Assembly: GCA_051294375.1 (NCBI GenBank)
Contig: CM119265.1
Coordinates: 14,794,963-14,858,962, forward strand
Direction: 5' to 3'
DNA: 64,000 bases
From: Paraspadella gotoi
Lineage: Eukaryota; Animalia; Chaetognatha
In this document: positions 1 to 64,000 of the stretch, piece after piece
How the letters are laid out: each line of letters opens with the position of its first letter
Position numbering within the stretch: position 1 is the stretch's first letter
The notes under the pieces: generated by a model
Databases searched by the model: none
Told to the model about the DNA's origin: nothing
Seen by the model: only the letters and a program-made list of their open reading frames with translations
Made by a program: the position numbers and the translations under genes

Positions 1-1129
1 TTTGCTTTACATGTCGCTTGAATCCGAATTTTTGAATTTCGTCAATTTTTCTCGGTTCTCGTCTAATCTATAAACAAATAAAACAAAACTCAAAGAATTA
101 GAATCTAAAAAAATAATTACAACGTTATAACATAAGATTATCATTGAAAAGGTAAATAATATATGAACCGACAAATGACAATATTACAATCCGACATTAA
201 ACATCTCTAACGGAAGAAATTTTACGTAACAATAAACTTATTTCAGGCCAAACTAAACTAAAATACAAAGCATTAATAGAACGCGAAATATAATTGTGAA
301 ATTCACACGAACTATTTTAAAAACAAAACAAATAAACAAAAAGCAAAAAAACGTTAACCTGATTCGTCTTTTTAATTTTCTTCCGTCGTCGGAATTTCAT
401 TCTCCATCCGCCACAAGAAGGACAAAGGTTCGCCATTCGCTGTGGAATGAATGAGGAATTCATTAATTAATTAATGAATGATTGATTTATTCAATGATTA
501 TTCAATGATTTGATTGATCGATTGATTGATTTTAGTGATTGGTTGGTTGGTGTTATTTATTTTTTATTTATTTATTTTTATTTATTTTTTTATTTTATTT
601 TATTTATTTATTTATATTTTTTTAAATTTATTTATTTATTTTAATTATTTATTTTTTATTTATTCATGATTTATTGATTAGATTTATTGATTTGATTTAT
701 TGATTTATAATTGATTTCTTGATTTATTAATTGATTTATTGACTATTGATTTTTGATTTATGAATATATTGATTTATGATTCATTGATTCATTGATTTAT
801 TAATTTATTAATTTATTCAATTTATTGACTTATTGATTTATTGATATTGATTTATGACTTATGATTTATGATTCATTGATCATTAATTTATTAATTTATT
901 GACTTATTGATTTATTGTATTCTTGATTATTGATTTTTTTATTCTTTTTAATTACCCCATTTGTTTATTTGATTAAATAATTGAGAAAACGACTCATTTT
1001 TTGTGTTGCGCGCATGTACTTTTCTTTTTACTTATCATTAAAAACAAAAGGCGACGCCAGTAGTGCTTAGATTTGATTTAACAAGATGACAACTATCTAT
1101 AAGCAAGTTATAAGCGTTTTAACGTAAGT

Positions 1130-1243
1130 GGACAGACAGACGGACCGACCGACGGACGCGACCGAACGGACAGACAGACGGACCGACCGACGGACCGACC
1201 ACGAAAAGTGACTTACAGAGTACTCGGCGCGCAAACTAAAAAA
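1130..1243 (-). mobile_element. HINE/DINE-1-like element end (GACG/GACA microsatellite, hairpin, A run)
   Basis: gacagacagacggaccgacc...aaagtgacttacagagt...actaaaaaa resembles the ends of the HINE copies at 19.9-23 kb. Confidence 0.5.
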
Positions 1244-1509
1244 TAAGTGAATTATGGGCCTTAATGACCCCATTTATAATAAAGGAACGCTCCTGTAATT
1301 TCGCTGAGAAAGATAATTTTAAATGCAATACAAATACAAAACAAGAAAATAACCTCACTACTCCCTCTCCCACTTTCCACTCCCACTCCCTCCTCTCTCT
1401 CTCTCTCTCTCTCTCGGTCTCTCTCTCTCTTCTCTCTCTCTCTCACCCTGTCAATCGCGGTATCTCACTCTCTAGCTCTCTCTGTCTCTCTCTCTCTCTC
1501 TCTCTTCTC

Positions 1510-1541
<32 letters not shown>

Positions 1542-1859
1542 TCTCTCTCTCTCACCCTGTCAATCGGCGTATCTCACTCTCTATCTCTTTCTCTCCCCCG
1601 TCTTCCTCCGGAAACGGCGCCCTGCAAATGTGTGCAGAGATCAGCTGTGAGTTCGACGCTTTTATCCATCGCGACCTCGAAGCCAGACGCCTTGACGGTG
1701 GCGAGGAGAGAATCGAACGGGACGTGGATGTGAAGGGGTCACGGATGGTTGGACGGAAAAATGAGGGATGTGGAAGGGGTCAGAGATAATTGGGGAAAGA
1801 AAGAGGATGTGGAGGGGTCAAGGAAAGTTGGACGAGAAATGAGGGATGTTGAAGGGGTC

Positions 1860-1893
<34 letters not shown>

Positions 1894-2139
1894 AATAGCA
1901 GTCAGGTCTCATTTCTTTGTTTAAAAATCACTTTTTTTTCTGTTTATCCGGTCACTTTCCGTCCCATACACTCATCCCTTTCCTCCCCTTCCCCTCCCCT
2001 TCCCCTTTCCACTAGCCTTCCCCTCCCCAGTCCCAGTCCCCACTCACCCTTTCCTTCTTCCCGATCGATTTAATGACAACAACAACAGTAAATCTTCTCG
2101 TTTTTTCCGACTCGTTTTTTTTCGAAAAACGAAGTTCGG

Positions 2140-2472
2140 CAATAACGAGCGAATCTCGTTGGAAGCGGAGGTGCCATCGGCGCTTGCAATGAACGGCGCG
2201 TTGCGGACCCGATCTCGGCCGAATGCGAGCGGCGGATGCTGTTCTGGGGAGGGGGGGGGAGAAGAGAGGAGGAAAAGGGTCAATCTTGGAGCCAATCTAA
2301 GGTCTTTGGATATTTTGGTCAACTTTCTTGGGGTCAGGATGACCTCACCTGTTTGGGTCAGCTCTTTAGCCTCTTGGGGACAGCTGCCCGCTAGTCTGAT
2401 CAAGCGTCGACAACATTCTCTTCACCTTCAATTTCTTTTTCTCCTTTGGCCAATACCAAATGTGAGACGCGC
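2140..2472 (-). CDS. putative short exons of an unidentified gene
   Basis: GC-rich blocks with minus-strand ttttcag| acceptor (~2473), |gtgagg donor (~2348) and ccccag| acceptor (~2244); no recognisable protein. Confidence 0.25.
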
Positions 2473-2639
2473 CTGAAAATGAAGGGTTGGTTGGTTGTTT
2501 TGTTGTTTTGTTTTGTTTTGCCTTCGATCTGGTTGTTTCTGATGTTGTTTTGTTGTTATTTTGTATTCTTCTGTTTGTTTCGGCTATTTGTTTTTTCCAT
2601 CTCTCTCTCAATCTCTCTCTCTGTGGTCATCTTCCATTC

Positions 2640-2885
2640 CAACTGGTTCCCCCCTTTTTCACTCCCTCTCTACTTCCACCTGGTTCCCCTCTTTCACTCC
2701 CTCTCTATATTTCACCTGGTTCCCCTCTTACACTCCTTTTCTACCTTTCACCTGGTTCCATCTTTCACTCCCTTTCTCTATATTTCACACTGGGTTCCCC
2801 TCTTACATCCCTTTCTACCTTTCACCTGTTCCCCTCTTTCACTCCCTCTCTATATTTCACCTGGTTCCCTCTTTCACTCCCTCTT
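2640..2885. repeat. ~36-bp minisatellite (cacctggttcccctctttcactccctctctatattt)
   Basis: about 7 imperfect tandem copies. Confidence 0.85.
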
Positions 2886-3258
2886 TCCCATCAAATTCTC
2901 TTCTCTCTTTTTTCTCCTCAGATTTCATCGTCTGGAAATAAGATTCGATTTCTTTTCGTCGCGAAGAAAAAGAGATCGATTACTGCTGCTGCAGCTGCTT
3001 TTGTGTTGTTGTTGTCGTCGTCTTCGTCGTCGTTTACGTTTTTTACTATGACTGAACAATACTGCATATTTATAGCAAAGAAAAGACTGTAATGGTAATC
3101 AAAATATAAATGTCAGTCTTTCGCTTTTTCAAAAAACTGATAAATATTTAACTATTATTAAAACAGAGCTGTTTTAAATATTTGAATAAAATTTACAAAA
3201 ATATTTTAGAAAAAAAATCTTAAGAGAACTCGAAAATGTTTTATTGACAAATTTTGCC

Positions 3259-3385
3259 TTTAAAGGTTGACGCTTATTACTTTAAAGGTTGACGCTTATT
3301 ACTTTAAAGGTTGACGCTTATTACTTTTAAAGGTTGACGCTTATTACTTTAAAGCGATGCTTATTACTTTAAAGTTGATGCTTAT
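3259..3385. repeat. 22-bp minisatellite (tttaaaggttgacgcttattac)
   Basis: 4 near-perfect plus 2 degenerate head-to-tail copies. Confidence 0.9.
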
Positions 3386-3449
3386 ACTATATCTCGAAAA
3401 CCATTGTAGAATCAAAATAAGTTGTTTGTATGTGAATTTTGACATCGTC

Positions 3450-3490
<41 letters not shown>

Positions 3491-3986
3491 TAACTAATAT
3501 GGGTCTTGTCATGTTATAATGAAAAGAAATGTTAGGGGTTTTAGGGTTTAAGCTATGTTTTGGGATTAAGGTTAAATATAGTTTTATAAATTGAGAAATA
3601 CATGGTGACATTTTACAAGCGCCGTAGAAATATGCTGTTCATTTGCAAACCAGTGGTTATTTCATTGATTTTAAAAAATAGTTGAGTAGAAAAATACTGT
3701 TACAGTTTTTATATTGATCAGTTAAGATATGCCTGACAATGAGTGAAGAAAGTTGGATTTTCAAATCGGATTTCATTTTCCAACTCACTCTTTTTAAATT
3801 CAATTTTTTTGGGAACTTTAGCACTTTTTATTAAACAAAGTATTTATTAAAATATTAACAATATTAATATCCTCAAAAAGCCCTTAAAAAATACTAAAGC
3901 TCTAACATAAAAGTAGCTGCCCAGCCTTGGTTCAATTAAGAGTGTCAAAAGTTAAATATGTTAAAATTTTAATCTTTTTTCAAATA

Positions 3987-4264
3987 TGTGATAAGGCGCT
4001 ACGTGGGCTGAAAGATGACTGTCCGTTAACTTCTATAACGCCCTCTAGCAGCCATGAACGGGTCCCCTGGCTTGGAACCAGGCTGAGGGTTTGCCATGCC
4101 CCAAGGCGGCTTACGGCCGTCCTCATGCTTCCTGCAGGGTATTTACTGGTGGGATTGAACCCGGTACCTGTGGTGATGGCTGATGGCTTTACTCAATGAG
4201 CCAGGGTCACAACTGAAAAGTGTCATGATTCTAGGCGGGGTGACCTAGGCAATGCCCGACTACA
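3987..4264 (-). mobile_element. solo LTR of tRNA/twister TRIM family 1
   Basis: Reverse complement of the LTRs at 26061-26749; TGTAG...TCACA termini; 4-bp TSD AATA (3983-3986, 4265-4268). Confidence 0.92.
4058..4135 (-). ncRNA. twister-like ribozyme (P5 type), partly degenerate
   Basis: Minus strand GCAGG-AA-GCAT-GAGGA-CGGCCG-TAA-GCC-GC-P3-CCTG-GTTCCAAGC-CAGG-GGA-CCCGT; mismatches in P2 and P5. Confidence 0.6.
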
Positions 4265-4274
4265 AATATATGAC

Positions 4275-4625
4275 CGTGTTTAAATATTATAACAAAAAAT
4301 ATCTATTATTGTATTAAGTATCATTTAAGGAAAAACTCATAGATTTCCAGGTTGAAATCAACTCGATTTTTATTCTGAGTAAATAAAGGTGACGGTGAGA
4401 CGCACGCAGGAGTCTGAATCAATTCTACTGAAACTAAGAGAGAACTCAAGCTATTTATAACAAAAGACAGGATCAGAGGCAAGAGTGATTTGACAATTCA
4501 ATTGTTCTGCAAGCTGATTGGTCGGGTCTGGTTCAGTCTCGGCCAATCAGCGTTCAATGGCGGGGGATCGGCCCGATCCTCTGATCCGTTTTGGATTTTG
4601 GCGAGATTGATCTCCTGCGATGTGA
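4275..4625 (-). mobile_element. probable 3' LTR of the truncated Ty3/gypsy element (left end uncertain)
   Basis: PPT AGGAGAGGGGGGGGG on minus at 4626-4640; TATAAATA (~4452-4459) and AATAAA (~4369-4374) on minus; no partner LTR in the window. Confidence 0.6.
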
Positions 4626-5691
4626 CCCCCCCCCTCTCCTAAGAGCGCGGAAGGTCAGTTGACCGTGCGAGGTCTAGTTGAGATTTGTTGGGCTATGTCA
4701 AAAGACAGTTGCGAGGATTAACATCACGATGACGACCAAGATGATGATCAAGTGGGGCACGAGGTTTGTGAAGTCAGGTAGTCAGTTCCAGTTTGGCATT
4801 TTTTGAAGAGTTTCTTGATATTGGTGATTTTCTTCTGGCCTTACCCACCAGGTAAGGTGGAGTGAGGCTCGCTGCGGAGACTTCTTTTCTTCTGTCCTTA
4901 CCCGCCAGGTAAGGCGGAGTAAGGCTCGCTGGATTTCTCGTGCTCATTTCTCTTAGCCTTCACTTCGAATTTTCTTTTTAAGTCTGTGACAACTTTTTGA
5001 TGATCGCGAGAGTGAGGTCTTCTTTGAATGAGCTACGAAAATCAATTTCGTTGATTTCGCTGTTTGAAATCTTTGCTCGTGGCAAGGGTTTTTATCCTCG
5101 TTGGTCGGATCGGTGGTAAGGGTAAATTTTACCTTTTTTTTCTTTCTCGTCTGTGATAGGTTGATTTTCGGATCCGCGACATGGGTGAATTCGTTCGACT
5201 CCATGATTGGCTGGTGGAAAAAAAACTTGTTCCGTTTTTGGCTTTTCGCGATTTGTTTCTGTTTCGCGTCGTTTCTTTTTGAGTCTGGCGGCTGATTTGG
5301 TTTGTCATGATTCTTTTGTTTTCATTTGGCGTCGTTTCTTTTTCTGAAACTGATCTTGTTTCGGCGTTCTATTATTGATTAACGAAAGAAAGAAAGAAAA
5401 TTAAAGAAAGTTCTAGTGGCCAAATTATCAGTTTTATTTTTATTTCAGTGAGTGATTAGCTTGTTTGGTTGATTTAGTTATTAGTATTTATTTATTTAGT
5501 AAATTGAGATAGTTTGGGCTGAGCTTTAGTCACGAGTTGATTTCAATTATCCTAGGCACTTTGTTTGGTTTTTTTTCTTTTTTTTTTTTTTTTTGTTTAT
5601 TCACTACGGCTGTTTACGTCTTAAATTAGAGAATAATTTATTATGGCAATTTTTTAATGCATTAACTCGTCAGTCGGCGTGGGATGAAGTT

Positions 5692-7669
5692 TTAATCGCC
5701 GTCTGTGGTATTTCGCTCTCTGCCCGTTGATGCTGATGACGTATGGTTTCCATCTTTTTGAATGACTTGATGAGGCCCTGTGTAAATACGTTTGACCTTG
5801 TTCTCGGTGGGAGTTGCGCCTGTAGTGACGAGGTCACGTCTCGCTAAGACAAGGTCTCCTACTTTTATCTGATGTGGCTTCCTGTAAGGGTTGCGTCTGG
5901 AGCTCTGTCTGTAGAGATCCATCCTCTGTGCTGCGAGCTTCTTTTCGGCTTTTTCGCGTTTATCAGCTCTATTTCTCACGTAATCAACCAGGGATCTCTT
6001 AGTGTAATCGTCCGCGCTCTCGATGATCCTTGGTCTGTGCCCGTACTGGATTTCGTGAGGCGACATGTCGGTTTTCCAACCGATAATGGGTGTGGCGTTT
6101 AGGAGCAGCATTAATTGGGGAAGCATTTGTAACCATTGGTTAGGTTGGTCTTCAATTGCTTTGCGTAGGGCTTGCCTGATCCTGCCAATATCCCTCTCGG
6201 CCCTGTTGCTGTTCTTTCTCCCTACTAGCACCTTTCGACCGACCGTGTCCAAGAGATTTAAGATGGATTTCATTGCTGTTCCGTTGAGTTGTGTTGCGCC
6301 GTCAAAATTTACTTCGAGGTAAGATCCATGTAGCAGAAAAATGTTTTCATCTAAGGCTTTTACGATATTCTCCGCGTCAGCTCGTTTTAATGGGATCGCC
6401 CATGTATAGGCTGAAGCATTATCAGACGCGATGAGGGCGTACTTGTATCCAGAAACGGCGGGGAGGTGCATCACGTCGATGCACAGCGATTCCCATGGGG
6501 CGATAGCTAAGTTTGGAGCTGACGGCGTCTCATTGTTCTTTTGTTGATCGGTGGCCTTGGCGCAATTTTCACAATTTCTGACGACTTTTGCTGCCGCTGA
6601 TGTCAGACCCGGCGCTGAAACATATTGAGCTGTGATAAAAGCAGTTCTGTCTCGTCCGGGGTGACCGAAGTGTATGTGCAGCTTATGTGTTATTTCCTCT
6701 ATCCTTTCGGGAGGAATGACGAATCTATAAGTAGGAGTGTTGCCTTTGAACCCTCTAATGGTAAGGATGCCATCAGGCGTTATTTCCAAATCGTCAAGGC
6801 AGTTTGAGAGATAACTCTCGGCCGTGTTTTTTCTTTTTTCTTTCTTTTTTTCGAGTAAGTTTTTTGCTTTCTCTTTATCGCCTTTTTTTATTTGTGCGAT
6901 GACATCTTTGAAAACTTCATTTTCTTGTTGCCATCTTTTTATGTCTCGAGAGACTGGAATTAAACTAAAAACCTTTTTGTGTGGGTTTTTTATTTCTTCC
7001 TCAACCTCGTGGTGAGTAACATCAAGGCTCGCTTCCATGGCGCTATCGATTATTACTTCTACTTCTGATTTTTCAAATGTGTCACTCGCGACTGCGCTGT
7101 CTTTTGTGTTGTTCAACTGGATAGTGGTTCCATTTCCAAGGTTATATTTAATAAATCTGGTGGAGCTTCGTTTTCGTTTTCTGTTTTCTGTTATTAAAGC
7201 ATTGCCTTGCAATTCAAAAAAATTTGTCCTGAATGTCTTGGTTTCCTGTCCGAGCAATTGTGCCATTAGGGTCAGTGTAGGGGCATGACCTGTAATTAGG
7301 TCAAGGTGACCTGGGGCTTCGTCATTCCTGTGGATTTTCAGCATAACCGGGTTCGTAACTTCCATCAACTCAAATCCGGCGGGGAAAAAGGGTGTGTCTA
7401 GTGGCGTAATTGACCCTGCTCGGTGAAGCGAGTTAAGAAGTCGGCAGGGTTGTCTTCACTTTTTACCAGTAAACCACCTCTTGGTTGGCATTCCTGTTTT
7501 ATTTCTGTAATCCATCGTAAGACGTTAGTGGGAGCAGTTGCTGCTTATCATGCTGAAGATCCATGACCCTTTTGAAATATTGTGAGTCTGTTACCAAGGT
7601 GACTCGTCGACCCACGTGTAGCCTTTGTACTTTCTTACCATCATATTGAAAGCTAGGTTTCCAGAATAT
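5692..7669 (-). CDS. pol: Ty3/gypsy pol C-terminal part (frameshifted RNase H end + integrase), 5'-truncated
   Basis: HIHFGHPG...CENC zinc motif, CIDVMHLP/NFDGA/NRAERD DDE triad, YTGPHQV GPY/F-like motif; 7370-7669 aligns with the RNase H DNA at 12830-13120. Confidence 0.92.
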
Positions 7670-8107
7670 CGTGAGCGTTTTAGCTTAGTCTAATTCCATA
7701 AAATATAAGAAAGTTCGATGTCACAAAAGCGAGGTTTATTTTCAATTTCACATCAGCAAGAATAATAGGAGAAGTCAAAATTGCTCTTTCTTTTGTGAGC
7801 CTAGAAACTAGAATGTCTCACTCAAACAAAGTTTCTCTACTCTACTACAGTATTTGGTCCTTACCCCACCAAGTCCGGCCTTGTTCCATTGGCCCTTTTG
7901 CCAACCTCCCCAATCCTCTTCTTCCTTCCAATTGGCCCATGGCCTTTATTGCAGTCATAGAGTTTGGGTGAGGTCTTTGTTGTCCTGGTGAGGCGGGCCT
8001 CGGTTTCTGCTGGCTTGTGGTTCCGCCGAGAGTGGAGAGAGAGAGGGAGAGAGATGTAGGGGAGAGATGGCAGCTGGCTGCTGCATGCTCCTCGTGTTAC
8101 GTTTATG
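7670..8107 (-). repeat. 3' LTR
   Basis: Matches 18005-18446; immediately preceded on minus by PPT GGAGCGGGGAGG (8108-8119). Confidence 0.93.
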
Positions 8108-8157
8108 CCTCCCCGCTCCAGTCGGCGAAGACGGCGGGTTTATCCCGCCTTGCTGGC

Positions 8158-9997
8158 CTAGTTTGTTCCTGCGATGAAAGCATCAATTCGTTTATTGCCC
8201 CTCCGCTCCTCGGATTGCCGTCGCGCATGATAGTTGCAGCAGCAGAAGCAGAAGCAAGGTCCGATGGTGAGGAGAACTGCAGCTAGCGCGATGAGGGGGC
8301 GATCGTGTGAAAGTTGGTCCACCATTTTGTAGGCGGGAATCGCCAAAAATGGATTTGAAAAGCGAGGCTGGTGATCCGCGCGTGATTTCCCCCACGCGTT
8401 CGTTGAACTCTTGTGCTTCCCTGTATTTCCACGTGCATGTCCATGAACATGGCGACTCGTCGTAGAGGTCGATTTCTGTGGTCACGTGTCTTTTCTTAGT
8501 ACGAGGTTGATAGGGTCGAGTACTTCTTAAAAGGGCGTCGTCCTTGCGTCACGTAACCTTGGCCGATTTCGTAGATTGGTGGCGGGTCCATGGGGTTTCG
8601 TAGACGTGCTTACGACTGTTGGAAAATCCGTGGCGGAATGCTGCTCGACCCTGAAGCTATTGGTAGATCTTGCCACATTCTTTGTTTTTCTCTTAGGGCG
8701 AGGTCTTCTTGCAGTCTGCCGTGACGAGTACTCGCCCCTGAGGACCGCGATTTTTCCTCGGTCGACGAACGTTGTGGCGGCCGGCGATCTGTGCGCTTGC
8801 ATGGCGGCTGCGCGCGCTTCTTTGGCTCGGGTGACGCACAATTCGTGCCGCAGTGCATCCGTGAGTCGATTTAGGTTCCGTTGGTTTCTCTCGGCCAGTT
8901 TTGACGCTTCCTCTTTTAGCGCCTGCATGGCCGAGTCGTCTCTCTTTAGTCCCGCTGGGGTCGTCGCTGCGATGTAGAAGTGTGGCGATGTGGTTTTGCG
9001 GGCTAAGAAATCGCATCCTTTTATTCTCTCGGTTTCGCCCGTAAATCTGAGGACGAAAGAGATGTTTGCCTTTCCTCCGCAGATCTCGTTGCATCGCTGT
9101 AGTTGTGCGGGGCTTGCCTTTGCATAAATGGCGGCGCATTTTTTCCAGCAATTTCCGGCGAAATTTGCTTTGTCGGGATCTTTGCATTCGGGGATGGTCT
9201 TGTCCTTGCATCCGCCAAGTGTCGTCATTACGTCGACCTCGGTGATGGATCGGATGATGCCGTCTTTGGTCATGAACACGGCTCCTTCGAAAGCAATTAC
9301 CGCTCGACATTTTGGGTCAGTCCATGCGAGGACGCCTCCGGGAAAATGACAGCTTTGTTTCGCTGTGCTGCATCTTCCAGTTTTTGAGCGGATTTCGTCT
9401 GCGACTCTAATTTTGCGTTGATACAACGTTAGGTTTGAGACTAATTTTGCGTTTTCCGACTCGTAGGTGTGATCATGGAAACGAAACTTTTCTCCAGTGC
9501 AGTAGCCATCTGCGTCGTTGGTTCCGATGTGGTGGGTTATGATGTTTGTGCCGTCTCGTCCTTCCATTTCGATGGGAACAAGGATGCCAGTTTTGTCGCT
9601 TACCCTGATTGGTAGGCTTTGTAACTTGACTTTTTTTCCTTCGTGGAGATCTAGGCACGTTTCTCGCGGGAGTGAGAAGTGATCCACCACGTCGATGTTG
9701 GGATATGGGATATTCCATCGTCCGCAGATCTTTCCGGTGGCTACGATGGTTAGATCACAGCCTTTTGCGTTATGCTGCTCGTCATCAGGGATGAAAAGGA
9801 GACGCGTCCGGCCGTAATCTTCCTCTTTTTTTCCATCTTGTTCGCACGCGGCTTCGTTCAGCGTTGTCGCGGCGTGATTTTCAGTGGCGTTACAGTCAAA
9901 TACGTTTACTCGTCTTCCTAATGTGCTTTCGATGATCTCATCTTGAGTTAGTTGATTCGTTATTTTTGCTATTTCACAAACGTAGAGCATGGAGATA
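8158..9997 (-). CDS. env: env-like class III fusion glycoprotein (chuvirus G / herpesvirus gB-like), frameshifted in this assembly
   Basis: Cys pattern VFDC...AAC, GCDL...ICG, ETCLDLH, GYCTG, C...GVLAW...C, GCDFLARKTTSPHFYI, HELC, AVLRGE; C-terminal hydrophobic segment LIALAAVLLTIGPCFCFCCC; start hidden by an N gap. Confidence 0.75.
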
Positions 9998-10345
9998 NNN
10001 NNNNNNNNNNNNNNNNTTTTTTTTTTTTTTTTTTGTTTCGAGCTTCGATCGATCCTTTGTTTTCGAGTGAATGATTTCTTGTTCATGGGCCTCTCTCCTC
10101 TGATTTCTCGTCGTTCGTTTTGTCGTCGTCGCTTCCCGGTTTTTCTCTTTTTCTCGTTCTCTCGCTTGTTCTGCCTCTCCTCTCTCTCTTCCTTTGGTAC
10201 GAGGGGAAAGGCGACGACGATGATGACGACGACGATGGTCATATTTGGATTTTCGATGATGATTTCTATTTTACTTGCTAAGACTAATTGTTTATTTATT
10301 TACACTATTGCCTTTTTTCTTTTTTTTTTGTCGGAGCTTCGCCTG

Positions 10346-13300
10346 TTAGGTTCTGAACGTTGGCGAGTCTCCGCCTGTTGCCTTCAGTCTCCGCCTGTGG
10401 TAGATGAGGCGTTGTCCGGCGATTTCGATGACAAAATGATTTCCTTTTACCTCGATGACTTGATGAGGGCCCGTATAAATGGATTTTACTTTGTTTACTG
10501 CCGGGGCTGCGCCTGTTCGGACTAGGTCGCGCCTGACGTAGACTTGATCGCCTGTTTTTATCTTTTTTGGGTCTCTGAATCGATTTACGCGTTTTGCTGT
10601 TCTGTTTATTTTTATCCGTTGTTCGGCGATCTTTCTCTGCGCGTTTTCTTGTTTGTCAGCCCGTAGCTTTGCATAGTCGGCCAGGCACTCGTAAGTTGCC
10701 TCGTCTGGCAATTCAACTATCCTTGGCCTGTTTCCGAATTGGATCTCGTGCGGGCTCATGTCCGTTTTCCAGCCCGTGATTGGGGTTGAGTTGAGCATTA
10801 GTAGCATATGCGGTAACTCTTTTAACCAGGCGCTCGGGTCGTCATCCAGGGCCTTTCTTAGCGCCTGTCTTATCCGGCCTATGTCTCTTTCGGCTCTGTT
10901 GCTGTTCTTTCTAGAGACTAAGGTTCTTCTGCCACTCATGTTGAGTAGATCGAGTATGCTTTTCATCTCTTCGCCATTGAGTGACGTTGNNNNNNNNNNA
11001 TTTATTTCTAAGTAGCTTCCGTGCATTTGAAAAATATTTTTATCCAGGGCTGCGATTATGTGCGATGCATCTGCTCGACGGATTGGTAGCGCCCAGGTGT
11101 AGGCTGAGGCGTTATCGGATGCTACTACGACGTGGCTGATGCCTCCACTTGGGGGGAGGTGCATGACGTCTATGCACAATGATTCCCATGGCGTGATTGC
11201 TATCGTTGGCGTGGGATCCGTCTCATTGTGGTGCATTTCATCGGTTGTCCGTCTGCATAAGTCGCAGTTTAGTACTACATTTGCACAAGTGCGTACCATT
11301 TGCGGCGCCGCGACGTATTGGGAGACGAGGTATGCTGACCTGTCTCGTCCGGGGTGGCCGAGCTTTTTGTGGATCTTTTCGACAACTTCCTCCAGATTTT
11401 TTTCTGGGACGATGTATCTCGTGGATCGAATGTTATCCTTGTATCCGATGATGCAGAGGATTCCCTCCTTCGTGATGTGGAGGTCGTCAGTGTTTTTCAT
11501 AATGAAAACTTGTGTTGGCGTGAGAGCTTTCCTTTGTGCTGACGCAAGGTGCCTATGAAGGCCATCGCATCCATGATTTTCATATATTATTTTTGCGGAT
11601 TTGATGTCTTCATCTTCGTTTTGCCATTTTTTTATGTCTTCCCTGAGCGGGAGTAGCTGTTGGTTTGGCTGGTGTGGTGAGTTTTCTTCCTCTTCCAGGT
11701 CAATCGCGTCAACTTCGATGGACGCTCCCGTGGCAGAGTCTGGCGTCACTTCTGTTCTGTTTCTTACATCTTCGTCTCTCGCGCGTCTGTGCCTATCGGT
11801 GGTGAGTGTGGCTCTGCTCGGGCCTGGGCCTGGGCTTTGGTTTGTCGCTCTTGGTGGCTGGGCCGTTCTGGCGTTGTCCATGGTTCTTTCTGGTGACGCT
11901 GGTGGTGCGGCTTCTGGTGCGATTCTCGGCGATCTAGGCGAGCTGGGGGTTGATATCGGAGTTGGTGATCTTTCTACGTACGGGATGGTTGTTGGTGATG
12001 ATGGCGGCGTTGACGCTGGAGTTATTTGTGGTGGCGCGTTAGCGCCACTTCCAGGTTCAATTGTTTCTGAGTTTGGCGGTGCTGCCGACCTTTCTTCCGA
12101 GCTTGTTTCTGCAGGCGGCGCCTGTGCTCGTTTTGGTTTGTTTGGATCGGCCGCAAAGATGCAGTGGATGACGTCTGTGTCTGGGGGTGGGTCTCTTGTT
12201 CTTCGGCCGTTGCGCAGGCGGTGCCAAGCGGTCCCTCAGTGGTTTATTTGCTTCTGGTCCGTAGCGATATTGTGTAATTCCATCGCTGATTGTGTCTCTT
12301 GTTAATACTTTTATGTTCTTTTTTTCTTCCATGGTTGCTGCTCTTGTTATTCTCAGTAGTGCCGGTGTGTCGCTGATTAGCGAGGCTTGTCCCGTTGTTG
12401 TTCTAAAGATTTTTATTTCACGTTGGTTTCTTTTTCCATATACTTTTTCAAATTTGCATCCTGTTGGCGTAGTAGAGTCTTCATCGAGTATTTTTATGCA
12501 GAGGCCCGTCATGTCGGCCAGCATTTCTAGTTCGGGGTGCCCGAGAGTCCAATCTTTTGCTGAGATTGTTCTGATGTAGGTGTCGATGTCTTTTGTTTTT
12601 GGATTTCCATAGAGCTTGCGGATATTTTCTTTTTTGTTGTCGAAATCTGATCTAACGTATTTAAAAAATTTGTCTGAATGCTTTTTCGTCTATTTCTAGT
12701 GCGGCGGCAGCGATGCTCAGCGTTGGTGCGCCTCCGACTCGTAAGTCAAGGTGTCCTGGCCATGNNNNNNNNNNGATTGGGTCTTCACAGAAACCTGGGT
12801 TGTATTCTCCGTCGACGTCGAAACCCGCGGGCAGGAATGGAGTGTCGAGTGGGGTGATCTGCCCTTGGTCTGTGAATCTGGTAAGAAAATCCGCAGGATT
12901 GTCTTCGCTTTTTACTAGTATAACCTCGGTTGGGTGACACTCCTGTTTTATCTCGGTAATCCATCGTAGTACATTCGTTGGTAGTAATTGCTGTCGGTCG
13001 TGTTGCAGATCCATTACTCTTTTGAAGTATTGAGAGTCTGTGACCAACGTGACTCTTCTCCCACAGGTGTAGCCTTTGAATTTTCTGGTCATCATATTAA
13101 AGGCTAAGGTTTCAAGGATATTTATGTGCTTAATCCTGTATTCTTCCGGGAAGGTTTTTGAGTGGAAGCACAGCGGATATTCTATCCCGTTTGCTGTGGC
13201 TGTTATGAGGCCTCCCATGGCGCTAGTGCTTGCGTCCGCGTNNNNNNNNNNTTCGCCATTTTTGATTTTTGCGTCGTTCAAAAAGTTTAATCCTGGCGTA

Positions 13301-15385
13301 TTCTTTATTTCTGCTACTAGAGTTTCTAACGCTGCTCGATGTTTTTCTTCGAATTTGAAGCTGCTTTTGTCAACTAAGGTCAGGGCATGGAGCGGTTGTG
13401 CCAGATAAGAGAAACGGTGGGTGAAGCAGCGGTAATAGTTTAGTGAGGCTAAAAGCGCGCGGAGGTCTTTTTGTGTTTTTACTTCCTTCAGTTTCACCTC
13501 AGCTTGTTCTAGCTTCTCTTTCTGGGGTTTGAGCTTATCCTGTGATATGCTGAAGCCTAAAATCTTGATGTCGTCCTTGCGTAGTAGGACGCTTTTTGTC
13601 CATTTGAGGACGACATTTTCGCGTCGGCAGATTTCGAGGAACTCTTTGAGTCGTTCCGCCATTTCCTCTGGCGTTCTTGCTGTCAGGATCAGATCGTCGA
13701 CGTAAATGAGAAAGCTTTTAACGTCGCGTCCGAGATCAGCAAAGATCTCGTCAAGGATGGCTTGGANNNNNNNNNNNNNNNNNNCGCCTCCCATTGGCAG
13801 CTTGTTCATTTGCCAGTTGTGTCCAGCGCCCGCGAAGGCGGTGACTGGTTTGCATCTATCCGACAGGTTGACTTGATGAAAACAAGCGAGAATGTCGACA
13901 GAGCATTGTAGCTCGTGGGGTTTGTATTCCTCGAGTATTGATGCAATCGTTTGAGGTTCTGTTGCAAATGTCGAGATATTGTCATTTACCGCTGATAGGT
14001 CGCATATGAGGCGCCACTGTTTCGCGAAGGTTTCGTCATCCATTTTCTCTTGATCTTTTGCGATGTGGTTTGGCTTTTTGATGAGGAATGCATTTGAGTA
14101 AGCTTCCCCGGAGGTTCTGGAGACGACTCCTGCTTTTTCGTATACCTCTAGGTATCTCTTGAGGGCGGCCTTTTTTACTGGGCCTTGATTTACAAATCGT
14201 GGCTTCGGTAGGTCCTCTGTGGTGAATCCAAGATCTACTTTGTAGTTTAAAAGCCCTCTTTGCAGTCGTTTATCGTTTCTCCAAATACATCGCGAAATTC
14301 CCAGACGGTTTCCCATACTATTGGGGCTTTGTCGANNNNNNNNNNATCTATTTCTTTAAATGGGCGTAAAAATTCCTCTTTTCCCCTGTCATCGTGTTTT
14401 TTTCTTCGTCTGTTTCTGGCTTNNNNNNNNNNTTTGATTTCAGCATCTGTAGGTGTGTGTTTTATTATTTTCGTTGGTGGGATATTTTCCTTCCTTACTC
14501 GTCTTAGTTTGGGACTCTGTCCACTTAGGTCCGCCTGGACTGGGCGGGCTGTGCACTCTGGATCTAAATTTAGTTCTATCGTTGCCTCTTCTGTAACGAC
14601 CAGCCTTGCCTGTCCCCATTCGCCTGGTTCGCCTGGTAGTTCCACGCCTGTTTTTAAATGTTCTCCGGCGATTGTGCAAGCGGTCTCCCCGTCTGTTGAT
14701 TGTAGCATCCATTTTGCTTCCGCTAACGATTTCCAATACGTCTTTGCTGCTCTTACTAGCGTTTTATTATTTTCAGTCTTTTCGGCGTAGAGTGGGATGA
14801 TNNNNNNNNNNTCAACGCATTGTCTTGCCAACCACCTTGCAGCTTTTAATGCTGACTGTTTGTCTTTGAACAGGTGGGTGATCGGCTTGCCGGCCATGTG
14901 CGCTACTTGGAGGCCTTGCTTTTCAGCTGGTGTGACTATCCACATTTCTTCCGCAGGTCCCGGGTCGGTCGTTGCCGTTCCTATGATGACGTCCCGGTCA
15001 TCCTCGTCTGGTGATATGAAGAAAGTAGTATCGAGGATCCAGTTTTGAAACATTACTCTCAGGTCTATGCGGTCGCGGATTGTAACAGTGCCGTTTCCGG
15101 TGGTTACGCGTAATGGTTGTCCTGAGTAAACTTTGCTTGCCATTGACCATTCATCGACAAATTTTCGAGGTATCGTGTTTATCGATGCCCCTGTGTCGTA
15201 GAGGCAGCTTGCTGGGGCTCCGCTAATTACTGCGGGGATGTAGCTGTTGCTGTTTAGGTTTATCTTCCTCTTAGTGTCATCCCTTGGTCGCGGTTTACCT
15301 TCGAGGCGAACTGTCGGGATGACGGTTCGGCTTTTGGTAGTGGGGGCGGTTCCATCTCGCCTTTTCTTTCTTCTGGCACCATAAC
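10346..15385 (-). CDS. pol: pol polyprotein: protease, reverse transcriptase, RNase H, OTU-like linker, integrase (split by gaps and indels)
   Basis: CLYDTGAS (~15185-15208), WRLICDL, LPMG, YVDD, ADAS, VTDS, NPADFLTR, HKKLGHPG..CDLC, CIDVMHLP, NRAERD, YTGPHQV; PR-RT-RH-IN order of Metaviridae. Confidence 0.95.
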
Positions 15386-17767
15386 TTCAGGTGTGAAAGT
15401 TTCTGGTTCGTGACATTGTATTTCAACTTTTCTTACTGTTGCTTGATGCATTGATTCGCCTCTGGTGTCGCTAATGATTGAATAGGTTGGGTTGTATATC
15501 ATTTTTCGGCATTTTACACTAGTTTGGATTAAGTTCGGCCTTAGTTTATTTGTTTGAGATTTTGTCTTTTGTTTTTTCTTTGGTGTCGGTGGCATTTCTA
15601 ATGGGAGCGTTTGCTCTTCACAGATGTCGCTGTTCGGTCCATTGGATTCCGGCGTTGACTTTTGTTTTCTTATTTGCCCTTTTTCATCGTTTCCCTTTTT
15701 CTCTGATTTTTTGCATAACTTTTTGCAAATCTTTAGCCTTTTTATAAATGCCTTCTTCTCGGCTAGCGCCCAGTTCTTCCAGGGTTCAAGGCTTTCTTTT
15801 ACAATGTTTAAGGCAAGACATTTCTTTTCGTTTTCGGCTAAAGGGCTGAAAAGTCTGTGCAGACGGACTGCTGCCGTTTTCCCAGTGAACTTTAGTGCTG
15901 CTTTTGGCACAGTTTCTCAGAGACTCTGTTTCTTTTACAGGCGCGGACTCCGTCGCCATCTGTTGGATGCATTTTGCTGCGGTCTGTGCTAACTCCGCTG
16001 CTTTCTTTCTTTCCTTAGAGGTACCTCTGTCTGTTTTCCTCGTTTCTATGGAATTGATATTGTACTTTTCATGGAATTTTATTTCATCACTGCAAACGCT
16101 TGTGTTATCATTGTCAACAATAACAAAATCTCTACGTCTTGTATCATATTTATTGAATCTAGGCTTTCCGCGGTAGGCCTTTTCTTTCCAACGGTTTTCG
16201 TCTCTTGTATCGCGGCGTTCGCGGCCGCGGTAATCTCGGGGTTNNNNNNNNNNNNNNNNTCGGTCGTCCTTCCTCTCGTCCTTGTCCTCCTTGTCCTTTA
16301 TCAATTTTGTCAGTTTCTCCAGTAGTTCTCGAGAGTTGTTTGCTTCCTGGAGCATGGTTCCTTGATAAAGGGCGTTCGCACTCTCTGCTGGGTTTTTGTC
16401 CGTAAGACCTTTTTGCAGTAAGGAATCGGTGAGGACCTGGCGATCGTTGTCCTTGACAGAGTTTATAAATCGTCTGCCTTTCGCTTCTTTTCCATGCGTC
16501 TCCAGCCAGCCNNNNNNNNNNCATTCGATTCTCCTTCCTAGCTCCTTCTTTCTGCCGCTTTCGATGTATGTTCTAAATTCCATGACTTCTCGGGCAATTC
16601 CTGGAGCATATGGGCTTAGTGCTTTCGTTAGCAGGCGGGCTGTGTGGCGTGGTACTGCGCCTCGGTCCTCCGNNNNNNNNNNNNNNNNNNNNCGGTATAT
16701 GGCGTTGACGAGTCCTAGCCCATACTCGGAATGTATCTCTGGGTCCACTTTCACCTCGATCTGGTCCGCGATCTCTGAAGCGCTGATCGAGGTTGTCTCG
16801 AAGACCTCGCATAATCCTTTGTAGAGGCTGCCTTCGACGGGATCAATGAAGCAGCTGGCTTCATAGTCCCTGGTGAAAAGGGCCTTTAGTTGCTCGTCGA
16901 TGATGCGGATGTCTATATCGCATCCGCGGAGAGATTGGTAGATTCCCCGTAGAAAGTCTGTTGGCTTTTCGTCCTCACGGCGTCGTTCGATTTTCACGGA
17001 ACCAGTTCGGGCGGCCATTGGTTCCATGAAAACTGCCGCCGCTGCGGCGCTCCTGGTCGAGTCTNNNNNNNNNNTAGATCTCTTGCCGTGTCCCTACTTG
17101 GGTTGCGTTCTGTTTTTCGGCAAGTCTCTCGTATCCCTGTCGGCCTCTCGGCGTTTGCTCCTTCCTGCAACATCGTTTTGATTTCGGCGATGTCAGTTCG
17201 GGCGCGGATGTTGTCCCTACTCATGGTGTTGACGGCGTTTGTGAGTTGNNNNNNNNNNATTCTGAGGTGTCTCATTTCTTCGCTCATTTGAATTGTGCTT
17301 TTCCTGTTCGCGTTGATGAGGCGCAGTATTTCACTGATTCCTTTTCCATGGTCGCCCTTCTTNNNNNNNNNNACTCTGCGGAGGTTGTCGCTCAAGTCGA
17401 GGTAGTGCAGGTTTTGGACGCCATNNNNNNNNNNTACTGCCGTTTCGCCGTTTATCTCCATTGAGCTGGGCATGGTGCCACCGACGGCTCCTCCTTCGGT
17501 GTCGGAGGCTACGTGGTCGTCCATTGTTAGGCGGCCCATGCTGCTCGCGATTTCGTCGAGGTTTCCGGTATTTGCGCCGGCGGTCCAGCTGGCGATGACG
17601 GCGGGTGCGTGCGTGGTCAGGCCGGTTGTTGGGTCCAGGTAGCAGCCTGTTATTCCGCCGCGTTGATCTTTGGCCGGGATTTGGGCTTTGTCGTTCGTTG
17701 GGGTGCCGATTGGGGCGGTGGGGTAGATCCCACTGCCTTCTGCGTTTTTTTCGTTTCTTGACGCCAT
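15260..17767 (-). CDS. gag: gag-like ORF1 (three overlapping ORF pieces, probably one long ORF)
   Basis: Lies between PBS and protease; coiled-coil-like, helical and basic segments; no clear CCHC knuckle. Confidence 0.7.
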
Positions 17768-17994
17768 TTGGGTGACTTTCCTAGCGATCTCGAACAAAGA
17801 TTTCGATTTCTTTGTTGGCTCAATTTTGCTGGTTTTAGTGAGTCCTCGTTTTCTTTTGCGTGTCGCGTTTCCGCTATCGAATGTTTTCGTTATTTTTTGT
17901 ATGGTAGCNNNNNNNNNNGCAACGTGGGGCGATTTCGATTTTCGATAAAAGTTTTTCTTTATTCGATTTTCGAAGAATTCTTTCGTAATCTTTT

Positions 17995-18004
17995 GCTGTC
18001 ACCA
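17995..18004 (-). promoter_or_regulatory. primer-binding site TGGTGACAGC
   Basis: TGG directly abutting the end of the 5' LTR. Confidence 0.85.
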
Positions 18005-18446
18005 CGTGAGCGTTCTGGCTTAGTCTAATCTCCGCGAAAATATAAGAAAGTTCGATGTACACAAAAGCGAGGTTTATTTTCAAATTAATCATCAGCAAGA
18101 ATATAGAGGAAGTCAAAATTGCTCTTTCTTTTGGAGCCTAGAAACTAGAATGGATCTCACACAAAGTTCTCTCTACCTTCTACCTCAGATGTTTGATCCT
18201 TAGCCCCACCAAGTCCCGGCCTTGTTCCATTGGCCCTTTTGCCAACCTCCCCAATCCTCTTCTTCCTTCCAATTGGCCCATGGCCTTTATTGCAGTCATA
18301 GAGTTTGGGTGAGGTCTTTGTTGGTCCTGGTGAGGCGGGCCTCGGTTTCTGCTGGCTTGCTTGGTTCCCGCCGAGAGTGAGAGAGAGAGGAGAGAGATGT
18401 AGGGGGAGGTGCAGCTGGCTGCTGCATGCTCCTCGTTACGTTTATG
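18005..18446 (-). repeat. 5' LTR
   Basis: Direct repeat of 7670-8107; AATAAA on minus at ~18073-18078. Confidence 0.93.
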
Positions 18447-18659
18447 ATATGGTGGACTAAAATCCACCAATCGTTTATCAGCGGCAATTGGTGCAGGAGG
18501 CAAGTCATTCATCTCTCCAACCAAAAGGTACGAGGTTCGAGCCGGTGGACGCTTAGTAGTTAAGAGGGACGGGCCGCTTCACCTTCCTGTAACACGGTGT
18601 TAAAGTTCCGAAGCTCAGGGGCTGCTTATATTGAACGGTTCTGTCATTAACTCATAACA
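18447..18659 (+). mobile_element. LTR of tRNA/twister TRIM family 3 (degenerate, single copy)
   Basis: 5' hairpin TGGTGGA..TCCACCA, A box TGGTGCAGGAGG (18489-18500), B box GGTTCGAGCC (18534-18543), twister-like block 18555-18626, end CATAACA; no PBS or TSD seen. Confidence 0.55.
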
Positions 18660-18829
18660 ATCATTACTTTCTATTCAATTCAATATATACAATTAGTTGA
18701 GTTTTCAGTTATTTAAATAATTAGTTAATCATCTGATTATTATATTTGCTGTTGCAGCTTGGATTTACTGATTTAATGTTTCTATTAAATTTTAAACCTA
18801 TTTATATTTGAACGATCATATTTTTAGCT

Positions 18830-18897
18830 CTGACTGACAGATCAATAAAGTGAATTATAGAGCCGGAATCTGCAATAAGCAGATCCGGCTAAAAAAA
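18830..18897 (-). mobile_element. HINE/DINE-1-like terminal fragment
   Basis: aaagtgaattatagagccggaatctgc..gcagatccggctaaaaaaa matches the family terminus. Confidence 0.75.
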
Positions 18898-19202
18898 TTT
18901 AAAAGGTAAAAAACAAAAGAATTCTAGTTGACTTTGAGATAAAACAGGCGTCCACGAGAAGGCCTTGAGGGCACCAAAAGGACGGGCTCAAATCATCACT
19001 TAAATTAAATTACTAAAGGTAGTTTCATGAAAAAAAAATTAATCGATACTCTCGGAAAAAAACTGCCAAAAATGAAGGTTAACTTTAAGTAAAGTGAAGA
19101 AGAATATATTTATACCGGGAGTTCTAGCTCTTTTCGGAAAAAGTTTAGGTTATGGCAACAGCCGGGTTGCCTGTGATGCCCATTGGGATGGGGCATCTCA
19201 CT

Positions 19203-19283
19203 GTTGGCTTTGGGGGCTTCCGACCCTCAGTGACGCCTCCAGTCACTGGCGCGGTTACCCTAGGACGGTCTCGCTTTGCCAAT
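19203..19283 (-). ncRNA. twister ribozyme, P5 type (3' LTR)
   Basis: TTGGC-AAA-GCGA-GACCG-TCCTAGGG-TAA-CCGC-GC-CAGTGAC..GTCACTG-A-GG-GTCGGAAGCC-CC-CAAA-GCCAA; T1 CGG:CCG, T2 GC:GC. Confidence 0.82.
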
Positions 19284-19688
19284 GCAGAGGGAAGTCGTTA
19301 GGACTGTGGATGGAACACTACGCCTGGGATGGTGTGTTCCCACTCTGAGCCAATGGATTTGGCTGACGGTTGGCGGACGTGAGGCGGTGTGAATATACCG
19401 CCACAGGATCCCCGGGCCAAGACATCACTCAGGTTCCTCAAGCCTGAGAGGTGTTTGACAAGACTGTTACCATAGTGGGAGAGGGAGAGAGCGTGAGTTG
19501 TGGGGGCATAGGCGTTTGTTGTAGCGTACCCCAGGGGCATAGGCGTTTGTCATAGCGTACCCGAAATCGTAGGGCATAGGCGTTTGTCGTAGCGTACCCT
19601 GAGAAGGTTGCGTGTTCGATAGTAGGGCTCACCACTTATGGCAACAGCCGGGTTGCCTGTGATGCCCATTGGGATGGGGCATCTCACT

Positions 19689-19769
19689 GTTGGCTTTGGG
19701 GGCTTCCAACCCTCAGTGACGCCTCCAGTCACTGGCGCGGTTACCCGAGGACGGTCTCGCTTTGCCAAC
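19689..19769 (-). ncRNA. twister ribozyme, P5 type (5' LTR)
   Basis: Same fold; L4 GTTGGAAGCC gives a U-G wobble in T1; P5 GTTGGC:GCCAAC. Confidence 0.8.
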
Positions 19770-19922
19770 GCAGAGGGAAGTCGTTAGGACTGTGGATGGA
19801 ACACTATGCCTGGGATGGTGTGTTCCCCCTCTGAGCCAATGGATTTGGCTGACGGATGGTGGACGTGAGGCGGTGTGAATATACCGCGACAAGGTACTTA
19901 AATCTCAAGAGCGCTTTGAGAT

Positions 19923-20892
19923 AAAACAAGTTTGAGCAAACTATGTCGGATCTGCCCACGATCATTAGCGGTAATTAATAATTAATACAAACTATATAAA
20001 CTAAAATAATAATTCAATTAATAAATTAATTAATTTGATCCAAAATGTTTGTTTTTAGGTTTTTTCGGCACTGACCACGACAAAAGCAATGACGACGATG
20101 ATGGCGACGACGATAATAATTCCGATAACGATTGACTTGATTGATTGGTTAAATAATTAATTAATTTATAAATAAATTGATTTATTTATTTAATAATTAA
20201 TTAATAGATAACTAAATAAATTGATTGATTGAATAATTATTTGCTTGATTAATGACCGATAAATTAATCATTTATTAATTAATTGACTAATTGATTAATT
20301 AACTGATTAATTATTTGATTAATTAATACATCTTGCATTTACATTTAATATAAAAAGAAAAAGAAGCATAATCATAATCAATTAGTGAAAAAGGTTTTTT
20401 TTTCCATTTAAACTCATTTCCACTCAGATGATTCCATCGAAACTTGATCTCCAGCTTAATCACACACTTTCCTACCCACATACAAAATTTCAAGTCCATC
20501 GCCCCATCCACTCATGAGTAATTGACGTTCAAATAGTGAAATAGATTTTTTGTTTTTTCCATTTAAACTCATTTCACTGGCACGATTCCATCGAAACTTC
20601 ATATCCAGCTCAATCACACACTTCTCTATCCACATACAGAATTTCATTCCAATCCATTCATCCAATCACGAGCAATTGGAGTTTTTTGCTAAGGTGGAAC
20701 GGACGGACAGATGGACGGATGGATGGATGGACGGACAGACGGACATCGTTTTTTTTTGTATAATATATTATAATTTGATGTTTTGACTTGATATAAGTGA
20801 ATGCCCGACAAGATTGAGGGGGCGGACCGATGGACCGACAAAGTGAATAATAGAGTTGGGATCTGCTGATAAGCAGATCCGACTAAAAAAAA
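19923..20892 (-). mobile_element. HINE/DINE-1-like non-autonomous Helentron derivative
   Basis: Minus strand: T run, subterminal IR GTCGGATCTGC with adjacent palindrome, GTCC microsatellite, distal GCAGATCCGAC, stem-loop AGTTTG-CT-CAAACT, TGTTTT end. Confidence 0.85.
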
Positions 20893-21591
20893 TTAAAACC
20901 TTATTCAGAAATTGAACGCTTTTGTCTTTTGATCAATACCCAATATGACTGTTCGAAAAAGGCTGTCCGCAATTAGTATCATATTAGTGATAAAGACTAA
21001 CACTTCATCTCTATTTAATAGATTTTGAGTTTCAGCCCCAGTTGAAAAAATAATTAATGAACGCGAAGTCTAACGCTAATCCACCGGTATTGTAAAATTT
21101 ACCGAACCGATCTGGCATGCTAAGTAGTTAGTATAGAAAGGCCGCATAATCCGCCAAAATGGGCAACGGTCTCTTTTCACAATGCCAGCTTTATGCTATA
21201 AGGAAATAATTATAACTTGGTTTCAGGAATTTTATTAACAAAAATTAAAAATTATCCGCACAATTTTGGCATCTTAAAGGGAAATCTTTGCCACTTACAA
21301 ACGCTTTCCGAACTCTGAGTGTCCACCACCACCAAACTTAATGGGGTTCCTTTTTCCTTTGAGAGGAAATTAATGATGTCCACACATTTTGGAGATGATG
21401 GGTCCATGAGCACCGACAAATAAGCTATGGAAAGTTTTTAGAAGCAATTGCTTATTGTAAATTTTTTATATAAATTGAAACGCTAAAAACTAATATAATA
21501 TGAAATAAAAAGTATGGAGTCAATAACAAAACATAGCAAAATCAATTACGAAATACCAGTAATCAGCAAGTTAAATCATTGCACAATTGCA

Positions 21592-21699
21592 TAACCGCGC
21601 TAGAGGTATGAGGTGCTGCTGAGGGTACGAAGCCCGCAACGCCAACAGGTGATATGCCCCACCCAGCTTGGAATCACAGGCAACCCAGATGTTGCCATA
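21592..21699 (+). mobile_element. 3' half of a diverged family-2 TRIM LTR
   Basis: TAACCGCGC...CTGAGGGTACGAAGCCC...ATCACAGGCAACCC...TGTTGCCATA aligns to the family-2 LTR 3' half. Confidence 0.8.
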
Positions 21700-21896
21700 A
21701 CATAATTTTGATAAAAAATAGTGTAATATTTATATTAGTACATGCAGAGGAGAGTTAAAACAAGAAACGGCAAATTCAACATAATGCACCGAATTAACTT
21801 TCTTATTGCATTTTCAGATGATCACTTGATTATATATAAATATAATATAGCATATTAAACCACAAAAAAAAAAGATTAAAAAATTTAAAAATATAT

Positions 21897-23022
21897 AAAC
21901 AAGTTTGAGCAATGTTGGATCTTCCCAGGATAATTAAGCGGTAAACAGCTAAATAAATAAACAAATAAATATTAAATAAATACTATAGTAGAAATAATTA
22001 CAAATTAAGTACAAATAAATTTTTCAACTATTATTTTTTTTTCAACTTGCATACTTTTTTTCAACTCTCATCATTTTTTTCAACTCACATCATTTTTTTC
22101 ACTTCGCATCATTTTTTTCAACTCGCATCATTTTTTTCAACTTGCATCATTTTTTAACTTGTATCTTTTTTTTCAACTCGCATCATTTTTTTCAACTTGC
22201 ACCATTTTTTCAACTCGCATCATTTTTTTTCAACTTGCATCATTTTTTTCAAATTGCATCATTTTTTTACTTAATTACTTAATTTATTAATTAATTAAAT
22301 AATTAATTAAAACATTCATGATTGAGCATAAATAATAAAAATACAAGTCAACTTGTCTTTGGTATTTTTCCATGCAAACTCATTTCCACTCCTTGATTCC
22401 TTGATTGATTAATTGACCGATTAGTTAATTATTTATTAATTGACTAACTGATTAACTAACTGATTAATTATTTGATTAATTAATACATCTTGCATTTACA
22501 TTTAATATAAAAAGAAAAAGATGCATAATAAATTAGTAAAATAGGTTTTTTATTTTTTTCATTTAAACCCATTTCCACTCAGACAATTCCATCGAAACTT
22601 GATTTCCAGCTTAATCACACACTTTCCTACCCACATACAAAATTTCAAGTCAATCGCCCCGTCCACTCATGAGTAATTGGCGTTCAAATAGTGAAATAGA
22701 TTTTTTTGTTTTTTCCATTTTAACTCATTTTCACTTGCACGATTCCATCGAAACTTCATATACAGATCAATCACACTCTTCCCTACCCCTCATTCCAATC
22801 CAACCATCCAATCATGAGTAATTGAAGTTTTTTGCTAAGGCGGGACGGATGGAAAGACATACGGACGGACGGACGAACATCATTTTTTTTGCATAATTTA
22901 TCATAATTCGATGTTCTGACATGTAATAAGTTAATGCCCGACAAGATTGAGGGGACGGACCGACGGACTGACAAAGTGAATTATAGAGTCGGGATCTGCT
23001 GATAAGCAGATCCGACTAAAAA
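21897..23022 (-). mobile_element. HINE/DINE-1-like element, second copy, with internal ~20-bp minisatellite (22040-22270)
   Basis: Same termini and ~600 bp shared with 20220-20890. Confidence 0.85.
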
Positions 23023-23318
23023 CTTGCCAATAAAATATTTAGTTTAATTCTAATCTCAATGGCTTCGAAGCAGAAATACAACGGCAAAAGGTATAAATTA
23101 GGTCGTACACAGAGACAAAAGACGCACTAACTGATCAAAAAGTGGCTTAGAGTTGGTCTGTAAGTACTAGCATTAAAACTGATTAAAAACATAATCGTTA
23201 TGATTAGTTATTTTTTTCGAATTGCCCGAAAAATAAGTAAAATAACTTTTTTTTCATTAAAAATATATTAAATCATAACAGTACCTGTATTAACTTTATC
23301 TCATTTACTTCTAAAAAC

Positions 23319-25956
23319 CTTCAGAAAATCCAGGAATTGGTACAGGAATTTGTGTGGAAGATCCTGTATTATTTGAGATCGTTGCTGTAGGACCTGAAGC
23401 ATTGGTAGTCGGTAAAGCTCTTGACTTGTTTGATGCCGAAAATGAAGTTAAAGGTAAACTTCCATTTGTCCAAGTTGTTGTGCTTCTTTGGGTTAAACCA
23501 GAAACTGAATGTGAAGAGAAAGTAACAGTAGTGGATGTATTAGAAATCTTGGTTGTATTTCCCGGGTTTAAAGTGGATTCCATTTGGGATGAAGAAGTTG
23601 ACAATGATGAGGGTAAACTTTCTTTAGCCGCACTGGATGACTTAGAGGGTTGGATCGGTGGTCCAGTTGATATTGCTGGAGAAGTAGTATTGCTAGTCGT
23701 TTTAGTTGTGCTTTCAGCAGATTTTATTGTGGTTGTCTTGTTTGAATGAAAGCTTGATGTAAAGTAGCCTGTGGTACCTGTCTTTGGCGTAATGGAAGTG
23801 TTTGAACTGGTTTTTGTGTAGGTTGAAGTAGGCAACGATGTGTGTAAACTTTCATTAGCTGATCTCGATGACTTAGAGGATTGGGTTAAAGGTACAGTGG
23901 AGATTGTTGTTGGAAAGGAAGTATTACTAGTCGTTTTAGTAGTGCTTTCAGCAGGTTTTTTTGTGGTTGTCTTGTTGGCTAGCCCTGAAGTTTTTGAATG
24001 AGAGCTTGAAGTTGAATTAAATTTGCTTGTCGTACCTGTCATTGATGTGTTGGAAGGTTTGGAAGTGGTTACTGCTTGGGATGAAGATGGAGGCAATGAA
24101 GATGAAACACTTTCATTAGCTGATGTAGATGACTTAGAGGGTTGGGTTAAAGGTACAGTGGAAAATGTTATTGGAAAAGAAGTATTACTAGTCGTTTTAG
24201 TAGTGCTTTCAGCAGGTTTTATTGTGGTTGTCTTGTTGGCTTGCCCTGAAGTTTTTGAATGAGAGCTTGAAGTTGAATTAAATTTGCTTGTAGTACCTGT
24301 CATTGATGTTTTGGAAGGTTTTGAAGTGGTTACTGCTTGGGCGAATGCAATGACATGCGAGGCTAATGAACGCATAAAACACTTTCATTAGCTGATGTAG
24401 ATAACTTAGAGGGTTGGGTTAAAGGTACAGGAGGAGATTGTTGTTGGAAAAGAAGTATTACTAGTCGTTTTAAGTTGTGCTTTCAGCAGGTTTTATGTGG
24501 TCGTCTTGTTACCGAGCCCATAGAAGTTGGAATAGTAATGAGACCTAGTTTAATGTGTGAAATAAATTTGCTTGTAGTACCTGTCATTGATGTTTTGGAA
24601 GGTTTTGAAGTGGTTACTGCTTGGGATGAAGATGGAGGCAATGAAGATGGAACACTTTCATTAGCTGATGTAGATAACTTAGAGGGTTGGGTTAAAGGTA
24701 CAGAGGAGATTGTTGTTGGAAAAGAAGTATTACTAGTCGTTTTAGTTGTGCTTGGCCGACCGATACTTCATCAAACAGTTAGGGGCTTAATAGTACATTT
24801 TCTAATGAAGAAAGAAGCTATATACTTAAGTCGTATTTAGTTTTGTGCTTTCAGCAGAGTTTTTATAGTGGTTCGTCTTGTTAGACCAGAGACCCGCGCG
24901 TGAATCAGTTGGTTAAAGAATGAGAAGCTGAAGAAGATACTCGAAAAAATTTAAATTTGCTTGTAGTACACAAATGAAATATTTCTGGCGAGGTATGCCA
25001 GTATGAAAAGCGTTCTAAATAAGTCTGGGTTTTCCGACCCTCTGCATGGGTGAGACCTGAAGTTGAAGTTTTAGAAGTTGTTTCTATTTGAGTTGAAGAA
25101 GTATGCAATGAAGAGGGAACACTTTTATTAGCTGATCTAGATGACTCAGTGGGTCGGGTTAAAGGCACAGTGGAGATTGTTGTTGGAGATGTAGTGTTAC
25201 TAGTCGTTTTAGTAGTACTTTCAGCAGGTTTTATTGTGGTTGTCTTGTGGGTGAGACCTGAGGTTTTCCATTTAGAGCTTGAAGTAGAAGTAAATTTAGT
25301 TGTACTACCTGTCTTTTCTGTATTGGAGGATTTTGAAGTTATTTCTATTTGGGTTGAAAAAGTAGGCAATGATCCAGATGACTGAGAGGGTTGGGTAAAA
25401 GGTACAGTGGAGATTGTTGTTGGAGATGTAGTGTTACTAGTCGTTTTAGAAGTGCTTTCAGCAGGTTTTATTGTGGTTGTCTTGTTGGTGAGACCTGAGG
25501 TTTTGAATTCAGAGCTTGAAGTAGAAGTAAATTTGCTTGTACTTCCTGTCTTTGCTGTATTGGAAGGTTTTGAAGTTGTTTCTATTTGGGTTGAAGATGG
25601 AGGCAATGCTCTAGATGATTGAGAGGGTTGGGTTAAAAGTACAGTGGAGATTGATGTTGGAGTTGAAGGTTCAGTGAATATTGTTGTTGAAGTAGGATTA
25701 TTGGTAGATTTCATCGTAGTTTTCACTGTTTTTAACGAGGTAATCTTGCTCGCTGGCCTAGAAGTTTGAGAATGAGTGTCTGTGAGTGATAGTGACGAAG
25801 TAGAGTGTTTCAAAGTTGGATCTTCTTTGGTTGAATAAGTAGGTAATGACGAGGATAACAATTTTGAATTAAAAGTTTGGGTTGTATTTAATGTAGTTTT
25901 CTCAGTGGTTTGATTTTCCGAAATTTTCATACGCAGATGACGTTTTTCTTCAGTCT
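23319..25956 (-). CDS. mucin-like PTS exon with ~230-260-bp repeats (frameshifts probably assembly errors)
   Basis: Thr/Ser/Pro-rich ORFs 23311-24375 and 24905-25930 with many NxT/S sequons; acceptor ttctcag| at 25957; phase matches the upstream exon; donor uncertain. Confidence 0.8.
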
Positions 25957-26115
25957 CTGAGAATCAAATGAAAGTAAATTTTATAATAAGGTGATTATTG
26001 TACATGAATAGTTCAAAAAAGCTTTTCTTTTAAGCCTTACTATTTTTAATTATCTAGTTATGTAGTCGGGCATTGCCGAGGTTCACCCGCCTAGAATCAT
26101 GACACTTTCAGTTGT

Positions 26116-26187
26116 GACCCGGTGGCTCATTGAGTAAAGCCATCAGCTCACGACCACTAGGTACCGGGTTCAATCCCACCCGGTACC
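26116..26187 (+). promoter_or_regulatory. tRNA-derived Pol III type-2 promoter in LTR (second copy ~26520-26593)
   Basis: A box TGGCTCATTGAG, B box GGTTCAATCCC at tRNA-like spacing; cloverleaf degenerate, so not a functional tRNA. Confidence 0.75.
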
Positions 26188-26193
26188 TTCCCT

Positions 26194-26272
26194 GCGGGAA
26201 GCGTGAGGACGGCCATAAGCCGCCTTGGGGGCATGGCAAACCCTCAGCCTGGTTCCAAGCCCAGGGACCCGT
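26194..26272 (+). ncRNA. twister ribozyme, P5 type (5' LTR)
   Basis: GCGGG-AA-GCGT-GAGGA-CGGCCA-TAA-GCC-GC-P3-CCTG-GTTCCAAGCC-CAGG-GA-CCCGT; T1 TCC:GGA; P2 short and bulged. Confidence 0.75.
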
Positions 26273-26599
26273 TCCATGGCTGCTAGAGGGGGTTATAGAA
26301 GTTACGGACAGTCATCTTCAGCCCACGTAGCGCCTTATCCACACTGGTGAGCCCATCCTGTCGAGCGTATTCCAACCTTCTGATTCCAGGCCCTTGGTCT
26401 AGCTGAAGATTGCTCCCCTCCCTTCACTGGAAGCAGTGCAGGGTGGGTTACAATCTGGGGGGCATGTAGTCGGGCATTGCCTAGGTTCACCCGCCTAGAA
26501 TCATGACACTTTCAGTAGTGACCCGGTGGCTCATTGAGTAAAGCCATCAGCTCATGACCACTAGGTACCGGGTTCAATCCCAACCCAGGTACCTACCCT

Positions 26600-26679
26600 G
26601 CGGGAAGCGTGAGGACGACCGTAAGCCGCCTTGGGGGCATGGCAAACCCTCAAGCCTGGTTCCAAGCCCAGGGACCCGT
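26600..26679 (+). ncRNA. twister ribozyme, P5 type (3' LTR)
   Basis: Same fold; P1 CGACCG; P3 CTTGGGGG:CCCTCAAG. Confidence 0.75.
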
Positions 26680-27561
26680 TCCATGGCTGCTAGAGGGGGT
26701 TTAGAAGTTACGGACAGTCATCTTTAGCCCACGTAGCGCCTTATCCACAGTTATACACTTATAAATATAAAATAGTATTGAATCTGTTAATTTAATTTGG
26801 TTTGTATGCCAAAAAAATATAAATAATACAGTTATTTCCTGAGTAAGTATGATTCTATAAATCATATTGTTCTGAGACCACATAATGTCAATTTTTTTTT
26901 AAAATTAATAACATCAAAAATTATTTAAATAAATTTGGTTGTAATAGTAAAACTAATGTTGTCATGAGACATGCCATTACACTTTCTTATAATTAAAAAT
27001 ATATTTTGATAAAAATGCTGTTTTTAAATCAAATTAAAACCATTAGTCATTAACATAGATTAGTTTTTTTTAATGTTACCATCTTGATTCTATTTTATTT
27101 TGTAGCTGATATGTGCTATAGTATCATTCTTGATATGAATTAAAATTCTCTTAAAAACAGGTCAATGATTTCTGAATATATTGAGTGGTGCTGATGAGTT
27201 GCATGATTTTCAGTAATAGCAGCCAAATTTACCCCGTATCCATGTAATGCAAAAGATTTATAAACAAATTTATTTTTAGGTGCTTGTAACCCAGATTAAA
27301 CCTAATAATATAGTTAAAGTATACTCATGTGCATAAAAAACGCGCTACTTTATAATATTAAATTCCAAAAGCTTCTTATACTTTTATTCTATTTTTATTT
27401 TAAAAATTATATAAAAAAATTAAAGCTTTTTTCAAAAAAGAATCAATCGGTCAAGTAGTTTAAGAGATGTTTTTTTAAACTTCAGTGTTCAAAAAAAATT
27501 GAATAGTTATATTTTATTTAAAAGCTTCAGAATCATTGACCTGTAATTCCTTTTTTTTAAC

Positions 27562-29950
27562 CTGATCTGGAGGTTGTGGTTATCTCTAGTTTTGTAGAAG
27601 TAGAAGCTTTAGAAGTTGTACTAGTTTTTGATGGTGTGGATGATGTTGTTCCAGAATTTACAGTTTGAGTTGTTCCTTTAGATCCTAAGGTAGTGGTTGT
27701 ATCTGGTTTATTGGAAATTGTAATTGGATAGGTTGTACTCGTCTTTAATGATGTGGATAATGTGGTTCCAGAATAGATAGTTTGAGTTGTTCCATCAGAT
27801 CCTCTGGTTGTAGATATTTTTGGTTTAGTAGAAGTTGTACGAGTGTTTGATGGTGCTGGTGATGTGGTTTCAGAATATACAGTTTGAGTTGTTCCTTCAG
27901 ATCGTGAAGTCGTACTTGTGTTTGATGGTACTGGGGTCGTGGTAGTGGTAGTGGTAGGATTAGTTGTTTCAGAATATACAGTTTGTGTTGTTCCTTTAGA
28001 TCCTGTAGTTGTGGTTACATCTGGGTTAGTGGAAATAGAAATTGAAAAAGTTGGACCAGTGCTTGATGGTGTGAATGACGTACCTCCAGAATGTACAGTT
28101 TGAGTTGTTACATTAGATCCTGTAGTTGTGGTTATAGTGGAAATAGAATTTGGAGAAGTGGTACCAGCATTAGATGATGTGAATGTTGTCGCTTCAGAAT
28201 GTACAGTTTGAGTTGTTACATTAGATCCATGGAGTTGTGGTTATATTTGGGTAGTAGAAAATAGAATTGGAGAAGTTGTACCAGTGTTTGATGGTGTGGA
28301 TGAAGTAGCTCCAGAATGTACAGTTTGAGTTGTTACATTAGATCCTGGAGTTGTGGTTATATTTTGGGTTAGTAGAAATAGAGTTGGAGAAGTTGTACCA
28401 GTGTTTGATGGTGTGGACGTTGTAGCTCCAGAATGAACAGTTTGAGTTGTTACTTAGATCCTGGAGTGGTGGTTGTATTGGGTTAGTATAAATAGAAGTT
28501 GGAGAAGTTGTACAGTGTTTGATGGTGTGGATGATGAGCTCCAGAAAGACAGTTTGAGTTGTTACATTAGATCCTGGAGTTGTGGTTATATTTGGTTAGT
28601 ATAATAGAAGTTGGAAAGTTGTTCCAGTGTTTGATGGTGTGGATGTAGCTCCAGAAAGTACAGTTTGAGTTGTTACATTAGATCCTGGAGTTGTGGTTAT
28701 ATTTGGGTTAGTAGAAATAGAAGTTAGAGAAGTTGTACCAGTGTTTATGGTTGTTGGATGATGTAGCTCCAGAATGTACAGTTTGAGTTGTTACATTGAT
28801 CCTGGAGTTGTAGTTATATTTTGGGTTAGTAGAAATATAAGTTGGAGAAGTTGTACAGTGTTTGATGGAGTGGATGATGTAGCTCCAGAATGTACAGTTT
28901 GAGTTGTTACATTAGATCCTGGAGTTGTGGTTATGTGTTGGTTAGTAGAAATAGAAGTTGGAGAAGTTGTACCAGTGTTTTGATGGTGTGGGATGATGTA
29001 GCTCCAGAATGTACAGTTTGAGTTGTTACATTAGATCCTGGAGTTGTGGTTATATTTGGTTAGTAAGAAATAGAAGTTGGAAAAAGTTGTACCAGTGTGT
29101 TGATGGTGTGGAATGTTTGTAGCTCCCAGAATGTACAGTTTTGAGTTGTTATATTAGATCCTGGAGTTGTTTATATTTGGGTTAGTAGTAATAGAAGTTG
29201 GAGAAGTTGTACCAGTGTTTGATGGTGTGGATGATGTAGTCCCAGAATAAACAGTTTGAGTTGTTACATTAGATCCTGGAGTTGTGGTTATATTTGGGTT
29301 AGTAGAAATAGAAGTTGGAGAAGTTGTACCAGTGTTTGATGGTGTGGATGATGTAGCTCCAGAATGTACAGTTTGAGTTGTTCCATTAAGATCCTGGAGT
29401 TGTGGTTATATTTTGACTTAGAAGAAAAATAAGTTGGAGAAGTTGTACCAGTGTTTGATGGTGTGGATGATGTAGCTCCAGAATAAACAGTTTGAGTTGT
29501 TACATTAGATCCTGGAGTTGTGGTTATATTTGGGTTAGTATAAATAGAAGTTGGAGAACGTTGTTCCAGTGTTTGTTGTTGTGGATGATGTTGCTCCAGA
29601 ATGTACAGTTTGAGTTGTTACATTAGATCCTATAGTTGTGGTTATATTTGGGTTAGTAGAAATAGAAGTTGGAGAAGTTGTACCAGTGTTTGATGGTGTG
29701 GATGAAGTAGCTCCAGAATGAATTGTTATATTAGATCCTGTGGATGTGGTTACAGAACTTAATGTTGTTCCAGTATTTGTAGTTGATCCATTTTTTTTAG
29801 CAATAGTTGGAGTGGTAAACACTGAAGAAGTATTAAATGGAGAGGTTTTAGTTTTTCTGCCAGATGCTGAACTTGTAGTTATATTTGGTTTGGAAGAATT
29901 TCCTGATATTCCTTCTGAAGTGGATGTTAACATTGTTGTCGAAGAGGTAG
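27562..29950 (-). CDS. mucin-like PTS exon with 117-bp (39-aa) tandem repeats
   Basis: Acceptor tttacag| at 29951, donor |gttaaa at 27561; about 13-14 repeats encoding GSNVTTQTVHSGATSSTPSNTGTTSPTSISTNPNITTTP, with indel noise. Confidence 0.8.
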
Positions 29951-30189
29951 CTGTAAATGAAAAATTTAATTTGAAAAACACCATTATTTTTATCATGTCG
30001 ATTAGGAAAATACCTGATGAATCTCTTTTTAAGCCAAAAATTATCAAAATTATTTGCTATTGTTATAAATAATTGTAAGCAAAATGATTGTATAGTGGCT
30101 TGAGTTTGTTAAATTCAGTTGTACGAAATTATCTCAATGTATAGAAAATGTTTATTATTGATGATTATTAAAAACTTCTTTAGCTTCGA

Positions 30190-30635
30190 TTTGAGGGAGC
30201 AGCCATTGAGGTTATCATGGGATATCATTGGGTATGGAAACCAGCTTGGAGAGCAGCTACACATTATAGGGGAAAGGGACCCGTTGCTTGCAGAGTAAAG
30301 ATTAAACCTGAAACTCTTGGAGATTCAAGCAACCACCGAGTAAGGATCACACAGAAAAAGTTGATTCTTATAAGTATAAGGCCCCATATTATAATCCATC
30401 CTGGTGTCAGATGCCCATCGATTGACCAAAGGTCTCCGCCTGGCTCGTTGATGTGGGGTGTTCCACCACTGTTTTTGATAAGCGAATCATAGTTTGGAGA
30501 TAGATTGAAACGTCCTCCATCACGGTTCAAAGAGGGCTCGAGGGCCTTGATGTAAATCGCCTCTCTAATACCTCTTGAGAACCAGTTGGTCATGGGACAG
30601 CACGAGACAGTCTTCCTCTCTGAATTCAATTCCAT
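30190..30635 (-). mobile_element. Penelope-like element 3' fragment (end of GIY-YIG endonuclease + pLTR)
   Basis: NWFSRGIREAIYIKALEPSLNRDGGRFNLSPNYDSL fits the EAxxI...PxLNRDxG C-terminus of Penelope ORFs; left limit approximate. Confidence 0.8.
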
Positions 30636-31034
30636 TTTCTATGGAATGGTAAATTTATCTTTTGAAGTAGCTTCATTAAAATTGAATGCATCAATTAATT
30701 CTTCTCATAAATTTAATTAATTAATTTAATTTTAATTTTAGTTTTTTATAACTATCATAGTAACATAAATAATTTTTTATCATTGAGTCTCATTCTCGAA
30801 TCTGAAATAAATTGAACATTATGAATTAAAAATCAAGAATTGAAAATCAAGTAGTGTAGTACTAGTAATCATCAAGAAGTGATGATTGAGAATTGACGTT
30901 AAAGTGGCTATCGTAAAGTAACAATTGGAAAGTGACAATGAGGAAGTTAAGATTGGGAAGTGTCGATGGGGAAGAGATGATTGGAAAAAGACGATCGTGA
31001 AAGAATGATCAGGAAGTAACAATCTTGAATTGAT

Positions 31035-31220
31035 TGGTCAACTGGCCTAATTTGGTCATCTGGCATAAATTTGGTCAATTGGCATAATTTTGTCAATTGG
31101 CATAATTGGTCAATTGGCATAATTTGGTCAATTGGCATAGTTTGTACCACTGGCATAGTTTGGTCAACTGGCATAATTTGGTAAACTGCATAATTTGGTC
31201 AAATTGCATAATGTGATCAA
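31035..31220. repeat. 18-bp minisatellite (tggcataatttggtcaat)
   Basis: about 10 tandem copies. Confidence 0.85.
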
Positions 31221-31769
31221 CAATTGTATAGTTTTTCAAAAGGAAAGGCCAAAATTTTTAAATATTCTTATGATAAAAGGTAAAAAATAAGAAAAACCAT
31301 AAAAAATCGTCATAATCATTTTTCAGTGATTTTATCAGTTTTTTTATATTTTTATTGAGAAAACGTAAGAATTTTTAAAAGCTGTAATTCTATTTCTTGT
31401 TGAGCTTTTATTCTCTATCAGAATCCAACAAAAAATTTTAAGATTTCAAAAAAATTTCTCTATAACTATATAGAAATATAATGAATTTAATTAGGCTAGT
31501 ACCCTAAGAAAAAAGCATTTTTGAAAAAAAATATTTTAATACTATATTCTATGCTCATGATAGATTATTTTAACGCTATATACATTAGCATTTAAATATC
31601 ATCGGCTATGGCTTATAGAGAGAGAAACATAATAATCATAACTAGATCATAACATTATAAATCATAACAGATTTCAAAATTAATCATTTAAAAAATTTAT
31701 CAATCAATCCTTTGACCTATTAACAATCAATCAATCAATCAATCAAACTTTTCATCGTATTTTTTATCC

Positions 31770-32030
31770 CGCATAATCACACAAAATTTCATTCTAATCC
31801 ATACCTCCAATCACGAGTAATTGGAATTAAATGCTAAGGGGGACGGATGGACGAACGGACGGATGGGCAGATGGATAGAGAGATAGACGGACCTCATTTT
31901 TTTGCACAATTTATCATAATTCAATGTTCTGATATGATAAAAATAATTTACTGACAAGATTTAGGGTGGGACCGACGGACCGACAAAGTGTATTATAGAG
32001 TCAGAATCAGCTATAAGCAGATCCAACTCA
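31770..32030 (-). mobile_element. HINE/DINE-1-like partial copy (another remnant at ~33540-33650)
   Basis: Homology to 20620-20885. Confidence 0.75.
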
Positions 32031-32050
32031 CAATATTAGTTTAAAATATA

Positions 32051-32927
32051 TTTTTATCGAGCCTACCGGCGAAGCCGGTTCAGGCTCGATTATTGATTCA
32101 GGTCAGCTTCTTTGTGACGTCGTCGTCATCGTCGTCGTCGTCGGCGTCACGCTTTTTTGTTTAAAAACTAGTAAGTAAGTTAAAAATTTAGATATGGCTT
32201 CTCATCTTAAAATAGCTTTGATATTTTCTTATTACATTTGGATTTAAGTATTTTTTGTTTGAATTTCTACTTCATTATGATTTACTGCAATATGCAAATA
32301 AGATTATAGTACTCATTATAATATCCAAATTAGTATATAGAAATGCTTTAATCTAATTTACATATTGCAGTATATAATATTGAAGATGAAATTAAAAAAA
32401 AAATTTTAAATCTATAATAAAAATGGAAAATCAAAGGACCTTTTTAATGAGAAGCTATATCTTAATTTTAATACAAATAAAAATAAAATCTTTCACAAGC
32501 TATGATTGGAAAAAATTGTAACAATTTCCAATTGTAAACATTTTTTTTCCTTTCTTTTATACCTTTAAATTATATATATATATTTTTTTGTCAGTTGCTG
32601 CCTCTTCTGAACCCTTTAAAAACGAGTTCAGGCTCTGCAGTGATTGTTCAACTGCCTTCCAGCGGCTGTCCAGCTTTCTCTCTTTCTCTCTCTGTCTCTG
32701 TCTGTCTCTTTCTGTCTCTCTCTTTCTGTCTCTCTCTGTCTCTGTCTCTCTCCCTCTCTCTGTACGATCTCTTGCGTGATCATTTTTTGAAAAATTTTGA
32801 TTATTTTTTTCCTTTTAAAAACTTTTATTATCGCAATTTATTCTGCGCTTTTTTCTCAATGCAAAATCCCAAATTTACATCCGAGATTTTTGTGGATTTA
32901 TTTTCTTTCTTTCTCTCTCTCTTTCTT

Positions 32928-32959
<32 letters not shown>

Positions 32960-33220
32960 ACTCATACACGTATTTGTTTGTTTTATTTATGATGAATGAT
33001 TCATTGCGTCAATGAATGACTATCATCGCATCAAAGAATGACTATCATCATATCAATGAATGATTATCATCACATCAATGAATGACTATCATCGCATCAA
33101 TCATTTGGTTATTATCACATCAATCATTTGGTTATCATCACATCAATCCTTTTGTTATCATCGCATCAAAATTTGGTTATCATTGAAGGTAGGCGAGATC
33201 CTATTCTTTTAAGATTTTTC
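32051..33220 (+). mobile_element. second HINE-like family
   Basis: T run + ATCGAGCCTACC..CAGGCTCGAT palindrome, GTC microsatellite, distal partial IR GGTAGGCGAGAT (~33188), internal ~21-bp repeats at 33000-33185. Confidence 0.55.
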
Positions 33221-34101
33221 ATTTGTAGTTGTTGTAAGTTTATGATGACAGTAGTCTTATTCTTGCAGCATACAATGCATACATACTAAAGCGTAGCAAA
33301 AATATTAAAATCAAGTTTAATCAAAATTTGAATAGTAGATCATGAACTGCCTTGTACCTGTAAACATTTTTAAATAAAAAAAAGTTATTTTTTTATTTTT
33401 CAATATTTATACATAGTACTCACCATAAAAAAGGTTACATTTTTTAAATGTTTTTTTCTTATCTTTGAAAGCAGATTTGAATTCCTCACGAAAAGTTGAT
33501 AAAAGGAAATATAACAGTCAAAAAGATGGACATCATTTATTGTAATTCGATGTTCTAAGATGATCCTAGTGATTTACTTTCAAGATATTGGGGTGGGACC
33601 GACGGAATAAAAAGTGGAATAAAGAGTCGGGATCTGCTAATAAGTTGTCAGAAACCATATTTTTAGTCGCGCCGCGGGTAATGACTAAAAAACTATTAAT
33701 CAGTCAGTCCCACTTACATTTATAATGTCTAAACGCAATGTAGTATTGTTTTATTTAAGTTAATAATCCGAAGGAAACATGGACACGTTAACAAAATGTC
33801 ATTTTCGCACAATCATGAAAAATTTAAAATATTTCATACTTGTGTATGAGTCAATGTTAATGCGGTACAACACCTACCGAATATTGCCATAACTTGTTTA
33901 CTCACTGCAAAGTTTTTTCATTAGAATTTTTAACAAATTGAACGCCACACCTGACCGAAAGCTTCAGGAAAATTACTTTAAAGAAAATTCTCTTCATTAT
34001 TTAAAATTAAATTTAAACGCAAAAAAAGAGATTCATAAAAAAGAAACTGCGTCCTAATGAAGAATATCACTGAGCATATTTAGCATTCCTCGTTCAATCT
34101 A

Positions 34102-37100
34102 TCATCGTATAAGAGGCTTACTCGACGATTCAGGGAGCTTGTCGGGCCAGATTAGCTTGAGCGGCTTGGAGTAGAAGCGCCAGTTACGATCGATGAAGAA
34201 GACGCGCCCGTCGTTAACGTCGAGCGCCGTAAAGGTGCCGGGGATGTGGTCGGCCACGTTGGAGTAGAAGAATGGGCGTCGCTCCGACACAGGGATATCT
34301 GACGGGGACAGATTCCATTTGAGGCAATAGGAAAATGGGATTTTCGCAAAACAATGCGAAGATGGTAACTGCATCGATTTTTTGTTTTTGGTTCATTAGA
34401 AAATGTTTTATTAGCCCCTAACTGTTGATGAAGTTATCGGCCCACCCATTTTTCCTTTACCTTCTCCTGACATTCCTCGCTCCATAAACTGCCCCGCCTA
34501 CCGAAGGGGTTTTCCTTGAGCGGTGCCTCTTTCAACGAGCACCCGAAAGTCTCGTACTTTCCAAGCGACTTGAGGCCCAATGGTTTCTTCTTCGTGGGCT
34601 GTCGAGGGCGCCCCTGATAAATTGCGTTGATTCGGCTGCAGATTCCGTCTGAGTAGAGTTTTTTCGCCTTTGGGTCCCGGAGATTGTCCTGTGTATATAA
34701 AAGAAGACGAAACCTAGAGCTTTGCTTTGTGTAGACCTGTTGAACTTGAACCATTTTTTTGTATAGATTACGCAATACACATCTTTTTTTATCTATTTAA
34801 TTTTTTAGGCCATAAGATTAGACAGATGTTATCACCTATACACTTGCGCGCATTCGACCTCGTCAAAGTTCAATCGGCTGAATCATGGCTATGTAAAAAA
34901 AAAAAAAAAAAAAACTCACCCGGTCGAAAAAGTCAAACTTTCCTTTGGCGCAGGTCGTTTTTGTAATAAGAGATTCCTGCCAGGAATTGAAAAATGAATT
35001 TAGGATCACGTCCCAACATCAAACCGATTAAATTAAACGTAATCATTCAAACCAAATCAATTAATAAATAAATTATTCAAATCTAACAAAACTCGATATA
35101 TAAATCATTCCCGCTGATCAATCACCCTCCTTATGGCGACGTCAAGGTTATACTGCGCGTCCAAAAGCTCCGAATAAACGACGATGGGTCCACGATTCGG
35201 GTCGTACTTTTGTCCATTGCTATTTTTCGTCGTCGTCGAAAAGGGCGTCCGTCTGTCCGTCAGGTCAACGCGTGCTCTGTTTTGTTTTTTTTTGGTTTTT
35301 TTTTTGAAGGGGGCAGGGGGGCGCGCAGAGGGTAGGTAGAGAAAGATATGCAGTAAGAACACAGGTCGTTCCAAGAACTGTTGTTTCAGCCGCCCAGACC
35401 TATAGGGCAAAAAGTTTCCGCAATCCGACTTGGTCCCGTTACAGTTGTAGAGGTAGCGCCAGTAGGAGCATCTTTTTGGCGAGGCGGTGCAGAGGGCGGG
35501 ATCCTCCTTGGCGACGCCGGGCTGATCAAAGAACGCCCCTGCCTCGGGATTCGACGCCAGTTTGTCGAGGCGGACGCAGTCGTCGACGGCACGGGCGACG
35601 ATGAACTTGAGATGATCGCGCATCCATCGGTTGATGCTGGTGAAAAGGAAACGGAAGGGGTTGGGTCAGTAGGGGGTCTCGCTTGTCCGCGATGAAGATC
35701 ATACCCGACGATGTAGTTGATGACAACAATGTGCGGGTGACGTCGGTCGGTCACGTACACTTGGATGTACTTGTTGTAGGATCCCCTGAGCGTCGAAAAT
35801 AGAAATTCAAAATTTGCGAGAATGGAAAAAGATTTAAAGAACAGGAAAAAAATGAGAGCATACTTGCTGGTCTGAGTGTCAATGTTCCATTGAAAAGGAT
35901 CCACCACAACTTAAATGGGGCAAAGAATGAGAAATGATTTATCTCTTTCTCTCTCTCTCTCTCTTTCTCTCATTCTCACTATCAAACGGCTCGATGATCT
36001 TCCTGTGAGTGAAGATGTAAGTCTTCACGAGCTTTGGACTTTCTTTGAGCGCTTCGAAACTGATGGAGGCGACATAGCCCTTCCAATAAGCGCCACGGTG
36101 TTTTAGCGGTCTGAAAATGAGGCTTTTGGTGAAGATCGGAAGCATTGTAATTTGTACTGTCTTTTTTAATTAACGTACTGACTTCAGAATTACGTTTAAT
36201 TATGAATAAGGTTACATTGTAACATGTTTGAATGCTTTTTGCAGAGTTTCAAGGAATAAAAAAAAATACCATAAAAATTAATAAAAACACAGGTAAAAAA
36301 AATAATATGTATTAAGGCCCTGTCACCTGTTAAGGGCGGTGAAGAACAAATTCCCTCCTCCGAGAGCGAGGCCTTTTGGCGTATCTCCCTTGTTGAAAAC
36401 GAGCAAAACGTTGACCTCGAGGAATCTGTAGGACCTGGCCGCCTTGTCGTACTCCATCGAAACCGCGTTGATGCTGCTGGGTTTTCCTCCGTCAGTATAG
36501 AGGAGGTACTGAGCCTCTGTCGGGCGTGAAGGGGATGACACTTGATCTTCGCGCAACGAGGTATTGCTCGTTGCAATTTGCTCTGTGTGTTTGTTACACT
36601 AGCCAGCAGCAGCCATCTGGGTTTTTATCAAGTATGACGCCATGCCGTCCAACATAAGGGCAGTTAACTGGCTATACGGGACAGTTTCAAACTGCACCTC
36701 TTTCTGTTCACGAAAAACTGTCTTTTTTCTCTCTTGGGGAATCCTTACCACTATTTTTTACGGGGATTACTGTCTGAACCTTTCTGCCTTATCCACGGCA
36801 TGAGAATCCCCAGCCACTATTTTTGGATGCGGGATTACGTGAAGCCCTGTCCCTCACCAGTGAATACAATCACATGGGCCAGTCGCTGCTTATAAAATAT
36901 TTTAACTGAAACATTAAGAACCTTAACAATCCTAATTAAAAAATTATTATTATTTGCATTAGATTCTTCCTATCTTAATTCTTAGATTTTTCAATTTAAC
37001 TTATCTATCCCTCATAAAAAAATGTAATCATTTCACATTAAAACTTTCTTTCCCTTTCATTACTATTCTATTTTAATTATAGAATAATTGTCTAAATTCA

Positions 37101-39581
37101 CCATTAGTTTAAAACTATATTCCTTGTTTGACTTACATAATGTAATTATTTTGTCTCTCCCGTTTCTTCTCTCTCCTCTCTCTCTAGCATCTTTGTGTTT
37201 AAATTGAGAAAAGGACATTTGTTGATTGTGTTGTTTTGATTTAATCACAGTCTTCATCAGCACTCTATTCCATCGAAGCTGTATATCCAGCTAAATAACA
37301 CATTTTTTACACTTAACATATACAATTGTCTTTCTTTCTTTCTTCTTTAATTATCTTTTCTTCTTTTCTTATACCTTTTTCTTTTTTTCCTATATTTTTC
37401 TTTTTCTTTTTTCCTTTCTTTCTTTTTACTTCTTTACTGTCAATATATCTGTAGTGATTAAACAAATATAAAGAAAGCAAAAAAAATTCAATCTGTGACC
37501 CTCATTGTTATCGCCATTGAGATACCTATGAAGCCCAAAAAAAAAAGAACGTTTTGAGAGAGAGAGAGAAGAGAAGAGAGAGGAGAGGGAGAAGAGAGAG
37601 AGAGAGAGAGAGAGAGAAGTAGGCCATTTCATCGTCCCAGTCAAGAATTGGGTACGGGGATTTGCGGAATATATCCCCGGCGAAGACCGCCGCAGGCGTA
37701 AGGTTGCGGTGAACATATAGTTCTCTTCCCCGAAACTGCGCGAAAGCTAACAGTCTTAAACTGCGAGGATATGAGCCCGACGTAATAATTCTTTTATATT
37801 CTCTCAGTTGCATCGCATATCAAGAACTAGTAACTAAACTGAACTTTGAACAGTCCTCACTGAAAATTCCTCACGGAACAGTCCATAGACAGTCCATTCA
37901 TACGAGACACTTTTCCAGTGAGCCGCTCACGCAAACTCAGGCCTCGCCTCGCACCCGCGTTCCAGGCCAGAGTCGTGATGAGTCGCTTCCGTCGAAGGTG
38001 AATCTCGTGGCCGACGGAATTGTCGGTGATGACGAAGAAATCGTTGGGGGGACACTTGGTTTCCGTCGTCATGGGGCTGCTAAGCTCGTGACGGGGACAG
38101 AAGGCGTTGAGCCAAGGGTTCGACGTTTTCAGGAACTCTTCCATCAGCTTTTTGTCTGCCTTTCTCATCTGTAGAGTGACGAAGGAATGGGATATTTACG
38201 AGAAAAGTGTTAGTTGAACGGATGTAATTAGATAACTTTGGATAGATAGATCTATGAATCTTTTAAATCTTAGCTTTTCAAACTTATAAACTGTCTAAAC
38301 GTGGAGACAAATCCTCATGCCAACCCCGTTCCTCACTGTGGGTTCTTCCTGCAATTCCACGATGTCTTTTTTCGAGATCTGTTCCCTGAGTGGAATCCCG
38401 AATATCGTTTGCCCATTGGTCACAAAGAAGTAGAACCGCGGATCGTCGCAAAGGCCGGTCGGCTTCCGTTGATTCGTCTGCCTTAGATGAAAAACAAGTT
38501 TTTAATGAACGTTTCCTAGTGGCCACTCGAAGCAAGGACGATGCCTCATGTGCCAGGTGCAAAATCTCTTGCAAGTTGCCAGCGTGCACTTGGCGTTGAA
38601 TGTTTCCCCTTTGGCCTGCTTGATGATTCTCGTCTCCAAGACGGTGGTGTCCTTCCGCTGAAGCAATTCGTTGATGATGTCCAGTTTGTGCTTCTCGTCT
38701 TCCCATGTCAACTCTCCGTCAAAGTCGAGGCATTGGCGGAATCCTCGGGCGTCCGTCACGGGGTCCTCCGACTGTTCGCAACCGTAGGGTTTCCAAATGT
38801 CCTCGTGCTCTGAAAAGGAGGTAAGGAAGAGCAGAAAATTATGGAAGATGGAGAGTGGCGAGTGAAGAGGTTAAATCGATCTTTCGTGCGGTTATCTATT
38901 ATCAGTCAATTGTGGCGGTATATTCAGTTATTCACACCTCCTCAGTGCGCCTCACATCCACCATCGTTCAGCAAATCCCATTGGCTCAGAGGGGAAATGC
39001 ACCATCCCAAGCTTTACGTTCCCTCCTATAGACTTCCCTCTGCGTTGTCAAAGCGAGACCAGACCAGACCAGACTGCGCCAGTGATAGATGGCGTCACTG
39101 AGGGTCGGAAGCCCCCAAAACCAATAGTGAGATGCCCCATCCCAGTGGGCATCACAGGAATACAATGACGAGTAGTGTGGTCCATTTTCCACTGGCCCCT
39201 AAACGGTTTTGTAGAGGAAGAAGATGTCGTTTTCGTCATTGTCTACGAGGTCGTCGTCTTATTGACCCTCGAGTCTGACCACTCGGGTAAATCGGCGCTG
39301 GAAGCATCGGTACTTCCGGTTTCAAACTGAAAAGGATGAGAAGGATGATGCCAAGAATTCCGGCGAGAACGCCGAGAGATCCGACCACGAAGTTCATGCG
39401 ACGGACGTCCTGAAAGGTAGTGGTCAGTATTTAATTTTAAATTCAAGGTGTCGTTGATGCAACGGCGACGAGGATCACCGCTAATGGAATCACAAACCTG
39501 TTCTTTGGCCGCGTGACGCAAAGACGCCGTCTTCGAAACGGAACCGGAAACAGATATGGAAGAACTCTCTCGAATTGTCAC

Positions 39582-39644
<63 letters not shown>

Positions 39645-40091
39645 AGTAGTAGTATTCCACAACAAAAAAAACATTTACGAACCCGAGCAAACTTCGACGG
39701 CAGCTTCCGTCGGCGCCTCCGTTGATTTTCCCGCGGCTTCCGACGGTTCGGGTTTGGCGTCCGGATCGTCAGTTGGCTGTTTGTTGAACGACCTGGCGAA
39801 AGAGTCGTAATCGTCGTCGTCATCGGCGCCATAGTCGTATTCCGACGGAATCGTCCGCAACCACTCTCTGACATTGCGTTCCCCCCGCTTGGCCCGCGCT
39901 CGTAACGCGTCCAATTCGCGCCGAGTTTTTCCCCGGGGCCGTTCGCTCCGTTGACGGACGCCGCTCGAGGATTCGCCGGGACTTGAGTCGCGGCGTCGGC
40001 GTCGGACGGCGCCGTGGCGTGGACTGGCGTCCCGCCGGCGTCGTCGAGAGTTAATTTCGCCTTCATCCTCACGACGAGGTCTGGATGACAT
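34102..40091 (-). CDS. orphan multi-exon gene or pseudogene, product not recognised
   Basis: About 12 GC-richer open blocks on one strand, many bounded by AG/GT (e.g. ctag|39580, ttttcag|38810, tacag|38168, ttttcag|~36110). Confidence 0.5.
38911..39160 (+). mobile_element. diverged family-2 TRIM LTR (3' end missing)
   Basis: TGTGGCGGTATATTCA...AAAGCGAGACC...GTCACTGAGGGTCGGAAGCCCCC...GGGCATCACAGG. Confidence 0.88.
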
Positions 40092-40519
40092 CCTGAAGAC
40101 TTTCGCTCTCTCTCGATTCTCTGGGCCGGCTCGCTCTCAAGCTCCCCAACTATCTGGCTCTTTCTTTTCTATTCGCCGCTTACAACCTCTGTCCTATCTA
40201 AGTAATTGTGTTTTCATTGGATTTTCTCGTTTGGATCGACTAAGTAGTAATATTTAAGTTTTTCCCCTCGAATTATTTATAATTTTGTCTCGCGTATTGA
40301 AATCAAGATGGGTACCGATTGAAGTTTCTTTGCAATTTTAAATTTTAAAACTAAAATTAATTTAAATTAGTTGGTTCTTTTTTTTTTTTTTTTCTGAAAA
40401 GAAAACAGAGCAAACAAATAATTGCGGGAATGGTTGCAAAAATAACTTATGTCAACAATAAACGAGAACAAATAAGGGGAAGATAAAAATGAAAAAGAAG
40501 AAGAGATCGGGAGACAAAG

Positions 40520-40735
40520 TCAAGCAACTCCGTCCACATGAGACGGCAACTCAATCACGGGACTTCGGGAAGCGAGCAGGTCCCCGTTCTCGCGCTGAAG
40601 GCAGACAGAAAGTCTCTCAAAAAAGTGCTTAGACGTTTTGCCGATATCTAAGCCTGCATTCGTTGCTTGGAGTTTGGTTCTTGGAATTTTGTGTGCAGCT
40701 TTGTTTCTAAAAGTCGATTTATCAACCGATTTCAA
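40520..40735 (-). mobile_element. possible 3' end of a CRE-like (restriction-like endonuclease) non-LTR retrotransposon
   Basis: FFERLSVCLQRENGDLL resembles the terminal FQRLSxxLQRGNA motif; short match only. Confidence 0.45.
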
Positions 40736-41309
40736 ATTTAGCCTAAACTTCCCAACCTAACAATGAATGTCGTCAAAAAGATCGAGGATTGTCGAGCGCA
40801 GTTTTTTAACAAAATTTGACGTTTATGATTTCGTCGCCGTCATCGTCATTATCGTCGTCGTTATAGTCGTCACTCTCATTTCAAACATGCATTAAAATTT
40901 AAACGTAATTTCTTATGGCGACGTTAAAGACGACGTCTTAGTCTCTAACTCTCAATTTGTTGAGACTTCTCCTCGTGGTAAAAACCTCTCGGGTTCTAGG
41001 ATACGTAATGAATTATCCATCCATCGTAAAGGATGTTGATTCATAAGAGTTAAATATTTGAAAATTCAGTTGTAACTTTGGTCACAACGCGAACTTACTG
41101 GATTTCAAGCGACGACTCACCGAAAAAAAACTTTTTGCTCTTTCCCCCTTTCCCGATCATTCCCCGCCCTTCAGACAGACTTGCCCCGAAGAACGCCCCC
41201 GGCCCGCCCGGACGACCCGGTTGCCTTACCCTCGATCCCCCAAAATCGAAGAAAAAAAGACATTTACATCGTCATTTCACTTTATTTACTGCGAATCCAA
41301 TTTTCCTTA

Positions 41310-41654
41310 GATAAGACCAACGTTGAAGACGCCTTGTGGGGCTGGAGATTCCGGACGGGTGGGACGCGTATAGAGCTGGTAGACTTTGAAGAGGACGAGA
41401 AAGAGCAGGAGATGATGAGATGAGAAAGAGAGATGAGAGAGAGAGAAGAGAGGAGAGGATGAGAGAGAGAGAGAGAGAGATGAGAGAGGAGAGAGAGGAG
41501 AGCTAGATAGAGACCTATACCGCTTATCGAGGGTGTAGTTGACATTTGCAGCTTTTTCAGTGGGGAAAGGCGAGCGAAGTCTGTTCTAATAAACGTCGAA
41601 GGTAAATTGTCGGGAGGTGAGTTAAGAGATACGGGAAGTTGGAGTGAGGTTAGT

Positions 41655-41736
<82 letters not shown>

Positions 41737-41928
41737 GGAGAGATTTTAAAACGGGTCTAAAACTCTTGATTCCTGTTCACCTCCGATGAACTCAAGCGAC
41801 CCAACCCTGTCCCTTCGATTTTCCCGATTTTTCTTTCCGCCAAAAAAAAAAAAAAGAAAGAAAGAAATCCGTGTTAGAATCTTTGATTCGAAAAGACGAT
41901 GACGGAATCCATCAATTTTTCCCGTCGG
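41310..41928 (+). CDS. putative small exons of an unidentified gene
   Basis: ccttag|DKTNVEDALWGWRF.., ..VLINVE|gtaaat (~41601), ttag|..DDDGIHQFFPS|gtaagt (~41929). Confidence 0.25.
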
Positions 41929-42564
41929 GTAAGTCGCGGGTTAAGCTTGAGACAATGGCAGAGGGTCGGCGACTTCGTTTATCATTTATTCATTCATTCA
42001 TTTCGTTACAACTGCCCGTCCCCCTTGAAAACGAGAGAACAAAAGGATTCCGGTTTTGTTGGTTGGGGTGGGGGCGGAGGGGGGCGGAAGACTGGGGGGT
42101 GGGGGAGGAGGAGAAAGAGGAGGAGGAGGTGACTCTTTCGAACTTTTTTTTTTATTCGATGCCTGCGTGATTTTTGGGAGAGTAAGCTTGGTAAATTGGT
42201 AAGTTCGGTAAATGGGCGAGATCGGGAAATCGATCTATTAAATCTAAACAGAATCGACGAGAGAATTTTTGATTTAGGAATGACGATGGGTTTAATGTCA
42301 TCTACTAATTTAATCATTGGATGATGAAAATACAAATATAATATATATTTAAATATTATAATTTTATTCTAAAATCTGATGAGAAACAACGAATATACCG
42401 GGTTACCAGGTTACCTGTGTTTTGCCTCAAAACCTAGTTTCAAATTCATTAACCGCTACTCGAAACTGAAAGCCTAAGTTTGGATTTGATGCTCATATTT
42501 ACCGATGATCAATTTGACCATGTTGGTTCTTGTGGCTTCCATTATTTCAACACCTGAAAAGAGC

Positions 42565-42653
<89 letters not shown>

Positions 42654-43858
42654 TGTTGAGGGGGAGTGCGAAAATGGTGGGCGATGCTGCACCGAAGGAA
42701 AGAAGGGTAAAGGAGGAAGATAAAGAGGAGGAAAAGGAGTGAGAGGAGGAAGAGGAGGAAGAGCGGGAGGAGGGAGGGCCAGAAGGACGAAATTGATCCA
42801 TTCTTCGCCCAAAGTCCCTTTTTTCTTTTTTCATGCAAATCGAGATGATGGTTACATCAGTGTCGACCGCGAATACCGATTGCCTTCCAACAATGAAGAT
42901 GTTTTACGGCCATATTTCGCCTCCTTTTCTTCGCTTTCTTCCTTTCTTTTTTCCTTTTTTTTTTTCTTCTTTTTTTTTCGGTCTTTCTTTCCTTCTTTGT
43001 TTCTTTCTTTCACGTCACTTTTTTTTTCATTTTCGTTCTTTGATTCTTTATTTTTTCTTTTTCATTTTAAATATACTTTCCTTTCATTTTTACATTTAAT
43101 ATTTTTCTATCTTAATTTTATTCCCATTTTTACTTTTTTTTCTATTTTTTTTCATTTTCTGTTTTCTTTTCTTTTCTCTATTTTTACTTCCCATTTTTTT
43201 TAGATTTTCACTTTTTTTTTCTTCTTTTCTTTTATCCTTTCTTTTCCTCTGCCGTTCTTCTTTATTTCTTTTTCTCCCCTTTTCTCGGTCTCTTTCCTTT
43301 TTCCTCCTTTTGTGTCCCCTATTTTCTCATTAACGCCAGAAAGGCTGCGAGGCGGAGAGGGATACGACGAAAAAAGTAAACCCCCCCTTCTCTGAGGACG
43401 AGGGTGTGGGGCGCGGGTTGGGGGCGTGGGGCCCTGGATCTTGGTTGTGGGTTGAATTGTGGACACAAAGGAATAGCGAGAGGTGAATATCATGCAAGCT
43501 TTATTGGTTTAGAGATCGGTGCTTGTATTGATTGTATTTATTACTGAAGGGAAGGAGAAAAGCCACTGATGGTTATATGTCCATTGTCGTATTCTTTGTT
43601 TTTTGTCTCTTTAGATAATCGTTCTTTCGTAAGTTCATTCGTTCGTTGCTTAGTTCGTCCATTTGTTCATTCATTCTTTCGACCGTTCGTTCATTCATTC
43701 GTTCCTTAATCTATTCTTTTGTCCAATCGTCTGCTTCGTCGTCGGCCCAAAAGTCCGTCTGTCAGTTGACTTTTTGGTTCGCGCTGTAATCGTTCGTTCG
43801 ACCCTCGACAAGCGATGACGACACCAAAGTAAACAAAGGAAAATAAACAATCACCATG

Positions 43859-43907
<49 letters not shown>

Positions 43908-44088
43908 TCTCTTTCTCTTCCTCTCTTCTTCTAAGAAAATTTATTTCAAAAGAGAATTCGTTATTTAATTAATTATTTTCTTTTTCCGTAATCAACTGGC
44001 CTATTTTCTTCATTGTCTTTCAAATTCTATAACCAAACAGTTTTGACTCCTCCCTACTTCAATTGCGGTTTTCAACATGCTTATGACA

Positions 44089-44174
<86 letters not shown>

Positions 44175-45069
44175 CCGGGACCGGCATAACGCAAGCGTAA
44201 GACGCGACCCGAGCCGCGTAACGCGCGCGGTACTTCACGTCAGTTTACGTCGATCGAACAGGATGGGTCCCATAACGACGAACGCGTCTCGTGAATGATG
44301 ACAAATGGAAGCCTTTTGAAAATGTTTTCAAAGATTCAGTTAGAAATGGCTTTGAAAAAAATGAAAACTCATATTTTGATTAATTGCGCGCGGGACGGAG
44401 GATGAGGAGGGGAAGGAGGGAGGAGGAGGCTGAGGAGGAGGAGGAGTGAGTGTGAAAAGGAGGATGAGGAAAAGAAAAATTGAAACGACGAGTGACAAAA
44501 TTAGAAACTCAAAGCATTCATGAACTTATTTCTGGAAACATGAATCTACCTTTGTTATTCTTTTTATTTTTTTATTTATAGGGTTTGTATGTAACGGAGA
44601 GCGTGTGAGAAACCTATGACGTATGTGTTAATAATTAAGTAATCGCATCTGTTTCAAACGAGAAGTCACGCTCAATTTTGCTCACGAATCTTTTTTACAA
44701 ATGACGAATCCAAATTTTTTTTTTAAATCTCGTCTTGCACATATCTCCCCCCACCCCGCGCTCTGAAAGAAAAAGTTTTCTTTTAACCTCTCACATTCTG
44801 ATTCCTCTCTTTCCTCTCTCGGCTTATTCCCCTTTTCTTTCTTGCGGCGGCTGGGAGCGGCAGCGGCGTCGGCCAGCGCAGCGGCAGCGGCGGCTGCGTG
44901 GCGAGGCCTTCTTGGGAAAAAGGAAAAGTATCGAAGGATGAAGGCGGAGTAAAGCAGAAGAGAAGGCGATAATAAAAGGTAAGGCCATGGCACTTAAGAA
45001 GATGAGAAATTTTCTTCATGCTCTACTTGTCCATTGGCCGATCCTAATGGGAGAGAAGAAAAATTCTGA

Positions 45070-45569
45070 TAGCAACTCCTCTCTACTCTCTCTCTCCTCT
45101 CTCCCGGTCTCTACTCTCATTCTCTCTCTCATCTCTCTTCTCTCTCCTCCCTCTCTCTCCTCTCGTCTCTCTCTCCAAAAGCCGAAGGTAGTTATGAAAA
45201 AAAATGTGAGAAAAGCTCTTCAGCGCCGAGTTGTTTCCCGTCAGTTCGACTCCGACGGTTTTTTTTTTTGTTTTGAAGAAGAAAAACGTAATAATATAAC
45301 GCGATTTTTTTTTTCTTCCGCGTAAACAGAAACAAATTATAAGTTGACTCCGACAGAGAGAGAAAAAAAAAATAAAACTGCGCTTTGTCGACTTTTCCCG
45401 TTTCGACTTTAAGTTGGCGCGGGGGTTTTTTCACTACTACCGACGACGGACGATGGCGACGACGACGGACGACGACGACGACGACGAAGTCGTCGTTTTT
45501 CGAAGACGATTTCCTAGTTTTCTTCGTTTTTGGTTTCACATTTTCTCATCCATATCCATCTTTTATCCA

Positions 45570-45606
<37 letters not shown>

Positions 45607-46432
45607 CTCTCTCCTTCTTCTCTCTCTCTCTGTCCGTCTCCTCTCATCTCTCTCCTCTCTCCTCTCTCCTTTTTTCATGGCATCTTTTCGGCTCCAGGGA
45701 CTGAAATCCATCAGCCTCCATTGGCGCCTGTTCCCCTTCATCGCCTTTATTTCCATCTTCGTCGTCGGTCGTCGTCGTCGTCGTCGTCTGTGTCATCGTC
45801 GACATCATCGTCTTCGCCTTCATCTTCTTCTTCGTCGTGATCATCGTCGTCGTTGCCGTCTTCGTCTCTGACCGAATCCTCGGAATCGAAAACGTTCGTG
45901 TCACGCCGGTCGGCATCTCTCGAGACCACGATTTTTTTTATTCCAGAGTTGTCGCCATGCTCGCCTTAAGCATAGTAATTCAGTTAACACGACTAGCGAC
46001 GAACACGGAAAACGAACAACGACGACGAACGAAACTTTCAAAAATGATCTCACAATTTTGGATCCAAGACCCGGTTCGAGTTAAAAAAGTCGTCCGCCAG
46101 AGCGAGCATTCTTTCTTTATCTCTTTCGTAGGCAAGTCCCCGTCAGCTCAATCCCTTGCCTCACCTTCTCACTCACGAACCCACCTTCCTCCAAGGCCCG
46201 ACCCGATGCCCTTCCGACTCTCCCTCTTTCCATCTTCCAAATCATCTCTCTTTTTTTTTTTTCGTTGGATTCATTTCGTTCACAGAGACTCAACCTCGTG
46301 CCGCTTTCATTTCTCCTTTTCATCTCTCTCTTCGCGACTCATCTCATTCTATCATTCATATGGTTTCGTCTTATTCATCCTTTTTTGTCGAGGAAATTTC
46401 CCAGGTGGTGCGGAAAAGGGGCAGGCGGGGGG
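45070..46432 (+). repeat. ~1.4-kb segment duplicated at ~61915-63360
   Basis: Collinear identity, e.g. gaccgaatcctcggaatcgaaaacgttcg and gtccgccagagcgagcattc. Confidence 0.9.
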
Positions 46433-46774
46433 TGTAAGGGAAGGGTTGGGGAAGGGTGGCAAAAAACACGGGTAAGTTAAGTGGGGCGGCGGAAGACTGG
46501 TTCTCAAAGTGCGGCGTCCTGCGGCGGAGGCGAGTTATCAGGTAGGTTCGGAAACTCTTTGCGTTTCTTCTTCAGCACTTTGAAGCAGTCGACTAGGGAC
46601 ATTATGGCTTTCAGCTTTGTGGTGAAATATTCGTTTGTTTTGTGATTCTGCATATCTTGGTGTCGAACGCGTAAAAATGTAAAATTTGTGGTGAACTGAG
46701 TTAAGAAGAAAAATTGAGAAAAGAGAGAAAGAGAGATCCGAGAAAAACATAAAAGATGCAGAGAGAGATTGAGA

Positions 46775-46826
<52 letters not shown>

Positions 46827-47803
46827 AGAGGAGGAGAGAGAGAGAGAGAGACAGATGACAAGACAGAGAGACAGAGAGAAGNNNNNNNNNNNNNNNNNNN
46901 NNNNNNATGGTCCGTCGGCTATGTCTGTCCGTCCACGGTCTATCCCACTTACGTTAAAAAATAGCATATAATTTGCCTATTAGCTGGTTGCTCTTTTGTT
47001 CAGACAGAAAAAAAACCTCGCAAATCTCAGGGATTGCTAGAACGCCTTCATGTCACGTCTTGTTATGTCATGTCACGAGAAATACACCTGATAAGGACAG
47101 TCAATGGCCGGCGCCAACACAATTCGATCTTAGACCGTTTCTCTTTTTCATTATTTCTCTCTTTCAACTTCCGCGCAATATTTTTTTTATTTAAAAAGTA
47201 ATAAAAGAAAAACTATTAATAAGAGTAGCTACGTGATTCCAGTTACTCGCCGCCCCTAAGCTCTGTCCAAGACCGAGTATTTCTTATTCTATTGTGCCTT
47301 ATTATTCTTATTTCTCCATAAGTATTTAACTTTTTATTTTTACCGTTCACATAATCACATTTACGATTCACCTTTTCTCTCTCTCGTCTCCTTTCCTCAG
47401 AGATCCTTAGTTCTGCGAGGACTTGATTCCCACCCAATTTTTCCCGATTAAATACTTTTTCACACGTTTTCTTTGATCTTACGAATCTGTTTTATTCACA
47501 TCAATTTTTTTTTTTTCACTCTGTTATTCCTTCTCATCACCAGCTATTTTTGGCTTTTGAGCCCCCCTACTTCTCAACATCCCTTTTCTTTTCAGAACCT
47601 TATACTTATCACACTCGAACCGTTTAAAAAAGAATATGAAATGGAATTAATAAGTATAGTTCATAATTAAGCAGTCACTGAGCATCAGAATCAGGATGTA
47701 AAATGGCGCGGGTAAACGGCCTTTCCGCATTTAATCCGCCTAAGGCGGCACCTCCTAGAGCCTACACTCCCGCTAAATATGACCACTTTGAACGGTTTCA
47801 TAA

Positions 47804-48062
47804 TGTGGATAAGCGAAGTTAGCGACAGATGACTCTCCGCGCAAATTCTTAAACCGCTCCTCTTGCGCAGCCATGGAACGGGTCCCTTGTCTTGGAACCA
47901 GGCTTGAGGTTTTCCACGACCACCAAGGAGGCTTACGGCGTCTCTCACCTCCCGCAGGGTACGGTACCGGGTTGGGATTGAACCGGCTATCCCAACGGTC
48001 ATGAGCTGATGCATACTTCAATATGAGTCACGTCACGACTGAAGCGGGTGAACTTATGCAAT
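47804..48062 (-). mobile_element. diverged family-1 TRIM solo LTR
   Basis: tgtggataag...gcagccatggaacgggtccc..cttggaaccaggc...gggattgaacc...catgagctgatg aligns to family 1; right end uncertain. Confidence 0.85.
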
Positions 48063-48135
48063 TATACCATTATTATTCACAATACCCCCGTAATTTCTCA
48101 CCTTCCCCCCCCGCCTCCCCCATCTTACCTCCAAG

Positions 48136-48360
48136 ATCGGTAAGTTCATCCGGATCCACTTCAAACCCAACTGGAAAATCTCCGGCGGTGATGTAGAAGA
48201 CCCTATTGCTGAGATGAAGTCCCGGCATCACCTTCCAGTTGCCCATCGGAGAGAACTACCACATCTTTTATCAGCTGCTGTCGGAGGCCTTTCCCCACTA
48301 CACGAGGTCATGACCACTCACGCCGGATCGCGGTCGCTGTACCAACTACATCCAACCAGG
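48136..48360 (+). CDS. myosin II heavy chain motor-domain exon (striated-type motif), with indels
   Basis: GKFIRIHF..KISGGDVE..KSR..TFQLP..NYHIFYQLLS; flanked by ag| and |gt. Confidence 0.85.
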
Positions 48361-48578
48361 TTTTTTTTTTTGTTTGAAGAGAGAGAGAGAGAGGAGAGAG
48401 AGGAGTGAGAGAGAGAGAGAGAGAGAAGGAGAGAGAGAGAAGAGTTATACGGTCATTTATTGTTAAACAAGTAATCCGTGTGGAGGGAAAACAGCCCACG
48501 GGGAAGGCTAGTTTATTTTTGACCTCATAAAAGAACAAATTGAGTTTTTTTTTTTTTAGGGGATCAGTTGTTGTTTAC

Positions 48579-48610
<32 letters not shown>

Positions 48611-48637
48611 GAGGAGAGAGAGAGAGTAGGAGAAGAG

Positions 48638-48668
<31 letters not shown>

Positions 48669-49078
48669 GTGTGTTTATGTTTTGTTTCACGAGAACAGAA
48701 GGTTGATATAAGTTTTGTTGTCGTTTGTGGATGGTAAAATAAACTTAGCCACATTAGCCCTTGCTTCGATCACGGTCCAGCAAAAATGAAAGTTTTTAAA
48801 ATATAGTCACGGATTCCACGATTTAAAATCTAATGTAAGATCCAGAGCGGTGATATTGACAATGTTGTTAACCCTCGGTAACTTAGTAACTTCAAGAGTT
48901 TTTTTTATAAAATTAGTTACTAACACGAAATGGCTCGGTGGTTTCATTTCTTCCCTTCGTATTCCTTCGACTTTTTCGTGTTTTTAATCTTTTGGCCAAA
49001 AGAAAGTTTTTTTTTTTTATTTTGCTCGGGAACTCCGTAATGGTGAACCAAAATTGAATGAGGGGAGACCTCTCGCTC

Positions 49079-49125
<47 letters not shown>

Positions 49126-49214
49126 CTCGGTCTCTCTCGCTCTTTCCTCAATAGGAAGACTTGAGTTGGATTCATCGCGCAGGTGTGATTATCAGTCCAT
49201 GAAAGATGAGAAAA

Positions 49215-49296
<82 letters not shown>

Positions 49297-49449
49297 AGTT
49301 GAATAATGAAAAGAGGATCAGTCTTCAAAGCACTAAAAAAAAATGAGGGAAAAGCTCTCTCTCTCGCTTGGCTTCAGCGGCTGGATATAAAAAGAAGATT
49401 GAAGCTTTTCTAGTCAGACCCACTACCCCTCTACCCCCCCCTACTTCCA

Positions 49450-49920
49450 TCTCTCTATCCCATTTTCGTCTTAAAGCCCCTCTCCTATCTCTCCGCTCAC
49501 TCCATAACTTCCATCTCTTAAGCCCCATTTTACCATTTTCTCATCCTTTCTTCATCTCTTAAGCCCCTTCTCCATCTCTCCATCACTCCATCTTCTATCT
49601 CTTTAAGCCCATTATTCTATCTCTCCATCCATCTGTCATCTCTTAAGCCCTTCTCCCATCTCTCCATCACTCCATCTCTTAAGCCCCATTATTCCATATC
49701 ATCTATCCCATCATCCATCTCTTAAAGCCCCCTTTCTCCCCTCCTCCTCATTCCATCCCTCCATTCTTAAGCCATATTCCATCTCTCCATCCTATCTCCA
49801 TCTCTTAAGCCCATTATTCCATCTCTTCATCCCATCTCCATCTCTAAGCCCCTTCTTTATCTCTCCCTCTCCAGTCACTTCATCCCCTCCACTCATCTTA
49901 AGCCCATTTCCACCATCTCT
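49450..49920. repeat. pyrimidine-rich ~40-bp minisatellite (ccatctcttaagcccc...)
   Basis: about 11 degenerate copies. Confidence 0.8.
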
Positions 49921-52900
49921 TCTTCCCCCCTCCCCGCCCCGCCCGGACACAGCTCTTCAACTCTCGAGCCGGTCGAGACACTTTGGGTTCCGGGAATTCC
50001 GAAGGTCGTTCTGCCCCTGTTGAGGTTGGAAAGGTCAAGAGGTCGATAAGGTCAGAGGTCGAGAGTCAGAGGATCGGGAGGTCAGAGATCGTTGGTCACT
50101 AGATTTGATCTCTTTAACTGAAAAAATAATAACATTTTTTTTATATCGGAGTTTTTGCCTATCGATATTGAGTACATAAAAATGTAGCTAAAAACGATGA
50201 GATCATATTTAGGAGTTTTTGCGTATTTAACAGATAAAATGTAGAAAACTATTATACTACGTAGTATTGTGTATTTAATATAAAAAAAACAAATTAAAGG
50301 GAGGCGATAAAACCTTTGACATTTTGTTTACAGTTTAAATTCGTTTTCATCGAATATTTTGTAGCAGAGTACTGGTGGTTTATTTAAATCTCAGATTCTT
50401 CTAAATCTGATTTACATATTGTTACAATTTCAGAATATTTCTCAATATCGTTTGAATCGGTGTTTAATAAAAATCTTTATTTTACCTTCTACAGATTTTT
50501 TAAATTAAGATTTTCTACTAATGATTTAATTTTAATATACTAATATTATGATATTAATATTTTTTTTACTCTAAGAAGGTTATGAATCAAGTATCCAGTA
50601 TCCAGGCGACATCGTCCAATTAGTCATCGTGACTGTGAATCAGATACGCTAATAATCGTCAAAAGTGAATCTAAATTGGCACGCCTGATATCCGATGGGG
50701 CCTGGTCTACTGGTTAGTGGGGCGGCGGGCCTTTGAAAAGGGGGGCGCCGAAAATGACGGCGCCGGGTTTTAAAGGGCGTCGCCTAGTTCGCGTCCATGG
50801 GCGCCGTTCGAAACCATTTTCACGCCAGGAACTTGAGTCGCGGGTGAATGGATACTTTTCCATCGGAGCGTGAATCTGGAATTCTTCTAGTTTTTTTCTA
50901 CTTTTGCGCAAAGAATAGAGAAGAAATGAGAAGATTAACTTAGGAATTTGTTGGACTGAGTAGTTACATTAAGATGAGATCGCAGGATATTTGAGAGTGA
51001 TCGCGCTCGTGTCATGAAGAATATGTGATGCGCTTGTCAGATGAGGAGATGGTAGATAGAGACAAGAATGTTAGAAAGTAGGCCGCGGACGGTAAAGGAG
51101 ATGAGTTAGATGGGGACGATCAAGGAGAGAGTAGGTGGCGAGAAACTGATATTGGGGGGAAAATATTATGGCTGAGAGCTGAGGGAGAGAATTACGAATA
51201 TTTTAGCAAGGGTGAGACATCGAGAAAGTGAAGAGAGGACCAAGGGGATAGCCGGATATGCAGGTCAGAAAATAGAAACACTATCAGTGGCTGGATTTCA
51301 GTAGGAAAGGATGGAGCAACGCAACCATTAGGTCAGAATCGATGATTGTGAATGCAGGAAAGCGGCCAGACAGTCAAGGGATCTAGTGACAGACGAAAAA
51401 TCGCTCAAGCCAATCCAAAGCGGGTTCGGTTTGCATAGTTGTATGATGCTATGGGAGAGTTGATGGTGTCGCTAATTAGTTAGAGCGGTTAGTATGTGGT
51501 CCCTTAAAGATAGTAATTTGCAGCATTAAATATGGAAGCGCCGGCTGCGAGATGGGAGCGTTTTGGCGGTATGCGTTATCTAGGATGAGGCTGTAAAAAC
51601 AGTATGTCTTTTCTGAGGCGGAGGGAAACAGAAAAAGTCAGTTTTCTTCAGATGAGTTGAATATGCCTGGAGGAATAATAGCTCTTGGCGTTACGAGTAT
51701 GATTAGTACATGTCTTCTGCGACAAAAGTAAGAAATTGTCGTCTATGGAATATGAGGCATACCGAAATCTTACGACCCAGGCCGATGTGCCAGGGGATTA
51801 CAGTATTTGCCTGCTTTTCCGTGAGTATAAAGACACCAACACTGTGGGAATTTTTGTTAATTTATGCGTTCATTTCAAATATGCTATTTAATAGCTAGAT
51901 TAAATATAATAATTGGATGTGCGCTAGTCAGTTTATCGCCGTCGGTAATAATGAAGTAAAAAGAAAATGGACTATGATATAATGGTACCAGACCAAGTAT
52001 ATATTTAACTAGTCCCATTCATTTAATAAACTTATTATTAACCGCCAACTGCTCCATCCCTTTCCTGCACCCCTCACGCCCGTGGCACCATTTTGGCAAT
52101 CCCACGGACTCACTTTCTGTCCGCACTCAGGCCTTGTATTTTCTTTGCCGGATGCTTCGGCAAGCAGGCTCATAACATACGGCTGAGCTTATCCCTATAG
52201 ATCAGATCCAATATGGCCCACTAGAGACAGCCGCAATAGCTTTACAATACTCTAAGACGTGCTCTACAAACAGTCTGCGTTATTCACTTCCCACTCTGCT
52301 ACTCGCTTCTCTCTCTGCAGCTGAAGTGTGTCTATTAATATTTCAAAGAATGAATTATCAATTGTAAATAGAAAAGACCACTCTCCCTTAAGTGATTTAG
52401 ATCGGTAAATACTTATTGTACTCCGGCACTAGCATCTCAAAGATACAAGTGCTGAATGAATTTTATTGGAAATTGGGTACAACCAATAGTAAAAACAAGA
52501 TTATCATTATTTATAATATAGCTATCCTTGCCCTGAATCATTTTGGATGCAGCGCTTTGCTGGTTTTAGGCCTCCTTATACACTCTTACTGAAAGGGATA
52601 ATTGATTATGGCACAGTGCCCTCGCAAGCTTTTCCTCCATTTCCTCAGGAGTTGTGCATCACTGAGTGTACTCGTTTATTCATCGCCCAGAGTTATTAAG
52701 TGGCTTCCCTTCTATCAATGGAGCGAGTGTGGATAAGTAGTTAACAAATTATTTTGTATTCAAAGCAGATGGTTTACAATGTATGCTTTATTCTTGCAGA
52801 TGCGCAAAAAGTAAAATTAACATACTTAACATTATTATGATGGACAATGCTTTGCTATAAATGAAGTAAATCAAAAGTTGAGCGGCCATAAAAAACATAT

Positions 52901-55900
52901 AAGTCGCAGCCATGAGAATATGCTAATTTAAGTGGTTGGTATAAGTTGTATGGGTGAAAGTACGTGATTTAATTAAATACAATTAAACAAAATCATACTT
53001 ATTTGATCATTTAAAGGAGAGTTTGATGTTTGGAGGATGTATCTCAGCGCGATACTCACATCGATGTCAATTTTATTTCCATACCCAGCAGCCGACAGAA
53101 CTTAAGCACATGCTTTGCTCTGTATTTATTTGAAATTTTAGATACTTTACCGGTCTTTTTGACCGACAGTGAACTGAGATGTTTTTTCTTCTTTTGATGG
53201 TTAATTGTTTTTTGCATCATAATGGGCCGGCTTCAAATCTTGGTTGTTACCACTTACATTCTGCTTGTTTCTTTTTTTCTGAATTGTCCCGATGATTTTT
53301 TTATTACTTGTTGTTTTAAACATTTTTCAGACGCTCTTTTTTTTCTTTTGTTCGGTACATTTTTTTTGCTCTCATTTTCGCCAATTTAACTTTCTGATTC
53401 TTGAAACATCTTCTTTTCTGATATCCGCTATTGTGTATCGACTTTTTATTAGCAAAACTAAAGAAATGAAAGAAATGACAAAATCAACTCTCTAATGCGT
53501 ATTTATTAGAAACCAGCTAATGGTTTTAATTTTTTATAATATATTTAAACAGAACAATAATTTCGACATGTCAAACAGTATATTATGACAAAATGTAGGA
53601 GGCGAAAGTTCGAAACGTTTTCATATGATATGTTTAATAAGTTCTAATACGAACTTCCTTCTTACCAATTGATAATAACCCGAGGGCGTTGAGTCATGTG
53701 GGGGAGTTTTAAAGTCTTGTTTAGCACTACTATTCGTCCTCTTGTATTGTATATTCTGTAAGCTGTTATTTGGTAGATAGCATGGAGAAGTGTAAGTTGG
53801 GTCACGGCCGTGCAGAGTGCTCGACGATCTCCTTTTGTTTTTAATAGTGAGAACTGGAGGATTAACGCGGCGTAGAGAAAAAGAGAAAAAAAAAAATACC
53901 ACAAATCGGCTTAAACTGTAATAGATGGTGTAGAAAAGACTAATGAGAATTGGTTCATAAGGGGTGCGTGAGGAGGGAAAAAATTGATGGAGCATTATGA
54001 TATAATGGGCAACCGATCGTGGGACGGAACGAAATAGGAGAAAGAAATGTGCGAGAGGGGCTGAAAGATAGCAAAATATACTGCCACAGCTTCACCATCG
54101 CAGCTTCCACCTGCGAGTCTGCTTTCGTTATTTCTATTTTAATATTTTTATATTTTTACTATATTACATCTTTTATAATTTTGTTTTTGAGGAAATCGTA
54201 ATATGTTTACATCTACTCACTTCTTACGACTTTCATGTATTAAATTATTATTTTGATTTATTTTTCTTTTTCTCCCTCTGTTCGTATTCTCAGCTTTCCC
54301 TTCGTGAACGCGTTCAGACGACATCTCTCGGGTCGTAACAGGCGTGTGACAAGCCGGCGTCACGTCTCATTTAACTCGTTGAAGCAGAGCGTGCACAACG
54401 AGAGACCTTGTGACAGGCGTGTCGGAAAGCAGTAGGACAGTGACTGGACAACGCAGAAGCCGCCTATGACAACAGATACTGGCCATACTCAAAAAAAATG
54501 AAAAGCTACGAGCTTTCTGACTCGATTGATGGATATAAGGTTCGATTGGTCAAAAAGACTCCTAGGAACGAATCCGGCGTCAATGTTGATTGGAAGAGCA
54601 TTACGCTGACAGCATACTGACGAGATAATCGACGTCCTTAGGTTAGGAGGCTATTCTGCTGTTCAATAGATAAAAGTTGTGTGTACGGTGGTGAGAGCGA
54701 TAATAGGGTGGGCATTCGCTCAGGTTCACAAGACCTCCAGATTATGAACGATAGAGATCAATGCGGTAACCTGCCAGAAATACTGATTCATCCTCCTTCA
54801 TGACAATTGAATCGTAACTGCGTGAAAGAGAAGATCGTGCAAGAAGCTTATTAAATCATCTCATGAGTGAAGATAAAACAATTTATACCATTATACTGCC
54901 GTTGAAAATCTAATCATTTTTGTGAATAAGTACAAAGTTATTAAATACACTCTATGACGAAAAGTTGTAAAATAAAATGAGAATAATCTTTTATCATCTG
55001 ATTAATCGATAGACTTTAGCAATTTCATTTTAACGGACTTTCCCACTGCGTCTCATATGCCCAAGAATCTATATCCCCTCTACCAGCTTCCTAAATCTCC
55101 CCGCCACGATCTTATCTTCTCAACGCATCTTAAGATCTTCCCACTGCTTGCGTATGTTATCCACCGTTATCCACCCCACGGCTCTAATCTTTCCATATTA
55201 ATCCAACTCACCCTGTATATCCCCCAGTCTCTAATCTTCTCTTCGTCCTCAATCGTCCCACTCTCTATTATCTCCACGCATTAATCTACTCCCTCACTCT
55301 TCCAAATCCCCCACCGCACTAATCTTCCACGGCTATATTTACTCAACTCTTTAATTTACATCACTCTCTATATCTCCCCACTCTCCTAATCTCCTACAAC
55401 TTTCTAACTCCTACACACTCAATCTTACTCTTTAATTCCCCCAGCACTAATCTCCCAGCGCTTTCCTATTTCTCGATCTTTTAATCTCTCTCTACTCGTT
55501 CTAATTCTCCCATCTCTCTATCCCCACTTCTATCTCTCTCTCCTCAACTCTCTATTCCCCTAACCATACTAATCTCTCAGCTGCCCCTATTCCCTCATCG
55601 CTTCTAATATCCCCTCCACCCTCTGGGAATCTTCCCCGCCTCTCAGGTCGTGCCTCACCTGTCGACGGGGATGGACGGACGAAAGAGCGGAATATGAAAG
55701 GACACGCCCATCGGCTCCGGTCCTTACGGTACATTTCTCGCGCGTTTCAGTCTAGGAGGAAAAGTGACTCGACTCTTTTTCAATGGGACCGTCGCCGCTC
55801 ATATCTCCTCTTTGCACACGTCATTCGGACAAAGAGAGTGTGAGGTGTGGCTGCGGAACTGCCCCTAAATGAAGACTGATGAGGGAATTCTCAGAGGCGA

Positions 55901-58900
55901 TAGCAAGTCTGATCGAGGGTCATGCATATATAGGTATTTTCTATGACGTCGCCCGTGCATTTGTTAATTCCAACCGTGTTGTTTTTTTCTGCAAAATTAT
56001 ATTTTTAAATATTTATTTCGACGGATTAAAATATATTGCCTTCTCAGGTCCTGATTAGAACCAACCGAAATCATTAATGCGATTAATGGATTAATTTTAT
56101 TTACTTTTCCTTTTTTTTTTTTTTAGCATGCGAGGAATTCTTATTTTGCGTTGTTGTGTTTTGATGTTATCTAGTATAAGTTAGTACATGACCTTAACTA
56201 AAGGAAAAAACAGTATGGAGTACATCGCTTAAAATTATTTTTTTTCAAATTTTAAATTTTGAACAGTAAACAGCGCGCATCTTACTGTGATGTAGTATTT
56301 AGAGATTAGAGACGATTTTCGCGTCGGGACGTTGACCATGATGACTAGCTAGTATTTAACTCCTATCTTCTTCGCGCCAACTTTATTTTCTAATTAAATT
56401 TAGCGACATCGATGATTTCGAAAGGGCAATCTTTCAAATACAAACAAAGAAATTAATGTCATAGTGATTGTAAAATTTAGTATAAAGGCTTCGTGTATAC
56501 AAATTTTGGCACAACACTCTTTTCAATACGTATAAATCGTGATCGATGAAATTTAAAAAAGCTTAAAAACAATCAATCATTTACATTCTTCCAAAATATA
56601 CTTTCGATAGGCTCTCTTTGCTGATTTTTATAGAGCAACTCTTCATACTGTCAGCATCGTTAGCGAACGACGCCAGCCACGAAAGAGACGACACAAGTAA
56701 CACACAAACGTAGACCCGCTATAACTTCCAATCTGCTGAGGCGTCCCAGACGTTGTACGAAATCTCTCTCGTGCGTCTGCTATTCGCGATCGGAGCTTGA
56801 TCCTTGCATTCAATTGGCGCCGTCATTTCCCTTCGCGAATTTTTGAGTGAATTCTGGCACTTATCGGATGCAATTTTGCATATCCCCCCCCACCACGCAT
56901 TTAAGCCGATACACGCGAAAATACTAGCGATAAGTCATTTTTTTACGTCTTTCGGGGCATGCGAATTCGATATAGTAAATTGGCTGCTCTTTTCCGAGAG
57001 TACCCCCTCTAGAAACTTGTGGAGGCGTGGTACTAGAGTTAAGAACAGCTTGCGGAAAGAGAGCGGCTCAGAAATACGTGCGAGAAGAGGCGGCTAGGCG
57101 ATAATTCTTTTCAAACGTCGTCGAGAAAAATCTGTGTGTCGGAACATATTTTTTTTTTAAACATGGATGAATTTTAATTTAACGAGTACCTTAATATTGT
57201 TAAAACATTTGTCTCCGAATAGGTGAACTCCAAAGAAGCGGAATTGTAAAATTTAATAGAATTCTATTAGACTTACGTATTAGTGGTAATAGAGAAAAAA
57301 AGAAAGGTGAACTTATTTTGCTTTGTAGAACGTAAAATGCGCATTCCTTTTTGGTTCCAAGCATGATGTTTAAAGGCAGACTAGTGAACATCAATAAACC
57401 AATCATTCGAAGCAATCACAGATATAGACTCGGGGTAAAACGGAAAGTGGGATTTAAAGACAGACAAAGCCGACTTGAATAGATCCTTGGCTCGTACCAA
57501 GTTGTTTATGATGTTTCCTCTCCTTCGCCTATCTGGCGCGTCTTGTATTTGGGTTGGATTGCCCGGCGATGATGTCCAGGCATCTTGAGATGTGCGCTTC
57601 TCGCGGTGTTGATTGTTTAGTTTCTCTTACGTCCTGATGCGGTGTGATTGATTGGCTAGTGACCTACTTTTTTTACTGTTGTCGTGGTCTCTCGGCTGTC
57701 GCGATGCTTCTCGTCGCTGGGGGTTTGTATATGGATGCTTTCGCTTCGGTGGGTTATGGAGTGTCGTTTTGAGGGGGCTGGTTGGGTGTTTGTGGGGGGC
57801 GTGGGGTGGCTTCTTCTGCGAGTGGGGCGTGCTAAGGGGAATCTGCTGGACGGGCCGGCCCTGTTGTGGTGTGGACTCTTCTTGTGGTTTTAAAGGTGAT
57901 GGAAGTGTTGTTGGGTGAGCAGTGGTATGGGCTGGGAGTATGGCGATTTGGTAAGTTCGAATTTTTCCTTTCGTTCGGCGCTCCTGGCTCGCAGTGATTA
58001 GTTGTCGTTGTTCACTTACCTTCTGGGGTGATAATCTGTGTTGGCCCACGACGGTCCAGCATTTTGAAAGCCAAATACGTTACACGAAAAGGAGTGGATG
58101 TGTACTGCGGAAATTACAAGTGGTGGTTATAAAATTTGTATTGATTTTTTAGCACTATACATGAAAAAAAAGTCGATTGAAAATGGGCAAAAGATAAGAA
58201 TGTTTACAATACTTTACAATATTGGGTAGAGCAAAGAGAAAAGGGAAACTGAAGTAAGTTATGCACATATTATAGGTTTTTAAAAGACAAACACAAACAA
58301 AAGTAAATGGCTGATATTTTTGATTTCAGGACATTACCATTGTTACAATACCAAAACAAGAACAAAAACCAACTTCATGCGCGTGATTATAAGTCAATGC
58401 CGCCTTTACACAATATATTCTTTAATCGTCTAATAATTTTCTGCTGGTTAACATTTTATCGTCTTTCCTAAACGCAAACTTTATGCTTCCTAAACTAAGG
58501 TTTTTTTGTCATTTGTGTTGTCTTCAAAGTTTACTGGGCTTTTTTTTTTTTCCCCGACTTTTAACCTCTCCGAAACGTAGAAACCTGGGGAAATGATTTT
58601 TTTTTCCTCCCACGAATTTTTTCCGCCCCTTTATTCGTTTTCCGTCATCTTATTTCTCATAATTTTAACCCTTTGAGCCATAATTATTTTTTTTTAAAAA
58701 CCGATTAATTAAGTTTTATCCGTATTCGATGTGTTATTTTTTTTTTTTTTAGGTTTAATCCTCCATTTTTTAAAAATAAAAGGAGGGCTGAGATAATTTT
58801 TGGCCCCTTTTTCTTTGTGCTTTGTGGGGGCTGCAAACTTATTTTCCTCTCTCTACCTTCGTTAATCCACGAGCGAATTATGTTTTACTAGTCCTTAAAC

Positions 58901-61900
58901 CTCGCGCCCCCACATATCTCAACGCCTGTGGTTATTATCAAGTTGGGTAGAAGAGAAACTTGTTTAAACTTATTAAACATTCAGATTAAACGTTTTCGCT
59001 TTCTCTCATTTCGTGTCCGCTTTGTTAATATTCGTTTTTTGTTTGTTTTTTTTGAATTTGGCTTTTCAATTTGTTGTTCGAATTTGTTTCCGAATCGGCT
59101 GAGGAAAAAAGCAAAAATTTGTTGACGCTTTCATAAGAGTCCCTTTTTAATAACGCCAAACTGCTTAAGTGTGGGCGAGAAATAAAGATTGAATACCTCC
59201 ATTCACTCTTACAAGATATTAACTTTACATAACATAATCAGGAACCCTGTTAAGACCTTCAATTATCAGACTCCTCCGCTCTCCCTGTCAATTGTATGTC
59301 ACGCTCGTTATCATTTCACTCACGGTGAGTATGGACTCACCTTCTCACGCAAATTTCGGCCTTTCCCTTAACCCTTTACCCCGACTTTTTATTTCAGGCA
59401 ATAGACGAAACAAGCTCGTCGTAGAAACGAAGGGAAGAAATTCTCGAAATTTCGTTCTCTTTTTGGGTTAACGGAGAGGAATTCACGGATTGGCCTCTTG
59501 AAGCCGGAAGATCTTAAGCGGTCGGGTGTGAGATGTGATTTCGGTCGGTGTAGTGGCTTTGGGGGTTAGTATGGGTGGAAGGTGGTGAGGACGTGGGCCA
59601 TGTTAAGACAGAGCCAGTTGGTGGTGATTAGCAAGACTGGATTGTGACTTCAGGGAAGTACTGGATGGTGAGGCGGGTTTTCTGTCGAATTGGCATGTTT
59701 TGGATACAGGATTCAACGAGTCCAGTGTGAGTTTTAGTGACATTATTTTGCTTTCTGGGCTGGTGTTTACTCTCTCGTCTCTCTCTCTTTGTCTATCGTC
59801 TCGTGTCTCTCTCTCTTGCCTTTTCATTCTTTCACGCAATAACTCTTTTACTCACTTTCTACTCCCTAGTTCGCTGCTCTTTCTCTGTCTCGCATTTTTT
59901 CTGTCTCACGTCCCTCCCTATCGTATTTTTCCCACCAGTCTTCTGCCTTACTCTTTTCTCTCTATCTCTCTGCTACCCTCTCAGTCTCTCTCTCTCAGTA
60001 AGCGCTTTTCTTAACGCCGCCGCTGACCTAGATATCATGCCGATGATGCTTTATCGCAAATAATAACAGAATCATGTAAGTTTTCTTTTTTCTTATTGTC
60101 AAAATATAAAAACTTTTCTCGTACGCGTACTAAAATATAAAATATACCATAGATGATTTGGTGCACAATCAAGTCCCGCCCCCCATCCGCAGATAGCCTC
60201 TTGACCGGTATCCGTAGCAAACCAAGCCCACTCCCAGTCCAGGTGTTCCTGTCTGTAAGCCAATCTCTCTACTCCATGCTTAAACGATGGTTCTATCCAG
60301 GTCTCGATCTTCCTCATATTCACTATTGGGCTTAACCTCTAAGAGCTAATTTATGACGTGATTCGCCCATTATATGCAGTGGGCGTTCTTCCTTGACTGT
60401 ACATATCCAGGACAACGTTAGAACTGGTACACCTCCTTTGTGCAGCTATCTCCACCTAGAATTGTAGCCCGCTACACCTCTATAAGTCCTCCCAGAACCA
60501 CGGAATTCTGTCCGTTCGGGCCCATCTAAGAATTGCCAGCACATTGACCGCGTACTGCCCACAAAGACTCACTCGCCTTCAATCTAGTCCCACTACTCTA
60601 TCTGGTGGCCACTCGCCTTCTCCCAAACCTGTAGAGGTAACTCCCATCGTTCAGCGTCTCCGTCACTCGTACGTCTATCCTCACCAACCTATAGACACCG
60701 ACTCGTGCTGCATTCTGTACCGTCATGCCCGTCCTTTCTCTTCCGCCTCACACAAACAAAAAAAGCAGATCTAACTTTGCTCCTTACGACGTCTTTAGCA
60801 CCATGTGTATCGCAATGATATATGGCCCAGCTAATAGATCCAACCAATTAGTAACAAACTTGCTATGTCTTAGCCATTCTCCATACCTCTCAGCATTCCA
60901 CAATACGCCAAATCACATACAAAACATAAACCCGCCAGCCCACTGCTCAAAAAGTAACTTCCCCTGTCGACTCTGATAGTATTCCTAAAATTACTTGTGA
61001 CGTTTGTGTCCTTCCTTTTCGAGATGAATATACACCTTTCAATGAGGAAGAGACCACGCCCGATATTTCTGCTGATGCAGTTCCATACCGATTTACCCGA
61101 CCACAATCTTGGGTTTTACCTCCTCACTCAAAAATGATCTTTTTATTACAAGCCCCCATCGTATATCATACACCAATTGTTTTCTTTACCTCAGTAGCCA
61201 CAATCTTCAAAGATCATTCTGTTGCCCGTACAGGCCCCAAAAATAAAACCCCACTAGATCCTGGAACTTAAAAAACCCTTATATACAACTACTAGTCTTC
61301 CTCAATTGCCTCCATGCCTCCGTCGCACAAGGCCGTTCCAGCATCAGTGCCCGGAGCCAAACAATCTGCGAGTTATACCTAGAATCAACGATGACAGCCG
61401 AAGCATTCCCGAGCCCATTTTGAAACAACACCATAACATAGCCCTCCCAGTTAGCCCCATCTTCTCGGGCCCATTTCTTCCGCACATTGATGAGCACATG
61501 CTGCAGGCCCTTTAGCCACCCGGATTTCTGACGACTCGCCACCAGTGGTCAAGACACATTGGTTCCGGTACAAACAACCAAAAATATTACAAACTTATTT
61601 TATTGATACCACAACATTCGATTGTCAAGCCTTTGGAACCGAATCAGCCGGCACGCAGGCAGCCCGGCCCAGCCCATCAGGATCCACCGCGAGGGACTGG
61701 CGTTCCCGGCGCATAGTCAAAACACAATGTCGCCGCGTGCTTTGGAATCCACCGTTCTTTTCCACTTCAATGCTCCGAACTCTGACAGACAGCAGCGGGT
61801 GGGTGCCTACCACATTTATTCTGCGTGTGGCTTTGGTCAATATTTCCACTGTTTCATTGGTGCGTTTTTGCATATTCACTCTTGCCGTTATTCCTCCAAC

Positions 61901-61914
61901 CCGGCTTCAGCTCT

Positions 61915-63360
61915 TCTTTCTCCTCTCCTCTCTTCCCTCCTCCTTCTCTCTCTCCTCCTCTACTCTCTTCTCCTCCCTCCTTCTCAAAAGTCGCTCCCGA
62001 ACTCGCGGCTCAGTTCATTGCACACTAAAAAGGTTGAGAACGTAACAGTCCTCTTCAGGCGCCGAGTGTTTTTCTTTTTTTTCCGTCTAGTTCGACTCCG
62101 ACCGGCATTTCTTTCTTTTGTTTTGAAGAAGAAAACGAGTAAACTTAACGCGATTTTTATTGTTTCTTCCGCGTAAACAGACTAACAAATTATAATGTTT
62201 GAATCCGACAAGAAGAGAGAAAAAAATAATATAAACTCCGCACTTCTGTCGGACTTTCCTCCGTTTCGACTTTAAGTTGCGCGCGGGTGCGTTTTTGTAC
62301 TACTACCATCGACTGGACGATTGGCGACGACGACACGACGACGACGACTGACCGCACGGACGAAGCTCGTCGTATTCTTCGAAGAGATTTTTCTCCTAGT
62401 TTTTTTCTTCGTCTTTTGGTTCACAGTTTCTCATTCCATGATCCATCTTTTATCCATCTCTCTCTCTCTCTCATCGTTCATCTCTCTCTCCTCCTCTCTC
62501 TCCTCTTCTTCTCTCTTCCTCTCTGTCCTCTCTCCTCTTCTCTCTCCTCTCCTCCCTTTTTTTTCACATGGCATCTTTTCGCTCCAGGACTGAAATCTCA
62601 TAGCCTCCATTTGCGCCGCTTTCCCCTTCATCGCCTTTATTTCATCCTTCGTTCCGTCTCGTCCGTCGTCGTCGTCGTCGTCTCGTCTGTTCATCGTCGA
62701 CATCATTCGTCTTCCGCCTTCATACTTCTTCTTCGTCTCCGCCCCTGGCCGCGCCCGGGGTTGGGCGGGGGCCTAGCTTTGACATCATCGTCTCGACTCT
62801 GCGTTGCCGTCTTCGTCTCTGACCGAATCCTCGGAATCGAAAACGTTCGTTCACGCCGGTCGGCATCTCCGAGACCACGATTAATTTTTATTCCAGAGTT
62901 GTCGCCATTGCTCGCCTTAACATAGTATATTCAGTTAGCGACGACAACGAAAACAACAACGACGACGACGAAACTTCAAAAATGATCTCACAATTTGGAT
63001 CCAAGACCGGTTCGAGTTAAAAAGTCGTCCGCCAGAGCGAGCATTCTTTCTTTATCTCTTTCGTAGGCAATTCCCCGTCAGCTCAATCCTTGCCTCACCT
63101 TTCCTCACGAACCCACCTTCCTCCAAGGCCCGACCCGATGCTCCCTTCCGACTCTCCCTCTTTCCATCTTCCAAATCATCTCTCTTTTTTTTTCGTTGGA
63201 TTCATTTCGTTCCACAGAGACTCAACTCGTCCGCTTTCATCTCCTTTTCATCTCTTCTTCTCGACTCATCTCATCTCCATTCATCTGGTTTCGTCTTATT
63301 TCATCCTTTTTTGTCGAGGAAATTTCCCAGGTGGTGGCGGAAAAGGGGAGGGCGGGGGGT
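61915..63360 (+). repeat. noisy second copy of 45070-46432
   Basis: Same sequence with scattered indels and a GC-rich insert at ~62740-62778. Confidence 0.88.
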
Positions 63361-64000
63361 ATTTGATTGTCAATTGATTGCACATTTTTTGATTGTATTG
63401 TAAAATTTTTCGGCATATATGACGATATGTTAATATTGCTAATTCTGTAATCCAACAACATTTCCCAATATTATAAGCCATTATCCGACATCCAAACCTA
63501 TGAACATTTTTAAAAAATTTAAAATACTTTTATTATTCTATGATTTTTAGTATTATTATTAATAATTATCTAAAGGTTTTTTCTAAGTAAGATAAAGTTA
63601 ACAATCCTAAAGTCTAATATTAACGTTTCTCTAAGTGTCGGGCTATCCAAATTAAATACAGAGCGGCACTCGAGAGGATCTCTAGTTTGAAATAATTATT
63701 TTATATTTTATTAAATTTTTAAACTTTTCAGACAAGTTTTAAAATGGCTTCCCACAAAGACTATGTAGAATGAATGGTTTTCAAAGTGGTCAAAATTAAA
63801 ACACATAACGGTTGAACTCATTCACTAATTATTCTTAAACTCCTAATAACATATAAAATTCAAGACTGTATTGGCTTCAGTGTATGAAAGCTTTCTGCCT
63901 TTAAATATATTTAAGTGGCAATCTGTAGGGAGTGCACACGAACACATATCTAATTTATATGTTCTATGTGAGAGTGGCTAGTTGAGATTATCCACGGGAA

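What the first reader, a model, noticed from the sequence alone, without database searches (positions are those of the whole stretch)
19151..19891. Second, sequence-dissimilar TRIM family with the same design and compensatory pseudoknot changes
Seen: 255-bp LTRs with little primary similarity to family 1, yet the same order of 5' hairpin, A/B-box-like motifs (TGGCTCAGAGTGG, GTTCCATCC; spacing shorter than in a tRNA) and P5 twister. T1 is CGG:CCG here, TCC:GGA in family 1 and CCC:GGG in the canonical rice twister; P2, P3, P4 and P5 differ in sequence but still pair. Inference: cross-family covariation points to selection on the ribozyme. Predicted cuts at 19743|19742 and 19257|19256 give a 486-nt monomer.
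Basis: partly seen in the sequence, partly recalled or inferred. Interest (0 to 1): 0.9.

Follow-up and report, generated by a model that had tools for sequence, protein, structure and literature searches.

The report
Twister ribozyme inside miniature LTR retrotransposon
A small, very abundant, protein-free jumping element carries a twister-type self-cutting RNA motif in each of its two end repeats, which would likely cut its transcript into a 486-letter unit that is then closed into a circle and copied back into DNA, a design so far described only in plants and with a different ribozyme.

Summary
Window 19151-19891 (minus strand) is a 741-bp non-coding TRIM: 255-bp LTRs (8 mismatches), 4-bp target duplication, TGT...ATA ends and a two-part tRNA-Trp primer site, the marks of CsRn1-type Ty3/gypsy elements. 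It is very abundant in the host's sequencing runs. Each LTR holds a P5-permuted twister motif (2 of 20,000 shuffles give even a loose descriptor); predicted cuts 19743|19742 and 19257|19256 give 486 nt. All three T1 pairs differ from family 1 and still pair. Across copies, variants at 5% or more hit 0 of 66 paired or catalytic positions, 2 of 15 loop positions and 12 of 134 positions outside (p=0.01 at this threshold only). Against: the twister region as a whole is no better conserved than the LTR, Rfam scores are far below cut-off, P1/P2/P4 are weak, competing folds are predicted, the A/B boxes alone are not significant, and two families cannot give formal covariation. Best reading: an LTR-retrozyme-like element using a twister, likely in an animal. 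Cleavage, transcription and circles are untested. No such element in my literature searches or in this scan's earlier notes.

The parts
19151..19891 (-). Full non-coding TRIM, family 2 (741 bp)
   Evidence: contigs of other copies leave the sequence at 19150/19151 and 19891/19892 into varied AT-rich flanks (table 7)
19637..19891 (-). 5' LTR, 255 bp, TGT...ATA
19151..19405 (-). 3' LTR, 255 bp, TGT...ATA
19147..19150 (+). Target-site duplication AGGT (left)
19892..19895 (+). Target-site duplication AGGT (right)
19689..19769 (-). P5-permuted twister motif of the 5' LTR; predicted cut 19743|19742; T1 has one U-G wobble
19203..19283 (-). P5-permuted twister motif of the 3' LTR; predicted cut 19257|19256; G and A of the catalytic strand at 19270-19269; T1 19222-19220 with 19268-19266; T2 19250-19249 with 19217-19216; L4 loop 19224-19215
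19257..19742 (-). Predicted 486-nt cut-to-cut monomer (no run of four U)
   Evidence: prediction only
19625..19634 (-). Primer-binding site TGGTGAGCCC, CsRn1 type, tRNA-Trp 3' end (9 of 10 letters match the bee tRNA-Trp complement)
19602..19619 (-). Second block complementary to tRNA-Trp (T-arm to anticodon-stem side): 16 letters identical to a human tRNA-Trp probe, 17 to a nematode tRNA-Trp fragment
19498..19599 (-). Three tandem 31-37-nt units, each folding as a small hairpin
19406..19416 (-). Weak polypurine tract (five purines, then three pyrimidines before the LTR)
   Evidence: family 1 has six G next to its 3' LTR
19308..19352 (-). A-box-like and B-box-like motifs of the 3' LTR (same at 19794-19838 in the 5' LTR); weak
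   Evidence: no Rfam tRNA hit at E up to 10
19386..19402 (-). 5' hairpin at the LTR start
26061..26749 (+). Family 1 TRIM (LTRs 26061-26343 and 26465-26749, GTTA duplication, same PBS at 26345, twister cuts 26216|26217 and 26622|26623, 406-nt monomer): the comparator
21592..21699 (+). Old family-2 fragment (78% identity) running from the predicted cut site to the LTR 3' end
38911..39158 (+). Decayed family-2 LTR (about 80% identity); the UAA/P1 part of the twister is replaced by a short tandem repeat

Best explanation
This is a high-copy, protein-free miniature LTR retrotransposon with CsRn1-type integration and priming signals whose two LTRs each hold a P5-permuted twister motif that likely self-cleaves, so that the transcript would be cut to a 486-nt unit, likely closed into a circle by a host RNA ligase and likely reverse-transcribed from tRNA-Trp by an autonomous Ty3/gypsy helper. 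Shown: the TRIM anatomy, target duplication, primer site, abundance, the twister motif and the pattern of variation in it. Inferred: (1) transcription from the 5' part of the LTR, possibly by Pol III (weak boxes); (2) cleavage at both LTRs; (3) since a cut-to-cut monomer has no terminal repeat for strand transfer, ligation of the two ends rebuilds one whole LTR and lets reverse transcriptase run from the PBS through the junction, as in the plant retrozyme model; (4) an alternative helix (5' strand of P5 with the GCC and P3 strand) would keep the circle from re-cutting; (5) integration by a CsRn1-type integrase giving 4-bp duplications.
For: Anatomy. CsRn1 marks (PBS TGGTGAG/CCCCGT/A for tRNA-Trp, 4-bp TSD, TGT...ATA ends) as stated in PMC2582038 are all met; second tRNA-Trp block in both families. 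Abundance: 7,448 contigs of run X1 lie on one LTR, 1,428 run over its ends; summed depth 1.0-2.1 million against 261 on the flank (no true copy number). Twister: descriptor in 2 of 20,000 shuffles for family 2 and 5 of 20,000 for family 1, without asking for P2-P5; the only Rfam hit at E up to 10 in the 116-nt domain is twister-P1, and family 1 hits Twister-P5. Of the four positions that tolerate no single change in the rice twister (G13, G30, A46, G48; PMC5113685) three are kept and the fourth is a swapped T1 pair, which that paper reports as mostly tolerated; the 5' LTR wobble equals the tolerated C25U. Variants: 0 of 14 catalytic or invariant positions vary at 2% or more; 0 of 66 constrained positions at 5% or more against 2 of 15 loop (p=0.03) and 12 of 134 outside (p=0.01). 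Two dissimilar families keep the same order of parts with all three T1 pairs changed on both sides. One old fragment starts at the predicted cut and ends at the LTR end. Plant precedent for cut, circle and Ty3/gypsy help: PMC4918200, PMC7761336.
Against: No cleavage, transcript or circle is shown. Rfam bits are 15.2 of 67.2 and 15.5 of 37.6 needed; 0 gathering hits in the window. The twister secondary structure lies about 10 kcal/mol above the best fold of the isolated domain with pseudoknots unscored; P2 and P4 have probabilities of 0.17 or less there, P1 0. The twister region as a whole is not better conserved than the rest of the LTR (p=1.0, 0.086, 0.49), constrained versus outside is significant at only 1 of 3 thresholds (p=0.46, 0.01, 0.098, uncorrected), and the 32 positions 3' of the twister also show no variant. 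The circular monomer is 56% paired, z -2.0 (1 of 60 shuffles); family 1 68%, z -1.0, against above 70% stated for retrozyme RNAs. The polypurine tract is weak. No autonomous partner was found. No pile-up of copies ending at the cut among the loose ends shown (763 rows not shown). This copy has private changes in both twisters.
Confidence: 0.62

Rival explanations
1. Passenger or fossil ribozyme: the LTR arose by insertion of a tRNA-headed SINE that carried a twister from an RTE-type retroelement; the TRIM moves by ordinary strand transfer over a long R region and the twister is misfolded or slow.
For: SINE insertion is the proposed origin of Pol III TRIMs (PMC10886601); twisters sit at RTE/Perere-3 5' ends (PMC8501958; PMC7761336); competing folds dominate the predictions; region-level conservation is not higher.
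Against: Two dissimilar families keep every core base with different but paired T1, P3, P4 and P5; common variants sit in loops; the Perere-3 variants are described as lacking or relaxing P1 at the element's 5' end, whereas here the T1 partner lies upstream of the cut and none lies downstream.
Confidence: 0.17
2. Active twister but no circle: the ribozyme trims or limits the transcript (for instance frees the element RNA from read-through transcripts, or cuts only a part of the molecules), and uncut or dimeric linear RNA is the template.
For: Modest self-pairing of the monomer; a fragment from cut site to LTR end looks like a strong-stop copy of a linear, 5'-cut RNA; predicted on/off alternative helix.
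Against: Identical LTRs put a second cut in the 3' LTR, which removes terminal redundancy, so full LTR-internal-LTR copies with TSDs are hard to make from a doubly cut linear RNA (inference); RtcB-type ligases circularise such ends in animal retrozymes (PMC7229834).
Confidence: 0.16
3. Not a twister: the loop is a tRNA T-arm/B-box look-alike from a second tRNA-derived unit, the rest is chance.
For: Family 1's loop with its stem resembles a T-arm; several 'aagcc' places in published Helenus LTRs are B boxes; Rfam scores are low.
Against: Family 2's loop has CGG where a T-loop would not; the upstream GA plus exact T1 partner, UAA and GCC occur at the right spacing in both families; descriptor in 2 and 5 of 20,000 shuffles; no Rfam tRNA hit.
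Confidence: 0.05

Closest known systems
Plant LTR retrozymes (Cervera et al. 2016, PMC4918200, passages read; review PMC7761336, passages read)
   Same: Non-coding TRIM-like element, ribozyme inside each LTR, 4-bp TSD, PBS, high GC, Ty3/gypsy-type ends, cut-to-cut monomer.
   Different: Twister instead of type III hammerhead; tRNA-Trp/CsRn1 signals instead of tRNA-Met; 486-nt (406 in family 1) monomer against 600-1000 nt; host likely not a plant; circles not shown here.
Helenus / TRIMp3 (Kojima 2024, PMC10886601; parts 1-4 of 6 of the text, supplement parts 1 and 10 and two motif searches seen)
   Same: TRIM under 1 kb with tRNA-type A/B boxes in the LTR, 4-bp TSD in animals, Gypsy-type PBS incl. 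tRNA-Trp in wasps.
   Different: No twister or ribozyme is reported for Helenus (0 'twister' in the text; none of 49 'aagcc' places in the supplement looked like a twister by eye; line breaks can hide motifs). Family-2 boxes are degenerate and lie in the 5' half, followed by the ribozyme; in the Helenus LTRs that I saw they lie near the 3' end before a T-rich stretch.
CsRn1 clade of Ty3/gypsy (PwRn1, AgCR; PMC2582038, passages read)
   Same: PBS, 4-bp TSD, TGT...ATA ends.
   Different: Those are autonomous and defined also by Gag/Pol; this element has no ORF and its helper is unidentified.
Twister variants of Perere-3/RTE in Schistosoma mansoni (PMC8501958, passages read)
   Same: Twister inside a retroelement, weak or absent P1.
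   Different: Non-LTR, one ribozyme at the 5' end; here two per element, P5-permuted, inside LTRs.
Animal non-LTR retrozymes (PMC7229834, passages read)
   Same: Ribozyme-bounded non-coding units of a few hundred nt that form circles via tRNA ligase.
   Different: Type I hammerhead, stated to lack LTR, PBS and PPT, GC under 50%.

Membership tests
TRIM | Under 1 kb, two LTRs, no coding region, TSD, PBS | tested here: met
TRIM | Polypurine tract next to the 3' LTR | tested here: inconclusive
   five purines followed by three pyrimidines
Twister ribozyme | U-A cut site, catalytic-strand G and A, GCC, GU-NNN-AAGCC loop in permuted order | tested here: met
   motif taken from Rfam consensus lines, numbering, partly recalled
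Twister ribozyme | Pseudoknots T1 and T2 can pair | tested here: met
   T1 3 of 3 (one U-G in the 5' LTR), T2 2 of 2
Twister ribozyme | Stems P1, P2, P4 | tested here: inconclusive
   P2 3 pairs, P4 2 pairs, P1 about 2 pairs; low predicted probabilities; P1 dispensable and stems tolerant per PMC5113685
Twister ribozyme (Rfam RF03160, RF02684) | Gathering score | tested here: not met
   15.2 of 67.2 bits (partial match to the P1-type model); family 1 15.5 of 37.6
Twister ribozyme | Self-cleavage at the U-A step | not testable with these tools
   needs an assay
LTR retrozyme | Self-cleaving motif in both LTRs of a non-autonomous element with 4-bp TSD | tested here: met
LTR retrozyme | The ribozyme is a type III hammerhead; PBS for tRNA-Met | tested here: not met
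   no hammerhead hit; PBS is tRNA-Trp type. So: works like, not a member as defined
LTR retrozyme | Circular RNA of cut-to-cut size | not testable with these tools
   no holder on record as RNA; contigs only
Helenus (TRIMp3) | [quoted passage not shown] | tested here: not met
   TRGCY present; majority lacks YGG; box B reads TGTTC; no Rfam tRNA hit. Family 1 has TGGCT and GGTTC at 45-nt spacing
CsRn1 clade (cis signals) | tRNA-Trp PBS, 4-bp TSD, TGT...ATA/AAA ends | tested here: met
CsRn1 clade (proteins) | Gag CHCC motif and Pol phylogeny of a helper | not testable with these tools
   no genome held; no helper in the window or among 51 metagenome loci

The most novel reading that the evidence does not exclude
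The first LTR retrozymes outside plants and the first to use a twister: an old, diversified lineage of Pol III-driven, CsRn1-dependent TRIMs in an animal that independently reached the circular-RNA route of retrotransposition, with a P5-permuted twister that is destroyed by its own cut, rebuilt by ligation and silenced by an alternative helix.
Probability: 0.5. Interest if true: 0.82.

Novelty: new variant of a known kind. Interest (0 to 1): 0.68.

Why it matters
Published retrozymes split cleanly into plant LTR elements with type III hammerheads and animal non-LTR elements with type I hammerheads, and the one described role of eukaryotic twisters is 5' trimming of non-LTR elements. A twister in both LTRs of abundant CsRn1-type TRIMs would show that ribozyme-bounded, probably circular, intermediates arose again with another ribozyme and another helper lineage, give the rare P5 permutation (1% of annotated twisters per PMC6154101) a function, and offer a short testable construct. 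Since Rfam misses these motifs at its cut-offs, others may sit unseen in repeat libraries.

Tried and rejected
No whole genome is held, so copies could not be collected as sequences. Rfam at gathering level: 0 hits in the window. Family-2 twister pattern in viral contigs: 0. Two-part PBS pattern: 2 viral and 51 metagenome loci; 0 of 53 had a twister descriptor hit or similarity to either family; three were prokaryote-type tRNA-Lys genes, the rest looked like chance. Looking for a tRNA-Trp gene in viral contigs: 0 of 1 and 0 of 16 loci; the match was then settled from papers. Natural twisters with the same T1 in viral contigs: 6 loci, none with stems or Rfam support. MAFFT did not put the two families in register, so no covariance model or pair count was built. 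Expression: no RNA holder listed; run X9, only guessed to be RNA, covers an unrelated neighbouring repeat as deeply as the element and was not used as evidence. Host identity: Pfam on 11 non-retroelement ORFs gave 0 families; two homologue searches with the neighbouring reverse transcriptase gave environmental hits and distant named ones only, so 'animal' is an inference from CsRn1-type signals. A paper search for the 10-letter PBS returned unrelated primers. The large LTR element at 7670-18446 has other LTR ends and another PBS and is not taken as the helper. Earlier scan notes: none by sequence, none in this genome, none with all words.

Full report
Observation. The element reads on the minus strand from 19891 to 19151: two 255-bp LTRs with 8 mismatches, a 231-bp internal region, ends TGT...ATA and a 4-bp duplication AGGT. 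No ORF of 130 aa or more overlaps it. Family 1 lies at 26061-26749 with a GTTA duplication, a solo LTR at 3990-4264 and a decayed one at 47800-48043; decayed family-2 pieces lie at 21592-21699 and 38911-39158. The two families' LTRs are not significantly alike (299 of 500 shuffles reach the local score, 29 of 500 the global one), but the global alignment keeps the motifs in the same order.

It is an abundant mobile element. Four runs hold it. In X1, 7,448 contigs lie on the 3' LTR and 1,428 run over its ends; summed depth is 1.0-2.1 million on the LTR and 0.34-0.8 million on the internal part against 261 on the unique flank. The tool warns that this is no copy number; thousands of copies is the plain reading. 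Loose ends at 19150/19151 and 19891/19892 with varied AT-rich flanks fix the borders.

Lineage signals. PMC2582038 (passages) gives for CsRn1-clade elements a PBS TGGTGAG/CCCCGT/A for tRNA-Trp, 4-bp duplications and ends TGT...ATA or TGT...AAA. Family 2 meets all three; both families share the first ten PBS letters. Five letters further on, family 2 has 16 letters identical to a human tRNA-Trp probe (PMC5737633 and bioRxiv 10.1101/400127, one passage each) and 17 identical to a nematode tRNA-Trp fragment (PMC6903752, one passage); family 1 has 12 letters of the same block. So the primer site is in two parts. The host is not identified; 'animal' is inferred from these signals.

The twister. A descriptor for the P5-permuted order (GA, T1 partner, UAA, GCC, GU-NNN-AAGCC, with T1 pairing) hits 5 places in the window, all in LTRs of the two families, with U(-1) at 19743, 19257, 26216, 26622 and 4113. 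It occurs in 2 of 20,000 shuffles of the family-2 LTR and 5 of 20,000 of family 1, both strands. Rfam gives nothing at its cut-offs; in the 116-nt domain the only hit at E up to 10 is a partial twister-P1 match (15.2 bits, E 0.66), and family 1 matches Twister-P5 at 15.5 bits, second of 5 hits. Pairs in family 2: T1 3 of 3, T2 2 of 2, P3 6 of 6, P5 6 of 6 in the 5' LTR and 5 of 6 in the 3' LTR, P2 3 plus A-C, P4 2 plus A-C, P1 about 2. In the rice twister only G13, G30, A46 and G48 tolerate no single change, T1 pairs can mostly be swapped, C25U is tolerated and P1, P2, P4 are robust (PMC5113685, whole text). Family 2 keeps the first three, swaps the G48 pair, and the 5' LTR's wobble is the C25U change.

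Covariation. T1 is CGG:CCG here, TCC:GGA in family 1 and CCC with GgG in the Rfam consensus lines: three pairs changed on both sides at positions fixed by invariant neighbours. The other helices also differ and pair, but I drew them to pair, so they are no unbiased test. This is one comparison; no third family was found and MAFFT failed to align the two. Within family 2, one search lists 30 variants at 28 places. Leaving out 20 letters at each LTR end, where the tool is blind, and taking the larger minor share in any run: at 5% or more, 0 of 66 constrained, 2 of 15 loop or linker, 12 of 102 upstream and 0 of 32 downstream positions vary (constrained versus outside p=0.01, versus loops p=0.03); at 2%, 5 of 66, 5 of 15, 16 of 102, 0 of 32 (p=0.46 and 0.016); at 10%, 0, 2, 7, 0 (p=0.098 and 0.03). 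The whole twister region versus outside gives p=1.0, 0.086, 0.49. Of 5 variants at paired positions 4 keep or restore the pair and 1 breaks the loop-closing pair of P3 (2.4% in one run); none touches the 14 core positions.

Folding. With pseudoknots unscored, the twister structure is about 10 kcal/mol above the best fold of the isolated domain; P3 and P5 form (0.64-0.99), P2 and P4 hardly (0.17 or less). In the whole LTR an alternative helix between the 5' strand of P5 and the GCC-P3 strand has probability 0.5-0.97; the same helix closes the predicted monomer. It may be an off-state that protects a circle, or a sign that the ribozyme is poor. The circular monomer is 56% paired, z -2.0; family 1 68%, z -1.0.

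Promoter. Best A/B-box pairs have 2 mismatches and are reached by 70-77 of 1000 shuffles in each LTR tested; Rfam finds no tRNA. Family 1 has tRNA-like spacing (45 nt) and a perfect B box, family 2 36 nt and a worn one. Neither monomer has four U in a row. Pol III transcription has precedent in Cassandra and is proposed for Helenus (PMC10886601) but is weakly supported here.

Mechanism. Two cuts at equal places leave a monomer with no terminal repeat, which ordinary strand transfer cannot use; ligation rebuilds one whole LTR between internal region and PBS, the template proposed for plant retrozymes (PMC7761336), and RtcB-type ligase closes such ends in animal retrozymes (PMC7229834). The P5 permutation splits the ribozyme across the cut, which suits this better than 5' trimming (inference). 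One old fragment runs from the predicted cut (21592) to the LTR end (21699), as a copy primed at the PBS and stopped at a cut 5' end would; it is a single 78%-identical case, and the loose-end rows shown have no pile-up there. The decayed copy at 38911 has lost the cut site, as expected if selection acts at transposition and not on resident copies.

Literature. Six searches addressed novelty: twister ribozyme + retrozyme (13 papers); + long terminal repeat + non-autonomous (11); five terms from 2021 on (1); TRIM + animal + CsRn1 (71, 20 listed); twister ribozyme + transposable element + LTR + Gypsy (5); twister + retrozyme from 2022 on (8). In the listings and the passages read (PMC4918200, PMC7761336, PMC8501958, PMC9695139, PMC7229834, PMC10886601, PMC6154101, bioRxiv 2022.07.19.500677) I saw no twister inside LTRs; LTR retrozymes are described as plant elements with hammerheads, animal ones as lacking LTR and PBS, twisters in RTE/Perere-3 and in viroid-like circles. 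The library lacks most subscription papers, including the original twister paper with its sequence lists, and Repbase was not available; bioRxiv supplements are closed.

Verdict. Real feature; a new variant of a known kind: works like an LTR retrozyme (confidence about 0.6), not a member as defined. Interest 0.68.

Noticed in passing
window 5692-18446 (-): Large Ty3/gypsy-type element with 440-bp LTRs (7670-8107, 18005-18446, 91% alike), protease, RT, RNase H, integrase and an ORF with a weak match to Pfam Monjiviricetes_fusion (E 2e-5, below cut-off); inserted in a second element with a related integrase ORF at 5692-7455. Frames are broken by assembly gaps; closest RT hits are unnamed environmental proteins.
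   Followed up: partly
window 19463-19478 and 19632-19648: A 16-pair inverted match between the internal region and the LTR 3' end plus the start of the PBS; it would hide the primer site in the monomer fold.
   Followed up: no
window 21592-21699 (+): Fragment from the predicted cut to the LTR end; its L4 loop has ACG at the T1 place and another P3, perhaps a further subfamily.
   Followed up: partly
window 18847-18904, 19915-19978, 20241-20889, 22401-23022, 31778-32028: Abundant AT-rich repeat with a GC hairpin near one end and a matching short inverted motif, recalling DINE-1/Helentron-type elements (label recalled); summed depth as high as the TRIM's.
   Followed up: no
window 23311-30056 (-): Ser/Thr-rich mucin-like repeats (117-nt and 234-261-nt units); the family-1 TRIM sits between two such blocks.
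   Followed up: no
window 3990-4264 (-): Family-1 solo LTR with its own 4-bp duplication TATT and an intact twister descriptor.
   Followed up: partly
window 19151-19891: CpG observed/expected is 0.69 in the element against 1.01 in the window, and several low-share variants are C-to-T at CpG, hinting at methylation of the element.
   Followed up: no
window 45081-46433 and 61911-63360; 32183-32469; 22019-22291: A 1.4-kb direct repeat pair (81% alike), a 290-bp imperfect palindrome and a 19-nt tandem array.
   Followed up: no

What the first reader, a model, noticed from the sequence alone, without database searches (positions are those of the whole stretch)
26061..26749. TRIM whose LTRs pair a tRNA-derived Pol III promoter with a twister ribozyme: candidate twister-based LTR retrozyme
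Seen: a 689-bp non-coding LTR element (TG...CA, PBS, PPT, GTTA TSD). In each LTR, A/B boxes are followed at once by GCGGG-AA-GCGT-GAGGA-(6 nt)-TAA-GCC-GC-P3-CCTG-GTTCCAAGCC-CAGG-GA-CCCGT, and the sense strand has no TTTT run. Established: this is the twister core (UAA cleavage loop, GA+T1, L4 GUNNNAAGCC, T2 GC) in P5 permutation; tRNA-containing TRIMs (Helenus) and hammerhead LTR retrozymes are each known. Inference: a Pol III transcript through both LTRs is cut at 26216|26217 and 26622|26623, releasing a 406-nt monomer with 5'-OH and 2',3'-cyclic phosphate ends that RtcB could circularise as the reverse-transcription template. I do not know of twister-bearing LTR elements, but cannot check the literature.
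Basis: partly seen in the sequence, partly recalled or inferred. Interest (0 to 1): 0.95.

Follow-up and report, generated by a model that had tools for sequence, protein, structure and literature searches.

The report
Twister-ribozyme LTR retroelement with tRNA promoter
A small, high-copy jumping DNA element carries in each of its two end repeats tRNA-type promoter boxes followed by a sequence that fits the twister self-cutting RNA fold, so it likely cuts its own transcript twice and likely spreads through a 406-base RNA circle, a combination not found in the papers searched.

Summary
The anatomy is confirmed: a 689-bp non-coding LTR element (LTRs 283/285 bp, TG…CA, 4-bp target duplication, PBS, PPT) of a high-copy family. 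Each LTR has A/B boxes followed by a twister core with both pseudoknots and all catalytic bases intact. Rfam scores it only weakly (15–16 bits, gathering 37.6), but three other tests support the fold. A descriptor hits 3 times in the window against 0.03–0.08 in shuffles. None of 11 family-wide substitutions breaks the structure (P≈2e-4). In both families P1 is a loop-less palindrome, suggesting the two LTR ribozymes pair as a dimer, as axolotl hammerheads do. Best reading: a twister-based LTR retrozyme with a likely Pol III promoter that releases a 406-nt monomer for circularisation. Transcription, cleavage and circles are untested, and the absence of TTTT is not significant. Nine literature searches found no twister-bearing LTR element.

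The parts
26057..26060 (+). left copy of the 4-bp target-site duplication (GTTA)
26061..26343 (+). family A element, 5' LTR (283 bp, TG...CA)
26123..26176 (+). tRNA-like Pol III promoter region: A box 26123-26134 (lacks final GG), B box 26166-26176
   Evidence: aligned over the full length of an antisense tRNA-like Rfam model at E 0.77, not significant; ARAGORN finds no tRNA
26194..26272 (+). twister ribozyme, P5-open order with P3; predicted cut 26216|26217; P1 segment 26210-26215
26345..26356 (+). primer-binding site (TGG start; first 10 nt shared with family B; cognate tRNA not identified)
26457..26464 (+). short polypurine tract (G run) abutting the 3' LTR
26465..26749 (+). family A element, 3' LTR (285 bp); A box 26527, B box 26570-26580
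26600..26679 (+). second twister; predicted cut 26622|26623; P1 segment 26616-26621
26217..26622 (+). predicted 406-nt monomer released by double cleavage (inferred)
26750..26753 (+). right copy of the target-site duplication (GTTA)
3987..4264 (-). family A solo LTR (91% identical) with its own 4-bp duplication TATT and an intact P1 palindrome
47804..48062 (-). diverged family A LTR (78%): contiguous 3-bp P2, double change in T2 that keeps pairing, but T1, P1 and the top of P4 are damaged
19151..19891 (-). family B element: 741-bp TRIM, 255-bp LTRs (247 identities, 8 mismatches), duplication ACCT, ends TG...TA, same PBS start at 19634, A/B-box-like motifs
19690..19768 (-). family B twister in the 5' LTR; predicted cut 19743|19742; T1 has one G-U wobble
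19204..19282 (-). family B twister in the 3' LTR; predicted cut 19257|19256; T1 CCG:CGG, 8-nt palindromic P1, 7-bp P3, 5-bp P5; predicted monomer 486 nt
38912..39158 (+). decayed family B LTR (P1/UAA region replaced by a short repeat)
21592..21702 (+). 3' fragment of a diverged family B LTR, starting at the UAA and ending in CA

Best explanation
This is a non-coding, high-copy LTR retroelement whose two LTRs each hold tRNA-type A/B boxes followed by a sequence that fits the twister ribozyme fold; it is likely transcribed by Pol III, is predicted to cut itself at 26216|26217 and 26622|26623, and the released 406-nt RNA would likely be closed into a circle that a Gypsy-type reverse transcriptase would copy. 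Shown: LTR anatomy, repeated insertion with 4-bp duplications, high copy number, complete twister core, family variation that keeps the fold, and a second family with the same layout and covaried stems. Inferred, in falling order of confidence: catalytic activity (about 0.85); Pol III transcription from about 10 nt upstream of the A box (about 0.7); cuts at both LTRs followed by ligation of the 5'-OH and cyclic-phosphate ends (about 0.55); pairing of the two LTR ribozymes through the palindromic P1 as a swapped dimer (about 0.45). A doubly cut monomer has no terminal repeat, so it cannot make the usual first strand transfer. On a circle, reverse transcription from the PBS runs across the junction and rebuilds a whole LTR without that transfer. 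P5 and P2 pair the two ends of the monomer and would hold them together for ligation.
For: All twister parts present and complementary in both LTRs; 3 descriptor hits vs 0.03-0.075 in shuffles, all 3 in TRIM LTRs. Of 12 substitution rows at >=1% depth across family contigs in two runs, one restores the P1 palindrome and 0 of the other 11 break a pair or hit a core base; a null matched for mutation type gives 45 of 200,000 draws. Three changes convert G-U to A-U or G-C in P2 and P3; at 6 CpG sites 3 pair-keeping or neutral C>T changes are seen and 0 pair-breaking G>A. Family B has different P1, P2, P3, P4, P5 and T1 sequences that still pair, although its LTR outside the ribozyme is no more like family A than shuffles (319 of 1000). 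Among 29 parsed rows of natural twisters fetched here, 17 have a 3-nt P2 and 8 have T1 GGA:UCC. PMC11662667 reports that P1, P2 and P4 imperfections are tolerated while pseudoknots and catalytic bases are not; those are intact here. Precedents: hammerhead LTR retrozymes with 4-bp TSD, PBS, PPT and circles (PMC4918200); axolotl hammerheads with one base pair plus a palindromic tetraloop that cleave better as dimers and are circularised by RtcB in vitro (PMC7229834); engineered twister circularisation by RtcB, also from a Pol III promoter (10.1101/2023.07.11.548538).
Against: Rfam hits are far below gathering and not significant. A model built from four family A copies finds only those four and not family B. 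P2 of family A has a bulge and is nearly absent from the computed ensemble; family B has a C.A mismatch closing P2 and an A.C mismatch in P4, and its lowest-energy fold shows only P5 of the scaffold. The predicted family A circle is no more stable than shuffles (z -0.84), unlike the strongly paired monomers described for retrozymes. P1 is reported dispensable, so a dimer need not be required and a circle could re-cut itself. In this copy the two P1 segments pair at only -2.7 kcal/mol against -10.7 for the intact palindrome. The A box of family A and the B box of family B each depart from consensus. The variation test rests on depth-weighted contigs of related subfamilies, so the 11 changes are not fully independent events, and contigs under 80% alike are excluded.
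Confidence: 0.55

Rival explanations
1. The twister is active but serves as the 3'-end former for a linear RNA. The Pol III transcript starts near 26115 and is cut mainly in the 3' LTR, leaving about 100 nt repeated at both ends, so ordinary LTR strand transfer works and no circle is needed.
For: The element has no T4 run and the first one downstream is at 26892, outside the LTR, so something must define the 3' end. The predicted circle is not unusually stable (z -0.84). A P1 that pairs only when the second LTR is made could delay cutting until then.
Against: The two ribozymes are near-identical, and P1 is reported dispensable, so sparing the 5' site needs an extra mechanism. A symmetric dimer would be expected to cut both sites, as double hammerheads do.
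Confidence: 0.25
2. A SINE-like unit (tRNA head plus twister) was captured into the LTR of an ordinary TRIM. The ribozyme is a passenger, now weak or silent, and the element moves as a normal Helenus-type TRIM.
For: SINE insertion is the proposed origin of Helenus LTRs (PMC10886601). P2 and P4 flaws are shared across copies of each family. Several window copies are decayed.
Against: 0 of 11 family-wide substitutions break the fold, and two dissimilar families both keep complementary pseudoknots. A passenger would be expected to erode.
Confidence: 0.12
3. The resemblance to twister is accidental, or the conserved structure is a packaging or dimerisation signal that does not cut. A GC-rich palindrome also recalls retroviral dimer-initiation loops (recalled, not tested).
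For: Rfam scores are at chance level. The descriptor was tuned after seeing the elements, and a looser version adds 2 hits outside TRIMs.
Against: Fixed twister bases (GA, UAA, GU...AA..C) and two complementary pseudoknots occur in the right order in two dissimilar families; shuffle expectation 0.03-0.075 per window.
Confidence: 0.08

Closest known systems
Plant LTR retrozymes (Cervera, Urbina, de la Pena 2016; PMC4918200)
   Same: Non-coding LTR element, 4-bp TSD, PBS, PPT, solo LTRs, one self-cleaving ribozyme per LTR; monomer between the two cut sites proposed as circular template.
   Different: Twister instead of type III hammerhead; A/B boxes in the LTR; monomer 406/486 nt instead of about 600-1000; predicted monomer of family A not unusually stable; circles not shown here.
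Helenus / TRIMp3 (Kojima 2024; PMC10886601)
   Same: TRIM under 1 kb with tRNA-like A/B boxes in the LTR, PBS, PPT, and the 4-bp TSD of animal Helenus.
   Different: The main text has no occurrence of 'twister'. Motif searches of its supplement found neither this family nor a twister-like context. Here about 170 bp holding a ribozyme follow the B box.
Twister at the 5' end of Perere-3/RTE non-LTR retrotransposons (PMC8501958)
   Same: Twister tied to a retroelement; P3 directly between T2 and P4 as here.
   Different: P1-open form, one copy at the 5' end of an autonomous non-LTR element; no LTRs, PBS or paired ribozymes.
Metazoan non-LTR retrozymes with dimeric hammerheads (PMC7229834)
   Same: Minimal stem of one pair plus a palindromic tetraloop, better cleavage as dimer, RtcB circularisation in vitro.
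   Different: Hammerhead, tandem repeats, no LTR, PBS or PPT.
Engineered Tornado system (described in 10.1101/2023.07.11.548538)
   Same: Two ribozymes flank an RNA whose ends are joined by RtcB; works from a Pol III promoter.
   Different: Artificial, with a designed ligation stem; not a mobile element.

Membership tests
Twister ribozyme | Conserved bases GA, U^AA and L4 GU-NNN-AA-NN-C in order | tested here: met
   Both family A LTRs and both family B LTRs
Twister ribozyme | Two pseudoknots T1 and T2 complementary | tested here: met
   A: GGA:UCC and GC:GC; B: CCG:CGG (one wobble in the 5' LTR) and GC:GC
Twister ribozyme | Stems P2 and P4 | tested here: inconclusive
   P4 4 bp in A; P2 bulged in A, mismatch in B; low computed P2 probability; such flaws reported tolerated
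Twister ribozyme | P1 stem | tested here: inconclusive
   6 or 8 nt palindrome, 1-2 bp possible in cis, full pairing only as a dimer; P1 reported dispensable
Twister ribozyme | Rfam Twister-P5 (RF02684) gathering score 37.6 | tested here: not met
   15.5-16.1 bits; the model as printed has no P3 hairpin, which enters the alignment as an insertion
Twister ribozyme | Structure kept across variants | tested here: met
   0 of 11 breaking changes, P about 2e-4; covaried second family
Twister ribozyme | Self-cleavage at U|A | not testable with these tools
   needs in vitro assay
LTR retrozyme | Non-coding, two LTRs, PBS, PPT, 4-bp TSD | tested here: met
LTR retrozyme | Hammerhead ribozyme in each LTR | tested here: not met
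   No hammerhead family among Rfam matches at E <= 10; the motif is twister-type
LTR retrozyme | Highly paired monomer RNA | tested here: inconclusive
   A: 68% paired, z -0.84; B: 56% paired, z -2.16; 60 shuffles each
LTR retrozyme | Circular RNA in vivo | not testable with these tools
   Only contigs were available to lay, none on record as RNA
Helenus (TRIMp3) | TRIM under 1000 bp with PBS and PPT | tested here: met
   689 and 741 bp
Helenus (TRIMp3) | tRNA-derived LTR segment: box A TRGCY...YGG, box B GGTTC | tested here: inconclusive
   A: TRGCY and GGTTC present, YGG absent; B: box A complete in the 3' LTR, box B variant; no significant tRNA match
Helenus (TRIMp3) | 4-bp TSD (animal type) | tested here: met
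   GTTA, TATT, ACCT at three insertions
Helenus (TRIMp3) | Pol III transcription | not testable with these tools
   also unvalidated for Helenus itself

The most novel reading that the evidence does not exclude
A superfamily of LTR retroelements that is a natural version of the engineered twister/Pol III/RtcB circle factory: a tRNA-derived promoter drives a transcript whose two twisters swap halves through a loop-less palindromic P1, so cutting is favoured only once both LTRs are made, the released ends stay clamped by P5/P2 for ligation, and the single ribozyme left in the circle is too weak to destroy it before Gypsy-type reverse transcription.
Probability: 0.3. Interest if true: 0.92.

Novelty: new variant of a known kind. 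Interest (0 to 1): 0.8.

Why it matters
Retrozymes with LTRs are described with hammerheads in plants, and twister's one documented retroelement role in the papers read is at the 5' end of non-LTR elements. Two dissimilar twister-bearing TRIM families in one genome would show that the ribozyme-to-circle route of LTR retrotransposition does not depend on the hammerhead and would extend it to a probable animal host. It would give twister, whose biological role is mostly unknown, a concrete testable job; offer an answer to how a Pol III-driven LTR element defines its RNA ends without a terminator; and supply the first candidate natural dimeric twister. The high copy number makes the RNA tests cheap.

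Tried and rejected
No whole genome is held, so copies could not be aligned genome-wide. No RNA holder listed; run X6 is only a guessed RNA run and was not used as evidence of expression. Depth over the element (up to 1.5 million against 245 on the flank in X1) shows a large repeat family but is not a copy number. Absence of TTTT rejected as evidence (453 of 1000 and 850 of 1000 shuffles also lack it). Homology of A and B LTRs outside the ribozyme not shown (319 of 1000 shuffles reach the 5' score; all 1000 reach the 3' score). MAFFT misaligned A with B, so stems were compared by parsing instead. Model R1 found only its 4 training copies. The T2 double change in the diverged copy at 47804-48062 looks compensatory, but that copy is 22% diverged and breaks T1 and P4, so it was given little weight. 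Family-specific patterns found nothing in metagenome contigs or viral contigs; 39 matches in prokaryote genomes were chance-like, 0 of 39 with the L4 loop downstream. A generic short-P1 pattern returned 1 viral and 29 metagenome loci: mostly ordinary twisters with hairpin P1, none in an LTR-sized direct repeat (longest self-match 111 bp), and no BLAST match of either element to any of the 69 loci. The host could not be identified: 76 ORFs against Pfam gave only retroelement domains; one unnamed RT relative; no integrase relatives among longer proteins; the Atlas gave a eukaryotic cluster with phylum known for one member (Arthropoda). No autonomous partner identified: the long Gypsy-type element in the window has a different PBS. 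Three look-ups of earlier findings returned nothing.

Full report
Observation. The element is as described. LTR5 (26061-26343) and LTR3 (26465-26749) differ by 7 mismatches and 4 gaps, begin TG, end CA and are flanked by GTTA on both sides; the interior is 121 bp, with TGG one base after LTR5 and a G run before LTR3. It lies in AT-rich DNA between Ser/Thr-rich repetitive ORFs of the minus strand, probably antisense in an intron. It belongs to a large family: 6546 contigs of run X1 were laid on a 1-kb stretch, with depth thousands of times that of the flank (not a copy number). The window holds a solo LTR with its own 4-bp duplication (3987-4264) and a 78% diverged LTR (47804-48062). No genome was available and the host was not identified; the 4-bp duplications match animal Helenus and Gypsy mobilisation as described in PMC10886601, and one Atlas cluster points weakly to arthropods.

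Promoter. A canonical B box lies at 26166 and 26570, and an A box with TRGCY but without the final GG lies 43 nt upstream. ARAGORN finds no tRNA. The best Rfam match in the region is a plastid family whose printed consensus reads as an antisense tRNA; it aligns end to end over these boxes at E 0.41 and 0.77, which is not significant. Pol III use is therefore inferred. The lack of TTTT is real but uninformative: 453 of 1000 shuffles lack it too.

Ribozyme, against. Rfam Twister-P5 hits both LTRs at 15.5 and 16.1 bits against a gathering score of 37.6, E 0.2 on a 101-nt stretch, and is absent from the 17 matches of the whole-window scan. P2 has a bulged C and pair probabilities of 0.04-0.07 in a pseudoknot-free ensemble, while P5, P3 and P4 form at 0.6-0.95.

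Ribozyme, for. A descriptor that fixes only the twister bases and demands complementary pseudoknots gave 3 hits in 64 kb, all in TRIM LTRs, against a mean of 0.075 (0.03 with P5) in 200 block shuffles. Its leniency was set after I had seen the elements, it caught 3 of the 8 LTR copies known in the window, and a looser form caught 4 and added 2 hits elsewhere. Laying two runs on 26575-26700 listed 12 substitution rows at 1% or more and one deletion in a G run next to P4. One row, at 98% of depth, makes P1 a perfect palindrome and was used to define the family state. Of the other 11, none breaks a pair or touches a core base: 6 are at unpaired positions and 5 keep pairing, three of them turning G-U into A-U or G-C. 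A null matched for mutation type gives 45 such outcomes in 200,000. In natural twisters fetched here (29 parsed rows from L001-L030, including duplicated loci and about four mis-parses), a 3-nt P2 occurs in 17 and T1 GGA:UCC in 8; the pattern that fetched them restricted T1, so it says nothing about other T1 types. A high-throughput study of natural twisters reports tolerance of P1, P2 and P4 flaws and sensitivity at pseudoknots and catalytic bases (PMC11662667), which are the parts intact here.

A second family. Searching for the PBS led to another TRIM at 19151-19891 on the minus strand: 255-bp LTRs, duplication ACCT, the same first 10 PBS bases, A/B-box-like motifs, and then a twister in the same order. 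Its T1 is CCG:CGG instead of GGA:UCC, and P1, P2, P3, P4 and P5 all differ in sequence and still pair, apart from one mismatch each in P2 and P4. Rfam gives it a partial twister-P1 match of 15.2 bits in one LTR. Outside the ribozyme its LTR is not significantly like family A, and a model of family A does not find it. It is thus a deeply diverged or independent case of the same design. Predicted cuts are 19743|19742 and 19257|19256, a 486-nt monomer.

The palindromic P1. In the natural P5-order twisters parsed here the P1 segment is a 16-38-nt hairpin (two rows of 9-10 nt are P1-open ribozymes mis-parsed). Here it is 6 nt (A) or 8 nt (B) and self-complementary, with no fold in cis but -10.7 and -11.0 kcal/mol as a duplex. 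Granting the outer pairs a hairpin would need, an inner 4-nt palindrome has a 1 in 16 chance per family, about 1 in 256 for both (arithmetic, equal base use assumed). Axolotl hammerheads with one pair and a palindromic tetraloop cleave better as dimers (PMC7229834). I infer that the two LTR ribozymes can exchange halves. Against an obligatory dimer, P1 is reported dispensable. In this particular copy each LTR has a private P1 change and the two pair at only -2.7 kcal/mol, so it may be a weaker member.

Mechanism. Most likely Pol III starts just upstream of the first A box and reads through both LTRs; both twisters cut; the 406-nt product has 5'-OH and cyclic-phosphate ends held together by P5 and P2; a host ligase closes it. 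Priming at the PBS on a circle lets reverse transcriptase cross the junction and rebuild an LTR without the first strand transfer, which a doubly cut linear RNA could not make. This is the model proposed for plant retrozymes (PMC4918200). All of these steps are inferred. The predicted circle of family A is not more stable than shuffles (z -0.84; family B -2.16). The main rival is a cut only in the 3' LTR that leaves a linear RNA with about 100 nt of terminal repeat.

Novelty. Nine literature searches listed no paper whose title or abstract opening describes a twister in an LTR element or a natural dimeric twister; several lists were shown only in part (25 of 37, 25 of 85, 20 of 322). I read parts 1-4 of 6 of PMC10886601 and searched its supplement for 18 short motifs (line breaks can hide a motif, and other loop variants were not tried). 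For PMC8501958, PMC7761336, PMC7229834, PMC5680766, PMC6765202, PMC4918200, PMC9695139, PMC11662667 and 10.1101/2023.07.11.548538 I saw selected passages only. The supplement of PMC11662667 could not be read and might list this organism's twisters without context. The original twister paper, the original Tornado paper, Repbase and most subscription journals were not seen.

Verdict. A real TRIM family with a very probable twister in each LTR and a second, covaried family beside it. It works like an LTR retrozyme and is built like Helenus, but fails the hammerhead criterion of the first and adds a ribozyme not described for the second. New variant of a known kind; interest 0.8.

Noticed in passing
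window 19151-19891 (-): Second TRIM family with A/B-box-like motifs and a covaried twister; its 231-bp interior holds three tandem copies of a roughly 32-nt unit that each fold as a hairpin, and its PPT is weak.
   Followed up: partly
window 26551-26557 (+) and the matching place in the 47804-48062 copy: Between the A and B boxes a 7-nt stretch reads like an anticodon loop with CAT in the middle (CAC in LTR5), hinting at a tRNA-Met ancestor; the flanking stem is degenerate.
   Followed up: no
window 26345-26356 (+), 19625-19634 (-): The PBS shared by both families did not match any motif in the Helenus supplement; from recall it resembles both a tRNA 3' end and the initiator-Met anticodon arm. 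Primer not identified.
   Followed up: partly
window 7670-18446 (-): Long Gypsy-type element with 91%-identical LTRs, protease, RT, RNase H and integrase domains in broken frames, and an ORF with a sub-threshold match to a Monjiviricetes fusion glycoprotein (8527-10299); PBS differs from the TRIMs.
   Followed up: partly
window about 4350-7669 (-): Truncated second Gypsy-type element (integrase domain 5692-7455, G-rich tract and LTR near 4630), interrupted or adjoined by the longer element.
   Followed up: no
window 23311-30056 (-): Ser/Thr-rich tandem-repeat ORFs of a mucin-like gene; the family A element lies antisense about 100 bp from a consensus splice acceptor near 25958.
   Followed up: partly
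window 32183-32469, 43862-44156, 49060-49274: Long inverted repeats (hairpin or MITE-like); two give sub-threshold miRNA-precursor matches in Rfam.
   Followed up: no
window 20241-20889, 22401-23022, 31778-32028, 33531-33644; 45081-46433 and 61911-63360: Further dispersed repeats of unknown class (75-86% identical).
   Followed up: no
L024 (3 copies), L006/L020, L009, L010, L017, L019, L028: Metagenome contigs with two or three twisters spaced 0.4-1.2 kb apart, without LTR-sized repeats; L013 also has a type II hammerhead.
   Followed up: no
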